Below are positions 1 to 64,000 of a stretch of 64,000 nt of DNA, piece after piece (the stretch's first letter is position 1; every line of letters starts with the position of its first letter). The stretch is from Centroscyllium fabricii (taxonomy: Eukaryota). The notes beneath the pieces were generated by a model. It saw only the letters and a list, made by a program, of their open reading frames with translations. It made no database searches and had not been told where the DNA came from. The stretch spans positions 56,358,001-56,422,000 of the forward strand of contig JBNRSN020000007.1 in the NCBI GenBank assembly GCA_051313645.2, in the 5' to 3' direction. Both the position numbers and the translations under genes were made by a program.

Positions 1-500
1 TTAATTTGGACCAAATTCCTCCTTATCTTGCTGAGCTTTGTTTTTTTCAGTCCAGTGTCCTTATTTTTTTGACTTTTTATTTACCTTTTCCAATCTTGCA
101 TGGAACCTAACCATATTGTCGCCGATTGTTCCCCCACATTTGCTTCAATTTTTTTTTGCCCTACTTAATTTCCCATAGTTAATTTAATGCGTTTCTTGTT
201 GGATGAGAAACCTACTGATCTAGGAAGCGGTCCTGGATGCAGTCTTAAAAAAACATTTTGACGACCTGCAATACCATTATTCCAGTTCATCGTGGGATAG
301 TTAAAATCATCCTATATTATTGCCCCGTTGTTGTTGCATATCTCTGAACTGTCAGCAGATCTCCTCTTACTCATGGTGGCCTGTAATTGCACACTGAAAA
401 TTGTAATGATTCCCTTTTTAATGTTAAACTTTGTTTATATGGATTTCGCCTTAACGTAACCCACATGATGTCCTTGAGTTCTTGCATTGTGATGGAATTA

Positions 501-896
501 CATAGAAACATAGAAGATAGGAGCAGGAGTAGGCCATTCGGTCCTTTGAGCCTGCTCCGCCATTCGATGAGATCATGGCTGATCATCCAAACCCAGTACC
601 CCGCCCCTGCCCCCTCCCCATATCACTCGATCCCTATCGAGCCTGCACCGACACATATCCCACCCTATCCCCGTAACCCCACATATTTAATCCCCCTAAC
701 ACTAAGGGTCAATTTATCCTGGCCAATCAACCTAACCCGCACATCTTTGGACTGTGGGAGGAAACCGGAGCACCCGGAGGAAACCCACGCAGACACTGGG
801 AGAATGTGCAAACTCCACACAGATAGTCACCCGAGGCTGGATTTGAACCCAGGGCTCTAGTGCTGTAAGGTAACAGTGCTAGCCACCGTGCCGCCC
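501..896 (-). mobile_element. tRNA-derived V-SINE (HE1-like) with a CR1-type 3' tail; duplicate at 19451..19846
   Basis: On the minus strand: tRNA-like head with A/B boxes (GGCACGGTGGCTAGCACTG...GGTTCAAATCC), V-domain TGTGGAGTTTGCACATTCTCCC...GGTTTCCTCCCACAGTCCAAAGA, and a (TTCTATGT)n tail. Confidence 0.88.
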
Positions 897-1193
897 ACCA
901 TATTCATTAAGAACCATACCCATGTCTTCCACCTCCACACGCAGGTTGCCTTTTTGGTCTCTAATGGACCCTACTCTTTCCTTAGTTATCCTCTTGCCCC
1001 TTGATTTTTCTTGCCAATATTTTTTCATTACCTCTATTTGCTTTCCTAATTTCCTCTTTAATTTCCCCCTGTACTTTCTGTACTCCTCTAGGCTTTCTGC
1101 AGTATTTAGCTCTCGGTATCTGACATAAGCTTCCCTTTTTTGCCTTACCCTACCCTGTATGCCCCAATTCTCTACCTCACCCCCTTTTTTCCA

Positions 1194-1378
1194 TGATGTG
1201 GAGGTGCCGGTGTTGGGACTGGGGTGGACAAATGCAAGAAGTCACACAACACCAGGTTATAGTCCAACAGCTTTATTTTAAATCACAAGCTTTCGGAGCG
1301 CAGCTCCTTCATCAGGTGAAGTGTCGAGATTCATTTAAACATCGCATATATACAGAGAGAGAGAACAATGTGGTCTCT
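1194..1378 (-). mobile_element. Short Penelope-type hammerhead-bearing insert (ribozyme at 1283..1319); duplicate at 20144..20328
   Basis: 12-bp TSD CCCTTTTTTCCA; minus strand reads TCAC-CTGATGA-AGGAGCTGCGCTCC-GAAAGCTT-GTGA. Confidence 0.8.
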
Positions 1379-1921
1379 CCCTTTTTTCCACTTCTCTCTC
1401 TGTCCTGAAAATGATATAACCAGGAATATTAATTCCTGTTCCTGTCCAAATCTATAATGCTGCAATTATAGCTAGTATTTTATATCTCCATGGCCATTAA
1501 CATTCAATCTCTCCAGTTTTGTTTTGAATGCCTTGTGTGTTTACATACATAGCACTCAATCTTGACTCCAATATTTGTAATGTTCATTCTTATTATTTTT
1601 CATAGCTTTCTAGCTTGATATCCATTGCTCCTTCTACAGCAGTGTTTTTACCTCATTAGCTTTTTTCTTTGGTATAATATTTTCTTGCTTTGTTTCAGCC
1701 AAGCCTCCTCCTTTATTAATCATGCTGTTGCTCTCAAGTCTCAAATCTAAACTTTCCCAGCCGAATAACAACACTGAAATAGTACTCCACTCTGATCTAA
1801 TGTAGTCCTCTTTCAGTCTTGGTCAATTAATGATGTTCCTCCCCCCCCCTCACCCACCCCACCCCTACCATCCCTCAAAAATATAGAAAAAACTTTTAGA
1901 ATGCATTGTTCTTTTTTCCAG

Positions 1922-2087
1922 GGATATTTTGAATACAAAGGAATTGGTCGTGGCACAGGCTGGGTCAAGTCAGTCCTTCCAGGAATTTTGCAATGCTACT
2001 TGCCTATCACTTTATGAGGCTAAGCTGCTTAAACCAACTTCATCAGATGATTCCTCAAGATGCAGTATCTGCAATAAGAAAGGAAAG
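1922..2087 (+). pseudogene. ZMYM3: Duplicate copy of ZMYM3 exon 20873..21038 (probably an assembly duplicate)
   Basis: Identical except one synonymous TCA/TCG change; lies out of exon order, upstream of the N gap. Confidence 0.85.
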
Positions 2088-3242
2088 GTGAGAGTGACCA
2101 GGTGGAAAATTTCCCAATTGTGCAAGTGTGTTTTTTAAATAATATTTCTGATGCATGAGGTCACAGCACAAGAGCAGATTCTTATTTCTTTTAAACACAT
2201 ATTTTCCTTTCTACCATCTCTCCCTTAAGTTACACATCCTAATTTCTAATGAAGGTGGAGAATTACTCTTAAGACGAGGAACCTTCAGAAGGAATTGGTG
2301 CTGTTTATACTTGCTTTGCATTTGTGGAGGCATGCACACTAACATTTTCAAGCAAATCATTTTTACACATGCGTACAAGTGGAATCTCAACAGTGGCCTG
2401 GCTGAGGAAATGTTACTTGAACCCTGAGTAGTTGAGGTGCTACAGTTGACCTGGGCATAGTGAGTGTGGAGGAATATCCAGGATTCCCATTCTTGATGGT
2501 TACATTGGACATTTTAATGCTTTTAACTTTATACCAGCTGTTGATGTGAATGTCGTTCATGGTCCAGTAGCCTGTTGACATTTGTGGTCTCGGCTAATCT
2601 GGCCACGAGTAAGGGATGCAAGACTTGCTGGTACCAGTGTAATACTATCCCAGCAAAGGTTGTATGTTCGGGAGAACATTTTTGGAGGCAAAGTACAATG
2701 TGAAGCCGCATGCAACATCCCAGCACCAGGGGATTTAGTTCCTGTTGGTGATGAAATCTTTGCTGAGCAGCGCCACCAGCAGGAGCTAAGTTTTCTATAC
2801 ATGCATTATGCAAGGAAGCTAAACTGGGCTGGATCAAAACGTGCTCATTTTGGCTGCATGCTCTTGGCCTCTTCCCTGCCCCCTGCCCATTCATCCTCCT
2901 CTTCTGTGTCCCCAGTCTACAGCATGTATGCTAAATGTTACTGCATATGTTGGATTAATTTAACACTGCGGAAGGCATTGTACTCCCCCCCCCCCCCCCC
3001 CCCCCCCCAAAGTAATCGTTACGTTTTTGGTTTTTTGAATATTATGCCTGGATTCCACATCATTGACCACTCCTATAATTGGTCTCTTATGGTTCGGAGT
3101 GTTCCTTTACCTGCCTGATACTTGGGTTAGTGATAGCGAGACTCAGGATTGAACAAAAGAACAGTTGCCACTGCGTCCCTGCTTAATGGACTATACCACG
3201 GACCACACTTGATTCTGCTCTCTTCAGTCGGCAGATTGATTA

Positions 3243-3644
3243 CATAGAAACATAGAAACTAGGAGCAGGAGTAGGCCATTCAGCCCTTCGAGCCTGCTCC
3301 GCCATTCAACGAGATCATGGCTGATCATCCAAACCCAGTACCCCGCCCCTGCCCTCTCCCCATATCACTCGATCCCTATCGAGCCTGCACTGACACATAT
3401 CCCACCCTATCCCCGTAACCCTACATATTCAATCCCCTAACACTAAGGGTCAATTTATCATGGCCAATCAACCTAACCCGCACATCTTTGGACTGTGGGA
3501 GGAACCCGGAGCACCCGGAGGAAACCCACGCAGACAGGGGAGAATGTGCAAACTCCACACAGATAGTACCCGAGGCTGGACTTGAACCCGGGTCTCCAGT
3601 GCTGTGAGACAACAGTGCTAACCACTGTGCCACCGTGCCGCCCC
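3243..3644 (-). mobile_element. Full-length HE1-like V-SINE; duplicate at 22185..22589
   Basis: Same architecture; attaca repeated at both junctions. Confidence 0.88.
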
Positions 3645-4935
3645 ATTACAGATGGGGGTTCAGGCTATAAACCTCAGACAATGTATTTCAATATAAATGG
3701 AGCAGGTAAATAAACAGCATTCAGTGAAAATTTGTATTTACAGAAATGTACAGACTTTGTGAAATTTCACAAATATCCAAGACAATGAAGACTCCTCTCC
3801 CAGGGCACATTGAACCTTGAATGGATGTTCACTTCTTGCATGCAAAACACCACTACTGAGTCACAGACTTGGCACGTGCCCTCTTACAAATTTCTGAGGC
3901 AAATTGTGTACAGAAGTGTCATTCCAAATTCCTTTGAAATTGTGCTGAAACATTTTTATTCACACAAACCTGCATTTCCCTTAATTATATCAGATGCTTA
4001 GCCAGCCTTTGTCACTTATAAAAGATGTTTATTCCCCATTTTGAAAATCTGATCGTTCGAACTTAACATTTCGTCCATGCAGTCATCAAAGAAAGAAACT
4101 CTAGCGCCTTTCACAACGCCGGGGACGTCTCAAAAGTGCTTTACAACTAATCAAGTACTTTTCAAGTGCAGTCACTGTTGTAATATAGGAAACGTGGCAT
4201 TCAACAAGCTCCCACAAACAGCAATGAGATAATGACCAGATGATCTGTTTTGGTGATGTTGGTTGAGGGATAAATATTGGAAAGGATGCTAGGACTCCCC
4301 TGCTCCTCTTCGAATAATGTCGTGGAATCTTTTAACGCCCAGCTGAGATGGCAGATGCCTTTGGTTAGTCAGCAATCAAGCTTGTTAATTGACTTTGCCT
4401 GCCACACTCAAATATGTACTTTCTGTGTCTTGCATAAGCATAATTAATCCTGTGTGTACTGTTATTAAGGAATTGAAATCAATTTCTTTGATCTTTGAGA
4501 TCTTTGTAGTGTGAAAGAAACTTATTTATTTGTGGAATGTTAATTTAACTTGAAGCTATTCTGAGCCTGCTGCTTGATTGTTGCCACCCAATCTAGTAAA
4601 TTTAAGCTCCTCAATGACAATCTTGTTCTCACTTTTTACCATTATTGGTAACACTGGTGGAGATGGTGTGTGTGTGTGTTGCAGCAATGCAACACGTTTG
4701 CATGCCTGCCATTTGCGTCCTTCAGCATGCCAGTACAATTCTCAAAGGCAAAATCCTCTCTGGAATCCAGTGTGGTCTGGATGAGTTGGCAATGTCGAGG
4801 TCCTGAGCACGTGAATGGCAAGTGGTGCTCGAGGCTGCAGATAATGAAGAGGTGGGCTACAACTGCTTCCCTCCCTCAAGTTTGTATTACATATTCACAT
4901 AATGTTGCATAAAACTATTATACTGTTCCCTCTAG

Positions 4936-5147
4936 ATTCTACATGAAGTCAGTAATGGAAATGTGGTCCATCGGTGTGCAGCAACGCCTGTTTCAGCAAG
5001 TTCAGAGCAAGTAATGGCCTGAAGACCAACTGTTGTGATAATTGCGGGGTTTATTTTTACAACCGAGGGTTTATGCTTCAGTACCTCTATCATGAAGGGC
5101 AACAAAGGAGGTTTTGCAACACAGGCTGTTTGAATATGTATAAAAAG
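4936..5147 (+). pseudogene. ZMYM3: Duplicate copy of ZMYM3 exon 23884..24096 with a 1-nt deletion (frameshift)
   Basis: CATCGGTGTGC here versus CATCGGCTGTGC in the other copy; 212 versus 213 nt. Confidence 0.85.
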
Positions 5148-6939
5148 GTAAATTTATTTGTTGTAGTTTTTTTTCCACTCCCCACATCCCTCATTTAAAA
5201 AAAAGCTTATTTTCCTGTGTCTCTTTCTGTACCAAATTCTTTTTCTCACTTGGGCAGCAGGCAGGCAAGTGACTGCTCCCAGGCTTCAGTGGCGGTCAGC
5301 AACCAACAACTTGGCGTTGCAGAAGGGAAGACTTGCATTTATGTAGTACTTTTTCATATGAACGTTTCAAAACATTTCACACAGTAAGTTACTTTCGGGG
5401 TGAACAAAATCCCACAACGGCAATGAATTAAATTCCAGTTAATCTGTTTTGGTGGTGTTGCTTGAGACGGGAAGCCAAGACATCGTGAAATTCCTGCTCT
5501 TCAAATACGACCACGGAAACGAGTGTTGGCGTGGGGCTTGAACCCACAACATTTTGACCCATGCTGACTCTTGAACACTCCGGGCATGATTTGCCCAGAT
5601 TTTGTTCGTCTTCCACTCCTCCCTTACTGAGCAAGTGTAACTGGTAGAAGTGTCACCTGTAATAATGGAAAAAGAAAGGCCAGTCAGCATTGGAAGGGAG
5701 AAAAAGTAAGCACCTATAATTTGGATTATAGGTTTTAGTAAAGGTTAATGGTGGGCATTACCCCGAGGTTGTAAAATACAGTAAAACCTCATCCTATCAA
5801 TTATTCAAACCAGGACAATCAACCAACTGTACTGCTTGGCTGGTGGTGCTGTTGCATATGAGCCCTTGGTATCCGGTGATAGGTGCGGTCTTGAATACTT
5901 GCAGGCCTTTTCCTCACAGCGTTAGCTGTTCAAGTATAAATTAGTACATTTTATTTTCATTTGTGGTGACGTCCCAATCATGGAAATGAGCACAGGCAGC
6001 AAAAAAACAAGAGTTGGGTTCAAACTTCCTGCCGTTCTAAAAATGTGAATTTTATTTCTGGGGCTTGATTGCAAATCGCTCTAATACTTCCTCTTGACTT
6101 CTGCAGCGGGTTGGGGGGGGGGGGGGGGTCAATTTCACACTAATGTGGCCAGAGTGCTGTCGGGTTTTTCACCTCCATGAGTATAAAACAGACTCTCTCT
6201 CAACTTGCAGCAAGAACCTATCGTTGCACACCACCTTATGCACAACATGGTTAGGCCAGTCTGCTTTGAGCCGAGTGAATTGTGCACAACTTGCAAGGGT
6301 TGGTGCCCCACTGTCTTTTCATTTGGTTGCATATTAATATGTTCAGTTGCTCTAGTTTGTCTTGACTGAATTAAAAAAATACTTCCCCCCGCCCCCCCCC
6401 CCCCACAATCCTCTGCCATCCTACTTTGCTACTGTCCCAGGCTTGAATCTCCTGGAAGGGCCCATCGAGGCACCAATGTGAATGCTTTACAAGCAGCAAT
6501 CCCAATGACCTGTCCTCTTTTGTTTACCTTTCCGTCCAGTGTAGCTGCTGAGAGTGAAGCTTACCCATCCGCCTGCCACTGCCCCCTTCGACTCTACACG
6601 CTGCCCTTCGGTGATGTCATCGAAGACACAACATCAAGTTGCACATGTACGCTGGGTGCACCCAGCTTCACCTCACCACCACCGTTTGACCCCCTCCACT
6701 GGCTGTGTTGTCGGACTGCTTGTCCAACATCCAGTCTTGGATGAGCCACAATTTCTTCCGATTAAACATTGGGCAGACCGAAGTCATTGTCTTCAGGCCT
6801 ACCACAAACTTTGTTCCCTTGCCATTGATTCCAACCCTCCCTGGCCGCTGCCTCAGGCTGAACTAGACTGCTGCAATCTCGGCTTCCTATTTGATCCCGA
6901 GCTGAGCTTCAGAACCGATATCCTTTCCATCACAAAAGA

Positions 6940-7139
6940 NNNNNNNNNNNNNNNNNNNNNNNNNNNNNNNNNNNNNNNNNNNNNNNNNNNNNNNNNNNNN
7001 NNNNNNNNNNNNNNNNNNNNNNNNNNNNNNNNNNNNNNNNNNNNNNNNNNNNNNNNNNNNNNNNNNNNNNNNNNNNNNNNNNNNNNNNNNNNNNNNNNNN
7101 NNNNNNNNNNNNNNNNNNNNNNNNNNNNNNNNNNNNNNN
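6940..7139. other. Assembly gap (200 N)
   Basis: Run of exactly 200 N. Confidence 0.99.
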
Positions 7140-8859
7140 TGCACATACTCATGTTGCACGTATTTGGTTGTGTGTCTATGAAATGGAAAATGGTCCATTC
7201 CGATCACTAGCATCCATAACTTTAATGAGTACAAAATTTATATTAACAAACCTCTTACATAAAACAACCCTTGAAGATACTGACTTGGCATAAGAATAAA
7301 AGAAAAAGGGTGACTCAAACGTGGCTAACAAGGGAAATTAGCATAAGATCCAAGGAGAGGGCATATAAATTGGCCAGAAAAAGCGGTAACCCTGAGGATT
7401 GGGAGCAGTTTAGGATTCAACAAAGGGATTAATTAAGAAGGGGAAAATAGAATATGAAAGTAAGCTTTCAGGGAACATAAAAACTGATGAGCTTTTATAG
7501 ATTCGTGAAGAGAAAAAGAGTAGTGAAATCAAGTGTAGGTCCCTTGCAGTCAGAAGCAGGAGAAGTTATAATGGGGAACAAAGAAATGGCAGACCAATGA
7601 AATGCATATTTTGGTTCTGTCTTCAAAAAGGAGGATACAAATAACCTCCCAGAGATGTTGGAGAACATAGGGTCTGATGAAAGGGAGGAACTGAAAGAAA
7701 TTAGTATTTGCAGGGAAATGGTGTTCGGGAAACTGACTGGATTAAAGGCCGATAAGTCCCCAGGGCCGGATAATCTACATCCTACGGTACTTAAGGAAGT
7801 GGCCCTAGAAATAGTAGATGCATTACTGATCATCTTTCAACATTTGCTGGAATCTGGAACTGTACCCATGGATTGGAGGGTGGCTAATGGTACCCCACTA
7901 TTCAAAAAGGGTGGTAGAGAGAAAGCGGGTGATTACAGACATCGGTCGTGGGGAAAATGCTAGAGTCCATTGTAAAGGATGTAATAGCTGAGCACTTGGA
8001 AAACAGTGACAGGATCGGACAAAGTCAACATGGATTTATTTACAAAAGGTAAATCGTGCTTGACTAATCTACTGGAGCTTTTCGAGGATATAACGGGGAA
8101 AATAGATGAGGGAGAACCAGTAGATGTGGTGTATTTGGACTTTCAAAAGGCTTTCGATAAGGTCCCGCATAAGAGATTAGTGTGTCAAGTTAAGGCACAT
8201 GGGATTGGGGGAAAGGTATTGACTTGGATAGAAAACTGGTTGACGGACAGAAAGCAGAGAGTAGGAATTAACGGGTCTTTTTCCGAGTGGCAGGCAGTGA
8301 CTAGTGGGGTACTGCAGGGATTGGTGCTAGGACCCCAGCTATTCGCGATATATATTAATGATCTAGATAAGGGAACTAGTTCTAATATCTCCAAGTTTGC
8401 AGACAACACAAAGCTGGGTGGGCGTGTGTGCTGCGAGGAGGATACCGAGAATCTCCTGGATGATTTGGACAGGTTGGGTGATTGGGCAGAAGCGTGGGCA
8501 GATGCAATATAACGTGGATAAATGCGAGGTTATCCACTTTGGTGTCAAAAACAGAAAGGCAGACTTTTATCTGAATGGAAATAGATTGGGAGACGGGGGA
8601 AGTGCAACGAGACCTGGGTGTCCTTGTGCACCAGTCGTTGAAGATAAGCATGCAGGTGCAGCAGGCGGTGAAGAAGGCTAATGGTATGTTGGCCTTCATA
8701 GTGAAATGGTTTAAGTACAGGAACAAGGATGTCTTGCTGCAGTTGTACAGGGCCTTGGTGAGACCACACCTTAATGTGGAGGTGCCGGTGTTGGACTGGG
8801 GTGGACAAATGCAAAAAGTCACACAACACCAGTTTTATAGTCCAACGTTTTATTTTAAA

Positions 8860-8896
8860 TCACAAGCTTTCGGAGCGCTGCTCCTTCCTCAGGTGA
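8860..8896 (-). ncRNA. Minimal type I hammerhead ribozyme motif
   Basis: Exact reverse complement of 9272..9308. Confidence 0.75.
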
Positions 8897-9271
8897 CAGA
8901 CAGAAGAGACTGATTTAAAGATCACACATATCGGAGGAAGGGAGAAATCCGACCTCTTCCCCATGAGCACACAAGCAATTTTGAGTAAGAAAAATCATGG
9001 TTTTTATAAAAAAAGTAATACTGTGGGACTTACAGCAGACTAGCGTTAGGCCCTGTGACTGCACCCCTTTGATGTGTTTTTTTTTGCTTTAAAAAGGGGG
9101 AAAAAAATCATTCTGTGTGTTTTGAGCATGTGACCACCCTTGCAATTGTGCCCCATTGTTCGCAGATTGAGGTGTTAAGGTATGCTAATATGCTTGTGTG
9201 CTCTAGGGGAAGAGGTCGGATTTCTCCCTTCCTCCGATATGTGTGATCTTTAAATCAGTCTCTTCTGTCTG

Positions 9272-9308
9272 TCACCTGAGGAAGGAGCAGCGCTCCGAAA
9301 GCTTGTGA
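9272..9308 (+). ncRNA. Minimal type I hammerhead ribozyme motif
   Basis: TCAC-CTGAGGA-A-GGAGC(AGC)GCTCC-GAAA-GC-TT-GTGA: stem I, conserved core, stem II and palindromic stem III. Confidence 0.75.
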
Positions 9309-9472
9309 TTTAAAATAAAACGTTGGACTATAAACCTGGTGTTGTGTGACTTTTTGCATTTGACCACACCTTGAGTATTGTGTGCAGTTTTGGTCGCCTT
9401 ATCTGAGGCAGGATGTTCTTGCCATGGAAGGCGTTTAGCGAAGGTTCACAAGGCTGATACCTGGGATGGCAG

Positions 9473-9865
9473 GATATTATTAGACTGCCGGGGGGGTGGT
9501 GCTGGTGGAGATTATTAGACTGGTGGGGGGGGGGGGTGTGCAGGCGGAGTTTTTTAGACTGACCGGCAGCGGTGCTGTCTTCCGTCTGTGCCTCGTCTTC
9601 CGTCGGCGAATGATCGCCGCATGCGCCGATTCACTGGCCATGCCGCGGCCCGTCGGCAATTGATCTGCGCATGCGCCTATTCGCAGATCAATTGCCGACG
9701 GTCCGCGGCAGGGTCTGTGAATCGGCGCATGCGCCGATCATTCGCCGACGGTCCGCGGCAGGGTCTGTGAATCGGCGCATGCGCGGATTCTCAGAACTTC
9801 CGCGGACCGGTAAAACTGTCCCGCGGACCGGTGCCGGTCCGCGGACCGGCGGTTGGGGAACACTG
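9473..9865 (+). mobile_element. Right end of a hAT-Charlie (MER1-like) MITE with internal tandem repeats
   Basis: GCGGACCGG...GGTTGGGGAACACTG terminus followed by GTGTACAG (a hAT-type target); the left end is not seen. Confidence 0.55.
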
Positions 9866-10889
9866 GTGTACAGTACCACAGGCATGATCAGCCTTACAGT
9901 ATCATCCAAATAATGATCCATGTGTAAGCCTTGCTGGCGAGCTTTGGCAGGCTCTTTGACCATGGAGGACGGTACGCCTGAGCCTTATCCTGTCCTCCCT
10001 GACAGAATAACTGCAGGTGTTTATGGGATCAGGCTGCACAAGTTGGCCCCCATTGATTGCTCTTAACCCTGTCTCCCTGCCCTCTCGCCATATCCTTCAA
10101 TTCCCTTGTTTGCGATACATACATCTCTCTCATGAATTTGGACTGTTTGCTTCAATGGCTTTCCCTGATGATTTTAAATATGTCTTACAACTATTACACG
10201 TTAATGAATTGAAATAGGCTGCTGAGGGGAAGAATAACCTTTGTGTATACACTTATAACTTTTGAACAGTTAAATTTAATATAAAATGATATAATAAAAT
10301 TAAGAAGCTTGCCAAAAACCTGTGTATTGAAAGTTAAAATGAAAGGGAATAGTTTTTTACCCTATTCTCCCTTGTGAAATATTTCTGCATGTTTCCTAGA
10401 TTCTGAACTCTTAATCAATTTCACTGGATGGAATCCAAACCAGAACTCTGGCCATTTCCGCCGGCCCCTTTGCCATCACACTAAGCTATCATGCGAACAT
10501 CTGTCCTGTAAGCTTTTTTCCAGAGAGAGCGAGAACCTTTGGGTTCCTTCTTATCTTTTTAAGTCCATTGTCTCTAGTTTAAATTGCTAAGATCCCAGGA
10601 TTGGGTCTTGGTTTCATGGCAGTTCTTGATTGGCTTTCTTTTGAACATGTGTCTGTCTGCAGCGGCTGGTGCCATTTCTTGATTAAGTTGATTGTTAACA
10701 CCTTTTAATGGCTCCTGAGGTTCGATGGGTTTTTGATGCTGTCTCTGTGGGGGTTATCTTGTTATGCGGGTTTCTTTTGTTAAGTTTTGCCGTTGCTTTG
10801 AGCAGGGCGATCCACACACATCAAATTCATCTTTATTACATACATCTTGTATTAATAGTCTCGAGTCCATCACAGGTACAAAACATATA

Positions 10890-11420
10890 CAGGTTGTGCG
10901 CCGAAAATCCGTGTCCCGAATAGCCGGCAGCTTCAGTCTGCCGGCACAAATTGCCCAGACTGCACTGCGCATGCGCAAGATGGCCGCCACCATCGTGGCT
11001 TCGGCGAATGATCTGCGCATGCGCCGAGCGCATGCGCAGATCATTCAAAACAGCTGCAGGTGCTTTGAATGATCTGCGCATGCGTCGCCGGACGGTTAGC
11101 GCATGCGCAGATAATTCAATACGGCCGCCGGTTATTTTCCCGACAGCTGAGCCCCGTGACTGAGGCGGACAGTCACTAGGCAACAGCTGTCAGCCTGAGT
11201 CCGGCTCGGCGGCAGCAGCAACCCGAAAGGCGATGGAGAGGGAACGCGGACCCGTGCCCGATCTGCGCATGCGCGCGCCAGCCAATCCCAATATTGTGCG
11301 CATGCGCGCGGCCATTTTGAATGGTGCGCATGCGCAGTGTCCAACCTCGTTCTCCCGGTTTTTTCTGTTTCCCGGCACGGGCCTGGTCCCGCCCGTGGCG
11401 GATTAATGGTGCACAACCTG
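10890..11420 (+). mobile_element. Tigger/pogo-like MITE, CpG-rich
   Basis: TA|CAGGTTGTGC...GCACAACCTG|TA terminal inverted repeats (TIRs) with a TA TSD. Confidence 0.85.
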
Positions 11421-11493
11421 TATTTTTATTCTTACAGTCCCCAGTTCTATGCTGCAAGGTATAAACCTAATGTTTTTGTTTCTGCTTCATCAG

Positions 11494-11567
11494 TTAAAGT
11501 GGACAAATCGTCTTCCTGTGGAACTGATGCAGTTAGTAAAGATGCTGAAAAAACAGATAAAGATACG
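11494..11567 (+). CDS. ZMYM3: Probable ZMYM3 N-terminal-region exon ([25 protein letters not shown])
   Basis: tttgtttctgcttcatcag acceptor, ACG|gtattt donor, phase 1 to 0, joins the next exon in frame. The sequence is poorly conserved, so homology is not recognisable. Confidence 0.6.
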
Positions 11568-14500
11568 GTATTTGTGTTTTATTTTCTTCTTTTCTCACCA
11601 TCACTCTGCAGTTAAAACATTTCTCACCTATTCAGTAACATTATGCGTGGTAATAATGATGCACGATGCTGTGATTATGTTGCAGGAAAGTAAGGAAGGA
11701 GCCCAAAAGTCCCCCAAAACAGAATATTGTTCATCCGCTAACAAAACAAAAGGTAAGTGAAGCAATTTGCGTTCTTGTGTTGCTCCGTGTGTAAAGAACA
11801 TGCCGGAGCCTTTTATGAAGGAGACACAAGCATCAAGTTAAGGAAATTGTGGCCAGAGGCCAGTGACCTCGTAGAAGGAATATATTTTTAAGGGGGCGTT
11901 TGAAGACGGCGAGAGGGGTAGTAAACCAACATGGGTCTGGAAGAGAATTTGAAAAGTTAAAGTCTTCATGACTGGAAGATCAGCCTCTTGTGTATTTGGG
12001 GAATGGCGAACAAACAGTTCTGGTGAGTCCATGGAAGGGCTGCTACTTGGGATTTGAGAAGCTTATCCACAAGTTGAAAATAGAGCCGAGGATCTTCAAA
12101 AATTGATCTGTTAAGGCATAGGGAGCTACTGGAGCTGGGCTGGATGGACATGTAGAAATTTGAATGGGAAGAGTAATCAGTCTGCAGTTATGAAATAATT
12201 GAATATGTGAGACTAAAGAGGCCTGCAGTAAGAGCATTTGATGAGTTGACCCTTGAAACGATGATGGCATGGATGTGGAGTGGGAAAGTGTATCTTGGGC
12301 ATTGGTCCAATTCAATTCAATTCAAGTTTTATTGTCATTGCAGAGTACTAGTACAATACAACGAGACGAAGACTCGACTCTCCCGAGAGTAGTGCCAATA
12401 AATTACATGCAAATTGCATACAGTAAAGTACATTATCAGGCGTGCAGGTACCGGAGTTTATTTTTAGAGTTCAGGAGGCTGACAGCCCTGGGGAAGAAGC
12501 TGTTCTTAAAATCTAGACGTGCGGGTGCGAATTGATCTGTAGCATCTCCCGGAGGGCAGGGGGGCGAACAGACTGTGGCTGGGGTGTGTGGGGTCTTTAA
12601 TAATGTTCAGAGACCTCCGTAAGCAGCGTTTGAGGTAGATGCTTTCCATTAACGGTCCATAGGTGGTCTTGTCAATAACCCAGATGACGTAATAAAGTTC
12701 ATCTGTTTACGTGGCCTGAATGAGAGGACAGGGAGTTGATTGAAGCATTGCTGGTGCGATGTCGGTGTTGGTAAGAAACAAGTCAGATTTCGGTGTACAT
12801 TGTCGGGCAGATACTCTCCTGAGCATTTAGGCAAAAAGGATTGCCTGTGCAAAGTGGATGGAGGAAAACTAGGTGCAAGGTCGCACATCTGTAATGGCCA
12901 GGCTGATTTTTTTTTTAAATGGTAGAAAATCAGGTGCCTTGTTACGGGGGTGTTATCCTCCCTGCCCAGATTTCCTCTGCTCTGCCTCAGTAATCCTGTG
13001 CACCCAAATGCAAAAGGAGGACCTGTTTTGTGTGTGAGTTTTATTGTTTTGATTTGCTTTCTTCGCTCTTCCTTCAGTAAAGGATAATTCCACCACGACG
13101 GCTGATATTAAGGAGGAAGACTATGTTTCCCGGCGGCCAAGGCGTACCACCAGATTGTCTCTACAAGCAGCTCAAGCCCAGGCTCAAGCTCAAGCCGAAG
13201 CTCAAGCCGAAGCTCAAGCCGAAGCCCAAGCCCAAACCCAATCTCCTCGTCCACAAAGGTCTTCACGATCCTTGGTAAAAGTAACGTGTGCTCATTGCAA
13301 AAAGCCCCTGCAAAAGGGACAAACTGCGTACCAGAGAAAAGGGGCGCCTCAGCTCTTCTGCTCTTCCACATGCCTCACAACCTATTCTCAGAAACCATCA
13401 TCTACCAAGATATGCACATTCTGCAACAAGTAAGCATTTTCTCTTTTTGTATAAACGTTGACTTAAGGATACAAGGGTCAGACTTGCAAGCCAGTGTAGG
13501 TTTTTCCATCAAGTCTTGATATCATCCTTCGACTCAAAGACGATTGACTTGTACTACAGTCTTTTTTTTTCCATCTTTGGCGACAAAAGTGAACAGTAAG
13601 GAGGGAGAAACCCTGAGTAGTTTCACCTCCCACAGTTGAGGGATTCTGAAGTTAGCTAATTTAGTACAAATGGGGATCAGATTTAAAGATCTCCGCTTTC
13701 TGGTCTATGTGGCTCAGGTGGAAGCTAAAGTACCAATGGAAAGGTACACTGGGAAATTAAAATATTTCATCTCAGTACTGAATCTGGATTGTAACTTGTT
13801 CCTGCAATGTCGTGTGTGTGTGTGAGATGTGTTTCTTACTTTTAGATTGTTTTGGGAGAAGTAAGGGAATGAAAGTACTTAGAAACATAGATAGGAGCAG
13901 GAGTAGGCCATTCGGCCCTTCGAGCCTGCTCCGCCATTCAATGAGATCATGGCTGATCATCCAAACCCAGCACCCCGCCCCCACCCTCCCCATATCCCTC
14001 GATCCCTATCGAGCCTGCACCGACACATATCCCACCCTATCCCTGTGCAGTCCTACATTATTGTGCTACTAATTCACACCTCTGGAGATGTCCTTTCAGC
14101 AAAAAAGGACCAAGAGATTGATTAAGAGGGGAAAAATAGAGTGAGAGTAAACTTGCAAGGAACATAAAAGCGGACTGTAAAAGCTTCTACAAGTATGTAA
14201 AAAGAAAAAGATTAGTGAAGACAAATCCTTTCAGTCAAATGGGAGAATTTATAATGGGGAACAAGGAAATGGAGGAGCAATTAAACAAACACTTGGGTTC
14301 TGTTTTCACAGAAGAGGACACAAATAACTTCCCAGAAATGCTAAGGAACCAAGGGCCTAGTGAGAAGGAGGAATTAAAGGAAATTAGTATTTGTAAAAAA
14401 ATAGTGCTGGAGAAATTAATGGGACTGAAAGCTGATAAATCCCCAGGGCCTGATAATCTGCATCCCAGAGTACTAAAAGAGGTAGCTATGGAAATGGTGG

Positions 14501-17500
14501 ATGCATTGGTTGTCATCTTCCAAAATTCTATAGAATTTTGGAGCAGTTCCTGCAGATTGGAGGATGGCCAATGTAACCCCACTATTTAAAAAAGGAGGGC
14601 GAGTTAAAACTGGGTATTACAGACTGGTTAGCCTAACATCAGTAGTAGAGTCTATTATAAAGGATGTGATAATAGGACACTTTGAAAATATCAACAGGAT
14701 TAGACAAAGTCAACATAGATTTACAAAAGGAAAATCGTGTTTGACAAACCTCCTGGAGTTTTTTGAGGACGTAACTGGTAGAATAGATAAGGGAGAACCA
14801 GTGGATGTGGTGTATTTGGATTTTGATTTTCAGAAGGCCTTTGATAAGGTCCCACAGAAGAGGTTAGTGTGCAAAATTAAAGCACATGGGATTGGGGGTA
14901 ATATACTGGCATGGATTGAAAATTGGTTAACAGACAGGAAACAGAGAGTAGGAATAAATGGGTCTTTTTCGGGGTGGCAGGTGGTGACTAGTGGGGTACC
15001 GCAGGGATCAGTATTTGGGCCCCAGCTATTCACAATATATAAATGATTTGGATGAGAAAAGCAAATGTAATATTTCCAAGTTTGCTGACGACACAAAACC
15101 AGGTGGGATTGTGGGTTGTGAGAAGGATGCAAAGATGCTTCAAGGTGATTTAGACAAGTTGAGTGAGTGGGCAAATACATGGCAGTTGCAGTATAACGTG
15201 GATAAATGTGAAGTTATCCACTTGGGTAGAAAAACAGAAAGGCAGAGTATTATTTAAATGGTGATAGATTGGGAAATGTTGATGTACAAAGGGACCTGCA
15301 GGTGCAGAAAGCAGTTTGGAAGGCAAATAGTATGTTGGCCTTCATTGCAAGAGGATTTGTGTACAGGAGCAAGGATGTCTTACTACAGTTATACAGGGCC
15401 TTGGTGAGACCACACCTGGAGTAGTGTGTAGTTTTGGTCTCCTTACCTAAGAAAGGATATATTTGCCATCGAGTGAGTGCAGCAAAGGTTCACCAGACTG
15501 ATTCCTGGGATGACAGGACTGTCGTATGAGGAAAGATTGGGTCGACTCGGCCTGTATTTCAATTTCAATTTTATTTGTCACATGTACTAAATACAACAAG
15601 TGTAATCTAGACAGTGAAATGCTTTTTTCGCGGTTCGAACGCACCGCGCAACGAAGAACACTAAGCTGCCGACACGCCCGGAGCCCGTGAGACGGCAGCC
15701 ACCTCACCAGCGCCATCAATCACAAGTCCGCTCTGGCCTCTCCTGCACTTAAAGTTCTTGAAGTTCTTTCACTCGCTGACCTTCTTCTGTTGTTTCACTC
15801 ACTCGTATTCACTAGAGTTTAGAAGAATGAGTGAGGATCTCATTGAAACGTCTAACATTTTGACCGGGCTAGACAGACTGGATGCAGGCAGGATGTTATC
15901 CCTGGCTGCGGGGGGGGGGGGGGTCTATAATGAAGGGTCACAGTCTCGGGATACTGGGTAGGACATTTAGGACTGAGATAAGGAGAAGTTTCTTCACTCA
16001 GCGGGTGGTGAACCTGTGGAATTCTCTACCACAGAAGGCTGTGGAGGCAAAGTTACTGAATACATTTAAGAAGGAGATAAATAGATTTCTGGACACAAAA
16101 GGCATCAAGGGGTATGGGGAGAGAGCGGGAATATGGTATAGTATTGAGCTAGAGGATCAGCCATGATATTGAATGGCAGAGCAGGCTCAAAGGGCTGAAT
16201 GGCCTACTCCTCCTATTTTTCTATCTTCTATGTTTGAGAGTGCCATTGTATGGTTTCTTTCTGAAAGTTAGAAAGTTCCTCAAAAGATCTGTTTTAAATC
16301 TAACACCGCCTGACCAGACCACCTACTTTGACATTTTTTTGCAAAACTGGCATGTCAAGTGGATGTCGAAAAACCTTGATAGTCTACTCAGAATTCAAGA
16401 AATCCTCAAGTTTCACGTGAAAGGCTGTTGCACATTTTAAAGCAATAGGCAACCTAAGTACAAGCTGGAAGTGAATAAAGAACTGGCTGAATGAGAGGAA
16501 GCAGCAGATACTAGTTAGGGGAGTGATGTTGAGCTGGGCAGGTGTAAACATAGAAACATAAACATAGAAACATAGAAACTAGGAGCAGGAGTAGGCCATT
16601 CGGCCCTTCGAGCCTGCTCCGCCATTTTTTAAAATGAGATCATGGCTGATCATCCAAACCCAGTACATTGACTCTGTGTCTCTCTCCACGGATGTTGCCA
16701 TGCCTACTGAGATTTTCCAGTGTTTTCTGTTGTTATTTTAGTTCTGTACCAATCTTTTCTTCAATGCTAACTGTGACACCGTTTAATTTGCTGGGAACAT
16801 CCATTCCTAAACATTGACAGGCCAAATTGGGGGGCGGACTGTGGATCTAATTACAGGAAACTCTCGTTTAAACGGCACCTAAACTAGAACGAAAGACTGT
16901 CGGGCCTCCGCCCTGACCGCCTGAGGTCCTCCAGCACATTGGCGATTATCCGGTGCCAGATACCAAAGAGTTTCCTGTACCGGGATGCATCGGCTCAATT
17001 TGCCTGGGGAAAATCTCTTAAGGCATGACCTTCCCTGTTAAGACATTTTGTTAAGACGTCCTAACTTTGAAGGGCACCCCCACTTGTTTTTCCCTCCCTC
17101 CCTGACTCCCGTGCAGTGTTAACTTTTAGCACACCCCAGAACCCAGTTTGTTGACACCCAAAGACAACCCAGAACGAGGAAAAGACATACCAACACTCCC
17201 CATGCGACCCAAGAGACAACCAGGTGGGTGGCAAATGCCGCGTCACTCGAAGAATGAAGACGAGCTTACAAGGGAACAGCTGACACGGGAACAGCTGACA
17301 GAGGTGCTGTGATCTTCATTCGGGCATTCTGCACACACCGCTGGCGACTGACCAAGTAGTAACTGAGGATGAGGAGGGCGGAGGTACCTGCATGGGAACA
17401 GAGGCTTAAATGACCAGGACAGACACAACAAAGTGAGCATTACCCATGAGTGCCGCACTGCTGGTTTACCCTAATCTGACAGGTATTCCATCTCAACAGC

Positions 17501-20500
17501 CAGGCCACCAATCAGAAGCTGGCAGGATCCAAATCCACATCCTAACGGTTCAGCTTACTGCTTGGATCTGGCGCTGGCGCCCGTGAGTAACACCCACTCT
17601 GATCCATTTATCCTGGGAGCCGGAGAGTCTGTTCGCTTGCAGGTACGGTCCGCCCCTCTCACCCTGAGTACCAGTTGGACGGTGTCCAGTAGTGCGTGGA
17701 GGATGTCGGAATGAAAAATTCCCTACAAAAAGTGTACTCAGTGGATCCCCCAGGGATTGGTGCTGCGACCCCTAAATGACCTGGATTCAGAAAATCAATA
17801 TAAGCTGGTCAAGTTCACAGATGATACGAACTCCAAACCATCGTCAACACCTTCATGGGTCTTGCACTAAACATCCGTAAGACAAAGGTCCTCTACCTTT
17901 GATAAATTGACCCTTAGTGTTAGGGGGATTGAATGTGTGGGGTTACGGGGATAGGGTGGGATATGTGTCGGTGCAGGCTCGATAGGGATCGAGGGATATG
18001 GGGACAAAGCAGGGACAGGGTGCTGGGTTTGGATGATCAGCCATGATCTCATTGAATGGCGGAAGAGGCTCGAAGGGCCGAATGGCCTACTCCTGCTCCT
18101 ATGTTCTATGTTTCTAAACTGGGAGGGGGAGTCACCGTGGAATTGGATGTTGCTACCAGTGAATTACAGAAGGACCTGGGCAATATTTGCAATAGGCAGA
18201 ACTATGTGACGGATTAAATTCCATTAGATAAGTGCGAAGTCTTGCACATTGGAAGGTAAAAATGGGAAATGTAATGAAAGTAGTCTAACTCGGGAGAGGT
18301 TGAAAAAGACCTGTAAGTGATGGTTGATTCTACACTGACCATGTCTAGTCACTGTAGAGCAGCAACTAACCAAGCAAACAAAATGCTGAACCATATGACC
18401 ACATTGATGGGGTTTAAGCCTAAGCCACCGTGATGAAGTTGTACAGTGCTTTGAGCAGGATGTACCTTAAACACTGCTTTCAGTTTTGGTTGCTGAGTGG
18501 GAACCATTCAAGCCATGCAGCTAGTCTAGAAATGGATGATGAGATTGATCCCTAGTGTTAAAGGACTGAGTTATGAGGACTCTTTAACCTTGAAATGATC
18601 ACCTCTAGTATTGTTAGCACGATCCTTATCATTACCTCCTTTTTTGGAGAGATTAGACTGCTCTCTCCCTTGTATATATGCTGTCTTTAAATGAACTTCT
18701 CTTGCACCTGAGGAAGGAGCAGCGCTCCGAACGCTTGTGATTTCAAATAAAACTGTTGGACTATAACCTGGTGTTGTGTGACTTCTTGCATTTCTCCTTT
18801 TTAAAATTTCAGTTGAGGTTTAATCTCTCTTTATCCATGGAACTCTCATCCTGTTTTTGCCCTACAGAATATATTTATTTTGTATTCTATAAATTTTCTT
18901 TAAAATTTTCCCACCGCTGATCTGTTGACTTTGCTAGCTTTTCTGTCCAATTAATTTGGACCAAATTCCTCCTTATCTTGCTGAGCTTTGTTTTTTTCAG
19001 TCCAGTGTCCTTATTTTTTTGACTTTTTATTTACCTTTTCCAATCTTGCATGGAACCTAACCATATTGTCGCCGATTGTTCCCCCACATTTGCTTCAATT
19101 TTTTTTTGCCCTACTTAATTTCCCATAGTTAATTTAATGCGTTTCTTGTTGGATGAGAAACCTACTGATCTAGGAAGCGGTCCTGGATGCAGTCTTAAAA
19201 AAACATTTTGACGACCTGCAATACCATTATTCCAGTTCATCGTGGGATAGTTAAAATCATCCTATATTATTGCCCCGTTGTTGTTGCATATCTCTGAACT
19301 GTCAGCAGATGATCTCTTACTCATGGTGGCCTGTAATTGCACACTGAAAATTGTAATGATTCCCTTTTTAATGTTAAACTTTGTTTATATGGATTTCGCC
19401 TTAACGTAACCCACATGATGTCCTTGAGTTCTTGCATTGTGATGGAATTACATAGAAACATAGAAGATAGGAGCAGGAGTAGGCCATTCGGTCCTTTGAG
19501 CCTGCTCCGCCATTCGATGAGATCATGGCTGATCATCCAAACCCAGTACCCCGCCCCTGCCCCCTCCCCATATCACTCGATCCCTATCGAGCCTGCACCG
19601 ACACATATCCCACCCTATCCCCGTAACCCCACATATTTAATCCCCCTAACACTAAGGGTCAATTTATCCTGGCCAATCAACCTAACCCGCACATCTTTGG
19701 ACTGTGGGAGGAAACCGGAGCACCCGGAGGAAACCCACGCAGACACTGGGAGAATGTGCAAACTCCACACAGATAGTCACCCGAGGCTGGATTTGAACCC
19801 AGGGCTCTAGTGCTGTAAGGTAACAGTGCTAGCCACCGTGCCGCCCACCATATTCATTAAGAACCATACCCATGTCTTCCACCTCCACACGCAGGTTACC
19901 TTTTTGGTCTCTAATGGACCCTACTCTTTCCTTAGTTATCCTCTTGCCCCTTGATTTTTCTTGCCAATATTTTTTCATTACCTCTATTTGCTTTCCTAAT
20001 TTCCTCTTTAATTTCCCCCTGTACTTTCTGTACTCCTCTAGGCTTTCTGCAGTATTTAGCTCTCGGTATCTGACATAAGCTTCCCTTTTTTGCCTTACCC
20101 TACCCTGTATGCCCCAATTCTCTACCTCACCCCCTTTTTTCCATGATGTGGAGGTGCCGGTGTTGGGACTGGGGTGGACAAATGCAAGAAGTCACACAAC
20201 ACCAGGTTATAGTCCAACAGCTTTATTTTAAATCACAAGCTTTCGGAGCGCAGCTCCTTCATCAGGTGAAGTGTCGAGATTCATTTAAACATCGCATATA
20301 TACAGAGAGAGAGAACAATGTGGTCTCTCCCTTTTTTCCACTTCTCTCTCTGTCCTGAAAATGATATAACCAGGAATATTAATTCCTGTTCCTGTCCAAA
20401 TCTATAATGCTGCAATTATAGCTAGTATTTTATATCTCCATGGCCATTAACATTCAATCTCTCCAGTTTTGTTTTGAATGCCTTGTGTGTTTACATACAT

Positions 20501-23500
20501 AGCACTCAATCTTGACTCCAATATTTGTAATGTTCATTCTTATTATTTTTCATAGCTTTCTAGCTTGATATCCATTGCTCCTTCTACAGCAGTGTTTTTA
20601 CCTCATTAGCTTTTTTCTTTGGTATAATATTTTCTTGCTTTGTTTCAGCCAAGCCTCCTCCTTTATTAATCATGCTGTTGCTCTCAAGTCTCAAATCTAA
20701 ACTTTCCCAGCCGAATAACAACACTGAAATAGTACTCCACTCTGATCTAATGTAGTCCTCTTTCAGTCTTGGTCAATTAATGATGTTCCTCCCCCCCCCC
20801 TCACCCACCCCACCCCTACCATCCCTCAAAAATATAGAAAAAACTTTTAGAATGCATTGTTCTTTTTTCCAGGGATATTTTGAATACAAAGGAATTGGTC
20901 GTGGCACAGGCTGGGTCAAGTCAGTCCTTCCAGGAATTTTGCAATGCTACTTGCCTATCGCTTTATGAGGCTAAGCTGCTTAAACCAACTTCATCAGATG
21001 ATTCCTCAAGATGCAGTATCTGCAATAAGAAAGGAAAGGTGAGAGTGACCAGGTGGAAAATTTCCCAATTGTGCAAGTGTGTTTTTTAAATAATATTTCT
21101 GATGCATGAGGTCACAGCACAAGAGCAGATTCTTATTTCTTTTAAACACATATTTTCCTTTCTACCATCTCTCCCTTAAGTTACACATCCTAATTTCTAA
21201 TGAAGGTGGAGAATTACTCTTAAGACGAGGAACCTTCAGAAGGAATTGGTGCTGTTTATACTTGCTTTGCATTTGTGGAGGCATGCACACTAACATTTTC
21301 AAGCAAATCATTTTTACACATGCGTACAAGTGGAATCTCAACAGTGGCCTGGCTGAGGAAATGTTACTTGAACCCTGAGTAGTTGAGGTGCTACAGTTGA
21401 CCTGGGCATAGTGAGTGTGGAGGAATATCCAGGATTCCCATTCTTGATGGTTACATTGGACATTTTAATGCTTTTAACTTTATACCAGCTGTTGATGTGA
21501 ATGTCGTTCATGGTCCAGTAGCCTGTTGACATTTGTGGTCTCGGCTAATCTGGCCACGAGTAAGGGATGCAAGACTTGCTGGTACCAGTGTAATACTATC
21601 CCAGCAAAGGTTGTATGTTCGGGAGAACATTTTTGGAGGCAAAGTACAATGTGAAGCCGCATGCAACATCCCAGCACCAGGGGATTTAGTTCCTGTTGGT
21701 GATGAAATCTTTGCTGAGCAGCGCCACCAGCAGGAGCTAAGTTTTCTATACATGCATTATGCAAGGATGCTAAACTGGGCTGGGATCAAAACGTGCTCAT
21801 TTTGGCTGCATGCTCTTGGCCTCTTCCCTGCCCCCTGCCCATTCATCCTCCTCTTCTGTGTCCCCAGTCTACAGCATGTATGCTAAATGTTACTGCATAT
21901 GTTGGCTTAATTTAACACTGCGGAAGGCATTGTACCCCCCCCCCCCCCCAAAGTAATCGTTACGTTTTTGGTTTTTGAATATTATGCCTGGATTCCACAT
22001 CATTGACCACTCCTATAAATTGGTCTCTTATGGTTCGGAGTGTTCCTTTACCTGCCTGATACTTGGGTTAGTGATAGCGAGACTCAGGATTGAACAAAAG
22101 AACAGTTGCCACTGCGTCCCTGCTTAATGGACTATACCACGGACCGCCACTTGATTCTGCTCTCTTCAGTCGGCAGATTGATTACATAGAAACATAGAAA
22201 CTAGGAGCAGGAGTAGGCCATTCAGCCCTTCGAGCCTGCTCCGCCATTCAACGAGATCATGGCTGATCATCCAAACCCAGTACCCCGCCCCTGCCCTCTC
22301 CCCATATCACTCGATCCCTATCGAGCCTGCACTGACACATATCCCACCCTATCCCCGTAACCCTACATATTCAATCCCCCTAACACTAAGGGTCAATTTA
22401 TCATGGCCAATCAACCTAACCCCGCACATCTTTGGACTGTGGGAGGAACCCGGAGCACCCGGAGGAAACCCACGCAGACACGGGGAGAATGTGCAAACTC
22501 CACACAGATAGTACCCGAGGCTGGACTTGAACCCGGGTCTCCAGTGCTGTGAGACAACAGTGCTAACCACTGTGCCACCGTGCCGCCCCATTACAGATGG
22601 GGGTTCAGGCTATAAACCTCAGACAATGTATTTCAATATAAATGGAGCAGGTAAATAAACAGCATTCAGTGAAAATTTGTATTTACAGAAATGTACAGAC
22701 TTTGTGAAATTTCACAAATATCCAAGACAATGAAGACTCCTCTCCCAGGGCACATTGAACCTTGAATGGATGTTCACTTCTTGCATGCAAAACACCACTA
22801 CTGAGTCACAGACTTGGCACGTGCCCTCTTACAAATTTCTGAGGCAAATTGTGTACAGAAGTGTCATTCCAAATTCCTTTGAAATTGTGCTGAAACATTT
22901 TTATTCACACAAACCTGCATTTCCCTTAATTATATCAGATGCTTAGCCAGCCTTTGTCACTTATAAAAGATGTTTATTCCCCATTTTGAAAATCTGATCG
23001 TTCGAACTTAACATTTCGTCCATGCAGTCATCAAAGAAAGAAACTCTAGCGCCTTTCACAACGCCGGGGACGTCTCAAAAGTGCTTTACAACTAATCAAG
23101 TACTTTTCAAGTGCAGTCACTGTTGTAATATAGGAAACGTGGCATTCAACAAGCTCCCACAAACAGCAATGAGATAATGACCAGATGATCTGTTTTGGTG
23201 ATGTTGGTTGAGGGATAAATATTGGAAAGGATGCTAGGACTCCCCTGCTCCTCTTCGAATAATGTCGTGGAATCTTTTAACGCCCAGCTGAGATGGCAGA
23301 TGCCTTTGGTTAGTCAGCAATCAAGCTTGTTAATTGACTTTGCCTGCCACACTCAAATATGTACTTTCTGTGTCTTGCATAAGCATAATTAATCCTGTGT
23401 GTACTGTTATTAAGGAATTGAAATCAATTTCTTTGATCTTTGAGATCTTTGTAGTGTGAAAGAAACTTATTTATTTGTGGAATGTTAATTTAACTTGAAG

Positions 23501-26500
23501 CTATTCTGAGCCTGCTGCTTGATTGTTGCCACCCAATCTAGTAAATTTAAGCTCCTCAATGACAATCTTGTTCTCACTTTTTACCATTATTGGTAACACT
23601 GGTGGAGATGGTGTGTGTGTGTGTTGCAGCAATGCAACACGTTTGCATGCCTGCCATTTGCGTCCTTCAGCATTGCCAGTACAATTCTCAAAGGCAAAAT
23701 CCTCTCTGGAATCCAGTGTGGTCCTGGATGAGTTGGCAATGTCGAGGTCCTGAGGCACGTGAATGGCAAGTGGTGCTCGAGGCTGCAGATAATGAAGAGG
23801 TGGGCTACAACTGCTTCCCTCCCTCAAGTTTGTATTACATATTCACATAATGTTGCATAAAACTATTATACTGTTCCCTCTAGATTCTACATGAAGTCAG
23901 TAATGGAAATGTGGTCCATCGGCTGTGCAGCAACGCCTGTTTCAGCAAGTTCAGAGCAAGTAATGGCCTGAAGACCAACTGTTGTGATAATTGCGGGGTT
24001 TATTTTTACAACCGAGGGTTTATGCTTCAGTACCTCTATCATGAAGGGCAACAAAGGAGGTTTTGCAACACAGGCTGTTTGAATATGTATAAAAAGGTAA
24101 ATTTATTTGTTGTAGTTTTTTTTCCACTCCCCACATCCCTCATTTAAAAAAAAAAGCTTATTTTCCTGTGTCTCTTTCTGTACCAAATTCTTTTTCTCAC
24201 TTGGGCAGCAGGCAGGCAAGTGACTGCTCCCAGGCTTCAGTGGCGGTCAGCAACCAACAACTTGGCGTTGCAGAAGGGAAGACTTGCATTTATGTAGTAC
24301 TTTTTCATATGAACGTTTCAAAACATTTCACACAGTAAGTTACTTTCGGGGTGAACAAAATCCCACAAACGGCAATGAATTAAATTCCCAGTTAATCTGT
24401 TTTGGTGGTGTTGCTTGAGACGGGAAGCCAAGACATCGTGAAATTCCTGCTCTTCAAATACGACCACGGAAACGAGTGTTGGCGTGGGGCTTGAACCCAC
24501 AACATTTTGACCCATGCTGACTCTTGAACACTCCGGGCATGACTTGCCCAGATTTTGTTCGTCTTCCACTCCTCCCTTACTGAGCAAGTGTAACTGGTAG
24601 AAGTGTCACCTGTAATAATGGAAAAAGAAAGGCCAGTCAGCATTGGAAGGGAGAAAAAGTAAGCACCTATAATTTGGATTATAGGGTTTTAGTAAAGGTT
24701 AATGGTGGGCATTACCCCGAGGTTGTAAAATACAGTAAAACCTCATCCTATCAAATTATTCAAACCAGGACCAATCAACAACTGTACTGCTTGGCTGGTG
24801 GTGCTGTTGCATATTGAGCCCTTGGTATCCGGTGATAGGTGCGGTCTTGAATACTTGCAGCCTTTTCCTCACAGCGTTAGCTGTTCACAGTATAAATTAG
24901 TACATTTTATTTTCATTTGTGGTGACGTCCCAATCATGGAAATGAGGCACAGGCAGCAAAAAACAAGAGTTGGGTTCAAACTTCCTGCCGTTCTAAAATG
25001 TGAATTTTATTTCTGGGGCTTGATTGCAAATCGCTCTAATACTTCCTCTTGACTTCTGCAGCGGGTTGGGGGGGGGGGGTCAATTTCACACTAATGTGGC
25101 CAGAGTGCTGTCGGGTTTTTCACCTCCATGAGTATAAAACAGACTCTCTCTCAACTTGCAGCAAGAACCTATCGTTTGCACACCACCTTATGCACAACAT
25201 GGTTAGGCCAGTCTGCTTTGAGCCGAGTGAATTGTGCACAACTTGCAAGGGTTGGTGCCCCACTGTCTTTTCATTTGGTTGCATATTAATATGATCAGGT
25301 TGCTCTAGTTTGTCTTGACTGAATTAAAAAAAATACTTCCCCCCGCCCCCCCCCCCCCCCCCCAATCCTCTGCCATCCTACTTTGCTACTGTCCCAGGCT
25401 TGAATCTCCTGGAAGGGCCCATCGAGGCACCAATGTGAATGCTTTACAAGCAGCAATCCCAATGACCTGGTCCTCTTTTGTTTACCTTTCCGTCCAGTGT
25501 AGCTGCTGAGAGTGAAGCTTACCCATCCGCCTGCCACTGCCCCCTTCGACTCTACACGCTGCCCTTCGGTGATGTCATCGAAGACACAACATCAAGTTGC
25601 ACATGTACGCTGGGTGCACCCAGCTTCACCTCACCACCACCGTTTGACCCCCTCCACTGGCTGTGTTGTCGGACTGCTTGTCCAACATCCAGTCTTGGAT
25701 GAGCCACAATTTCTTCCGATTAAACATTGGGCAGACCGAAGTCATTGTCTTCAGGCCCTACCACAAACTTTGTTCCCTTGCCATTGATTCCAACCCCTCC
25801 CTGGCCGCTGCCTCAGGCTGAACTAGACTGCTGCAATCTCGGCTTCCTATTTGATCCCGAGCTGAGCTTCAGAACCGATATCCTTTCCATCACAAAAGAC
25901 TGCTTACTTCCACCTCCATATTACTGCCCGTCTCCATCCCTGCCTCAGCCCATCTGCTGCTGAAAAGCTCGTCTGTGCTTTTGTTACCTCCAGACTTTAC
26001 TATTCCAATGCTCTCCCAGTAGGCCTTCAATCCACCACACCCCATCAACTTAAGCTTATCCTAACTCACTCCAAGTCCATTTCACTCATCACCCCTGCTC
26101 GCTGACCTACACTGGGTTCCGGTCCACCATCACCTTGATTTTAAAATTCTTACCCTCATGTTCAAATCCTTTCCCCTCTCCCTATTTCTTTAAATTCCTG
26201 TAGCCCAACAACTCTGTGCATCCCCCCCCCCCCCGCCGCCCCCGAAAAAGACCAAACTCCATTTCCACTGACTCTCGTTTTGTGCATGGACCTCTTCCCT
26301 TCACCCTACTATGGTTGGCCATGCCTTCAGTCACCTGGGCTCCATGCAATAGAGTTTTCTCCCTAAGCCTCTGCCTCTTCTCCTTTCAAACCCTCCTTAA
26401 TCCCTACATCCCTGACCAATCCTTTGGTCACCCTTCCTAATATTTCCTCCTTTGGCACTCTGCACTTTTTTCCTTGCGCCTCTGTGAAGTGCCTTGGAAT

Positions 26501-29500
26501 GTATTTCTGTGTTGAAGTCGCCTTATAAATATGCACGTTCAATTTTATTCCTGTTTTCTGTGTCTATAGAAGCCATGATCTATTTTCATGTAGTGTAGAT
26601 ATTGAAATTCCATATATAAAACCTACTTGAAAGGGGAAATAAAATAGTCTTTTGCTTTGGGTCTCCTGATGTCCTGCATTGAATCCGGTTAAAATGGTGA
26701 GCAGGCAATCTGTAGCCAGGTCAGCTCAAATGCCATGTTGACATTGACTACCAGCAGCTGAGTGAGGATAGTCTAGTTTCTTTTTCCCCTCTGGTATTTG
26801 CCTGTCTTCTCTTGTGTAGATGGTCAGCTGTTGCCCAATGTAGAGGCAATCACATCAGTAATTAGAAGGACACGGTTATGAAAGTGGTAACATGATGGGT
26901 CCAAGTCAGCATGGATTTGTGAAAGGGAAATCATGCTTGACAAATCTTCTGGAATTTTTTAAGGATGTTTCCAATAGAGTAGACGAGGGAGAACCAGTTG
27001 ATGTGGTGTATTTGGACTTTAAGAAGGCTTTCGACAAGGTGCCACACAGGAGATTGGTGTGCAAAGTTAAAGCACATGGGATTGGGGGTAATGTGTTGAC
27101 GTGGATTGAGAACTGGTTGGCACACAGGAAATAAAGAGTAGGAGTAAATGGGCAGTTTTCAGAATGGCAGACAGTGACCAGCGGGGTGCCACAAGGTTCA
27201 GTGCTGGGGCCCCAGCTGTTTGTATTATATATTAATGATTTGGACGAAGGGATTAAATGTTGTATCTCCAAATTTGCGGATGACACTAAATTGGGAGGCA
27301 GTGTGAGCTGCGAGGAGGGTGCTAAGAGGCTGCAGAGTGACTGGGGACAGGTTAGGTGAATGGGCAAATGTATGGCAGATGAAGTACAATGTGGATAAAT
27401 GTGAGGTTATCCACTTTGGTGGTAAAAATAGAGAGACAGACTATTATTTGAATGGTGACAGATTAGAGAAAGGGGAGGTGCAACGAGACCTGGGCGTCAT
27501 GGTACATCAGTCACTGAAGGTGGAAATGCAGGTACAGCAGGCAGTTAAGAAAGCAAATGGCATGTTGGCCTTCCTAGCGAGGGGATTTGAGTACAGGAGT
27601 AGGGCGGTGTTGCTACAGTTGTACAGGGCCTTGGTGAGGCCACACTTGGAGTATTGTGTGCAGTTTTGGTCTCCTAACTTGAGGAAGGACATTCTTGCTA
27701 TTTAGGGAGTGCAGCACAGGTTTACTAGATTGATACCCGGGATGGCCGGACTGACATATCAAGAAAGACTGGATCAACTGAACTTGTACTCTGGAGTTCA
27801 GAAGAATGAGGGGGGGATCTCATAGAAACGTTTAAAATCCTGATGGGTTTAGACAGGTTAGATGCGGGCGGAATGTTCCCAATGTTGGGGAAGTCCAGAA
27901 CCAGGGGGCACAGATTAAGGATAAGGGGTAAGCCATTTAGGACCGAGATGAGGAGAAACTTCTTCACCCAGAGAGTGGAGAACCTGTGGAATTCTCTACC
28001 ACAAAGTTGTTGAGGCCAGTTCGCTAAATATTCAAAATGGAGTTAGATGTAATACTTACATCTGGGGGGATCAAGGGATATGGCGAGAAAGCAGGAACAG
28101 GGTACTGATGTAGCATGTTCAGCCATGAACGTGTTGAATGGTGGTGCAGGCTCGAAGGGCCGAATGGTCTACTCCTGCACCTATTTTCTATGTTTCTATG
28201 TTATGGACCTCCCAACCTGCAACTGGATGCCACACACTTTCTAGTATGTTGTTGGTTAAAATTATGTCTTCAATGCAAGTGTAAATTCTTCCAGGCGTGT
28301 TTTATTTTGCTGATTTTTTCACGTTTTTTGAAGGCGCTCATTTTTCATTTGTGAGGCTAATTAAGAGTGGGGGTGGGGAGGGGGAAGAAGGGGATTCTAG
28401 AATGATACAGTACAGAAGGATGCCATTGTGCCTGTGCAGGCTCTTTGAGCCCTCCAATTAGTCCAACTCCCCATACCTTTCCCCATAGCCCTGCAAATTG
28501 TTCCCCTTCAAGTATTTATCCAATTCTCTTTTAATAGTTATTATTAAATCTGCTTCCACCCCAATCCTGTCCATGCTTGACATCCAAATTTTACAATGGG
28601 GATCACTGCAGAATAGTAACACGGGCGCTCGCTTCTTTCCAGCTGTAACCCAGAGTTGAGCTTGCCAACTGCAGTGGGTCTAATTTGTAGTACCAGGCTA
28701 GGCACAGCACTTAACTTGAACCACTGGGGGACCAGCACATTTATTTTTATGCAGTTGTATAACAAAGTAATATTGACATAGAAACATAGAAGATAGGAGT
28801 AGGCCATTCGGCCCCTCGAGCCTACTCTGCCATTCAATGAGATCATGGCTGATCATCCAAGCTCGGTGCCCTGTCCCTGCTTTCTCCCCATATCCCTTGA
28901 TTCCTTTAGCCTTAAGGAATATATCTAACTCCTTGAATATATTTAATGAATTGGCCTCAACTGCCTTCTGTGGTAGACAATTCCACAGGTTCACCACTCT
29001 CTGGGTGAAGAAATTCCTCCTCATCTCTGTCCTAAATGGTTTACCCCTTATCTTCAGACTGTGACCCCTGGTTCTGGACTCCCTGCCATCGGGAACATCC
29101 TTCCTGCATCCAGTCTGTCTAATCCTGTTCGAATTTTATAAATTTCAATGAGATTCCCTTTCATTCTTCTAAACTCCACCGAGTATAAGCCCAATCGACC
29201 CAATCTTGCCTCATACGTCATTCCTGCCATCCCAGGTATCAGTCTGGTGAATCTTTGCTGTGCTCCCTCCATGGCAAGAACATCCTTCCTCAGATAAGGC
29301 CACCAAAACTGCACACAATACTCAAGGTGTGGTCTCACAAAGGCCCTGTACAACTGCAGCAAGACATCCTTGCTCCAGTACTGGAATCCTCTCGCTACGA
29401 AGGCCAACATACCATTTGCCGCCTTAATCGCCTGCATGCTTACCTTCAGCGACTGGTGCACAAGGACACTCAGGTTTCATTGCACTTCCCCGTCTCCCAA

Positions 29501-32500
29501 TCTATTGCCATTTAGATAATAATCTGCCTTCCTGTTTTTGCCACCAAAGTGGATGACCTCGCACTATACTGCTTCTGCCCAATCACCCAACCTGTCCAAA
29601 TCATACTGGAGTTTCTCTGCATCCTCCTCACAGCACACACGCCCACACAGCTTTGTACCGTCTGCAAACTTGGAGATATTACATCTAGTTCCCTCGTCTA
29701 GATCATTAATTTATATTGTGAATAGCTGGGGCCCAAGCACCGATCCCTGCAGTACCCCACTAGTCACTGCCTGCCACTTGGAAAAAGACCTGTTTATTCC
29801 AACTCTTTGCTTCCTGTCTGCCAACCACTTCTCTATCCAAGTCAGTACCTTACCCTCAATCCCATGTGCTTTAACTTTACACGCTTAGCTCCTATGCTGG
29901 ACCTTATTGGCAGCGTTCTGAAAGTCCAAGCACACCACATCCACTGGTTCTCCCGTATCTATTTTACCAGTTACATCCTCAAAAAAATTCCAGTAGATTA
30001 GTCAAGCACGATTTACCTTTTGTAAATCCATGTTGACTTTGTCTGGTCCTATCACTGTTTTCCAGTGCCCTGCTATTACATCTTTTATAACGGACTCCAG
30101 CATTTTCCCTGCTACCGATGTCAGGCTTACCAGTCTGTAATTCCCAGTTTTCTCTCTACCACTTTTTTGAATAGTGGGGTAACATTAGCTACTCTCCAAT
30201 CCATGGGTGCTGTTCCAGAGTCTATAGAATTTTGGCAGATGACCAGCAATGCATCTACTATTTCTAGGGCCACTTCCTTAAGTACCCTAGGATGTAGATT
30301 ATCAGGCCCTGGGGATTTATCGGCCTTCAATCCCGTCAATTTCCCTAACACCATTTTCCTGCAAATACTGACTTTATTCAGTTCCTCCCTCTCATATATC
30401 CCAATTCATTGTGATGTAATTATTTGTGAATAACCAATAATTTGACACTTTTTCCTCTCTCCTTCCCTCAGAAAAACACTAAAGTGCTTCCTTGTGCTTG
30501 GTGCAAAACTTTGGGTAAGAACTTCGACATGATAGCAAATGTGGATACCACTGGAAAGATGGGCTTCTTCTGTTCACTGTGTTGCATCACTTCGTATAAA
30601 GTAAAACAGTCCGGAACAATAGGTACTATAGCTTTTCTTGTTTTTGGCCTGTATGTTTTATATGTTGATTTGATGAAAGATGTTGCTGTTAAATGAAACA
30701 CTCTTTTCTTGGGTATCCATTGTTGTAATGAGTATTCTAGGATGTGTGAAAGGACACACAGCTCTTTCTACTGAGGGGCAAAGGCTAGACGCAGACCACT
30801 ATGATAAAAGAACAGTAGTTAATGTGATGTGGAGGCTCTTGGTCTTGGATAGTTCAGGGAGTGAAAGGAGTGAGCAGATCAGAATCCCTTGATTTTTAGA
30901 CAGGAAGACCAAGATCAAAATCCTCAGCCCCAAAATGTATTGAGGCACCTTTCAGCTATAGACTGCCAGAGGGCCGATTGTGTTGTCTAGTTGAGTGATG
31001 AAGACATTAGCCTGGTTTTAGATTAACTTGTCACTTCGGTTTCTCTTCAACGCTCCCACCACCCACACACAGTCCTTATTCTGGTAAACGTGCATACTGT
31101 TGGAAATGAGATGAGCTTGGTTTAACCAGGGTTTTGTTATTTGGAAGGGAAGGGTGGCTGGCTATTATTTTAGATGGTTTATTTTTAAACTTGTTGGAGG
31201 ATAAGTCTGGTTGTGAACAAATGGCTTTTGTATCCTTTTACTGTAGGTGAGATGGGCAATGGCGTAACACAAGTATGATGTATAGTTGTGCTTGTAAGTT
31301 GCAGCTCACAATGATTGCAAACCTATTGCAGTTAAAAAGAGGTACAGGTTGAGCACCGTTAATCTGGCACCCGAAAAACCGGCAGCTTCAGACGTCCGGC
31401 ACAAATTTCCCTGAGTGGTCGGCGCATGCGCAGTGGTGCTCCTCACCATTGCGAGTCGTTCGCAATCCCCAACTGGCCTGCGCATGCGCAGCGGCGCTCT
31501 TGGACGTTTCCTGCGCTTGACAAAAAACCCTGTACCTGACGTGAAGAAGGTCTGTGATGCTCTGACCCCGTGGAGTGTTGGACCGGGCTCCCTCCTGGGG
31601 CCTTTCCCGAATGCGCACTGGTCCCGACGGCCATTTTCGAATGTTCTGCGCATGAGCACGGCCATTTTGAATGGTCTGCGCATGCGCTCGGGACAGCTTC
31701 ATTCGTTCGACTTTTTCAGTATTTCGGCACGGGCCGGATTAACGGTGCTCAACCTGTATTCCTTAAATTTTGGTTCATATCAATTTGATTACTGTCCAGT
31801 GTCCTCCATTGGAAAGTGCACGTTTGTGGACTTTGGATGAGGACAAGATCAGATTTCATGTAACTGTTTTGAGTCCAAAGTTGGAGGAAAGTAAGGCAGG
31901 AAAAAGAACTGCTGGATGGAAGCATGGTTTGTCTTGCACTTTCCTCTTGTGTGACACCATGGATAAGAATGGTGGGCCCAGGGTGGCTTCCCCACTTCCA
32001 TTCTGGAGTAGAGCTTCATGATGCAATTTTAAATTTCTGGCCCTGGACACCACTTCAACTTGGGCAGCATTTCAACTTAATGCTAAAATGTGACTGAAAG
32101 ACAGTATAAAGATATTTTCCTTTGCACCACTGAGTGGTTCTGGGGTAGTTGAGTCGTCTTCTCTTAGGCAGTCCCTCCGTACCGAGGATGACTTGCTTCC
32201 ACATTAAAAATGAGTTTGCAGGTGACTGATGAGTCCCACGCGGGTCCTGCAGTCTCTGTCACAGGTGGGGCAGACGGTGGTTGACGGGCGGGTGAGTGGG
32301 GTGCTTGGGTTGACGTGCGCTGCCTGTGCGTGGCTTCTGCTTGCTCCTGGCGAAGAGACTGTGTTCGGCACCTTCCCGGATGCTTCTCCTCCACTTTGTG
32401 CAGTCTTGGGCCAGGGATTCCCAGGTGTCGATGGGAGTTCCGAGTAGAGCGCTTGTTCTGGGAGTCTTGTACCGAGCATGCGGACAGTGTGACCCGTCCA

Positions 32501-35500
32501 TCGGAGCTGATTGAGCGTGGTCAAAGCTTTGATGCTGGGGATGTCGGCCTGAGCAAGAACACTGAGGTTGGTGCGCCTATCCTGCCAATGGATTTGCAGG
32601 ATCTTGCGGAGGCAGAGTTGGTGATACCTCTCCAGTGCTTTGAGGTGCCTGCTGTACATGGTCCATGCCTCTGTGAGGCATACAGCAGGGTGGATATCAC
32701 TGCTGTTCTGTGGACCATGAGCTTAGTGCCGGGTTTGAGGTCCTGGTCTTCAAACACTCTCTTCCTCAGGCGACCGAAGGCTGCACTGGCACACTGAAGG
32801 CGGTGTTGGACTTCGTCGTCGACGTCTGCCCTGGTTGACAGTAGGCTCCCGAGGTATGGAAAGTGGTCCACGTTGTCCAAGGCCTTGTCGTGGATTTTGA
32901 TAATCGGGGGGGCAGTACTGTATGGTGGGGGCAGGTTGGTAGAGGACCTTTGTCTTACGGATGTTTAGTGTAAGGCCCATGCTCTCGTATGCTTCGGTGA
33001 AGGTGTTGACAATGGTTTGGAGTTTGACCTCTGAGTGAGCGCAGACGCAAGCATCGTCTGCATACTGTAATTGGACGATGGTTCTGGGGTAGTTGAGTAG
33101 AATGTACTTTTTACACATGCACCACTTTTAAATGAGCTGAACAGTATTGCTTTTCTGTACCGGCAGAAGTGAGTGATTTGAATGTGTCTTTTTATTACAG
33201 CACCCAAATCTAAATGCAGGTTTTGTAAAAAGAATCTTTCGGAGCGGGTTTATTATAACATGACTGACCGAGTTGTGCATCAGTTCTGCAGCCCCAACTG
33301 CTGGACTAATTTTCAGGTAAATTGTAGCTTTGTTCAAACTTATTTTTAGTGTGATTTTATTCAGGATGAGCAGGAAGAAAGTTGTTTGATTGTGAATGGT
33401 ATTTCACTTATTGAACTTTTCCTTGCAAGTGGCATGTGTGTGAAGTAGACACTTTTTAATTTTAATTCTGGAGATCTTTGCTCATCTCACTTTGCATGGT
33501 CCCGATGTCTCGGGTAGTGGCCAAGCTATCAAATTCAGTTTCTTAAAAAGTTCATTACAGGCAAGGGCACAAATCATAGAATCATAGAATCATAGAAATT
33601 TTACAGTGCGGATAAGGGCCATTCGGCCCATCCAGTCCGCACCGGCCCAGAAAAACTCCTCACTGTTCTAACCCCAGTCTCCCAAGAGAAAACTTACATT
33701 TAATAACATCCAGTATCTTTAAATTACGTTCAGCAATAGAAAAGTTGTTGCTTGGTTAACTTAAGAAAGTCATCAGAAAGGGTTAACTCCTTTGCAGGTT
33801 GATAAAAAGTTGGAGCAAATATCAGCTGCACACAATTGCGTCACTTCACGTAAACTTTAAAAACAAACTTTCCCGATCAAAAAAGACAGTAAAATTACGT
33901 CTTCGTACCTTCAAAACTTCCTCAGGAATTCAAAATCCATTGAAACAGAAATCATTAGTAAAGCTATTCTTATTCACTTGAAATAAAACATTCCATCAGG
34001 GAAGACAGCATTTTAGATTAAAGTCCAATTGTATTCACACTTTTTTACACTTTAAGTGGTTTCCAGCCCCAATATTTTCGAGTACAACCAAGATGTTCAA
34101 CAAGTAGAATCGGCTCAAATGTCCCAAAATTGCAATTCAAATCATGAAACATTTACGAAATTGAAAACGTACCAATTTTAATAGAGACTTTTGCACAATT
34201 TACAACAACCAGAGTTTCACTGTGGCCACAATGTAAGTCGGGTTTTTACAATTTAATAGGCTAGTTTACTTCAGTAGTTCCAATTTAATTCAGACCAATA
34301 TCTTAACTAAACACGAAACCGAACAGATGAAATAAAACAAAATAGCACATGCTTACAAAAACCCAGTAAATTGCATCATATTTCTCTGTTCTTTCTTCAG
34401 GTGCCTTTCCAAATGATTGTAAAAATACTGAATATAACTGGAGAAAAATTGGTTTTCACATTTAAACAAAAATCATGAACATTCTACACAAAAGGAAAAA
34501 AGAGGGCAGAGCTTCCCTCTGCTTGTAACTTCAAAACATACATACAGGCTTTTCTTTTAAAAAGAGATACTACATAAAGTAGAAAAGGAACAGAATCTTT
34601 TCCTTTCTCCTTTACTTATTTCATAGGTTCTTTCAACCTAATTTATAATTCCTGATCACTTCTTTCTTGTCAAAAACTTAGAGTGGGAGTCTCAGACTTG
34701 CAGTAACTAAATTAAGACAGTGCTTTGTAAATGTGCAAATTGATTTAAAATGAGACCGCACATTTTTAATTTAAACTCGAAGACAATAACAATTTTCTTT
34801 ACTGTAAGGCACCATGGCAACCGTAACTTCAAGGCTGAAGCTTATCTTTTGTAAAACAAACTGCCTCTGATTTACAGCTGCTGCACAAGATGTCCCAGTC
34901 AAAACAAATCCATACCAGCGTTTTTAACTTAAATGTAAATCACTAGGGTTTTCCCCACCAAATGAACATATTCAACATATTCACACTTGTTAAAATTTCC
35001 AACACCCAAGACAAGACTACAAAGGGTTAATGCAAGAAGTCACACAACACCAGGTTATAGTCCAACAGTTTTATTTGAAATCCCAAGTTTTCGGAGCGTC
35101 TGCCCCTTCGTCAGGCGAAAGAGAAGCTTACTTAAAGAACGCACATATGGAAGGGAGAGAGAAATCTGATCTCCCACATCTCACCTTAGCAGAGACAGAC
35201 AGAGCACACAAAGGCGTATTAACATATTTTAACATATCAGTCTGAGATCAATGAGGCACGGTCACAAGGGGTCAAATGCTGCAAAACACACACTGATTTT
35301 AAAAAAAGACATTTCCTTACAAGACAAAGATGTCTCTGGTCTGGATGACTCTACGTCAGGCAGGGTCACATGTAGCGTGACATGAAGCCGAGTCACGCTA
35401 CATGTGACCCTGCCTGACGTAGAGTCATCCAGACCAGAGACATCTTTGTCTTGCAAGGAAATGCCTTTAAAAAAAATCATTCTATGTGTTTTGCAGCATT

Positions 35501-38500
35501 TGACATAGCCTCTGTGAGTCAGACTATGAAAGGAACACTGAAACCACAAAACAAACAGTTGAACTCACTCACTGTTTGTTTGTGGTTTCAATGGAATGTA
35601 AACTGAAACTGATCCCCTGGGTGATTGACAGCTGGGCTCACAGACACAGCGCAGCACGCCGATCTCTGTTGAATAGGAGCGATATGAAGGTGAGTGATTT
35701 CAATGTTTTGGGGCTCTGAAGTTTCTCACCCCTGGGTGGCAGCTGCACCTCCAGCATGGTGGAGGCTAGCAAGCTGCTGTGTGGGTGCTGTGCCTATGCC
35801 TTGAAGGTGGTAGACACCCAGCCGCCTGGGTTCCCACCACCTTTTTTATGGTGGGGTTCCAACCAGGCGGGTTTTGGGTGGGAAGAGGGCTAAAATAGCT
35901 GATGGCTCTTAAAATAGGATTAGCCATCCAATTAAGAGCCCTCAACGACCTCAATCTGTCTCCGCGGCCGGCGGGAAACATTCGGGGCGGCAAAACCCGC
36001 CCGAGAAAAATCTGAAATCGGCGGGGTGGCTTCCCGCCCGCCGAATTTACAATATTGCCCCCCGCCCCGCCGAAATCCCGCACTCACGGCCCTCTGAAAA
36101 TCGCCCCCATGTCTCTATAATACGCATCCACCATTTTGTTTTTGCCTTTCAACCTGATAACAACACTTAGTACCTTTTTATATACTGAACCCACCCTCAA
36201 CTCGTTTCGAACACGACAACACTTTTGCACTCCTGTATGACTCGCCAATTTGTTGAGATTAACTTATCTGGCCGTTTCAAATAATCAGGATCGACTGCAA
36301 CCAATGGTGGGTATGTTGTGATTAATCGAAGTTTAAGATGGATATAACGCATTAGTTATACAACAAAAACATCGGACTGTGACAAGTTGTGGATACCGGT
36401 CTTAAGTCGGACAGAATGGCTGGCGTGCACGAACAGCTCGTCTGTCTCTGTCCACCACGTCTGTGCGAGGAGTTTTCGGGTCTTTTATTCTCATTTTAGG
36501 GGTGGACCTGGGGTAGCATATTGACAAGACCATTTAACCTATAGAGTTTCCCTTAAAACAAAGTGCCCAATGGTATGCCGAATTCTTTGTTTAAGCCATG
36601 GAAAAAGGTCAACCCTCCTGTTATTTTCCACCTGTCGGGGGTCCTTTTAGCCATCACACATGGTTTTTGTACCATGCCAATCATGGCCTTACAGCATGTT
36701 GAGGACTGGTTTTCCCCTTATCTCATCCGGCCATGTCCTCCTGAGGCTTGAGTCTCTTATTTCATACTAATTTTCCAGGAAAAAACAACTGAAACATTAA
36801 CCCCTTACTTGTCTTGAGCCCCAATACAATCATTTAAAGACAATATTATTCACGTCACAATTTTATTTGCATAACCATATACATTTTAGGTACCCCTAAT
36901 TTCCAACAGCAAATCGGCAACCCATCGACGTACATGCTGCAGTTATACTTGCAGTTATACATTCCTTACATAGAGAAAATATATCAGAAGCCATAAGCTG
37001 TAAAAGGTGAAAGAGTGCGGAAATTAAAGACCGTTGAAAGCACAGGTGAATAGAAGAGTTTTAGCAACAAAAAGCCAAAAAAACCCCAGAAAAGACAAGA
37101 AACACTCAGCAGGTCAGGCAGCATCTGTGGAGAGAAAATTTTCGGGGTTGAAGGCCGATAAATCCTCCGGGCCTGAGAATCTGCATCCTGGGGTGGCCCT
37201 AGAAATAGTAGATGCATTGCTGGTCATCTTCCAAAATTCTATAGACACTGGCTTGGAGGATAGCTAATGTCACCCCACTATTTAAAAAAGGTGGTCGAGA
37301 GAAAACGGGGAATTATCGACTGGTAAGCCTGACATCGGCAGTGGGGAAAATGCTAGAGTCCATTATAAAAAATGTAATAGCAGAGCACTTGGAAAACAGT
37401 GACAGAATCAGACAAAGTAAACATGGATTTACAAAAGGTAAATCGTGCTTGACTAATATACTGGAATTTTTTGAGGATGTAACTGGTAGAATAGATGAGG
37501 GAGAACCAGTGGATGTCATAGAATCTACAGTGCAGATAGAGGCCATTTCGGCCCATCGAGCCTGCACCAACACATATCCCACCAACACATATCCCACCCT
37601 ATCCCCGTAACCCCACATATTCCCACCCTATCCCTGTATCCCCACATATTTAATCCCCCTAACACTAAGGGTCAATTTATCATGGCCAATCAACCTAACC
37701 CCGCACATCTTTGGACTGTGGGAGGAAACCCACGCAGACACGGGGAAAATGTGCAAACTCCACACAGATAGTACCCGAGGCCGGATTTGAACCCGGGCCC
37801 CTAGCGCTGTGAGGCAACAGTGCTAACCACTATGCCACCGTGCCGACCATGTGGTGTATTTAGACTTTCAGAAGACTTTCGATAAGGTCCCGCGTAAGAG
37901 ATTAGTGTGTAAAGTTGAGGCACATGGGATTGGGGGTAAGGTATTGACTTGGATAGAGAACTGGTTGGTAGACAGGAAGCAAAGAGTTGGAATAAACGGG
38001 TCTTTTCCCCCCGAGTGGCAGGCAGTGACTAGTGGGGTACCGTACGCAGGGATCGGTCCTAGGACCCCAGTTATTCACTGTATATATATTAATCTAAACG
38101 AGGAAACTAGATGTAATATCTCCCAAGTTTGCTGATGACACAAAGCTGGGTGGGCGTGTGTGCTGTGAGGAGAATGCAGAGAAACCCCAGTATGATTTGG
38201 ACAGGTTGGGTGATTGGGCAGATGCAATATAATGTGGATAAATGCGAGGTTAACCACTTTGGTGTCAAAAACAGGAAGACAGATTATTATTTGGACGGCA
38301 ATAGATTGGGAGAAGGGGAAGTGCAATGAGACCTGGGTGCCCTTGTGCACCAGTCGCTGAAGGTAAGCATGCAGGTGCAGCAGGCAGTTAAGAAGGCAAA
38401 TGGTATGTTGGCCTTCATAGCGAGAGGATTCGAGTACAGGGGCAAGGATGTCTTGCTGCAGTTGTGCAGGGCCTTGGTGAGATTGCATCTTGAGTATTGT

Positions 38501-41500
38501 GTGCAGTTTTGGTCGCCTTATCTGAGGAAGGATGTTCTTACCACGGAGGGAGCGCAGCGAAGCGAAGATTCACCAGACTGATACCAGGGATGGCAGGAAT
38601 GATGTATGAGGAGAGACTGGGTCGATTGGGCTTATATTTGCTGGAGTTTAGAAGAATGAGAGGGAATCTCATTGAAATTGTAAAATTCTAACGACTGGAC
38701 AGACTAGATGCAGGAAGGATGTTCCCGATGGCGGGGGAGTCCAGAACCAGGGGTCACAATCTAAAGGTAAGGGGTAAGCCTTTTAGGGCAGAGATGAGGA
38801 ATTTCTTCACTTGTGAGTGGTGAACCTGTGGAATTCTCTACCAGAAAAGGCAGTTGAGGCCAATTCATTAAGTATATTCAAGAAGGAGTTAGATATATTA
38901 AGGCTAAAGGGATCAAGTCATACGGGGAGAAAGCAGGGACAGTGTACTGAATTTAGATGATCAACCATGATCTCATTAAGTGGAGCAGGCTCGAGAGGCC
39001 GAATGGCCTACTCCTGCTCCTATCTTCGATGTTTCTATGAAGTAGATGTCCCAGCATGCTAGGTTTGAAACTTGCAACCCTCTGTCTGTATACAGTTTCT
39101 CTTTCTGGTTCTTGAACTTTGACCATGCCCAGCTAAAGGAACTGTAGTCAGCAAATGTTAGCTTGGGGTATTAAACTAATTTTACATGGTGGGCCTGATC
39201 TGACGTCCTGGCAGTTGGTGTGGGCCATATTTAGCAAAGGTTAATTGGGCACTCTGGTGTAAAAACTGGTATGCGTTTTGTCTTTTTTTTCGGCATAAAA
39301 GGGGTGCAATGTAAACCAATTTCAGGATGCAGGGGCCTGCACCTAATCGGCGACGGCATGAACGCAGTCTTATTGGTCATCACTGGTTTTTAGGTATTGC
39401 TGTCGGCCGCCTGAAATCGACATTGCGGTATGAAATTTAAAAGGTGCAGTTCTTCTGGATGGTTAGAAGCAGAGCCTGGGAGCTTTGTTTTGTATTCTGA
39501 TAGGCTCGGCAACCTTAAGTGCAGGACAGTGGACTAAACTGTTCTGCGGGCCGGATACACACCACAGGTGATGTGTTTGATACCCCAATTCCAGGTCATG
39601 GTGTTGATTTAGTGTTGTGTCAAACTCCAGTCGGGACTTCTTACAAAGAATGCTGGATCTTTGGACAATTCATTAATTAATTAATCTATTTATTTATTTA
39701 TTTAATTATTAATAATAATAATAATAATAAACTCAATGTAACCATCGCCCCCACAGTTTATCTAATAGCTTGCTGGAAAAGCTGACTTGGTTGTCTTCTG
39801 TTAAAGTTACAAATTGTGTAATTTCTTGTGATTACCATTAACTTTAAAAAGAAATCGTTTTCTAAAACTCCACTATTTAAAAAGTTCTGAGCTGCGCAGA
39901 ACGACCAGTTTATTTTCTGAAGGGAAATGGGCCAGTTTTGGATGAAGTGAAGTGTAAATTTACTGCTTGCTGTGGTGGCAATGCAATTCAGAGCAATGTT
40001 TGTTTGGACTGATATTTGGAGGTGGGGTGCATTGATTGACCAGGAGTGTGGTGCCTTCATGTCATTCATTGTGTACATTTGAAGATGTTAAAATAAGAGC
40101 ATTATTGTTTCAATGGCCATGGTCATTGCAATTCAGAGGACCATGTGATGCTTGCTTAAGAGATGAATATCAGGTTTGTTTAAATCCTTAATGTTTGACT
40201 CAAAGCTGCCATGTACCAGGCATACGGTTCATAAATACCATCCCTTAAGAGTATTCATTCCTGGTCACTTTATTTTTCTGTTAATTTTGAAAAATTGTCC
40301 TTGCAGCAATCCAGCCCTGAAGGCAGCATACAACTTAACTGCACGTACTGCCATAATATCTTCAATGGGAAACCGGAAATACTGGACTGGCAGGTAAGGG
40401 TTTGATGGTTTGTTCATGCACTCCATATGTGCTTAGTGCTGGAGGAGTGAATGAAGTTTGGAAATTTTAGATGGTAATTGCTCCCTCTCTCCTGCATTTA
40501 TTATCGTTTTTTTGGTCGTTGTATTCTGATGGGCCACGTTTCATCTTGCCAAATGTTCATTCATAGAGTCATGGTTGAAAGGCTATCATTTTTACTACAA
40601 AAGAGAGAGATTAAAATGTAAGTGTTCTGGTGAAGGTAGTAAAACATGAAACGGGGTGAGGGAAGGGTGGCAGAATAGCCTGCAAAGAAATTGAGAACTA
40701 AATAAGTAAGTATGGGCCTCCATGATGAGAGTAGTCATCAAAATAGTACAAATAGGTACAGTGCAAACATGCTATGACAAACGTTATTATGTTTAATTGG
40801 AAATATAGAATGCAAGTTACGTCCCAAACTGCTCTTTCAATACTGTAGCTCTGTATTTAGTTCCCACTCACTCTTGTGTGAAATTCCCACTCACTGCTTG
40901 CTTATGATATCCTCCAACCCGTTCATTAAAAGCAAGCAGTTTTTTGGCTTCTGTTTACAAGGTTTGTAAAAAAAAATTTAAAAAAATCAATTGGGAGGCC
41001 TATTTAAATTCACAAAAGCTTTTAAAAATAAATAAATTAGCATTTATTTTTTTCCCTTGGCTTCTAGTTTAATTCTGAATTTTCTCCCCATACTCCATCT
41101 CTGCTCAAAACAGAAGTTTGTGTAGGGAACCGTTCCACAGTCCTTCAGTGGCTGAACTCGCCATTCTTTAAATCCGAGCTTAGTGAGTGTTGGCTTGTTA
41201 TTTGCTGTGGTGCATCACAGCTAATCTGATTTTATTGTTGCCTGCCTTGGAGATGTGTGTGCTCTTCCAATAGAAGTCACTACTGAACAGTTAGGAGCAG
41301 GGACCATTCCTTCCTCGACCTGCCCAAGATCAGATCAGACCGAGGAATACCTCGGCCAGTTGCAGCATTACTCTGCTGAGCAGACTGAGATGAGCTTACT
41401 CCACACAGGCCAGAGATCGAACTTGGGACTTGCTGTCCAGTTTAATATCACCCATTAAGTCATTGGGCCGGGCTACTTGTTTATGTTTTACATGGGGCCA

Positions 41501-44500
41501 GAAATTAGCCCTGGAGCCTTCGTGCGAGTGCAGTGCTCCTATTTGCACTTACCCAGCACTTTTTCCGTTTTGAATTTTTGCACTGTGACCTTCCGCGTTG
41601 CACAGCTTGTCAGAGCTCTGTGCAAACTGCTTGTGCAAATGAACGGCGTAATTAGTTCGAGATCTCCCATGAGATCATGTGATCGGCAGGGAGCCAATCA
41701 ATGGAAGCAATCCTCCATTCAAAACTTACACGGAGAAATCTGTGTAACTTTTGAAAAGAGAGATCTTCCAAAACACATCTAAACTCAAAAATAAAATTTT
41801 AAAAACACCACATTTTTTAACAGTACTCCAACTAACATAAATTACCTATTTTAACAGGCCTAAAAGAATACTTACCTGTCTTTCAAGTTAACAAAAATTA
41901 TAAACCTGAAAGAACAACACTTGAAATCAATAAAATAAAGACTTGCCTGCTAAAAATGGGTGCTTACGACTGGTATTTTCAAGCGTAGAATCTTCAATAC
42001 TTACCCCGTTGAAAATCTTTAAAAAAAACAAAAACGGAATGCCACTGCGCACCTCCTGGTGCGCAGGTTCGTGCGATAATCAACGCAGCAGCTTAACTCC
42101 ACCCCTTGCTGGCCGCCTTCGGAATGACATGGAGCAGCTGCAAAAGGCTGCTTCATGCGATTTGGAGCTTGGATGCGCTTGCACCTGAGCTCCAAATCAT
42201 AAATAGCGATCGGAAATACTGGCCCATGAACTTTGTTCAGCTGACCTGGTTTCATGTTTCTTGCTGCCAGCACTCAGAGGTCCTGGAAAGAGAACCATGC
42301 CTGTCTCCTGCTGGCCAGCAAAAAATGAAGAGGCATTGGTAAAGGGCCTGGCCGTCTCCTGCAGATAAAGCTATGTGTGTGTGGTGTGTGTGTGATTTTC
42401 TACCATATTAGGCAAATGCAGCTGTCCATTTACCCACACACAGCAGATAAACACCCAAATAATCTGTTTTCACAGCATTGCTTGAGGGATAAATGTTGGG
42501 TAGAATAAGGGGAGAGCATTTTTGCTCTTCAAATGGTGCCAAGGGATCTTTTATATCCACTTGACTGCCTCAGTTTAACATCCATCTGAAAGAGAGCACC
42601 TCTGAAATGGCAGCACTCCCTCAGTACTGCACATGCGTGTCAGCCCAGGGTATTTGTTGAAGCCCTGGAGTGGGGCTTGAAGCATGAACTTCTGACTCAG
42701 GAAAGAGGATTGCCACTGAGCCAAAACTGAATCTACACACAGGGTATTCTTGGGGTGAGAAATGAATCGTAGCTAGATACAGGACACTTCTTTTATATTA
42801 AAAAAAAAGCCAGCAATGGGTTGTCTGTTCTGATCCTATTCTCACTTTCTTTTGTTGCAGCAGGTGAGTTTCAGAGCAGGCAATTAATTTACATGGATTT
42901 TTCCATTTTTGGCTAAGTGGAAATTGATTTGAATACTTTGTTTTTTGTTTTAAAAAAAAAAGCATTTGTATGTTCATATATTGTGCATATTCTAAACAGC
43001 AAAGAAAGTAACTAAGTCACTCCTAAGTCAACAAAGGGGGGGAAATGACTACATTTAAAATTAATGGGAGAGGACAGCAGTTTTTTTGTTTGAGCTTGGG
43101 TATTTACTTTTTTTCCCTCTTTTTAGGGCAGTGTTCGGCAGTTTTGTTGCAAAGTATGCTGTGAAGATTATAAGAGGCTGCACGGTGTTGTCTCGGTCTG
43201 TGAATATTGCAAACAGGAGAAGATACTACATGAGAAGATTAAGTTTTCGGGAGTAGAAAAGAATTTCTGTAGTGAAGGTATGATCTCAGAAACTAATCGA
43301 GCAACCCCATGCAGAAAAAAAATGGGTAGAATTTTAGCATTATGACACAAAAGGGTGAAGGCTCCCAAACCCATGCCAAAGATAACTATCTTTAAATGAT
43401 CTAATTGCCGGTTCCTTTGTTTCTGATTTCAATGCCCAAATCTCTCTCCAGCTTGCCGTTCCACTGGCGGTGATCATTTTTGCTCCCTCAAGTTAGTTCA
43501 CTAAACTTGAATGTACCAGATCTGGCATAGCCACGTGAAGCATTGCAGTGCCTTGTTCTTTGTCAGCCAAAACCATCTACTACTCTAGAATCATCTTGGA
43601 GGGCATGGACAGCCCAAGAGTCATCTCTTCTACATGGTTGATCACCACCTCAAACCCACACCTCCAATACAAAGTGTGAAGGGCTCATTGATTTATTTTC
43701 GAGATTGAGAACAGCCACACAGTTGCTTCTGCCTCTAGCTTCTCTTCTCCCCATCTCACCCTCTGCTCCTGACCTCCTGTCAACTGCCCATTTATCATTT
43801 CCTTCCATCTTGCCCTCTGCCCATTTCAAGCTCAGCCCTTCCACGAGACTCATCTCCTGTTCCCTTGAATCCTCCACACTCAACTCTTAACCACTCAACA
43901 ACTCCTCTTGAGCCCCATGCTAGCTGACATTGTTAATGGCTCACTTTCCTCAGCCACTGACCCTCTCCCTACAAAGCTGCTGTCATCAACTCTCTCAAAA
44001 AACCTGTCATTCCCAACTATCAATCCACCTGCAGCCTCCTTTTCTGAAAACTCAATATTCTAACAATTTCGTCCAGTTTTTGTCCTGCTTCAAATACTGA
44101 GACTGCCCTGGTCAAAGTCACAAATGCCTCCCTGTTTGACTGTAATTGCAGTGCATATCCCTTTGTCCTCCGCACCTCTCTACAGCATTGACATTGTTGA
44201 CCAGGTCATCTTCCCCCATTACCTCTCCAAGCTGCTCTTGCTTGATTCTACACTTCCTTGTCCAAAAGCAGCGATACTTTTCTGTGTTCCTGCACTGTCA
44301 TCTCGAGTCTTCCTAGGATCTGTACTTGGGTCCACTTCCACTTCATCTGCATGCTGCCCTTGGATAATCTCTTGTATATGCTGATGACACCGAGCTGTAC
44401 TTCTCTACTACTTCTCTCAGAAGAACATAAGTAGGAGCAGGAGCAGGCCATACGGCCCGCCAGGCCTGCTCCGCCATTCAATAGGATCAAGGCTGATCCG

Positions 44501-47500
44501 AACTTAGACTCACGTCCACTTCCCTGCTCGCTCCCCGTAACCCCTTATTCCCCTATCAGTTAGGAAACTGTCTATCTCTGTTTTAAATTTATTTAATGTT
44601 GCAGCTTCCACAGCTCTCTGAGGTAGTAAATTCCATAGATTTACTACCCTCTGAGTGAAGAAGTTTCTCCATCTCAGTTTTGAAAGAGCAGCCCCTTATT
44701 CTAAGATTATGCCCCCGAGTTCTAGTCTCACCCATCAGTGGAAACATCCTCACCGCATCCACCCGATCAAGCCCCCTCACGATCTTATATGTTTCGATAA
44801 GATCGCCTCTCATTCTTCTGAATTCCATTGAGTAGAGGCCCAACCTACTCAACCTTTCCTCATAAGTCAACCCCCATATCTCTGGAATCAACCGAGTGAA
44901 CTTTCTCTGAACTGCCTCAAGAGCAACCTCATAACAACCTTTGTGCTGCCAGGCTGCCTTTTGGAACCTAATTTAGAATGTCAGCACTTTCCAACTGAAC
45001 ATCAAAAAGGCTAACAGCTTGGTCCTCGCTACAAACTATTCCCTTGCTGACTCCAAGCCCCTTCTCTGGTCACTCATTGAGACTGAATCAGACCATGCAA
45101 AACCTTGTGGTCCTGTTTAACTGTGAATTTGGCTTCAAACCCTATGTCCTATCCTGTACCAACACTGATTTTTTCTGCCTCTGCAGCATTGCCCTCATCA
45201 TAGAATCATAGAATGACACTGCATGAGGCCATTTGGCCCATCATGCCATTGTTGGCTCTTTGAAAGAGCTTTCCAATTAGTCCCCTTTCCCTGTAGCCCT
45301 GCAATTTTTTTCCACTTCAAGTATTTATCCCTTTTGAAAGTTATTATTGAATCTTGCAGATTATAACAACTTACTGTGTTTTAAAAATAAAAGTCTTACT
45401 ACAGCCCTTCATTTGCTGAAACCCTTTCCCATGCTTTTGTCACGTGTAAACATGATTTCACTAAAGTCCTCTTCACTGTCCTCCCATTCTCCATTCCTCA
45501 AACTCCATCTGGTCCAAAACTCAACTGTCTGCATCTTGTCCTGCTCACCATCTCACTCCCATCTTTGCAGACCTGCGTTGGCTCCAAGTCCCCCAACACG
45601 TTAAATTAAAAATCCTCATCCTTGCCTTCAACCCTGTCCGTGACCTTCTGCAGCCTATCTCTGTGAATTTTTCAACTCCGCTACCCTCCCGGGCCTTTGA
45701 ATCCTCTGACTCTGGCCTTTCATGCATTGCACCCTCTCTTCTCCTCCACCCCCCCACTCCATGATTGGCGAAGTCTCTAGTTACCTCAGCCCTACTCTCA
45801 GAAGACCTCTCCCTAAACCCATTGGCCTCCTCTCTACCTTTTTTGGAAAAAGAAACTTGGCAAACCCATTTTGTTGCACCTCCATAGCTTGTTGTTCCTT
45901 TGTTGTTTTCTCCACCTGCCCCCTCCCCAAACACCTCCCTCTGCCCTTTAAACCACCTATTGACACTTTCTACATTAAAGGTGCTATACAAAGGGTTGTT
46001 CCTATAATAGAATGATTTATTAAGTTTTTCCTTCAGTTTATTTTTTTTCATTTTTAGAAAAATATTTACACAGTAATACAAGTTCTGCTAAGTGTGTTGC
46101 AAAGAGGTTTGATGGTGTTGTAGTTGATTAACTTAATTAGCCACAGAGGAAAAGAACTGCAGTAAAGAATTTTCTTTTGATGTGGTTAAGTGTTTTGGAC
46201 TGGTCTGCTACGGAGCTGAAACTTCCCAGGTTCAGAAGAACCCTTAATGGCTGAGTAGGCAGCAGTATCAATCCAGTACTGTTTTTTTCCAGGTTGTGTA
46301 GCTTCTCGGCTAACCTTTGAAATTCACTCAAATATTAAGTAGACTAAAGCTTAGTTGATCACTCCCCCCTCTGTTTTTCCCCCTCACCCTATTTATTTAA
46401 AATAAAGCTCGTGTAGACTGGAGTTCTGATTTCTGTTGGTGAGTGAGTGTTGGCCAGTTACTGAACTGTGTGTGGGAGGAGGAAGTGTTGGTCGTCTTTC
46501 AACTGTGTGTGGGGGTAAATTCACCAACTGAACGTGATCCTTTACTCACTCAATGTTGACACATGAGCCTGTTTCCAGTACAGATCATTAACTAGCATTC
46601 AGGGTCCAGAAGATTCGTCCTCCCCACATTTCGTAATCCCAGAGTGGAGGATCATTCTTGCATCTCTACTATTACACCTGGATGAGATCAGCTAACTCGG
46701 CACAAATGGTGCCTTTTGATTCCGTTGTACACCTTCATCAATTGAGCCATTTGGGCAACTGTCCACACATGCACCTGACTTAAATGCTGCACTAAAAAGA
46801 CCAAAATTGGTTCAAACATGTGGGGGTGTTTAGATTTGCCCAAGTTAAAGGGGCAGTACCACATTGTTTCCTCGAGTACTGTGTGCAGTTTTGGTCGCCT
46901 CATCTGAGGAAGGATGTTCTTGCCATGGAAGGAGTGCAGCGGCGATTCACCAGGCTGATACCAGGAATGGCAGGAATGACCTATGAGGAGAGACTATGTA
47001 GTTTGGGGATGTACACACTGGAGTTTAGAAGATTGAGAGGGGATCTCATAGAAACATATAAAATTCTGACAGGCCTGGACAGACTAGATGCAGAAGGAAT
47101 GTTTCCGATGGCAGGAGAGTATAGAACTAGGGGACACAGTTTAAGGATAAGGGCTAAACCATTTAGGACAGAGATGAGGAGGAATTTCTTCACCCAGAGA
47201 GTGGTGAACCTGTGGAACTCACTGCCACAGAGGGCAGTGGACGCCAGCTCATTAAACATATTTAAGAGGGAATTAGATATATTTCTGCAGGCAAAAGGGG
47301 TTAAAGGTTACGGAGAGAAGGCAGGGACGGGATACTGAACTGAAGGATCAGCCATGATCTCATTGAATGGCGGAGCAGGCTCGAAGGGCCGAATGGCCTA
47401 CTCCTGCTCCTATCATCTATGTATCTATGTAAGGTGAACTAATGGCCCTAGATGGGCCACTTTGGTTAGCTATGAATCTTTCTGCTCATAGTCTAAGAGG

Positions 47501-50500
47501 CAGCATATTAATCTTATGCAGTAATTGTTGAACTAGAATACAGAAGTATGGTAGCTGCAATGCATGATATGAAGTTATTTAATTTAAATTGTTAACGTGA
47601 GGTGCTACAAGAAAATTACTGTTACATTTTAAAATTGTCTAATTAATTCATCAGCATCCTTTACGCTCACAGTCTAACTATTTTGGTATGTTTTGGGAAA
47701 ACTATGTGCTGCCATTTATTTGAAAGTGCTATCATGATGTTGTAAGTAGGCAGTGCTGTACGTAGTTTCTTTGTCCATGCCGTATGAAGTCCCAGGACCT
47801 ATGTTAGATCATGTATGGCACTGGCTACTAGTGTCAAAATGTACAAATATGTATGGTCATTGTATGTTTTTGACTTAGCTAGAATATACTTGTATACTAT
47901 CGGGTAGATGCTTATCAATTTGACAAATGGATCAAGTCTACCAAGTAGGTAGATCTGTCTTTGCTCACACAAATGGAGGCGCTTCCCATCCCAACCGCCA
48001 TGTTTGCTTGCCTTGTCTTGTTTGCAGACTGCTCTGGCGATGTCACTTCTATAAATGAGCACCATATGTTCTGGAGCTGATGCATTGATTAGGGGTGGGG
48101 GGGCGGTGGGTGCGTCTCTTTGGAGCCGATCTGCAGTGACCCAACCATTGACTGGGTTCACTCCATCCTGTGCCACTGCTGTGTTTTCCTCTTCATATCC
48201 TAATTGTCAATTCTGTGTGGTGCTGTTGAAAGCTTGGGAACAGGCTACCTACCCTCTGCAAGGATGTCGGAAGGAAAGTCTAATTGGGGAAGAGAGAACT
48301 TTTAAAAAGGAGCATTACCCTTACAAAGACTAGATGTTTGGTTCCCTCCGTGTCAGTGGGTGTAATTGATTTTCTGCAGTATTCTTGACGTACTTTAATT
48401 TTCTTTCTTCGTGTGCATTGTCTGCAGGTTGTGTGCTTCTTTATAAGCAGGACTTTACCAAAAACCTGGGCTTGTGCTGCATCACGTGTGCTTACTGTTC
48501 CCAGACCTGTCAGAGGGCAGTGACCAAAGAGTTGGATGGAAATACATGGGATTTCTGTGGGGAGGAATGCAAAAGCAAATACTTACTGTGGTACTTCAAG
48601 GTCAGTAGGAAGTTGCATATCATTAGTTTTCTGGCTCTTGCATTCATCCTCACACCTTACTTTTTTTTTCTCCCCTTCTTTCACCCCTGGGCAAAAGAAT
48701 TGAAAATTTTACACCTGTAGACTAGAGGTGTGCGATCAATATTTCAGTGAGTGTACAGATTGTAGTGGGTGATTTATATTTCCCCCTTCCGAGCCCAGGG
48801 GTGCCATTTCCAAGTGTAGTACCCCTATAACTGTCCTGAAAAAAATCGGCTCACTTACCTCAGACTTTAGGTTGAAAGTGGCACCCTCATCTTTTCTGTG
48901 GCTCATACCACACCAGGCATCGCTAACTGCTGAGTCTCCAGAGGAGCTAATAAGGTATGGAGTTGGAAGAATGAATAAAATTAATTGTGATGCAGTGGGT
49001 TTGAAATTAAGATGCCGGCATTGTTCTAATCTTTTGTGATCTGCACTTTTTTTGAAGAGCCTTTTCATCTATTCAAGTTATTGCAGCTGTTTCCTGAGTG
49101 ATTCGTAAAGTTAAGTTAGCTGTTCGTACTTTTCACTATAAAACAAAGTGTGGAGAGTTTTGCATAGCTAATGTATGCAAGACTGTACCCCTCCTTTTAT
49201 TATTCTTGAAGATATAAATTTATTTGCACCTACCTGGTTCCTCTTCCCACTCCAACCTCCCGGACACACACTGATGAGGATAGTTAAAGATGAAAGTACA
49301 TGACTGGTTTATGAAGTAAATTTCAACAATATGGTAAGGAATAAGTCCAGATAAATTGGAGGGAAAATTGGAAGATCAGGTACTGGACAGTGGGAAACTC
49401 TCCAGCAGGAGGTTATTGGATACAATCTAGATATAATCCCACGAGCAGTAAAGGAATTGGAGCAAAAGCTGAAGTTCCTTGGCTGAATAAAGAAATTAAA
49501 ATTAAAATCAAGCAGTGTGTAGAAATTATAATGGTAAACAAAAGGATTGGAAAGGCTGGCCAGTAACGTAAGAAATAGTGAGGGATTTTATAAACACAAG
49601 TTTAAAAAAAAAAGTGTTACAGAATAGGCTGGATGAAGGAATGGTGCAGATACTAAATTAGTACTTTGCCTTGACTTTCAGAGGAATGAAAAGGTACAAG
49701 TGGAGGAGTTGGAGCAATTAGATTGGATAAATGTAGACAGTGAAGTAGTTTTTTTTTTAAGTTGACCCAACCCAAAAGTGCAAATAGAAGTGGACCCTGC
49801 TGGCTTGCATCCGAGAATGCTGAGGGAAGTCTGAGCGGAAACAGCAGCTCGGACCAGTGTTTCAAAGCTTTTGGATATAAAGTTTGTGCCAAAGAACTGG
49901 ATAAAATGATAAAATTAAGATTTGTAGTGTTAAAAGAAAATGTGTCAGCATGGATAATAAGTTAAAATATAGGAAGTAGAGAGTATTTACTAATGTATTT
50001 TTTTTGTATATAGTGATGTCTTCTCAAAATTATGTAAGATGCATATATTATTTTATATCTTATATTTGTCCTCTGGACTTGAGTATCGGGGCCACAATAT
50101 CAAAAGCTGCAGGTGACACATTAGGGAGCTTGGCTGAACTCCAGGAAGGTGTAGTTAGGTCAATAGATTTGGCAGATAATGAGAGATCTTACATTTTGCA
50201 AGGAAGAATAATAGGAAATATACATTAAAATGTAAAATTTTAAGGCATACATGAGCAGAGAGACTTGGGAATTCAGGATGTACAGATCTTTGGAAGTAGA
50301 AGGACAAGTTGGAAAAAAAGCATGCAAAATCCTCGGTTTTGTTGTAAGTGGAGGCAGAAGAGTATAAACTTGCACAAATCATTGGTTAAGCTGCAATTAA
50401 AACATTGTGTCCAGTTTTGGATCCTCTACTTGAGGAAGGATGCTGAATCTTTGGAGTGGACACAGAAGTGATTCACTGAGATGATGTTGGCGATGAGCGG

Positions 50501-53500
50501 CTTTAGTTATGAGGATGGACTAAAGAAACAGGAGATGTGATGAGTGTACTCAGAATTAAGGGGTTTGATGAGGTAAGCGGGGAAAAAAATGATATTGGTT
50601 GGTGAATTGACAACGGGGCAGGGAGAAAAACATTTAAAATCACAAAAAAAGCAATAAGAGCAAAGATTTTTTTTTTTAACTGAGGGTTAACTTGTGGAAG
50701 GCTTTTCAAAAGGAAGTCCATAAATACAGTAAGTGAAAAGAACAATTCATAAAGGTACGGGGTAAGGGCAGGGAAATAGGACTAAATAGCTCTTTCAGAA
50801 ATCCGGCACAGGAACATTGGGCCAAATGGCCTCCTGTGCTGTAAAATTATTTGACTTAATGGTTGAGCAGGTGAGTTCCTTCTAGGCCACTTCTAATGCC
50901 AGTGTATCAGTGAAGATGCAAGTGGCCTGGGGGATAGCTCTGGAAGCTTCTGCTTGACTGAAGAGCTCAAAGGACAAACTTGTGAGTCGGCAGTGATCAA
51001 CCTCGAGTGATTGTTTTTTGCACCATGTGGTGGGCCATGATGTAGTGCCCAGATATATTATTTAAAAACCTTTTTTATGTTGTCAAAAAAGGAAGAAAAA
51101 TTTGAAAAAAATATTCATTGTGCTATTGTCCAAGAAAACCTGTTCTATTGTGATGTTACTTGTCCTGACATTAGCTACCGTGGCGGTTTAAAAAAAAATC
51201 TATCTTCCGCTGTTTCTCCACAGGCGTATTGCGAACCCGGATTACGCAGGCAGCCTTAAACAGAGGCATGGATATTTTCTTACAGATGATAGTGTTGTAA
51301 TTAGGACATTGAATTTCACCATCTTGTCATTCAGACTTCGCAACAAATCTTACCTTTTTCCCCCTTCCTCACAGAATAATGGATCTGTGGAACAGACTCC
51401 TGGCAAAAGCAGTTAATGGTGTCGATTAACTCCATCAGAATAAAAGGCTGGATAAGTATCTGGCTAGGAATGCGATTTAAGGTTATAGAGATAGGTACAG
51501 ACAGAGATCATCAAATGCTCCATGGAACACGGTGGTTCCTGTACTGCTGGGACCATGAAAATGTCATCTGCGGCGAGCAACTGGCCAGGTTTGAGTGACT
51601 GTGGATAGATATTGTGGAGGCATGTTCAACCTTCTTGGGGGTGGGGAGAAATTTTGCAGAACTTTCCCTCAGGTCATTAAATAAATGTGGTAGAGCCCGT
51701 GATAGGGCAGGTTGTACATGGTCTGTGGAAGGAGCAGGCTTGATGGACTGAATGGCCTTTTTCTCGTTCCATGCTTTGTGTTAACAGCTGTGACCTGCCT
51801 TGTGCAACATGTTTGTTTGGGTGCGGAAGGTGACTGCTTCCTAATTGTTCACTGTGTCCTTCAGGTAGCCAGATGCCATGCCTGCAAACGTCAGGGCAAG
51901 CTTCTGGAAACGGTACACTGGCGCGGGGAAATTAAACACTTCTGCAACCAGCAATGCCTCTTGCGCTTCTACAGTCAGCAAAACCAGCCCAATCTAGCGA
52001 CGCAGAAGGGACCTGAAAGTCTGCTCAACAGTAAGTGGGTAGAGAAAGCCGCATGTTGTAGGCAGTGGACGTAATAAACTAGTTGAGAAATTACACCACA
52101 GTACCAAATGGTGCTTTGCTAACTACGGAATTAATAGTTGTTGATCTGTTGGCCATTTCACAGCAACCATTGGGACATGACCGCTTGACTGTTCTTAGCT
52201 GATGTTTGCGAGTTCGAATCTTCGCTGTATCAGCTGTTACCTGTGCATCTCTGTAAATTTGCAGTAATTGTGTCATTACAGGTAATTCCTCATTCACTCT
52301 GTGCGTAATTGCACATCAGTGATCTAGTGCTTTATCGCCCAGTGTTCTCACTATTGGGTGCTGAATGAAAGCAGACCCTAAACTGAATAAAATTGTGATA
52401 AACTTGGCAGTTTATGTTTGTTTTTAAGAAGAGACAAATGTAAGAATGATTGCAGCCAGTAATTCAACTTCCCTCTTCAGATAAATACTTAAACTGCTAC
52501 AGCTTTACTTTTGCTGTTCTGAACCTCTCCGATTACTGCCCTTATAATTGCACTCCTACGTATTTTCTCACTGATACATTTTCTTCTTCTGGGGAAGGGG
52601 TAGCAAGACCTCCACTTGCATACAAGAACTAAATCCATGTGTGCTGTTTGCACATGCACTTGTATGAAATTAGTTTTTCTTTGTCATTAGTTTTATTTTA
52701 AAGCTGCTGTTTCTTCCATTACTTAGTTGGGAAGTCTCTCACCCAATAATCCGGGGTGATGAGAGGGCGAGGTGCCTGACTCCATCTATCATCCTGACTG
52801 CAGAGAGGTGCTCGAGTGGTTCAGTGATGACAAATGTTCCCCCTTAACTTTGTTAACGGGCTGTGCAGCCTATTCAAATTTCCGTGCGTGTGCGGTTTTC
52901 CCGTTAAAAAGCCGGCGAGCCAACTGCGTGGGACCTCCAGACCGTGCAGCTTAACGGGGACATTGGTGATGGCACTCGCCCATTTCTTCTGAGGATATAG
53001 CGGACCTTTTCTTGACCCTGCTCCACAATGATGCTGTTCAGAATGACAGCTGAACGGCTTGAGCTGAATTGAAAGCACAATTGTTGATGCTGTTGTCATT
53101 CTTACAATCATTTTTATGAAAGAAAATCAATTTTGTTGGTAGTCTGCACCAAAGTTCCCTGTAATTTTTTTTTTGGGTGGGGTTGCGCGGCTCATTCAAA
53201 TTACAGCACATGCATGGTTTTTCTATTGAAAACTTGGCTGTGCGAGACCCCTGGAGCACTGTTTGGCCATGCAGATTACAGGGAACATTGGTCTGCAGAG
53301 GATGCTAATTTTCCACCTCAGTAATGTGAATCTCCCCTGACCTCCGTGTAAAATAAATTTATTTATACAGGACCTTTCACAACCTAAGGATGTCCAAAAG
53401 CACTTCATAGCCAAACAATTAGTTTTTGAAATGTAGTTGTTATTTTCCAGGCAAACAGCAGTCAATTTGACCATAGCAAGGTCCCACAAGTGCAATGGGA

Positions 53501-56500
53501 TAAATGACCAGTTAATCTGTGTTTGTCAGTGCTGGCTGGTGGCTAAATGTTGGCCAGGACAGCAGAAGAATTTGTTTGCACTTCAAATAGTGCCGTGGGA
53601 TCTTTCACTTGAACAGGCAGGGCCTCTGTTTAATGTTTCATCCAAAACACAGCACCTCTGACAATGCAGCATTCCTTCACTAGAGTGTTGGCCCTGATTA
53701 TGTGCTCAAATCTGAAGTGGGCATTTGAACTTGCCATCTTGTGGCTCAGAGGTGAGAATGCTACCACTGAGCCAAGCTGACATCTGTAGTTTATGTAGTG
53801 GATCAGTACACTTTGTGACCTCATGTAAGTTGAAATTGCAGTGAGATACTAACGTACAAGCTTATCTGAAATTCCTCTCTGTTTCAGCGGAGACGTTAAC
53901 CCGTTTATTTTAAACTGGTTAATTCCCGTGCTAAAATAGTGGAGATGTTTTGTGCATTTGCGTCGTTTGTTATTATACCACACTAATTTCAGGGCCTTGG
54001 GTTTTAACATTACACTTCAGAAGTAGGGCTCGTTTAAATATTTTTATTTAATAATTAGAACTTTCCATCAAGCGTGTGCACAATTGCTGGTTCAACTCTC
54101 TAATCACTGCACAAAAGTCAAAGCATTAGTACAAGTAGAGAGCTTTTGAAAAGGCATGCAGCTGTTAAAGTAAGCAGCTTCTTTTCTGAGGGGGGGGGGG
54201 GGCATCCCTTAATCAGATCTCCGTGTGATTGGTTAAAACGAAAATTGGGCTATCTAGTTTAGCGACTTTTTAACACTTGTAAATGCTTTTCACATTTTTG
54301 TCCTGTCTTCCTTATTTACTCGTTTTCTTTGCTGAGGGTGGCGACTCATGCTGGAGTTTGGTTACTCAGATGACAGCAGCCCTCCCTCCATTAATTCGTG
54401 AACATTGGCAAGATGTTCTGATTGTTGGTGGGGCAATAATAGAGCTTTGCCTAACTTCCACTCTGTCATCACAGATGAGCATTTCTAGCCTGGGTTTGCT
54501 TGATTGTGGTGCAGTGTATACGGAATAATGGCTGTTTTTAAGCTGTTTCTTTCCCCTTGCCCTAAAGCTGGGAATCTATATTTAGTACAGGTTGTGCACC
54601 GTTAATCCGGCACCCTTGGGACCAGGCCGGTGCCGGACTACTGAAAATGCCGAACCACTGAAGGTTCGGGGAACGCATGCGCAGACCAGTCAAGATGGCC
54701 GCTGCGCGCGCGTAGAGTAAGCGAATAGGATTCGCGGTCCTGGGACTCTCTGGTGCTGCTGGGGAGAGGCCCGCGCATCGCGGGATGCTGCCGGGGAGAG
54801 GCCCGCGCATCGCGAGCGTCCCTGGGATCACGTGGGCCGGCCAGCGGGATTCGTGCCGGACAACTGAAGGTGCCGAATTATCGGGTGCCCGATTAACGGT
54901 GCACAACCTGTACCTCTACTTTTGTCCTGGCTCCGATTGCAAAGAATAGGAACTCATGGTGGGTACATACCACATCGTACTTTTCCTAAAAATTTGCTGA
55001 GGACTTTGCCTCTTATTCTGCAGTTGAGAGAGTAATGAATAAATATCTTGTCATGCTGAATGTATGTCTAGAAATAAAGAAAAATCTGTAAATGCTGGAA
55101 ATACAGCTGGGCTGTCAGTGTCTGTAAAGTGAAAAGATTAATTTATGTTTCAGATATAAACCCTCCATCAGAACTTTTCTAATGAAAGGTTAACATTTCA
55201 TGGACCTATCTTTTCTATTTACAAATGCTGATGGACATGCGATTTATGTTTTTATTTTGTGCTTCATTATATTCACATAATCTACAGAATTATGTATAGT
55301 AGGAGTGAGAAAGCTGCCATTTGCTCCAGGGGTTCAGATAACCACTTTGTCTGAACTCTTGGAACAAATGACAGCTGCACCCCAACTTTGAAAACAAATT
55401 AATGTTAAAAAGGAGGTCTGAAATGACGTTGAATTAAGACTGACCCTGATATCAGTCCTGCCGAACCGTACAGGACTGATATCAGGGTTTTGTGTATGTT
55501 TGTGTTATTAACTAGGATTTCAGTGAAGTATAGTACAAGGCATGTGAATCTTTGCATAATGCCCACTTCAGTTGTGGGGAGAAAAAAAGTGCCATTTTGG
55601 ATTTTATCCTTCCAAAGTTGGGTGGTGTCTAGAGAGAACATTTTGAGCAGTGAAGTACTGATGGTTACAGGCATGCCACTGGTGGTAGTCATGGAAACAA
55701 TTTGAGATGGTGAATTTGGAGTTACAAATTAATAATGTACAGCACAGCAGTGAACTATATTGGCTTAAGTGCAATTTTCTTTCTATGCTTCCTTTCATCC
55801 GAGTGTATTAGTACCAACATACTAAATGTGTAGTGACAACACCGTCAGATCCATGGTAGATTCTCCAAATCCAGATGCAATGGATTAAGATCAATTAGTG
55901 AAGGCTGTGAAATAAAGTACTTTGGCAATGGGAAGAAAAAATGATTGCAGTTCTTTGCATAAAATTTTCTCCTTTAAAGAAACTTAACAAGTTAATGCCG
56001 ATGTGATATGTTAGACAAACACTACATCGGCCAGGAATTTGTGGTGGGTAATAACAGCGAACGAACAGTGTTCGCTGTGTTACTCCTTTGAAACTGACCG
56101 CAACTTCAGGATTTAGCGCATGCACATCCTAGCGTGGAAATCCTGAAGTTACAGTCAGTCATTCATAAGAACATAGGAAATAGGAGCAGGAAATAGGAGC
56201 AGGAGTAGGCCAATCAGCCCCTCGAGACTGCTCCGCCATTCAATAAGATCATGGCTGATCTGATCCTAACCACCAATCTACTATCACAGAACCATCTCCT
56301 GAATCTAACAGAATTAGACACACGAAATAGGAGCCGGATCAGGCTACACGGTCCCTGGGCCCGCTCCACTACCCACAGGGCCATGACCGATCTGAACCGA
56401 GACTCATGTCCAAATTCCTGCCCGCTCCCCGTAACCCTTAATCCCTTTTACTTCAAGGAAACTGTCTATTTCTGTTTTAAATTTATGTAATGATGTAGCT

Positions 56501-59500
56501 TCTACAGCTTTTTGGGGCAGCATGTTCCATGGACCTACTACCCTCTGAGTGAAGTAGTTTCTCCTCATCTCAGTTTTGATTATGCCCCCTAGTTCTAGTT
56601 TCACCCATCATTGGGAACATCCTCCCCGCGTCCACCCGATCCAACCCCTTCACAATCTTGTATGTTTCAATAAGATCGCCCCTCATTCTTCTGAACTCCA
56701 ATGAGTAGAGTCCCAATCTACTCAACCTCTCCTCATATGTCCAACCCCTCATCCCTGGGATTAGCCGAGTGAACCTTATTTGTACTGACTCGAGAGCGAG
56801 TATGTCCTTTCTTAAGTATGGACACCAAAACTCTACGCAGTATTCCAGGTGCGGTCTCAACAATACCTTGTATAACTGAAGCAATACCTCCCTATTTTTA
56901 TATTCTATCCCCCTAGCAATGAAAGCCAACATTCCATTGGCCTTCTTAATCACTTGCTACACCTGCGTACTAACCTTTTGAGTTTCGTGCACCAGGACTC
57001 CCAGATCCCTTTGTACTACAGAGTGTCATTCACTGCTCCGACACTGGCTGAGCTGTGGCCCTTTCCCCATAGCCAGCAATCCGTGTAATCAGGGAAACTG
57101 ACAAACTTTGGCTCTTCCGCGGTAATACCCTCCAAGTCACACACCATCCTGACTTAAAAGTATATCGCCGATCCTTCATCATCGCTGGGTCAAAAACCTG
57201 GAACTCCCTACCTAACAGCACTAAGAGTACCTTCACAACACAGACTGCAGCGGTTGAAGAAGGCAGTTCACCACCACCTTCTCCAGGGCAATTAGGGATG
57301 GGCAATAAATGCTGGCTTTGCCAGTGATGCCCACATCCCATAAACTTTAAAAAAAAAATACTCCATTAAAAGTTAGACCCTTTTGGATTAGGTGCAACTG
57401 GGGTTTTAACAGCAGATTGACTGCTAAGCAAACATGACCCTGAAAAACTCATTTTAATCTTGTCAAATTTATTCAACTTTAAAAATATATACATATTTTA
57501 AAAAAAAATTGTTCATCTTTATTTCAGGTTTACCTTTTCCACATGTGAGAGCTTGAACCGTTGTTTTTTGCTCTATAACATTAAAAAAAAAAAGTTAGAT
57601 TCAAAGGTGCTTGCTCACCTGGTTCTCGGTCTGTGAGAATTCTGCACTGTGATTGGCTGCACAGACAGCTTGCTAACGTCACAGGGATCCTACTAAACTA
57701 CGCTAATTTCCATTTGCACATTGGAAAAGTTGAACTTCTGGCCACAAAGATGGAGATCTTTGTGGGTTGCTTGCTTTGGGGCCAGTAGCGAATGCCTTTT
57801 CTTTGCCGCTGACTGAATTATGGGCCTCAGTGTTGAAGATTGCCTCTGAATCGCCACACAATCGGTTTCTCTATGGAGGGGTGTGTCCAATGGACTGCTT
57901 GCTCCTAGGAAATACCCTGCAATGATCTTACACCCTAAATTTGTAGAACTCTGGTTTAAAGCTGTATTTGGAAGCCCAGCAACAGTTTGGTTGTAGTGGA
58001 GCGATGTCTTCTAATCTGTGCTCCTTAGTTGATACTGGCACTAAAATATACACACTGCCAATGGTACAGCATCTGTATTTGAAATCTGTAGCCAATTCTG
58101 CATTCCATCCAAGATTTTAATTGTAAATGAAAGAATGTGTTGCAGTCAAGACTGAGATGGGATTAAGTAGCTCCACGTTGGGTTGACTGAACAACTATAG
58201 AATGACTGTCAACGCCAGCATAACTAAAAAGAACAACTTGCATTTACAGTATATAGTGTCTTTCACAACCACCGTCTCAAAGTGCTTTACAGCCAATGAA
58301 GTACCTGTACTTTTGAAGTGTAGTCACTGTTGTAATGTGGGAAACGCGGCAGCCAATCCCCCAAACAGCAGTGTGGTAATGACCAGATAATCTGCTTGGT
58401 GGATATTTAGCATTTCCCTACTGCTAGTGGCTTGAATATTATTTCAATGTGCGAATGCAATTTTCCTGTAATGGGCAGTAAAATAAAACCCAATATCATT
58501 CTAGTTTGAATTACGTGGCTTGCATGTGGAAGCAGATTTATTTACTCAGTCACATGACTCACTGGCGTCAGGAGATCGCCATGAATTCCATTGGCACGTG
58601 TGGGTGGAGTATGGATCAAGAACGCAATTAATCTGGGTGCAGGTGACATTGTAATTCTGCAGAGCTTCACTTTCATGGTTTAGGATAGCACCTGAACCTC
58701 AAGGTAGTCCCGCCTTGTAGCACACTACAACCTATGTTTACTCATGAGTGAAGTAAATATTGTAGTGGGGGTACAGTACAGCAATGTAAGATGTTTACAG
58801 CATTTGTCTTGCACAGTCCATGACTCAAGTGTTGATACTAGATGGACAAAATCGGGGGTGGGGTGGGGGGGGAAATTGGTCTCCCATTCTTCAATGACTG
58901 CCACCCAGAGGAGCAAAAATATTCCAAATATTTGGAGCGGTGAGGAATGGAGTATAGCAGACAAATACAGGTAGAGCACTGTTGATCTGTTACCCGAGAA
59001 ACCGGCAACTTCGAACGTCCGGCAATAATTTCCCCGACTGTTCCGTGCATGCGCAAAATGGCCGCCGCGATTGATGCTTCGGCGAATGATCTCTCCGAGC
59101 CGATAGCGGGCCGGACCGTGTCTCCCCGAACGATGCTGGGCCGGGACTCCCCGAACGCAGGCTGGGCCGGAACTCCCCGAACGCGGGCTGGGCCGGGATT
59201 GCCGGGGCTCTTGGAACGCGCGCTGGGCCGGGACTGCCGGGGCTCTCTGACCGTGGGACTGCCAGGACTCTCGGAACGCGGGCTGGGCCGGGACTGCCGG
59301 GGCTCTCCGAACGCGGGCTGGGCGCCGGGATTCCCCGAACGATAAGCGCATGCGCAGACCACAAAATGGCCGCCGGCCTTTCGTGGCAGCCATTTTGAAT
59401 GATCTGCACTTGCCGAAGCTTCAATCGTTCGGGATTTTCACTTTCCCGGCACGGGCCTGGTCCCGCCCGTGCCGGATTAATGGTGCTCAACCTGTATTAT

Positions 59501-61417
59501 GTTTCTATAACCAGGCAAATGTGGAAGGATGCTTCTCCTGCCCTCGACACATTGCGCATCTCCTGATTTATTAATGAGGATCATCTTTCATTCGTGCCAG
59601 CTGCTATTGGCTCGATGTTGCAGGCAAAACTCTTGGCTGCTCTCGTTAATTGCCTTGCTTGGAGCATTACCGCCAGGAGGCCTGCAAGTAATATTGGGAG
59701 TTGGGAACTAGTGCAAGTGACTGGGGATCATCCTTTGAGCTGTGTAAGGCATGCAAGCATTGTGTAAAGAGGGTAGGGTAGGAAAGCCTTTAATTTACCC
59801 TGTGACTGCTAGTGTAACAACACTTTTTAATAGGGTAACCTATAAAATAGGACAATGGAATATATTCATATCCATTGTTGGTTTTTGAGTGGGCTGTCCT
59901 TGAATTTCTAAAATATTAACTAGTCACAAAAGAGTTTTTTCCACTTACCTCTGTGCCTCATTAATTAGAGCCATTTTTCCCCTCATTTTTTGGTGAATTG
60001 TCATGGGCAAAGCAAACCCCACCATCCCACTTTTGAACTGTGGGGTGGGGGGGGGGGGTTTGCAGCCATACCTCTAGGCCACTGACCCAGCACAACAAGA
60101 GGTGAATGATACACTGACAAGTTTACAGGTGCCTCCCTTTTATCATTGGAAGCGGTTTATTTATCTTTTAACAAGTGTTCCTGCAGAATGACTGACACTG
60201 CAGTGCATGTCCCCATTTCCAGAGTGTCACCCATCCCCAATGATTGTGATGACTTTTAGCTCTGCCCAAGTTTGAAATGGATATACAACCTCTTATCTGA
60301 AACCCTTGGGGCCAGATGTGTTTCGGAATTTTGAAAGTTTCACACTGAAATTAAACTCAAACTCACAAAATAACACAAAATATCAGAGAGCAGCAGAAGC
60401 ACGTGTGACTGGTAGCAGCGCTGAGACACAAATGACTCCTCACACCTGCGTGGGTCAAGCGTCGGCCAAGTCGGGTCCTGTTTGGCACAACTCGGGTCAT
60501 GTCGTGCACACGAGTGACGCTCCACAAAAAAAGAGTTTTCAGAGCTTTTTGATTTTTGGAATTGCCGATAAGGGGGTGTATTACCTGTATAATATTTTGG
60601 TTAAATGTGTTTTTATTGAATTTGTTTGCAGTCTGTGTAAGTGGTAAAATTAAGTTTCTTTTGTTGTTGTTGTTCAGGTTTTTGCATGCAATCTCTGTAT
60701 TGAGTAGGTTTAGCAATACCTAGTTCCAATTTAAATCTTCTTCCACTTTGTCCCAATTAAATCTCAGTTTACAGCCAACTTGGGTTGAATTGTAGTTTTA
60801 TGCAGTGGGCTCATGCCTGGTAGGTACTTGGTTGAACTGCAGAAGACTCATTTTACTTAACTGGTTTCAGGTTGCACAGTGTCGTGACCTTTTTCTCCCA
60901 TTGGTCTGAGCTGAATTCAAATCCAAATCCCAGATGTTAGTGTGTGCGCCCCACGGTGCTCTTGAACCTGTTCATTCAGCTACCAACATTTAAACATTTT
61001 TTTTTTAACCGTTTCATTTAGGTACGCTAACGAAATGTATTGAACATTTATAATATTTCAAAAATGAGAAATAACTAGCATATTTGTGTTTTGTCCCAGA
61101 AACTCTGTTTGGTCGTACGCCATGCACCTGTTGCACGACTCGCGCAGACTAGTGCAAGTACAGAGATGTGCAGTAGTGACCTCAAATGACTTCCACATTA
61201 TTACGTGGATGATTTTTGGAAAAAAAAATAACAACTTATTGAGGTTTTGTAAACATGCACACCCACAAATGTGCACACTCTCAAACGTGCACAGTCACAA
61301 ACATTGGCTCAGTTTGTTTCAAACAATCTGTGTCTTTTGTTTGCAGATGAGGCGCAGGAGTCTAAGAATGCGACGTCTCCGACTCCCTCTCCGACTCCCT
61401 CTCCCACGAAATTTGAA
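11494..61417 (+). CDS. ZMYM3: ZMYM3 ortholog, partial multi-exon CDS: join(11494..11567,11686..11752,13078..13429,20873..21038,23884..24096,30472..30622,33201..33316,40307..40393,43127..43277,48428..48600,51865..52030,61347..61417). The 5' and 3' ends lie outside the window.
   Basis: The spliced translation gives tandem MYM (CxxC...FCxxxC) fingers. Stretches such as [75 protein letters not shown] and [40 protein letters not shown] match recalled vertebrate ZMYM3. All introns are GT-AG and all phases join without stops. Confidence 0.93.
11686..11752 (+). CDS. ZMYM3: Probable ZMYM3 exon ([22 protein letters not shown])
   Basis: ttgcag acceptor, AAAG|gtaagt consensus donor, phase 0 to 1, in frame with the exon at 13078. 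Confidence 0.7.
12310..12653 (-). mobile_element. Rex1/Babar-like LINE 3' end
   Basis: The minus strand encodes [44 protein letters not shown], followed by a short UTR and a (TTGAA)n tail. Confidence 0.8.
13078..13429 (+). CDS. ZMYM3: ZMYM3 exon with an AQ/AEAQ repeat and the first MYM finger ([31 protein letters not shown]...CTFCN)
   Basis: Polypyrimidine tract plus cag acceptor, AA|gtaagc donor, strong ZMYM3 similarity. Confidence 0.95.
13880..14045 (-). mobile_element. 5'-truncated HE1-like SINE (tail only)
   Basis: Matches the tail of the full-length copies. Confidence 0.8.
14100..16233 (+). mobile_element. CR1 LINE 3' portion with tail, interrupted at 15559..15804
   Basis: RT motifs, [14 protein letters not shown] and a CR1 3' UTR. 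Confidence 0.93.
15559..15804 (-). mobile_element. Short non-coding retroposon with a Rex1-like tail, nested in CR1
   Basis: GTATT TSD (15554-15558 and 15805-15809), (TTGAAA)n tail, GC-rich non-coding body. Confidence 0.65.
16548..16665 (-). mobile_element. SINE/CR1 3' tail fragment
   Basis: (CATAGAAA)n followed by GGAGCAGGAGTAGGCCATTCGGCCCTTCGAGCC. Confidence 0.75.
17901..18116 (+). mobile_element. 5'-truncated HE1-like SINE
   Basis: Reverse complement of the 3' half of the minus-strand copies. Confidence 0.8.
18646..18793 (+). mobile_element. Short Penelope-type insert with a mutated hammerhead (GAAA to GAAC) at 18704..18740
   Basis: CTCCTTTTT repeated on both flanks; homologous to the other copies. 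Confidence 0.75.
18800..20130 (-). mobile_element. Ancient CR1 endonuclease-region fragment interrupted by a SINE (copy at 1..1180)
   Basis: Minus-strand YRPP and (G/D)DFNYP APE-endonuclease motifs. Confidence 0.55.
19451..19846 (-). mobile_element. HE1-like V-SINE
   Basis: Same sequence as 501..896. Confidence 0.88.
20233..20269 (-). ncRNA. Minimal hammerhead ribozyme motif with a canonical CUGAUGA core
   Basis: Same as 1283..1319. Confidence 0.75.
20873..21038 (+). CDS. ZMYM3: ZMYM3 exon ([33 protein letters not shown]...[10 protein letters not shown])
   Basis: ttttttccag acceptor, AAG|gtgaga donor, phase 2 to 0. Confidence 0.95.
22185..22589 (-). mobile_element. HE1-like V-SINE
   Basis: Same sequence as 3243..3644. 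Confidence 0.88.
23033..23315 (-). mobile_element. Deu-domain SINE (SacSINE1-like) fragment; duplicate at 4088..4370
   Basis: AGTCACTGTTGTAAT.TAGGAAAC...CCCACAAACAGCAATGAGATAATGACCAGAT...GATGTTGGTTGAGGGATAAATATTGG, recurring in several copies. Confidence 0.65.
23884..24096 (+). CDS. ZMYM3: ZMYM3 exon ([38 protein letters not shown]...[13 protein letters not shown])
   Basis: ctctag acceptor, AAG|gtaaat donor, 71 intact codons. Confidence 0.95.
24272..24510 (-). mobile_element. SacSINE1-like fragment; duplicate at 5322..5560
   Basis: Shared core plus the tRNA-head remnant GTGGGGCTTGAACCCACAAC. Confidence 0.5.
25430..26530 (+). mobile_element. L2 LINE 3' fragment (partial copy at 6470..6939)
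   Basis: [14 protein letters not shown](V)TSRLxYSNAL-type remnants and an L2-type 3' end (TGTGAAGTGCCTTGG...TATAAAT). Confidence 0.75.
26860..28205 (+). mobile_element. 5'-truncated CR1 LINE
   Basis: [25 protein letters not shown] and [13 protein letters not shown] motifs; (TTTCTATG)n tail. Confidence 0.93.
28777..30392 (-). mobile_element. 5'-truncated CR1 LINE
   Basis: Minus-strand CR1 RT/C-terminal ORF fragments, tail at 28777. Confidence 0.93.
30472..30622 (+). CDS. ZMYM3: ZMYM3 exon ([50 protein letters not shown])
   Basis: Long pyrimidine tract plus cag, G|gtacta donor, MYM finger. Confidence 0.95.
31345..31756 (+). mobile_element. Tigger/pogo-like MITE (same family)
   Basis: TA|CAGGTTGAGCACCGTTAATC...GATTAACGGTGCTCAACCTG|TA perfect TIRs. 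Confidence 0.9.
32155..33078 (-). mobile_element. RTE-clade LINE, 5'-truncated, with a 20-bp TSD
   Basis: [43 protein letters not shown] and a C-terminal CPTC...HLQTH knuckle. TGGTTCTGGGGTAGTTGAGT occurs at 32135-32154 and 33079-33098. Confidence 0.9.
33201..33316 (+). CDS. ZMYM3: ZMYM3 exon ([39 protein letters not shown]); absent from the ORF track
   Basis: ttattacag acceptor, CAG|gtaaat donor, phase 1 to 0, MYM finger motif. Confidence 0.93.
35029..35645 (-). mobile_element. Longer member of the same Penelope-type family, with a degenerate hammerhead (35081..35118) and a large fold-back
   Basis: 35029-35300 is homologous in reverse orientation to 9100-9360; hairpin at 35271-35504. Confidence 0.7.
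35700..36108. mobile_element. GC-rich MITE fragment, Harbinger-like end AAAATCGCCCCC
   Basis: GGCGGG/CCCGCC-rich internal inverted motifs and a TIR-like end. Confidence 0.4.
37140..39039 (+). mobile_element. 5'-truncated CR1 LINE containing a nested SINE
   Basis: CR1 RT motifs and 3' tail. Confidence 0.92.
37517..37848 (-). mobile_element. HE1-like V-SINE (short-tail subfamily) nested in a CR1
   Basis: Splits the CR1 PVDV|VYLDFQKAFD motif; ATGT flanks both sides. Confidence 0.88.
39672..39730. repeat. AT-rich compound microsatellite (ATTA)n(TATT)n(AAT)n
   Basis: Read directly from the sequence. Confidence 0.85.
40307..40393 (+). CDS. ZMYM3: ZMYM3 exon ([29 protein letters not shown])
   Basis: ccttgcag acceptor, CAG|gtaagg donor, 29 codons resembling ZMYM3 SPEG.I.L.C.YCH..F.GKPE.LDWQ. 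Confidence 0.93.
41495..42225. mobile_element. PIF/Harbinger-like MITE
   Basis: ATG|GGGCCAGAAATT ... AAATACTGGCCC|ATG: short TIRs with a 3-bp TSD. Confidence 0.6.
42405..42730 (-). mobile_element. SacSINE1-like fragment
   Basis: TGAGGGATAAATGTTGG...GCAGCACTCCCTCAGTACTGCAC...GGAGTGGGGCTTGAA...CCACTGAGCC. Confidence 0.6.
42861..42863 (+). other. Candidate 3-nt microexon (CAG, Gln) or recursive-splicing AG|GT site
   Basis: ctcactttcttttgttgcag-CAG-gtgagt: a strong acceptor followed immediately by a perfect donor inside a phase-0 intron. Confidence 0.55.
43127..43277 (+). CDS. ZMYM3: ZMYM3 exon ([50 protein letters not shown])
   Basis: Pyrimidine tract plus tag, G|gtatga donor, phase 0 to 1. 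Confidence 0.95.
43560..46000 (+). mobile_element. Old L2 LINE remnant interrupted by CR1 and SINE tails
   Basis: C/T-rich L2-like sequence, YADDT-like atgctgatgacacc, and an aaaggtgctatacaa end. Confidence 0.55.
44420..44925 (-). mobile_element. CR1 3' end nested in an old L2
   Basis: [28 protein letters not shown]; (CATAAGAA)-type tail. Confidence 0.9.
46872..47430 (+). mobile_element. Young CR1 3' end with an uninterrupted C-terminal ORF
   Basis: [15 protein letters not shown]...[15 protein letters not shown]...GY* followed by the 3' UTR. Confidence 0.92.
48428..48600 (+). CDS. ZMYM3: ZMYM3 exon ([58 protein letters not shown])
   Basis: tctgcag acceptor, AAG|gtcagt donor, very close to recalled ZMYM3. 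Confidence 0.96.
49300..50845 (+). mobile_element. Ancient, highly decayed CR1
   Basis: Residual LVK.QL.HCVQFW..YLRKD and CR1 3' UTR-like sequence. Confidence 0.6.
51375..51775 (+). repeat. Ancient CR1-type 3' end with a long UTR; homologous inverted copy at 61850..62140
   Basis: Shared blocks ATCAAATGCTCCATGGAACA..GTGGTTC.TG...TGCTGGGAC and TTTTGCAGAACTTTCCCTC. Confidence 0.6.
51865..52030 (+). CDS. ZMYM3: ZMYM3 exon ([55 protein letters not shown])
   Basis: ccttcag acceptor, A|gtaagt donor, last MYM finger in the window. Confidence 0.96.
53355..53785 (-). mobile_element. Near full-length SacSINE1-like SINE
   Basis: L2-like tail, Deu-like core and tRNA-like head (CTCAGAGGTGAGAATGCTACCACTGAGCCA). 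Confidence 0.65.
54588..54910 (-). mobile_element. Tigger/pogo-like MITE (same family, reverse orientation)
   Basis: TA|CAGGTTGTGCACCGTTAATC...GATTAACGGTGCACAACCTG|TA. Confidence 0.9.
56165..57020 (-). mobile_element. CR1 3' portion with a duplicated terminal motif
   Basis: [17 protein letters not shown]...RPHLEYC on the minus strand. Confidence 0.9.
57128..57345 (+). mobile_element. Unclassified LINE-type 3' end
   Basis: KTWNSLP-type remnant (AAACCTGGAACTCCCTACC), then AATAAATGCTGGC and an A-rich end. Confidence 0.45.
58228..58400 (-). mobile_element. SacSINE1-like 3' fragment
   Basis: AAAGTGCTTTACAGCCAATGAAGTA...GTAGTCACTGTTGTAATGT.GGAAAC. Confidence 0.6.
58968..59494 (+). mobile_element. 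Tigger/pogo-like MITE with an internal GC-rich minisatellite
   Basis: TA|CAGGTAGAGCAC...GTGCTCAACCTG|TA; internal repeats of CCGAACGCGGGCTGGGCCGGGACT... Confidence 0.88.
60283..60587 (+). mobile_element. Older Tigger/MER2-like MITE
   Basis: CCTCTTATCTGAAACCCTTGGGGCCAGATGTGTTTCGGAATTT ... GATAAGGGGGTGTATTACCTG|TA. Confidence 0.6.
61347..61417 (+). CDS. ZMYM3: ZMYM3 exon ([24 protein letters not shown])
   Basis: tttgtttgcag acceptor, GAA|gtaagt donor, phase 1 to 0. Positionally equivalent to the S/T/P-rich linker following GPESLLN. Confidence 0.8.
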
Positions 61418-62204
61418 GTAAGTAAAGTTTTTTTTGTTTTGAATGATCTTCCACCTACCACAAGAGTGGATTGAAGTGTGTTTTTTTTTTGTTACCATTT
61501 TAACTCCACATCCAGTGTGCTTCCTCCCATGCTCCGGGTGCTAGCTGAACAGCTGAATGCCTGAGGTAAGTGCATCCATATTCCATTCATAACTTTACCA
61601 AAAAAATGGTTCCAGAATTAAAGAAAAGTTGCCATGGAAATTGGATGCACTCTGTACACTCCAGGCATATTGAGCATGCTGTCAAAGGTCAGGAAATCAA
61701 ATTTTATCATTTTTTAAATCACCTAAGTCTTAATCCTTTATTTTTGTTTTTGCTTTGTGTTACTCTACAGAATGTGAAATTTTGTTTCTGGTTTTGTGTA
61801 ACAGCTACCTAAACATACTGGATACAAACAAATGTAAGAAAGCATTGAACAAGAAAAGACTTATATGGCTTATCAAGCTCACTTCCTCCACAGACCGTGT
61901 ACAATCTGTCCTATGATGGATTCCATGCCAGCAGTGTAATCATAAGAGGGAAAGTTCTGCAAAATATCGTATGGTCTCCAATGATAGTTGAATAAAACTC
62001 CACAGTTTCTGCCTTGTATTTGTCTTACTCGTTCAAAAGTAGTCAGCTGCCCTCCACAGTCCCAGCACTGCAAGAACCACTCTGTTCCATGGAGCATTTG
62101 ATTTATCTTTGTGCTTATCCTATCGTCAAACCCATTATTAACCATTTATTTTATATAACTTTTATTTATTAAGGAGTTAATCAGCAAAGCATTGGTAAAA
62201 AGCA

Positions 62205-62323
62205 GTGTGAATGCTGAATATCTGAAATAAAAACAAAAAAATGCTGGAAACGTACAGCAGGCCATTCAACATCTGAAAGAGAAAAATAGGTAAAGTTTCA
62301 GATTTGACTCTTCATCAGAACTG
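62205..62323 (-). mobile_element. Member of a second, older hammerhead-bearing Penelope-type repeat family
   Basis: Minus strand reads CAGTT-CTGATGA-AGAGTCAAATCT-GAAA-CTTT...GATGTTGAATGGCCTGCTG...TTTCCAGCATTTT. Related pieces at 55070-55260, 16667-16740 and 37095-37140. Confidence 0.55.
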
Positions 62324-62910
62324 TGTATTTAAGCATATTTTGTTTGTATTTCAGTTTGTAAAGCATAAACTGCTTTCATTTGGGAGTCTCTTGCACATCT
62401 TCACTACCATGGGAAGAGGGAAATGACATTGAGCTGAAAACCTTAGTCTCATAGTGTATTTCTTAGTTTTATTTATACCCAGAAATATTCCTTTTAAATG
62501 GGATGGAAGGTAATTCTGTGAGTAAATAGAAATATTCACAGGTACTTCATCAGAGTTCCTTCCTTACCTGCAGTTGTTTGAGGTTTACATTCTGAGTCCT
62601 TATTTTAAACCATTCCTTCTAAACAATTTGTTTGGTGCCCTGTGGACGCAAAGAACTGGAGTGCTAACAGACGGGGGAGGGGGTTTCTGGTCCTCTTCTG
62701 TCTGCTGTGTTGAATGTAGCTGGATTTTGAGTGTTTGGGGTCCTTTACGTTAAGAAGATACAATCAGAAAGGGGAGAAGCCCAGTAACAGTTTAATATTT
62801 CACCCATACAACTGAAGGGTGGTTGTAGATAAAATCGGTGCCTGCCCCAATTATGAAATTGGGCTACCTTCAGACCATGATTGACTGTAAAATAATCATT
62901 GATGTTAAAA

Positions 62911-63298
62911 CATAGAAACATAGAAGATAGGAGCAGGAGTAGGCCATTCGGCCCTTCGAGCCTGCTCCGCCATTCAATGAGATCATGGCTGATCATCCAA
63001 ACCCAGCACCCCGCCCCTGCCTTGTCCCCAGATCCCTCTCAAACATGCACCGACCCATATCCTGCCCTATCCCCGTAACCCCACATACTCAATCCCCCTA
63101 ACACTAAGGGTCAATTTATCCTGGCCAATCAACCTAACCCGCACATCTTTGGACTGTGGGAGGAAACCGGAGCACCCGGAGGAAACCCACGCAGACACGG
63201 GGAGAATGTGCAAACTCCACACAGATAGTACCTGAGGCTGGATTTGAACCCGGGTCTCCAGTGCTGTGAGGCAACAGTGCTAACCACTGTGCCACCGT
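62911..63298 (-). mobile_element. HE1-like V-SINE
   Basis: Same architecture as the other copies. Confidence 0.88.
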
Positions 63299-63596
63299 AA
63301 AGAGGCACAGTACTTGTTGGGGGGCTGGGCAGGAAAAGAGCTACAGCATGTTGCTTATTGCAAAGATTTGAAATTATGGATTGTTGCGTTCAAAGAACAG
63401 CAAAATCTAATTTTGTGTTAAAAGGTTGGAAGAATTCTAGTGTGATTCAGAATGTTGTGTGTTTTCAGTCATCACCTTGTGATTTTGTTCATATAACTTC
63501 CAGTGACATTCCATATATTCTTTGGAGACTGGCAATGTCTTTATCAATGTATTTTTTCCCCCCATTTTATCCCTCTTAACCCATTCTGGGGTTCAG

Positions 63597-63833
63597 TTTT
63601 GTGATTGTGAGCAGCTCTCTGGTACCTCACCCAGTGGCCATTCTTCATGTGCAAGCTTGGGCAGTGAATGTGAGGGGGACAGCACAGCACAACCAGATTC
63701 TGCCGTCTCTTCCGATAACCCCACAGGTACACTTGAGCAGGCGTCACTAGATAGTAATTCGGAACAGAACCGTGGCTGTGATTTACGAGGGGTGAGGGAG
63801 GCCTCTTGTGACCCCACTACCACACTGGCTGAG
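63597..63833 (+). CDS. Candidate symmetric (phase 0-0) 79-codon Ser/Asp/Glu-rich cassette exon of ZMYM3
   Basis: Pyrimidine-rich tract and ctcttaac branch-like site before gttcag, open frame FCDCEQLSGTSPSGHSS...TTTLAE, GAG|gttagc donor, in frame with the 61347 exon. No recognised homology. Confidence 0.45.
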
Positions 63834-64000
63834 GTTAGCTGACTCAACACAGACCAAGAATTCAACCTGGAAACTTCCTTGTCTGTATGATCAGTTTCAC
63901 ATGTGATCTATTAATCCACTTGGGGTAAAGTAGTTCATTGTTCAGAATTAATTCTTCCAGTAATGTGGTAACTGCTGTATATTTCTAATTTTAAAATGTT

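What the first reader, a model, noticed from the sequence alone, without database searches (positions are those of the whole stretch)
1194..20328. A dispersed family of ~150-190-bp hammerhead cassettes with variable TSDs at pyrimidine/T-rich targets
Seen: homologous short inserts at 1194-1378 and its duplicate 20144-20328 (minus, TSD CCCTTTTTTCCA), 18646-18793 (plus, CTCCTTTTT flanks), 8773-9361 and 35029 onward. All keep the ribozyme region plus a downstream AATAAA..GTTGGACTATAACCTGGTGTTGTGTGAC. The core varies at the permitted N (CUGAUGA, CUGAGGA, CUGACGA) and in the stem II loop, while stem II pairing is kept (GGAGC/GCTCC, or GGGGC/GCTCC with a G-U pair). One copy has GAAA changed to GAAC. 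Inference: selection maintained ribozyme structure in the source elements, and insertion is by target-primed reverse transcription with a CCTTTT-like preference.
Basis: partly seen in the sequence, partly recalled or inferred. Interest (0 to 1): 0.7.

Follow-up and report, generated by a model that had tools for sequence, protein, structure and literature searches.

The report
Truncated shark Penelope retrotransposon ends
These short ribozyme-bearing inserts are the broken-off tail ends of a very common jumping gene of a known kind (a Penelope-like retroelement) in what is likely a shark genome, so they are mostly ordinary, although their junctions likely record how such elements cut and copy themselves into DNA.

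Summary
The inserts are real but are not a free-standing ribozyme cassette family. They are 5'-truncated 3' ends (pseudo-LTR with a minimal type I hammerhead motif, plus an optional ~35-nt tail) of an autonomous Penelope-like element. Full copies elsewhere in the genome carry an open 890-aa telomerase-like RT plus GIY-YIG-type endonuclease frame; window copy D still holds that frame's last codons. The window has four independent insertions, not five: 1194 and 20144 are one locus in an 18,950-bp duplication ending at an N gap. Evenly spaced sampling gave 32 insertions in 1.2 Mb (order 10^5 per genome). The CCTTTT preference is refuted (7 of 56 sites, background 9%); targets are AT-rich 11-13-bp duplications with G/GRCA beside each inferred nick. 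Variation sits at N7, loop II and one G-U wobble, with no compensatory pair. Two side results: 31 of 45 arm 5' ends fall in or just above the hammerhead, and 7 of 53 head-to-head pairs have arms from different subfamilies, which favours two-template priming over pure snap-back. Cleavage and expression are untested. The scan had already reached the Penelope reading on other DNA of this genome.

The parts
1194..1378 (-). Copy A: 5'-truncated pLTR end with hammerhead motif and tail; ends just before the element's ATG
1283..1319 (-). Minimal type I hammerhead motif of A (stem I TCAC/GTGA, CUGAUGA, extra A, 5-bp stem II, GAAA, palindromic AGCT, predicted cut between 1287 and 1286)
   Evidence: topology from PMC4209133 (passages read)
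1194..1229 (-). AC-rich ~35-nt tail of A, absent from B, D and the plus arm of C
1182..1193 (.). Left copy of 12-bp target duplication of A (right copy 1379-1390), in a decayed LINE remnant
20144..20328 (-). Copy A': the same insertion inside the 18,950-bp duplicated block, not an independent event
18646..18793 (+). Copy B: tail-less pLTR end; core damaged (GAAC at 18729-18732); 9-bp duplication 18636-18644 / 18794-18802
8773..8964 (-). Copy C, tail-bearing arm (hammerhead motif 8860-8896)
8975..9361 (+). Copy C, inverted tail-less arm with an internal jump in the 3' UTR (hammerhead motif 9272-9308)
8762..8772 (.). Left copy of 11-bp target duplication of C (right copy 9362-9372), in a LINE RT remnant whose paralogs show the empty site
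35029..35389 (-). Copy D, long arm: tail-less pLTR, whole 3' UTR and the last codons and stop (35366-35389) of the RT-endonuclease frame; hammerhead motif 35081-35118 damaged in helix III and stem I
35392..35504 (+). Copy D, short inverted arm (frame end and start of 3' UTR), forming a palindrome with the long arm
6940..7139 (.). 200-N assembly gap at which the first copy of the duplicated block ends

Best explanation
The inserts are 5'-truncated 3' ends of an autonomous endonuclease-bearing Penelope-like retrotransposon, likely of the Neptune type, and were likely laid down by target-primed reverse transcription. Shown: full copies have pLTR - 890-aa RT/endonuclease frame - pLTR, with the hammerhead motif about 120 to 87 nt before the ATG; short copies share two 3' ends, at the ATG and about 35 nt before it; head-to-head pairs with a tail on one arm are the commonest form; duplications are mostly 11-13 bp and AT-rich with G or GRCA just outside each end. 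Inferred: the element's protein makes a two-strand cut staggered by about 12 nt; each 3' overhang primes antisense cDNA, helped by 1-3 nt of microhomology, one at the ATG and one at about -35; synthesis usually stops on entering or just after passing the hammerhead region; the two cDNAs are then joined head to head, or one alone is kept. The RNA copied was mostly uncut at the ribozyme. The ribozyme motif would work only as a dimer and is likely a passenger in these stubs.
For: Fixed 3' end and variable 5' extension in 30 loci. Upstream sequence turns into an endonuclease and RT frame. Open 890-aa frames in 3 of 6 long loci fetched; L098 has two identical 166-bp direct pLTRs and an inverted upstream copy at 99.4%. 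RVT_1 E=1.5e-9; YIDD, DKG, C-X4-C-X2-C and VYLI..WYIG motifs; C-terminal 143 aa 41% identical to a turtle protein whose same region passes the GIY-YIG cut-off; model pLDDT 91.6 whose eight best structural matches are telomerase RTs. Window copies map onto the UTR, pLTR and frame end of these elements. 15 of 32 insertions in evenly spaced sampling are head-to-head. Second end lies at -32 to -42 in 44 of 46. 56 of 143 tail ends have an exact 10-16-bp duplication, swapped-flank control never above 7 in 300. GRCA follows the inferred nick in 13 of 56 and 6 of 55 against 0.85%. Microhomology 1.8 nt against 0.3. 43 of 45 arms extend past the predicted cut site. Layout matches PMC3846280, PMC8557442, PMC4209133; two-strand nicking, two RT start sites and ribozyme-independent insertion match PMC11167929.
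Against: Pfam GIY-YIG does not hit this protein itself. No tree against named Neptune, Nematis or Poseidon references was built. Only 5 of 38 single-arm copies have an exact duplication of 11 bp or more and 25 of 38 have none of 7 or more, and window copy D has none, so many insertions were not resolved cleanly or have decayed. The in vitro element of PMC11167929 is of another clade, has its hammerhead over the start codon and was reported to start without homology to the target. About 111 of the tail ends analysed came from identity-ranked searches, not random sampling. Most pairs have concordant arms, which fits snap-back equally well.
Confidence: 0.9

Rival explanations
1. A non-autonomous retrozyme or SINE-like family: a 150-190-nt unit cut out by its own hammerheads, circularised and mobilised in trans.
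For: 22 of 32 sampled insertions are 250 bp or shorter; the motif is a type I hammerhead; retrozymes derived from pLTRs are described in vertebrates, including one cartilaginous fish (bioRxiv 10.64898/2026.07.22.740005, parts 1-3 read).
Against: No fixed 5' end; no head-to-tail array at any of the copies in the window; ends lie at the ATG and at -35, not at the predicted cut site; copies run on into the RT-endonuclease frame; many arms break inside the ribozyme.
Confidence: 0.04
2. Same element, but the inverted arm arises by self-priming (snap-back) on one template, as proposed in PMC3846280, not by a second priming event.
For: In 32 short pairs the two 5' ends differ by a median of 5 nt against 16 when permuted (0 of 5000 as close); several junctions are perfect palindromes on AGCT or AAGCTT; discordance at diagnostic sites (22 of 191) is far below random pairing (0.42).
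Against: 7 of 53 pairs differ at two or more diagnostic sites against 0.13 expected; six insertions inspected by eye (L021, L199, L205, L220, L239, L125) have arms of different known stem II loop variants inside one 12-15-bp duplication; the second end is narrow (-32 to -42) and shows target microhomology (mean 1.2 nt, no control run); long pairs are not symmetric (median difference 79 nt).
Confidence: 0.3
3. The ribozyme motif is kept because it acts at these loci (for example cutting the host ZMYM-type pre-mRNA in whose intron they likely lie).
For: 145 of 216 arms keep core and stem II; the window holds a zf-FCS exon at 13053-13430.
Against: 2 of 4 window loci are damaged in the core or helix III; helix III has no loop, so a monomer cannot fold it; the active dimer scores -19.1 kcal/mol against -21.6 for two monomers and -28.9 for an inactive pairing (nearest-neighbour model only); head-to-head arms would pair with each other; density fits a neutral repeat of order 10^5 copies.
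Confidence: 0.04

Closest known systems
Minimal type I hammerheads (min-HHR) in pLTRs of metazoan Penelope-like elements (Cervera and De la Pena 2014, PMC4209133; abstract, results, discussion and part of methods read)
   Same: Short helix I, unpaired nucleotide between 9 and 10.1, G10.1-C11.1, palindromic 15.2-16.2 without loop 3; thousands of single motifs from truncated elements; pairs 100-700 bp apart on opposite strands.
   Different: Stem II is 5 bp, not the 7-8 bp given for the Schistosoma families; H17 is U; sharks are not named in the parts read.
Neptune-type EN+ Penelope-like elements (Craig et al. 2021, PMC8557442; passages read)
   Same: One frame with RT then C-terminal GIY-YIG-type domain, CX2-5CxxC linker, partial tandems, inverted 5'-truncated copy, 30-40-bp tail on one end.
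   Different: Clade not confirmed by a tree (Nematis shares the linker); frame has about 150 extra helical N-terminal residues in the model, not compared with references.
Adineta vaga Penelope insertions with inverted pLTRs (Arkhipova et al. 2013, PMC3846280; passages read)
   Same: Head-to-head pLTRs, palindromes at the junction, tail on one arm, short duplications, AT-rich targets.
   Different: Duplications 8-10 bp there, 11-13 bp here; tail lies inside the frame there, ends at the ATG here; that paper reads the palindromes as self-priming, whereas some pairs here have arms from two subfamilies.
PAc (Poseidon of Anolis carolinensis) in vitro (Frangieh et al. 2024, PMC11167929; main text read)
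   Same: Both strands nicked and extended, two RT start sites that bound the tail in an AC-rich stretch, AT-rich targets, uncut RNA as main substrate.
   Different: Other clade; hammerhead overlaps the start codon and RT starts 111-118 nt into the frame; 5'-ATT-3' nick motif and no target homology reported, against G/GRCA and 1-3 nt microhomology here.
Animal non-LTR retrozymes (bioRxiv 10.64898/2026.07.22.740005, parts 1-3 read; PMC7229834, search listing only)
   Same: Small, non-coding, type I hammerhead, pLTR-related.
   Different: Defined by head-to-tail tandem units each with a hammerhead; the window copies are dispersed, 5'-variable and head-to-head.

Membership tests
EN+ Penelope-like element | Single frame with telomerase-like RT | tested here: met
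   890-aa open frame in L098, L099, L102; RVT_1 above cut-off; eight best structural matches are TERTs
EN+ Penelope-like element | C-terminal GIY-YIG endonuclease | tested here: met
   Motif at 790-808; 41% identity over 143 aa to P0014, which passes PF01541 there. Pfam does not hit the query itself
EN+ Penelope-like element | Direct pLTRs from partial tandems; inverted 5'-truncated copy | tested here: met
   L098 1808-1973 = 5024-5189; inverted copy upstream; 15 of 32 sampled insertions head-to-head
EN+ Penelope-like element | 30-40-bp tail on one end | tested here: met
   Ends at the ATG and at -32 to -42 in 44 of 46 inverted arms
EN+ Penelope-like element | Transposition or enzyme activity | not testable with these tools
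   Only open frames and 99-100% identical repeats suggest recent activity
Neptune clade | CX2-5CxxC zinc-finger-like linker between RT and endonuclease | tested here: met
   C-X4-C-X2-C at residue 752; feature from PMC8557442; shared with Nematis
Neptune clade | RT groups with named Neptune references in a tree | not tested
   No named reference set was held
Minimal type I hammerhead ribozyme | CUGANGA, N9.1, stem II with G10.1-C11.1, GAAA, UH, short helix I | tested here: met
   Sequence and folds of A and C; 145 of 216 arms intact by pattern; damaged in B and D
Minimal type I hammerhead ribozyme | Compensatory base-pair changes | tested here: inconclusive
   0 two-sided changes at 11 pairs in 216 arms of one genome; one common A-U/G-U change; little divergence to draw on
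Minimal type I hammerhead ribozyme | Self-cleavage as a dimer | not testable with these tools
   Needs in vitro assay; energy model does not favour the active dimer
Non-LTR retrozyme | Head-to-tail tandem units, each with a hammerhead | tested here: not met
   No such array among 20 tandem rows in the window; copies single or head-to-head
Non-LTR retrozyme | Fixed unit length bounded by cut sites | tested here: not met
   Arm 5' ends range from -58 to -2145; none of 45 at -90
Non-LTR retrozyme | Unit-length circular RNA | not testable with these tools
   No raw RNA reads were offered

The most novel reading that the evidence does not exclude
The stubs are a genome-scale footprint of the unsolved Penelope insertion cycle: a symmetric cut staggered by about 12 nt with G/GRCA beside each nick, priming of both overhangs on two separate RNA templates at two start sites, and a termination zone that switches on at the hammerhead, because either the RNA starts there, or hammerhead-to-hammerhead pairing holds the two templates together and makes the two cDNAs stop and join there. 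The ribozyme would then serve as an RNA dimer link as well as, or in place of, a cutter, and head-to-head Penelope inversions would not need antisense self-priming.
Probability: 0.3. Interest if true: 0.6.

Novelty: new member of a known kind. Interest (0 to 1): 0.27.

Why it matters
As a discovery of a ribozyme cassette family it matters little: hammerheads in Penelope pLTRs and their many truncated copies have been in print since 2014. Its use is as data. With of order 10^5 copies, intact parents and subfamily-marked arms, this genome allows counts that bear on an open question named in PMC3846280 (how head-to-head Penelope inversions form) and on the role of the hammerhead, which PMC11167929 found dispensable for insertion in vitro. 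The target motif and the 11-13-bp stagger give direct predictions for the endonuclease. The window also flags a probable false duplication of at least 17 kb in the assembly.

Tried and rejected
Rfam at gathering thresholds: 0 matches in the window; not taken as evidence against, since minimal motifs lack helix III. Folding of the motif alone: z -1.0 to -1.9 in four window copies; motif plus tail z -2.7 in A but -0.03 in L098, so no support from stability. Alternative tail hairpins were seen in the folds but not tested. Two genome searches with 88-nt tails of other subfamilies returned nothing (common words are skipped), so those subfamilies are under-sampled. First empty-site test failed for A (0 of 8) and B (0 of 6) for lack of paralogs, then was repeated with fetched paralogs. 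Site -75 looked strongly discordant between arms but was dropped because the search queries selected main arms for rare letters there; pair L230 (-210) was dropped as misaligned; L228 passes the count but is weak by eye. A peak of 5' ends at the predicted cut (-90) was looked for: none of 45 arms in the even sample; a few arms in the ranked set end within 3 nt of it (for example L240, L198, L196, L015) and cannot be told from microhomology joins. No RNA holder listed; contigs of four runs from other organisms cover the pLTR end and frame start but show no splice joint and cannot show RNA ends. Sequence search of solved structures gave only a weak maturase RT hit (E=0.008). Lunse et al. on dimeric cleavage was not held and is known only through PMC6765202 (passages). 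Searches for a prior shark description ('shark, genome, Penelope, Neptune': 1 unrelated paper) and for twin priming in Penelope (2 unrelated papers; 19 papers with 3 of 4 terms, 15 listed, only PMC3846280 on topic) found none; Repbase and Dfam could not be searched, and supplements of the papers were not opened, so the family may already be named there.
Full report
Observation. The five places named hold homologous sequence (E 1e-32 to 1e-50 between different copies) and the details given for A and B are right. Three corrections follow. A and its twin at 20144 are one insertion: 1-6939 equals 18951-25899 at 99.1%, the 10 kb before the window equals 8817-18950 at 98.8-99.6%, and the first block stops at a 200-N gap. 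An assembly overlap of two haplotypes is the likely cause (inference); a real tandem duplication is not excluded. C and D are longer, head-to-head structures of 589 and 476 bp. The flanking repeats of A and B are pyrimidine-rich on the + strand, but the elements point in opposite directions, so on the element's strand one is purine-rich. The window thus holds four independent events.

Identity. A search of the own genome (7.2 Gb) with copy A gave 1288 candidates, 40 scored, 30 fetched. All share the 3' end within a few bases; 27 of the 28 outside the window share upstream sequence with another locus, for 27 to 935 bases. Upstream lies a 3' UTR and then a protein frame. Walking twice more reached copies in which the hammerhead and tail sit directly before an ATG. 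Of six long loci fetched, three have an open 890-aa frame; L098 has identical 166-bp direct repeats on both sides and an inverted copy upstream. The protein has RVT_1, YIDD, DKG, a C-X4-C-X2-C linker and a GIY-YIG-like motif. Pfam's GIY-YIG model misses it, but its last 143 aligned residues are 41% identical to P0014, which passes that model in the same region. A model from 60 sequences (pLDDT 91.6) has telomerase RTs as its eight best matches. The best named relatives among 1036 hits (120 listed) are from sharks (78-90%) and turtles (42-49%), so the host is likely a shark. Window copy D contains the last codons and stop of this frame, and C contains UTR pieces. By the features in PMC8557442 (passages read) this is an EN+ Penelope-like element of Neptune type; no tree was built.

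Ribozyme. The motif is TCAC, CUGANGA, one extra A, a 5-bp stem II, GAAA, GC, UU, GTGA. This is the minimal type I form of PMC4209133: extra base at 9.1, G10.1-C11.1, palindromic 15.2-16.2 and no loop 3, so helix III can form only between two molecules. In 216 arms spanning it (chosen by BLAST to one copy, so biased to conservation) departures from the majority are 54% at N7, 24% in loop II, 6.3% in stem II, 3.7% in the core, 48% in seven upstream sites and 3.1% in 44 downstream sites; stem II has A-U in 142 and G-U in 70; no pair shows a two-sided change (stem I counts are inflated by misalignment of one subfamily). The pattern is what structure allows, but it is not covariation, and the whole last 125 nt is conserved, not the ribozyme alone. 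Cleavage was not tested.

Abundance and form. 120 evenly spaced 10-kb stretches on large contigs held 32 insertions in 1.2 Mb: 27 per Mb (Poisson 18-38), about 1% of the DNA, of order 10^5 per genome; the count is patchy (27 in the first 800 kb, 5 in the last 400 kb). 15 are head-to-head, 9 single with tail, 6 single without, 2 cut by a stretch edge; 22 are 250 bp or shorter. With -1 set just before the start region, the motif spans -123 to -87 and the predicted cut precedes -90. Of 45 arms, 31 have their 5' end between -93 and -141, 12 are longer and 2 shorter (single-arm ends may be underestimated where a subfamily had no reference). Thus 43 of 45 were copied from RNA not cut at that ribozyme, in line with PMC11167929.

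Targets. Of 143 tail ends not followed by the frame (from ranked searches, even sampling and the window), 56 have an exact 10-16-bp duplication; 43 are 11-13 bp; a swapped-flank control gave at most 7 in 300 trials. Head-to-head pairs carry one of 11 bp or more in 38 of 54, single arms in 5 of 38. Duplication interiors are 73% A+T against 50% background; CCTTT occurs at 7 of 56 sites (background 9.1%, p=0.35), CTTTT at 7 (p=0.21), TTTT at 23 (26%, p=0.014); 3 are 75% pyrimidine and 4 are 75% purine. Just outside each end, read 5' to 3' from the inferred nick, G is first in 32 of 56 and 32 of 55, and GRCA stands in 13 of 56 and 6 of 55 against 0.85%. The duplication shares a mean 1.8 nt with the element's continuation, against 0.3 in control. 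Empty sites: C 18 of 31 alignments span the join, B 2 of 13 paralogs, A 4 of 18 diverged paralogs show a single T-tract.

Mechanism. Both ends of a head-to-head insertion are element 3' ends read antisense from a target 3' end, one at the ATG and one at -32 to -42 (44 of 46). The simplest reading is a staggered two-strand cut with both overhangs priming, which PMC11167929 showed in vitro for another clade (both strands nicked and extended, two start sites bounding the tail). PMC3846280 instead read junction palindromes as self-priming and left the question open. The data are mixed. For snap-back: short pairs are symmetric (median 5 nt against 16 permuted, n=32) and mostly concordant (22 of 191 diagnostic calls differ; random pairing 0.42). 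Against it as the only route: 7 of 53 pairs differ at two or more of five diagnostic sites (0.13 expected at 2% per site, 18 if random; one pair and one site dropped, see Tried and rejected), and six inspected insertions have arms with different known loop II variants inside a single 12-15-bp duplication. Later gene conversion is an untested alternative for those. Why arms stop at the hammerhead is unexplained; a transcript start near -120 to -140 (a TATA-like run lies near -155 in copy A's subfamily, seen in the sequence) or stalling at paired ribozymes are the two ideas, both inference.

Novelty and verdict. Every defining feature is described in PMC4209133, PMC8557442 and PMC3846280. My paper searches found no description of this shark family, of the G/GRCA flanks, or of mixed-subfamily arms, but repeat databases and supplements were not seen. 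Earlier notes of this scan on other DNA of the same genome (17 fit, 8 shown; none by sequence) reach the same Penelope reading; I had stated mine before opening them. Verdict: real, a new member of a known kind, interest 0.27, carried mostly by the insertion-mechanism side results.

Noticed in passing
window 1-6939 and upstream 10 kb (L066) against 8817-25899: Tandem duplication with period 18,950 bp at 98.8-99.6% identity, at least 17 kb long, ending at a 200-N gap and including a zinc-finger exon; likely a false haplotype duplication in the assembly.
   Followed up: partly
window 13053-13430 (+): Exon-like frame with an MYM-type zinc finger (PF06467, E=5e-7); 51706-52074 reads like a further exon of the same gene. 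The insertions likely lie in introns of a ZMYM-family gene.
   Followed up: partly
L095:843-1964 / L103:2052-3173 (+): A piece that reads like the 5' part of a spliced host mRNA (resembles eIF3 subunit I; name recalled, not searched) runs into an inverted pLTR and the element's frame; possible capture of host mRNA beside or within a Penelope insertion.
   Followed up: no
window 35480-35504: The short inverted arm of D ends at a UTR stretch (GCATTTGAC) that resembles the usual second end (GCATTTGTC); possible cryptic start site.
   Followed up: no
L003, L187, L242: Head-to-head insertions with a tail on both arms, unlike the usual one-sided tail.
   Followed up: no
L216 and L223; L193 and L228: Junctions recur at the same place in unrelated loci: on the AAGCTT palindrome of helix III (2 of 54 pairs) and at -128/-118 (2 of 54).
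   Followed up: partly
window 497-895, 3239-3634, 19447-19845, 22181-22579, 62910-63298: A ~400-bp SINE-like repeat at 91-94% identity, and many LINE RT remnants across the window.
   Followed up: no
window 1194-1265 (-): The tail's AGTCCAACACCGG can pair with either of two overlapping upstream stretches (GTTGGACT or CTGGTGTTG); folds of A and L098 pick different ones.
   Followed up: no

Follow-up and report, generated by a model that had tools for sequence, protein, structure and literature searches.

A well-formed but unproven three-nucleotide exon in a shark ZMYM3 intron, probably a cryptic site masked by a predicted RNA hairpin

NAGNAG tandem acceptors form a known class of splice site. 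Microexons of the SRRM3/4 class have a strong donor, but their pyrimidine tract and branch point lie at some distance from the AG, and 74–79 % of them carry UGC in the gap between tract and AG, according to Bonnal et al. (bioRxiv 10.1101/2024.09.17.613571). For neural microexons, Randazza et al. (PMC12871342) give a median branch distance of 45–47 nt and an accessible branch-to-AG region. In the cryptic microexons repressed by the exon junction complex (EJC), as described by Blazquez et al. 2018 (PMC6224609), a donor lies no more than 15 nt past the acceptor and removal in two steps leaves a tiny exon, or none, of an annotated host exon. The recursive and distal exonic sites of Hoppe, Udy and Bradley 2023 (PMC10156609) consist of YAG/GT with a pyrimidine tract, and a YAG-ending exon can there act as an acceptor, causing exclusion.

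The window, meaning the whole 64,000-nt stretch of the Centroscyllium fabricii genome that was analysed, includes a phase-0 intron of ZMYM3 in which an acceptor AG is followed by CAG and then directly by a donor, GTGAGT. Both the intron and this geometry, with a perfect donor about 260 nt (263 nt) from the next ZMYM3 exon, had been described in a sequence-only reading and were found as described. The features, in positions of the window, are as follows.

40307..40393, + strand: flanking exon 5′ of the intron, with CAG as its last letters and GTAAGG as its donor; encodes the first half of the seventh MYM/zf-FCS finger
40394..43126, + strand: ZMYM3 phase-0 intron, 2,733 nt
41468..42265, no strand assigned, bounds approximate: high-copy repeat within the intron
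42494..42721, no strand assigned, bounds approximate: another high-copy repeat within the intron, whose end lies about 100 nt 5′ of the predicted hairpin
42841..42858, + strand: pyrimidine tract, with 14 pyrimidines in the 16 positions from −20 to −5
42859..42860, + strand: first acceptor AG
42861..42863, + strand: candidate 3-nt exon CAG (Gln), whose own AG is the second tandem acceptor
42864..42869, + strand: consensus donor GTGAGT
42968..42973, + strand: weaker donor-like TTT/GTATGT, at which a host exon of 104/107 nt containing an in-frame stop could end
43127..43277, + strand: flanking exon 3′ of the intron, 151 nt, encoding the remainder of finger 7 together with finger 8

The 3 nt between AG and GT keep the frame, and CAG/GTGAGT fits the MAG/GURAGU consensus of a strong 5′ splice site. 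With CAG CAG in tandem, two possible acceptors are separated by three bases, as in NAGNAG sites; unlike in those sites, a donor stands directly after them where exon sequence would be. The letters had been read correctly as allowing two products, which would be an additional Gln or a zero-length exon. AGCAGGT occurs once in the 2,733-nt intron. The nearest preceding AG ends at −48, which leaves a 47-nt AG-free zone 5′ of the candidate acceptor. Branch-like motifs, called by the YTNAY rule and not by SVM-BP, were found at CTGAT (A at 42833, −28) and CTCAC (A at 42844, −17). The sole TGC within 140 nt (42856–42858, −5 to −3) overlaps the YAG of the acceptor. A second AGCAGGTGAG, at position 50866 of the window on the + strand, is without a pyrimidine tract.

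The candidate resembles SRRM3/4 microexons in being 3 nt long and in frame, in its strong donor and long AG-free zone, and in that the insertion would fall in a surface loop. It differs from them in having its tract beside a strong AG, branch motifs that are close and predicted to be paired, and UGC only within the acceptor. When a set-back branch and tract with a weak acceptor were looked for, the tract was found at −20 to −5 and the branch adenosines at −17 and −28. Because the acceptor is of the constitutive type, the site was not filed as an SRRM3/4 microexon; the SRRM3/4-dependent neural isoform suggested by the sequence-only reading finds no support in a tract that abuts the AG, with UGC at −5 to −3 only and branch motifs at −17 and −28.

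The host gene had been named as ZMYM3, and this was borne out by the 3′ exon (43127–43277), which is 96–100 % identical to cartilaginous-fish ZMYM3-like proteins. A shark protein aligns exon after exon along the window, and nine zf-FCS stretches were found in a related protein. A contig of sequencing run X1 (possibly the source of the assembly) covers 42730–43350 with zero differences and run X2 matches at the site, so an error of assembly does not account for these letters. Elsewhere X2 differs by an A-tract change at 42799 and a 9-nt deletion at 42978, which leave the hairpin and the splice signals untouched. The site is single-copy and lies outside both repeats of the intron; a repeat origin was rejected.

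Folding predicted a hairpin of 24 pairs, 5 of them G-U, at 42819–42885, with the following predicted parts.

42819..42833, + strand: left arm of the outer helix, 15 pairs (4 G-U) with 42871–42885; ends at the branch-like A 42833
42841..42847, + strand: left arm of the inner helix; holds CTCAC (A 42844) and pairs with the donor side, 42862–42868
42871..42885, + strand: right arm of the outer helix

The predicted energy was −27.9 kcal/mol on the sense strand (z −4.68) and −14.2 kcal/mol on the antisense strand (z −2.09). When the core was fixed and its flanks were shuffled, 1 of 2000 sequences was as stable; with random genomic flanks the figure was 64 of 2000. Among 700 random windows, 16 had z ≤ −4 and 15 were equally strand-asymmetric. 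Burial at z ≤ −4.5, with equal freedom of window placement, was seen for 4 of 298 background GTRAGT sites and for none of 32 motif-matched sites, one of which reached −4.37. Since only about 1–2 % of random donors are buried so well, selection on the hairpin is possible. A search of Rfam over 42800–42900 gave zero matches at E up to 5. The hairpin is flanked by a second inverted repeat (21 nt, 86 %; 42709–42729 and 42904–42924), the left arm of which lies at the end of a repeat element.

The donor (42864–42869) is predicted to be paired with a probability of about 1.0. Opening it in the pre-mRNA would cost a predicted 8.5 kcal/mol, versus 0.7–6.7 kcal/mol for 12 real ZMYM3 donors. In modelled first-step products the cost is 3.9–4.0 kcal/mol and the donor is still mostly paired (mean unpaired 0.18–0.28). 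For the two branch-like sites the predicted opening costs are 5.9 and 12.6 kcal/mol. Over −30 to −1 the mean unpaired value is 0.53, within the 0.30–0.70 of real ZMYM3 acceptors, and the branch adenosines, AG and donor are predicted to be paired. Access of U1 and U2 to the site is predicted to be poor. The ctgat and ctcac motifs pointed out in the sequence-only reading are present as letters, but as independent signals they do not stand, as both pair with the donor side in the predicted hairpin. Because the donor side is complementary to the branch-like motifs and to part of the tract, the splice signals are not independent, and we infer that one decayed inverted repeat could account for much of their coincidence.

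Background rates were obtained from 799,600 bases (40 stretches of 10 kb, both strands), which held 45 strict acceptors and 298 GTRAGT. The strict acceptor rule was drawn up after the site had been seen, and the site passes it; under this rule the product of the background rates gives a chance of 6e-5 for one such intron (any triplet) or 4e-6 (CAG), and about 300 (any triplet) or 23 (CAG) equally strict sites are expected genome-wide on both strands. The candidate is rare for its own intron, yet expected in a genome-scale scan. A looser rule found seven microexon-like sites in the background, one of them 3 nt long. Another look-alike, a 3-nt (GCC) or 9-nt exon with GTGAGT, is found on the minus strand of one background stretch (L058, about 1590–1600).

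Genome-wide, a tight pattern matched three places, namely the candidate and two copies of one repeat. A wider pattern, from which the candidate is one letter off, had 50 matches; 30 were fetched, of which 25 fell in three repeat families and 5 were unique. As controls, a pattern with a broken donor (GT to CT) matched 8 places, and one with the first AG broken (AG to AC) had 18 matches at 5 places (14 in one tandem array). A reversed-pattern control (0 matches) was dropped because reversal makes a CG. After repeats were collapsed, there was no clear excess of the motif in the genome. The three repeat families (12, 8 and 5 of the 30 fetched loci, L009–L038) carry a tract, AG, CAG and GTRAGT in each copy and are a ready source of microexon-like sites.

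Evidence for use of the site was sought in 563 proteins, 250 of which yielded a ZMYM3-type junction. The junction was normal in 249 and shorter in one, so that the added-Gln isoform proposed in the sequence-only reading has no counterpart, with one extra residue, among these 250. All 147 paralogue-type junctions were normal. The spacer of the finger holding the junction is 19 aa in all 41 distant relatives scored, while other fingers have 18–23 aa. An extra residue was absent from all 62 cartilaginous-fish proteins with the exon, including the 15 listed of a 17-member Logan cluster (tissues unspecified). Isoform pairs from sharks, rays and gar that differ by one residue do so at other junctions and in no case at this one. 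A search for short proteins across the junction gave one match, an intron read-through. Protein P0446, lizard-like by sequence, reads through the entire 189-nt orthologous intron, in which YAG followed by 0 or 3 nt and GTRAG is impossible under any codon choice. The ZMYM4 intron in this genome has no such site. Contigs from the four sequencing runs contain no splice joint and those of X3 and X4 do not cover the site; these runs have no bearing on expression. A metagenome scan found two distant loci of 45–46 % identity (L039 being uninformative), and among solved structures there was no sequence match and no fold match at E ≤ 0.001.

STAR and HISAT2 miss exons under 8–10 nt, according to PMC7821500, so gene models are weak negatives here. 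ZMYM names were absent from the supplements of PMC7821500 (8 files), PMC9303857 (12 of 18 files) and PMC4317164 (without file 1). Literature searches, with VastDB, the 2014 Irimia catalogue and bioRxiv supplements outside their scope, found no paper on a ZMYM3 microexon.

The mouse MicroExonator table lists 2,984 microexons and draws on 271 + 18 datasets in which brain is strongly represented. It contains zero rows for chrX 101.40–101.42 Mb, which we take to be the position of Zmym3, and as a control a neuronal 6-nt microexon at chrX 101.59 Mb, presumably in Taf1, is present. All eight CAG triplet exons in the table are unannotated and have weak sites (U2 score 64–75), unlike the strong candidate site. 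By cluster, six are excluded, one belongs to another cluster and one is unclustered. Regulated or included triplets were 0 of 8 for CAG versus 8 of 22 for AAG/GAG (one-sided Fisher p 0.055). The exclusion of the CAG triplets agrees with a tendency, reported in PMC10156609, for YAG-ending cassette exons to be more often excluded.

Other features of ZMYM3 and its paralogues were recorded along the way. A sequence of about 18.7 kb that ends at an N gap (6940–7139) recurs directly beyond the gap at 99.4–99.5 % identity (1–6939 and 7140–25899 of the window). It duplicates five ZMYM3 exons, the first copy having a frame break near 4974, and from the sequence it is probably a false assembly duplication. 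At the exon beginning at 40307, an initial Gln is variable between the models of whale shark and bamboo shark (2 of 57 are without it), likely via a tandem acceptor; in this window the codon at 40307 is CAA, so there is no tandem acceptor. Many ZMYM3 models from sharks and rays jointly skip the exons at about 51865–52030 and 61347–61417, a loss of 79 aa that takes in the last MYM finger; the exons at 48.4 kb and 51.9 kb are skipped in some models. Judged from these models, exon skipping elsewhere in ZMYM3 is conserved alternative splicing. The equivalent intron of ZMYM2 contains an in-frame, stop-free stretch of 30 nt (L002:932–961), preceded by an AG with a short tract and followed by GTGAGT. 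This stretch is unrelated to the candidate, fails the strict acceptor rule and has no stable fold, and none of the 53 ZMYM2 junctions from cartilaginous fish (59 proteins) contains it.

Our preferred reading, at a probability of roughly 0.6, is that the site is cryptic and nearly silent, a strong acceptor that runs straight into a consensus donor and is hidden by the 24-pair predicted hairpin. The odds that we attach to this and to other readings are judgements and were not computed. The reason for the preferred reading is that the predicted hairpin would cover both branch-like adenosines and the donor. The site may have arisen by chance, probably via a decayed local inverted repeat, given that one arm of the hairpin provides both branch-like and pyrimidine letters, and may persist because it is masked and harmless. 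By the normal route, the entire 2,733-nt intron would be removed in one step. Used alone, the acceptor would give a transcript that meets a stop nine codons into a 417-nt extension. On rare use of the acceptor, the exposed donor would remove the last 263 nt and so avoid the stop-containing extension; joining at the second AG would yield the normal mRNA and joining at the first an mRNA with one more Gln. Masking together with such a two-step rescue could let the decoy endure beside the real acceptor. Contrary to a silent site, the candidate is much rarer than chance per intron, free of repeats, near an exon and in frame, and its Gln would lie in a surface turn. These features are all compatible with a real microexon.

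A regulated 3-nt microexon, used in neural or other tissue and confined to sharks or cartilaginous fish, would add a Gln at the tip of the β-hairpin of finger 7, and its inclusion would depend on regulators that unfold the RNA hairpin. The consensus-strength donor, the AG-free zone and the preserved frame are as expected of such an exon, and in an AlphaFold model of a related fragment the junction falls in a two-residue turn between strands 43–47 and 50–54 with pLDDT >90. Spacers in other fingers of the same protein span 18–23 aa, and annotation overlooks exons so short. UGC is absent from 21–26 % of SRRM3/4 microexons (bioRxiv 10.1101/2024.09.17.613571), a very strong donor can drive inclusion without SRRM4, and for the AGAP1 microexon a stem-loop was predicted around the exon and placed downstream by probing. 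Against this stand the lack of any longer junction among the 62 cartilaginous-fish proteins and the 250 ZMYM3-type junctions and the spacer fixed in 41 of 41, the constitutive-type acceptor and the predicted pairing of the branch motifs. The missing mouse row (at the presumed Zmym3 position), for microexons of a kind reported to be conserved from shark to mammals, also counts against it, as does the exclusion tendency of YAG-ending exons (PMC10156609). We regard this reading as unlikely. Even more doubtful is a routine recursive site, in which the upstream exon is joined at the second AG and the intron leaves in two ordered steps with an unchanged mRNA, the hairpin hiding the donor until the branch arm departs with the lariat. 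The final CAG of the upstream exon would indeed regenerate the consensus donor CAG/GTGAGT, the predicted donor opening cost drops from 8.5 to 3.9–4.0 kcal/mol after step one, and recursion predicts unaltered proteins, which the junctions match. As downstream donors to define a recursive-splicing (RS) exon, the candidates at 42968 and 43008 are weak; the donor of the next exon would be the other choice. Lariat data place recursive sites across a wide range of intron sizes, but sawtooth-type vertebrate sites lie in introns with a median of about 550 kb, compared with 2.7 kb here, and recursion in short introns is called stochastic and less frequent (PMC10156609). The branch sites for step one would be hidden by the same hairpin (5.9 and 12.6 kcal/mol), and the EJC represses donors at or just past a new junction (PMC6224609).

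A further reading makes the hairpin itself a self-gating splice switch, in which the donor of an exon of one codon is paired to the branch point and becomes free only after the acceptor has been used; this we hold to be improbable. We give equally little credence to its other part, in which the choice of AG would yield either normal ZMYM3 or a shark-specific form with an extra Gln in a finger otherwise fixed in length. Finally, the hairpin might have been selected for its own sake, for example as a substrate for editing or as a small RNA structured within the intron, with the splice-like appearance as a by-product. The strand asymmetry speaks for selection (5 G-U on the sense strand; −29.3 versus −15.8 kcal/mol). 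The absence of an Rfam match at the site speaks against it, as do the 16 of 700 random windows at z ≤ −4 and the 15 of 700 as asymmetric, and a 7×2 internal loop with the donor on the 3′ arm is a misfit to pre-miRNAs and mirtrons. We consider selection on the hairpin alone very improbable.

If the site is cryptic and silent, as we prefer, it is ordinary, since chance alone should place tens to hundreds of perfect-looking microexons in a 7-Gb genome, and it would show that inverted repeats can yield a branch-like motif and a donor at once. If it is used, it would serve as a small natural experiment on two questions, namely whether RNA structure can put the steps of recursive splicing in order and whether an exon consisting only of CAG can be retained, and would mean a new isoform in a chromatin-protein finger of invariant length.

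From its letters, the candidate appears to be a well-formed but unproven cryptic site. It is like the EJC-repressed cryptic microexons in the position of its donor just past the acceptor, and in that at most a tiny exon would remain after removal in two steps. In those systems the host exon is annotated, whereas here it would itself be cryptic (104/107 nt, or the 417-nt extension with its stop), and the signals of the candidate, known from sequence alone, are held in a predicted hairpin (comparison with PMC6224609). To the recursive and distal exonic sites it is related by YAG/GT with a pyrimidine tract and by the capacity of a YAG-ending exon to act as an acceptor and cause exclusion; it departs from them in that the ‘exon’ is the YAG alone, the intron is 2.7 kb and the site was read from the DNA and not from lariats (PMC10156609). 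By analogy with these two studies, the nearest mechanism would be the two-step cryptic microexon (PMC6224609), together with the distal recursive sites (PMC10156609).
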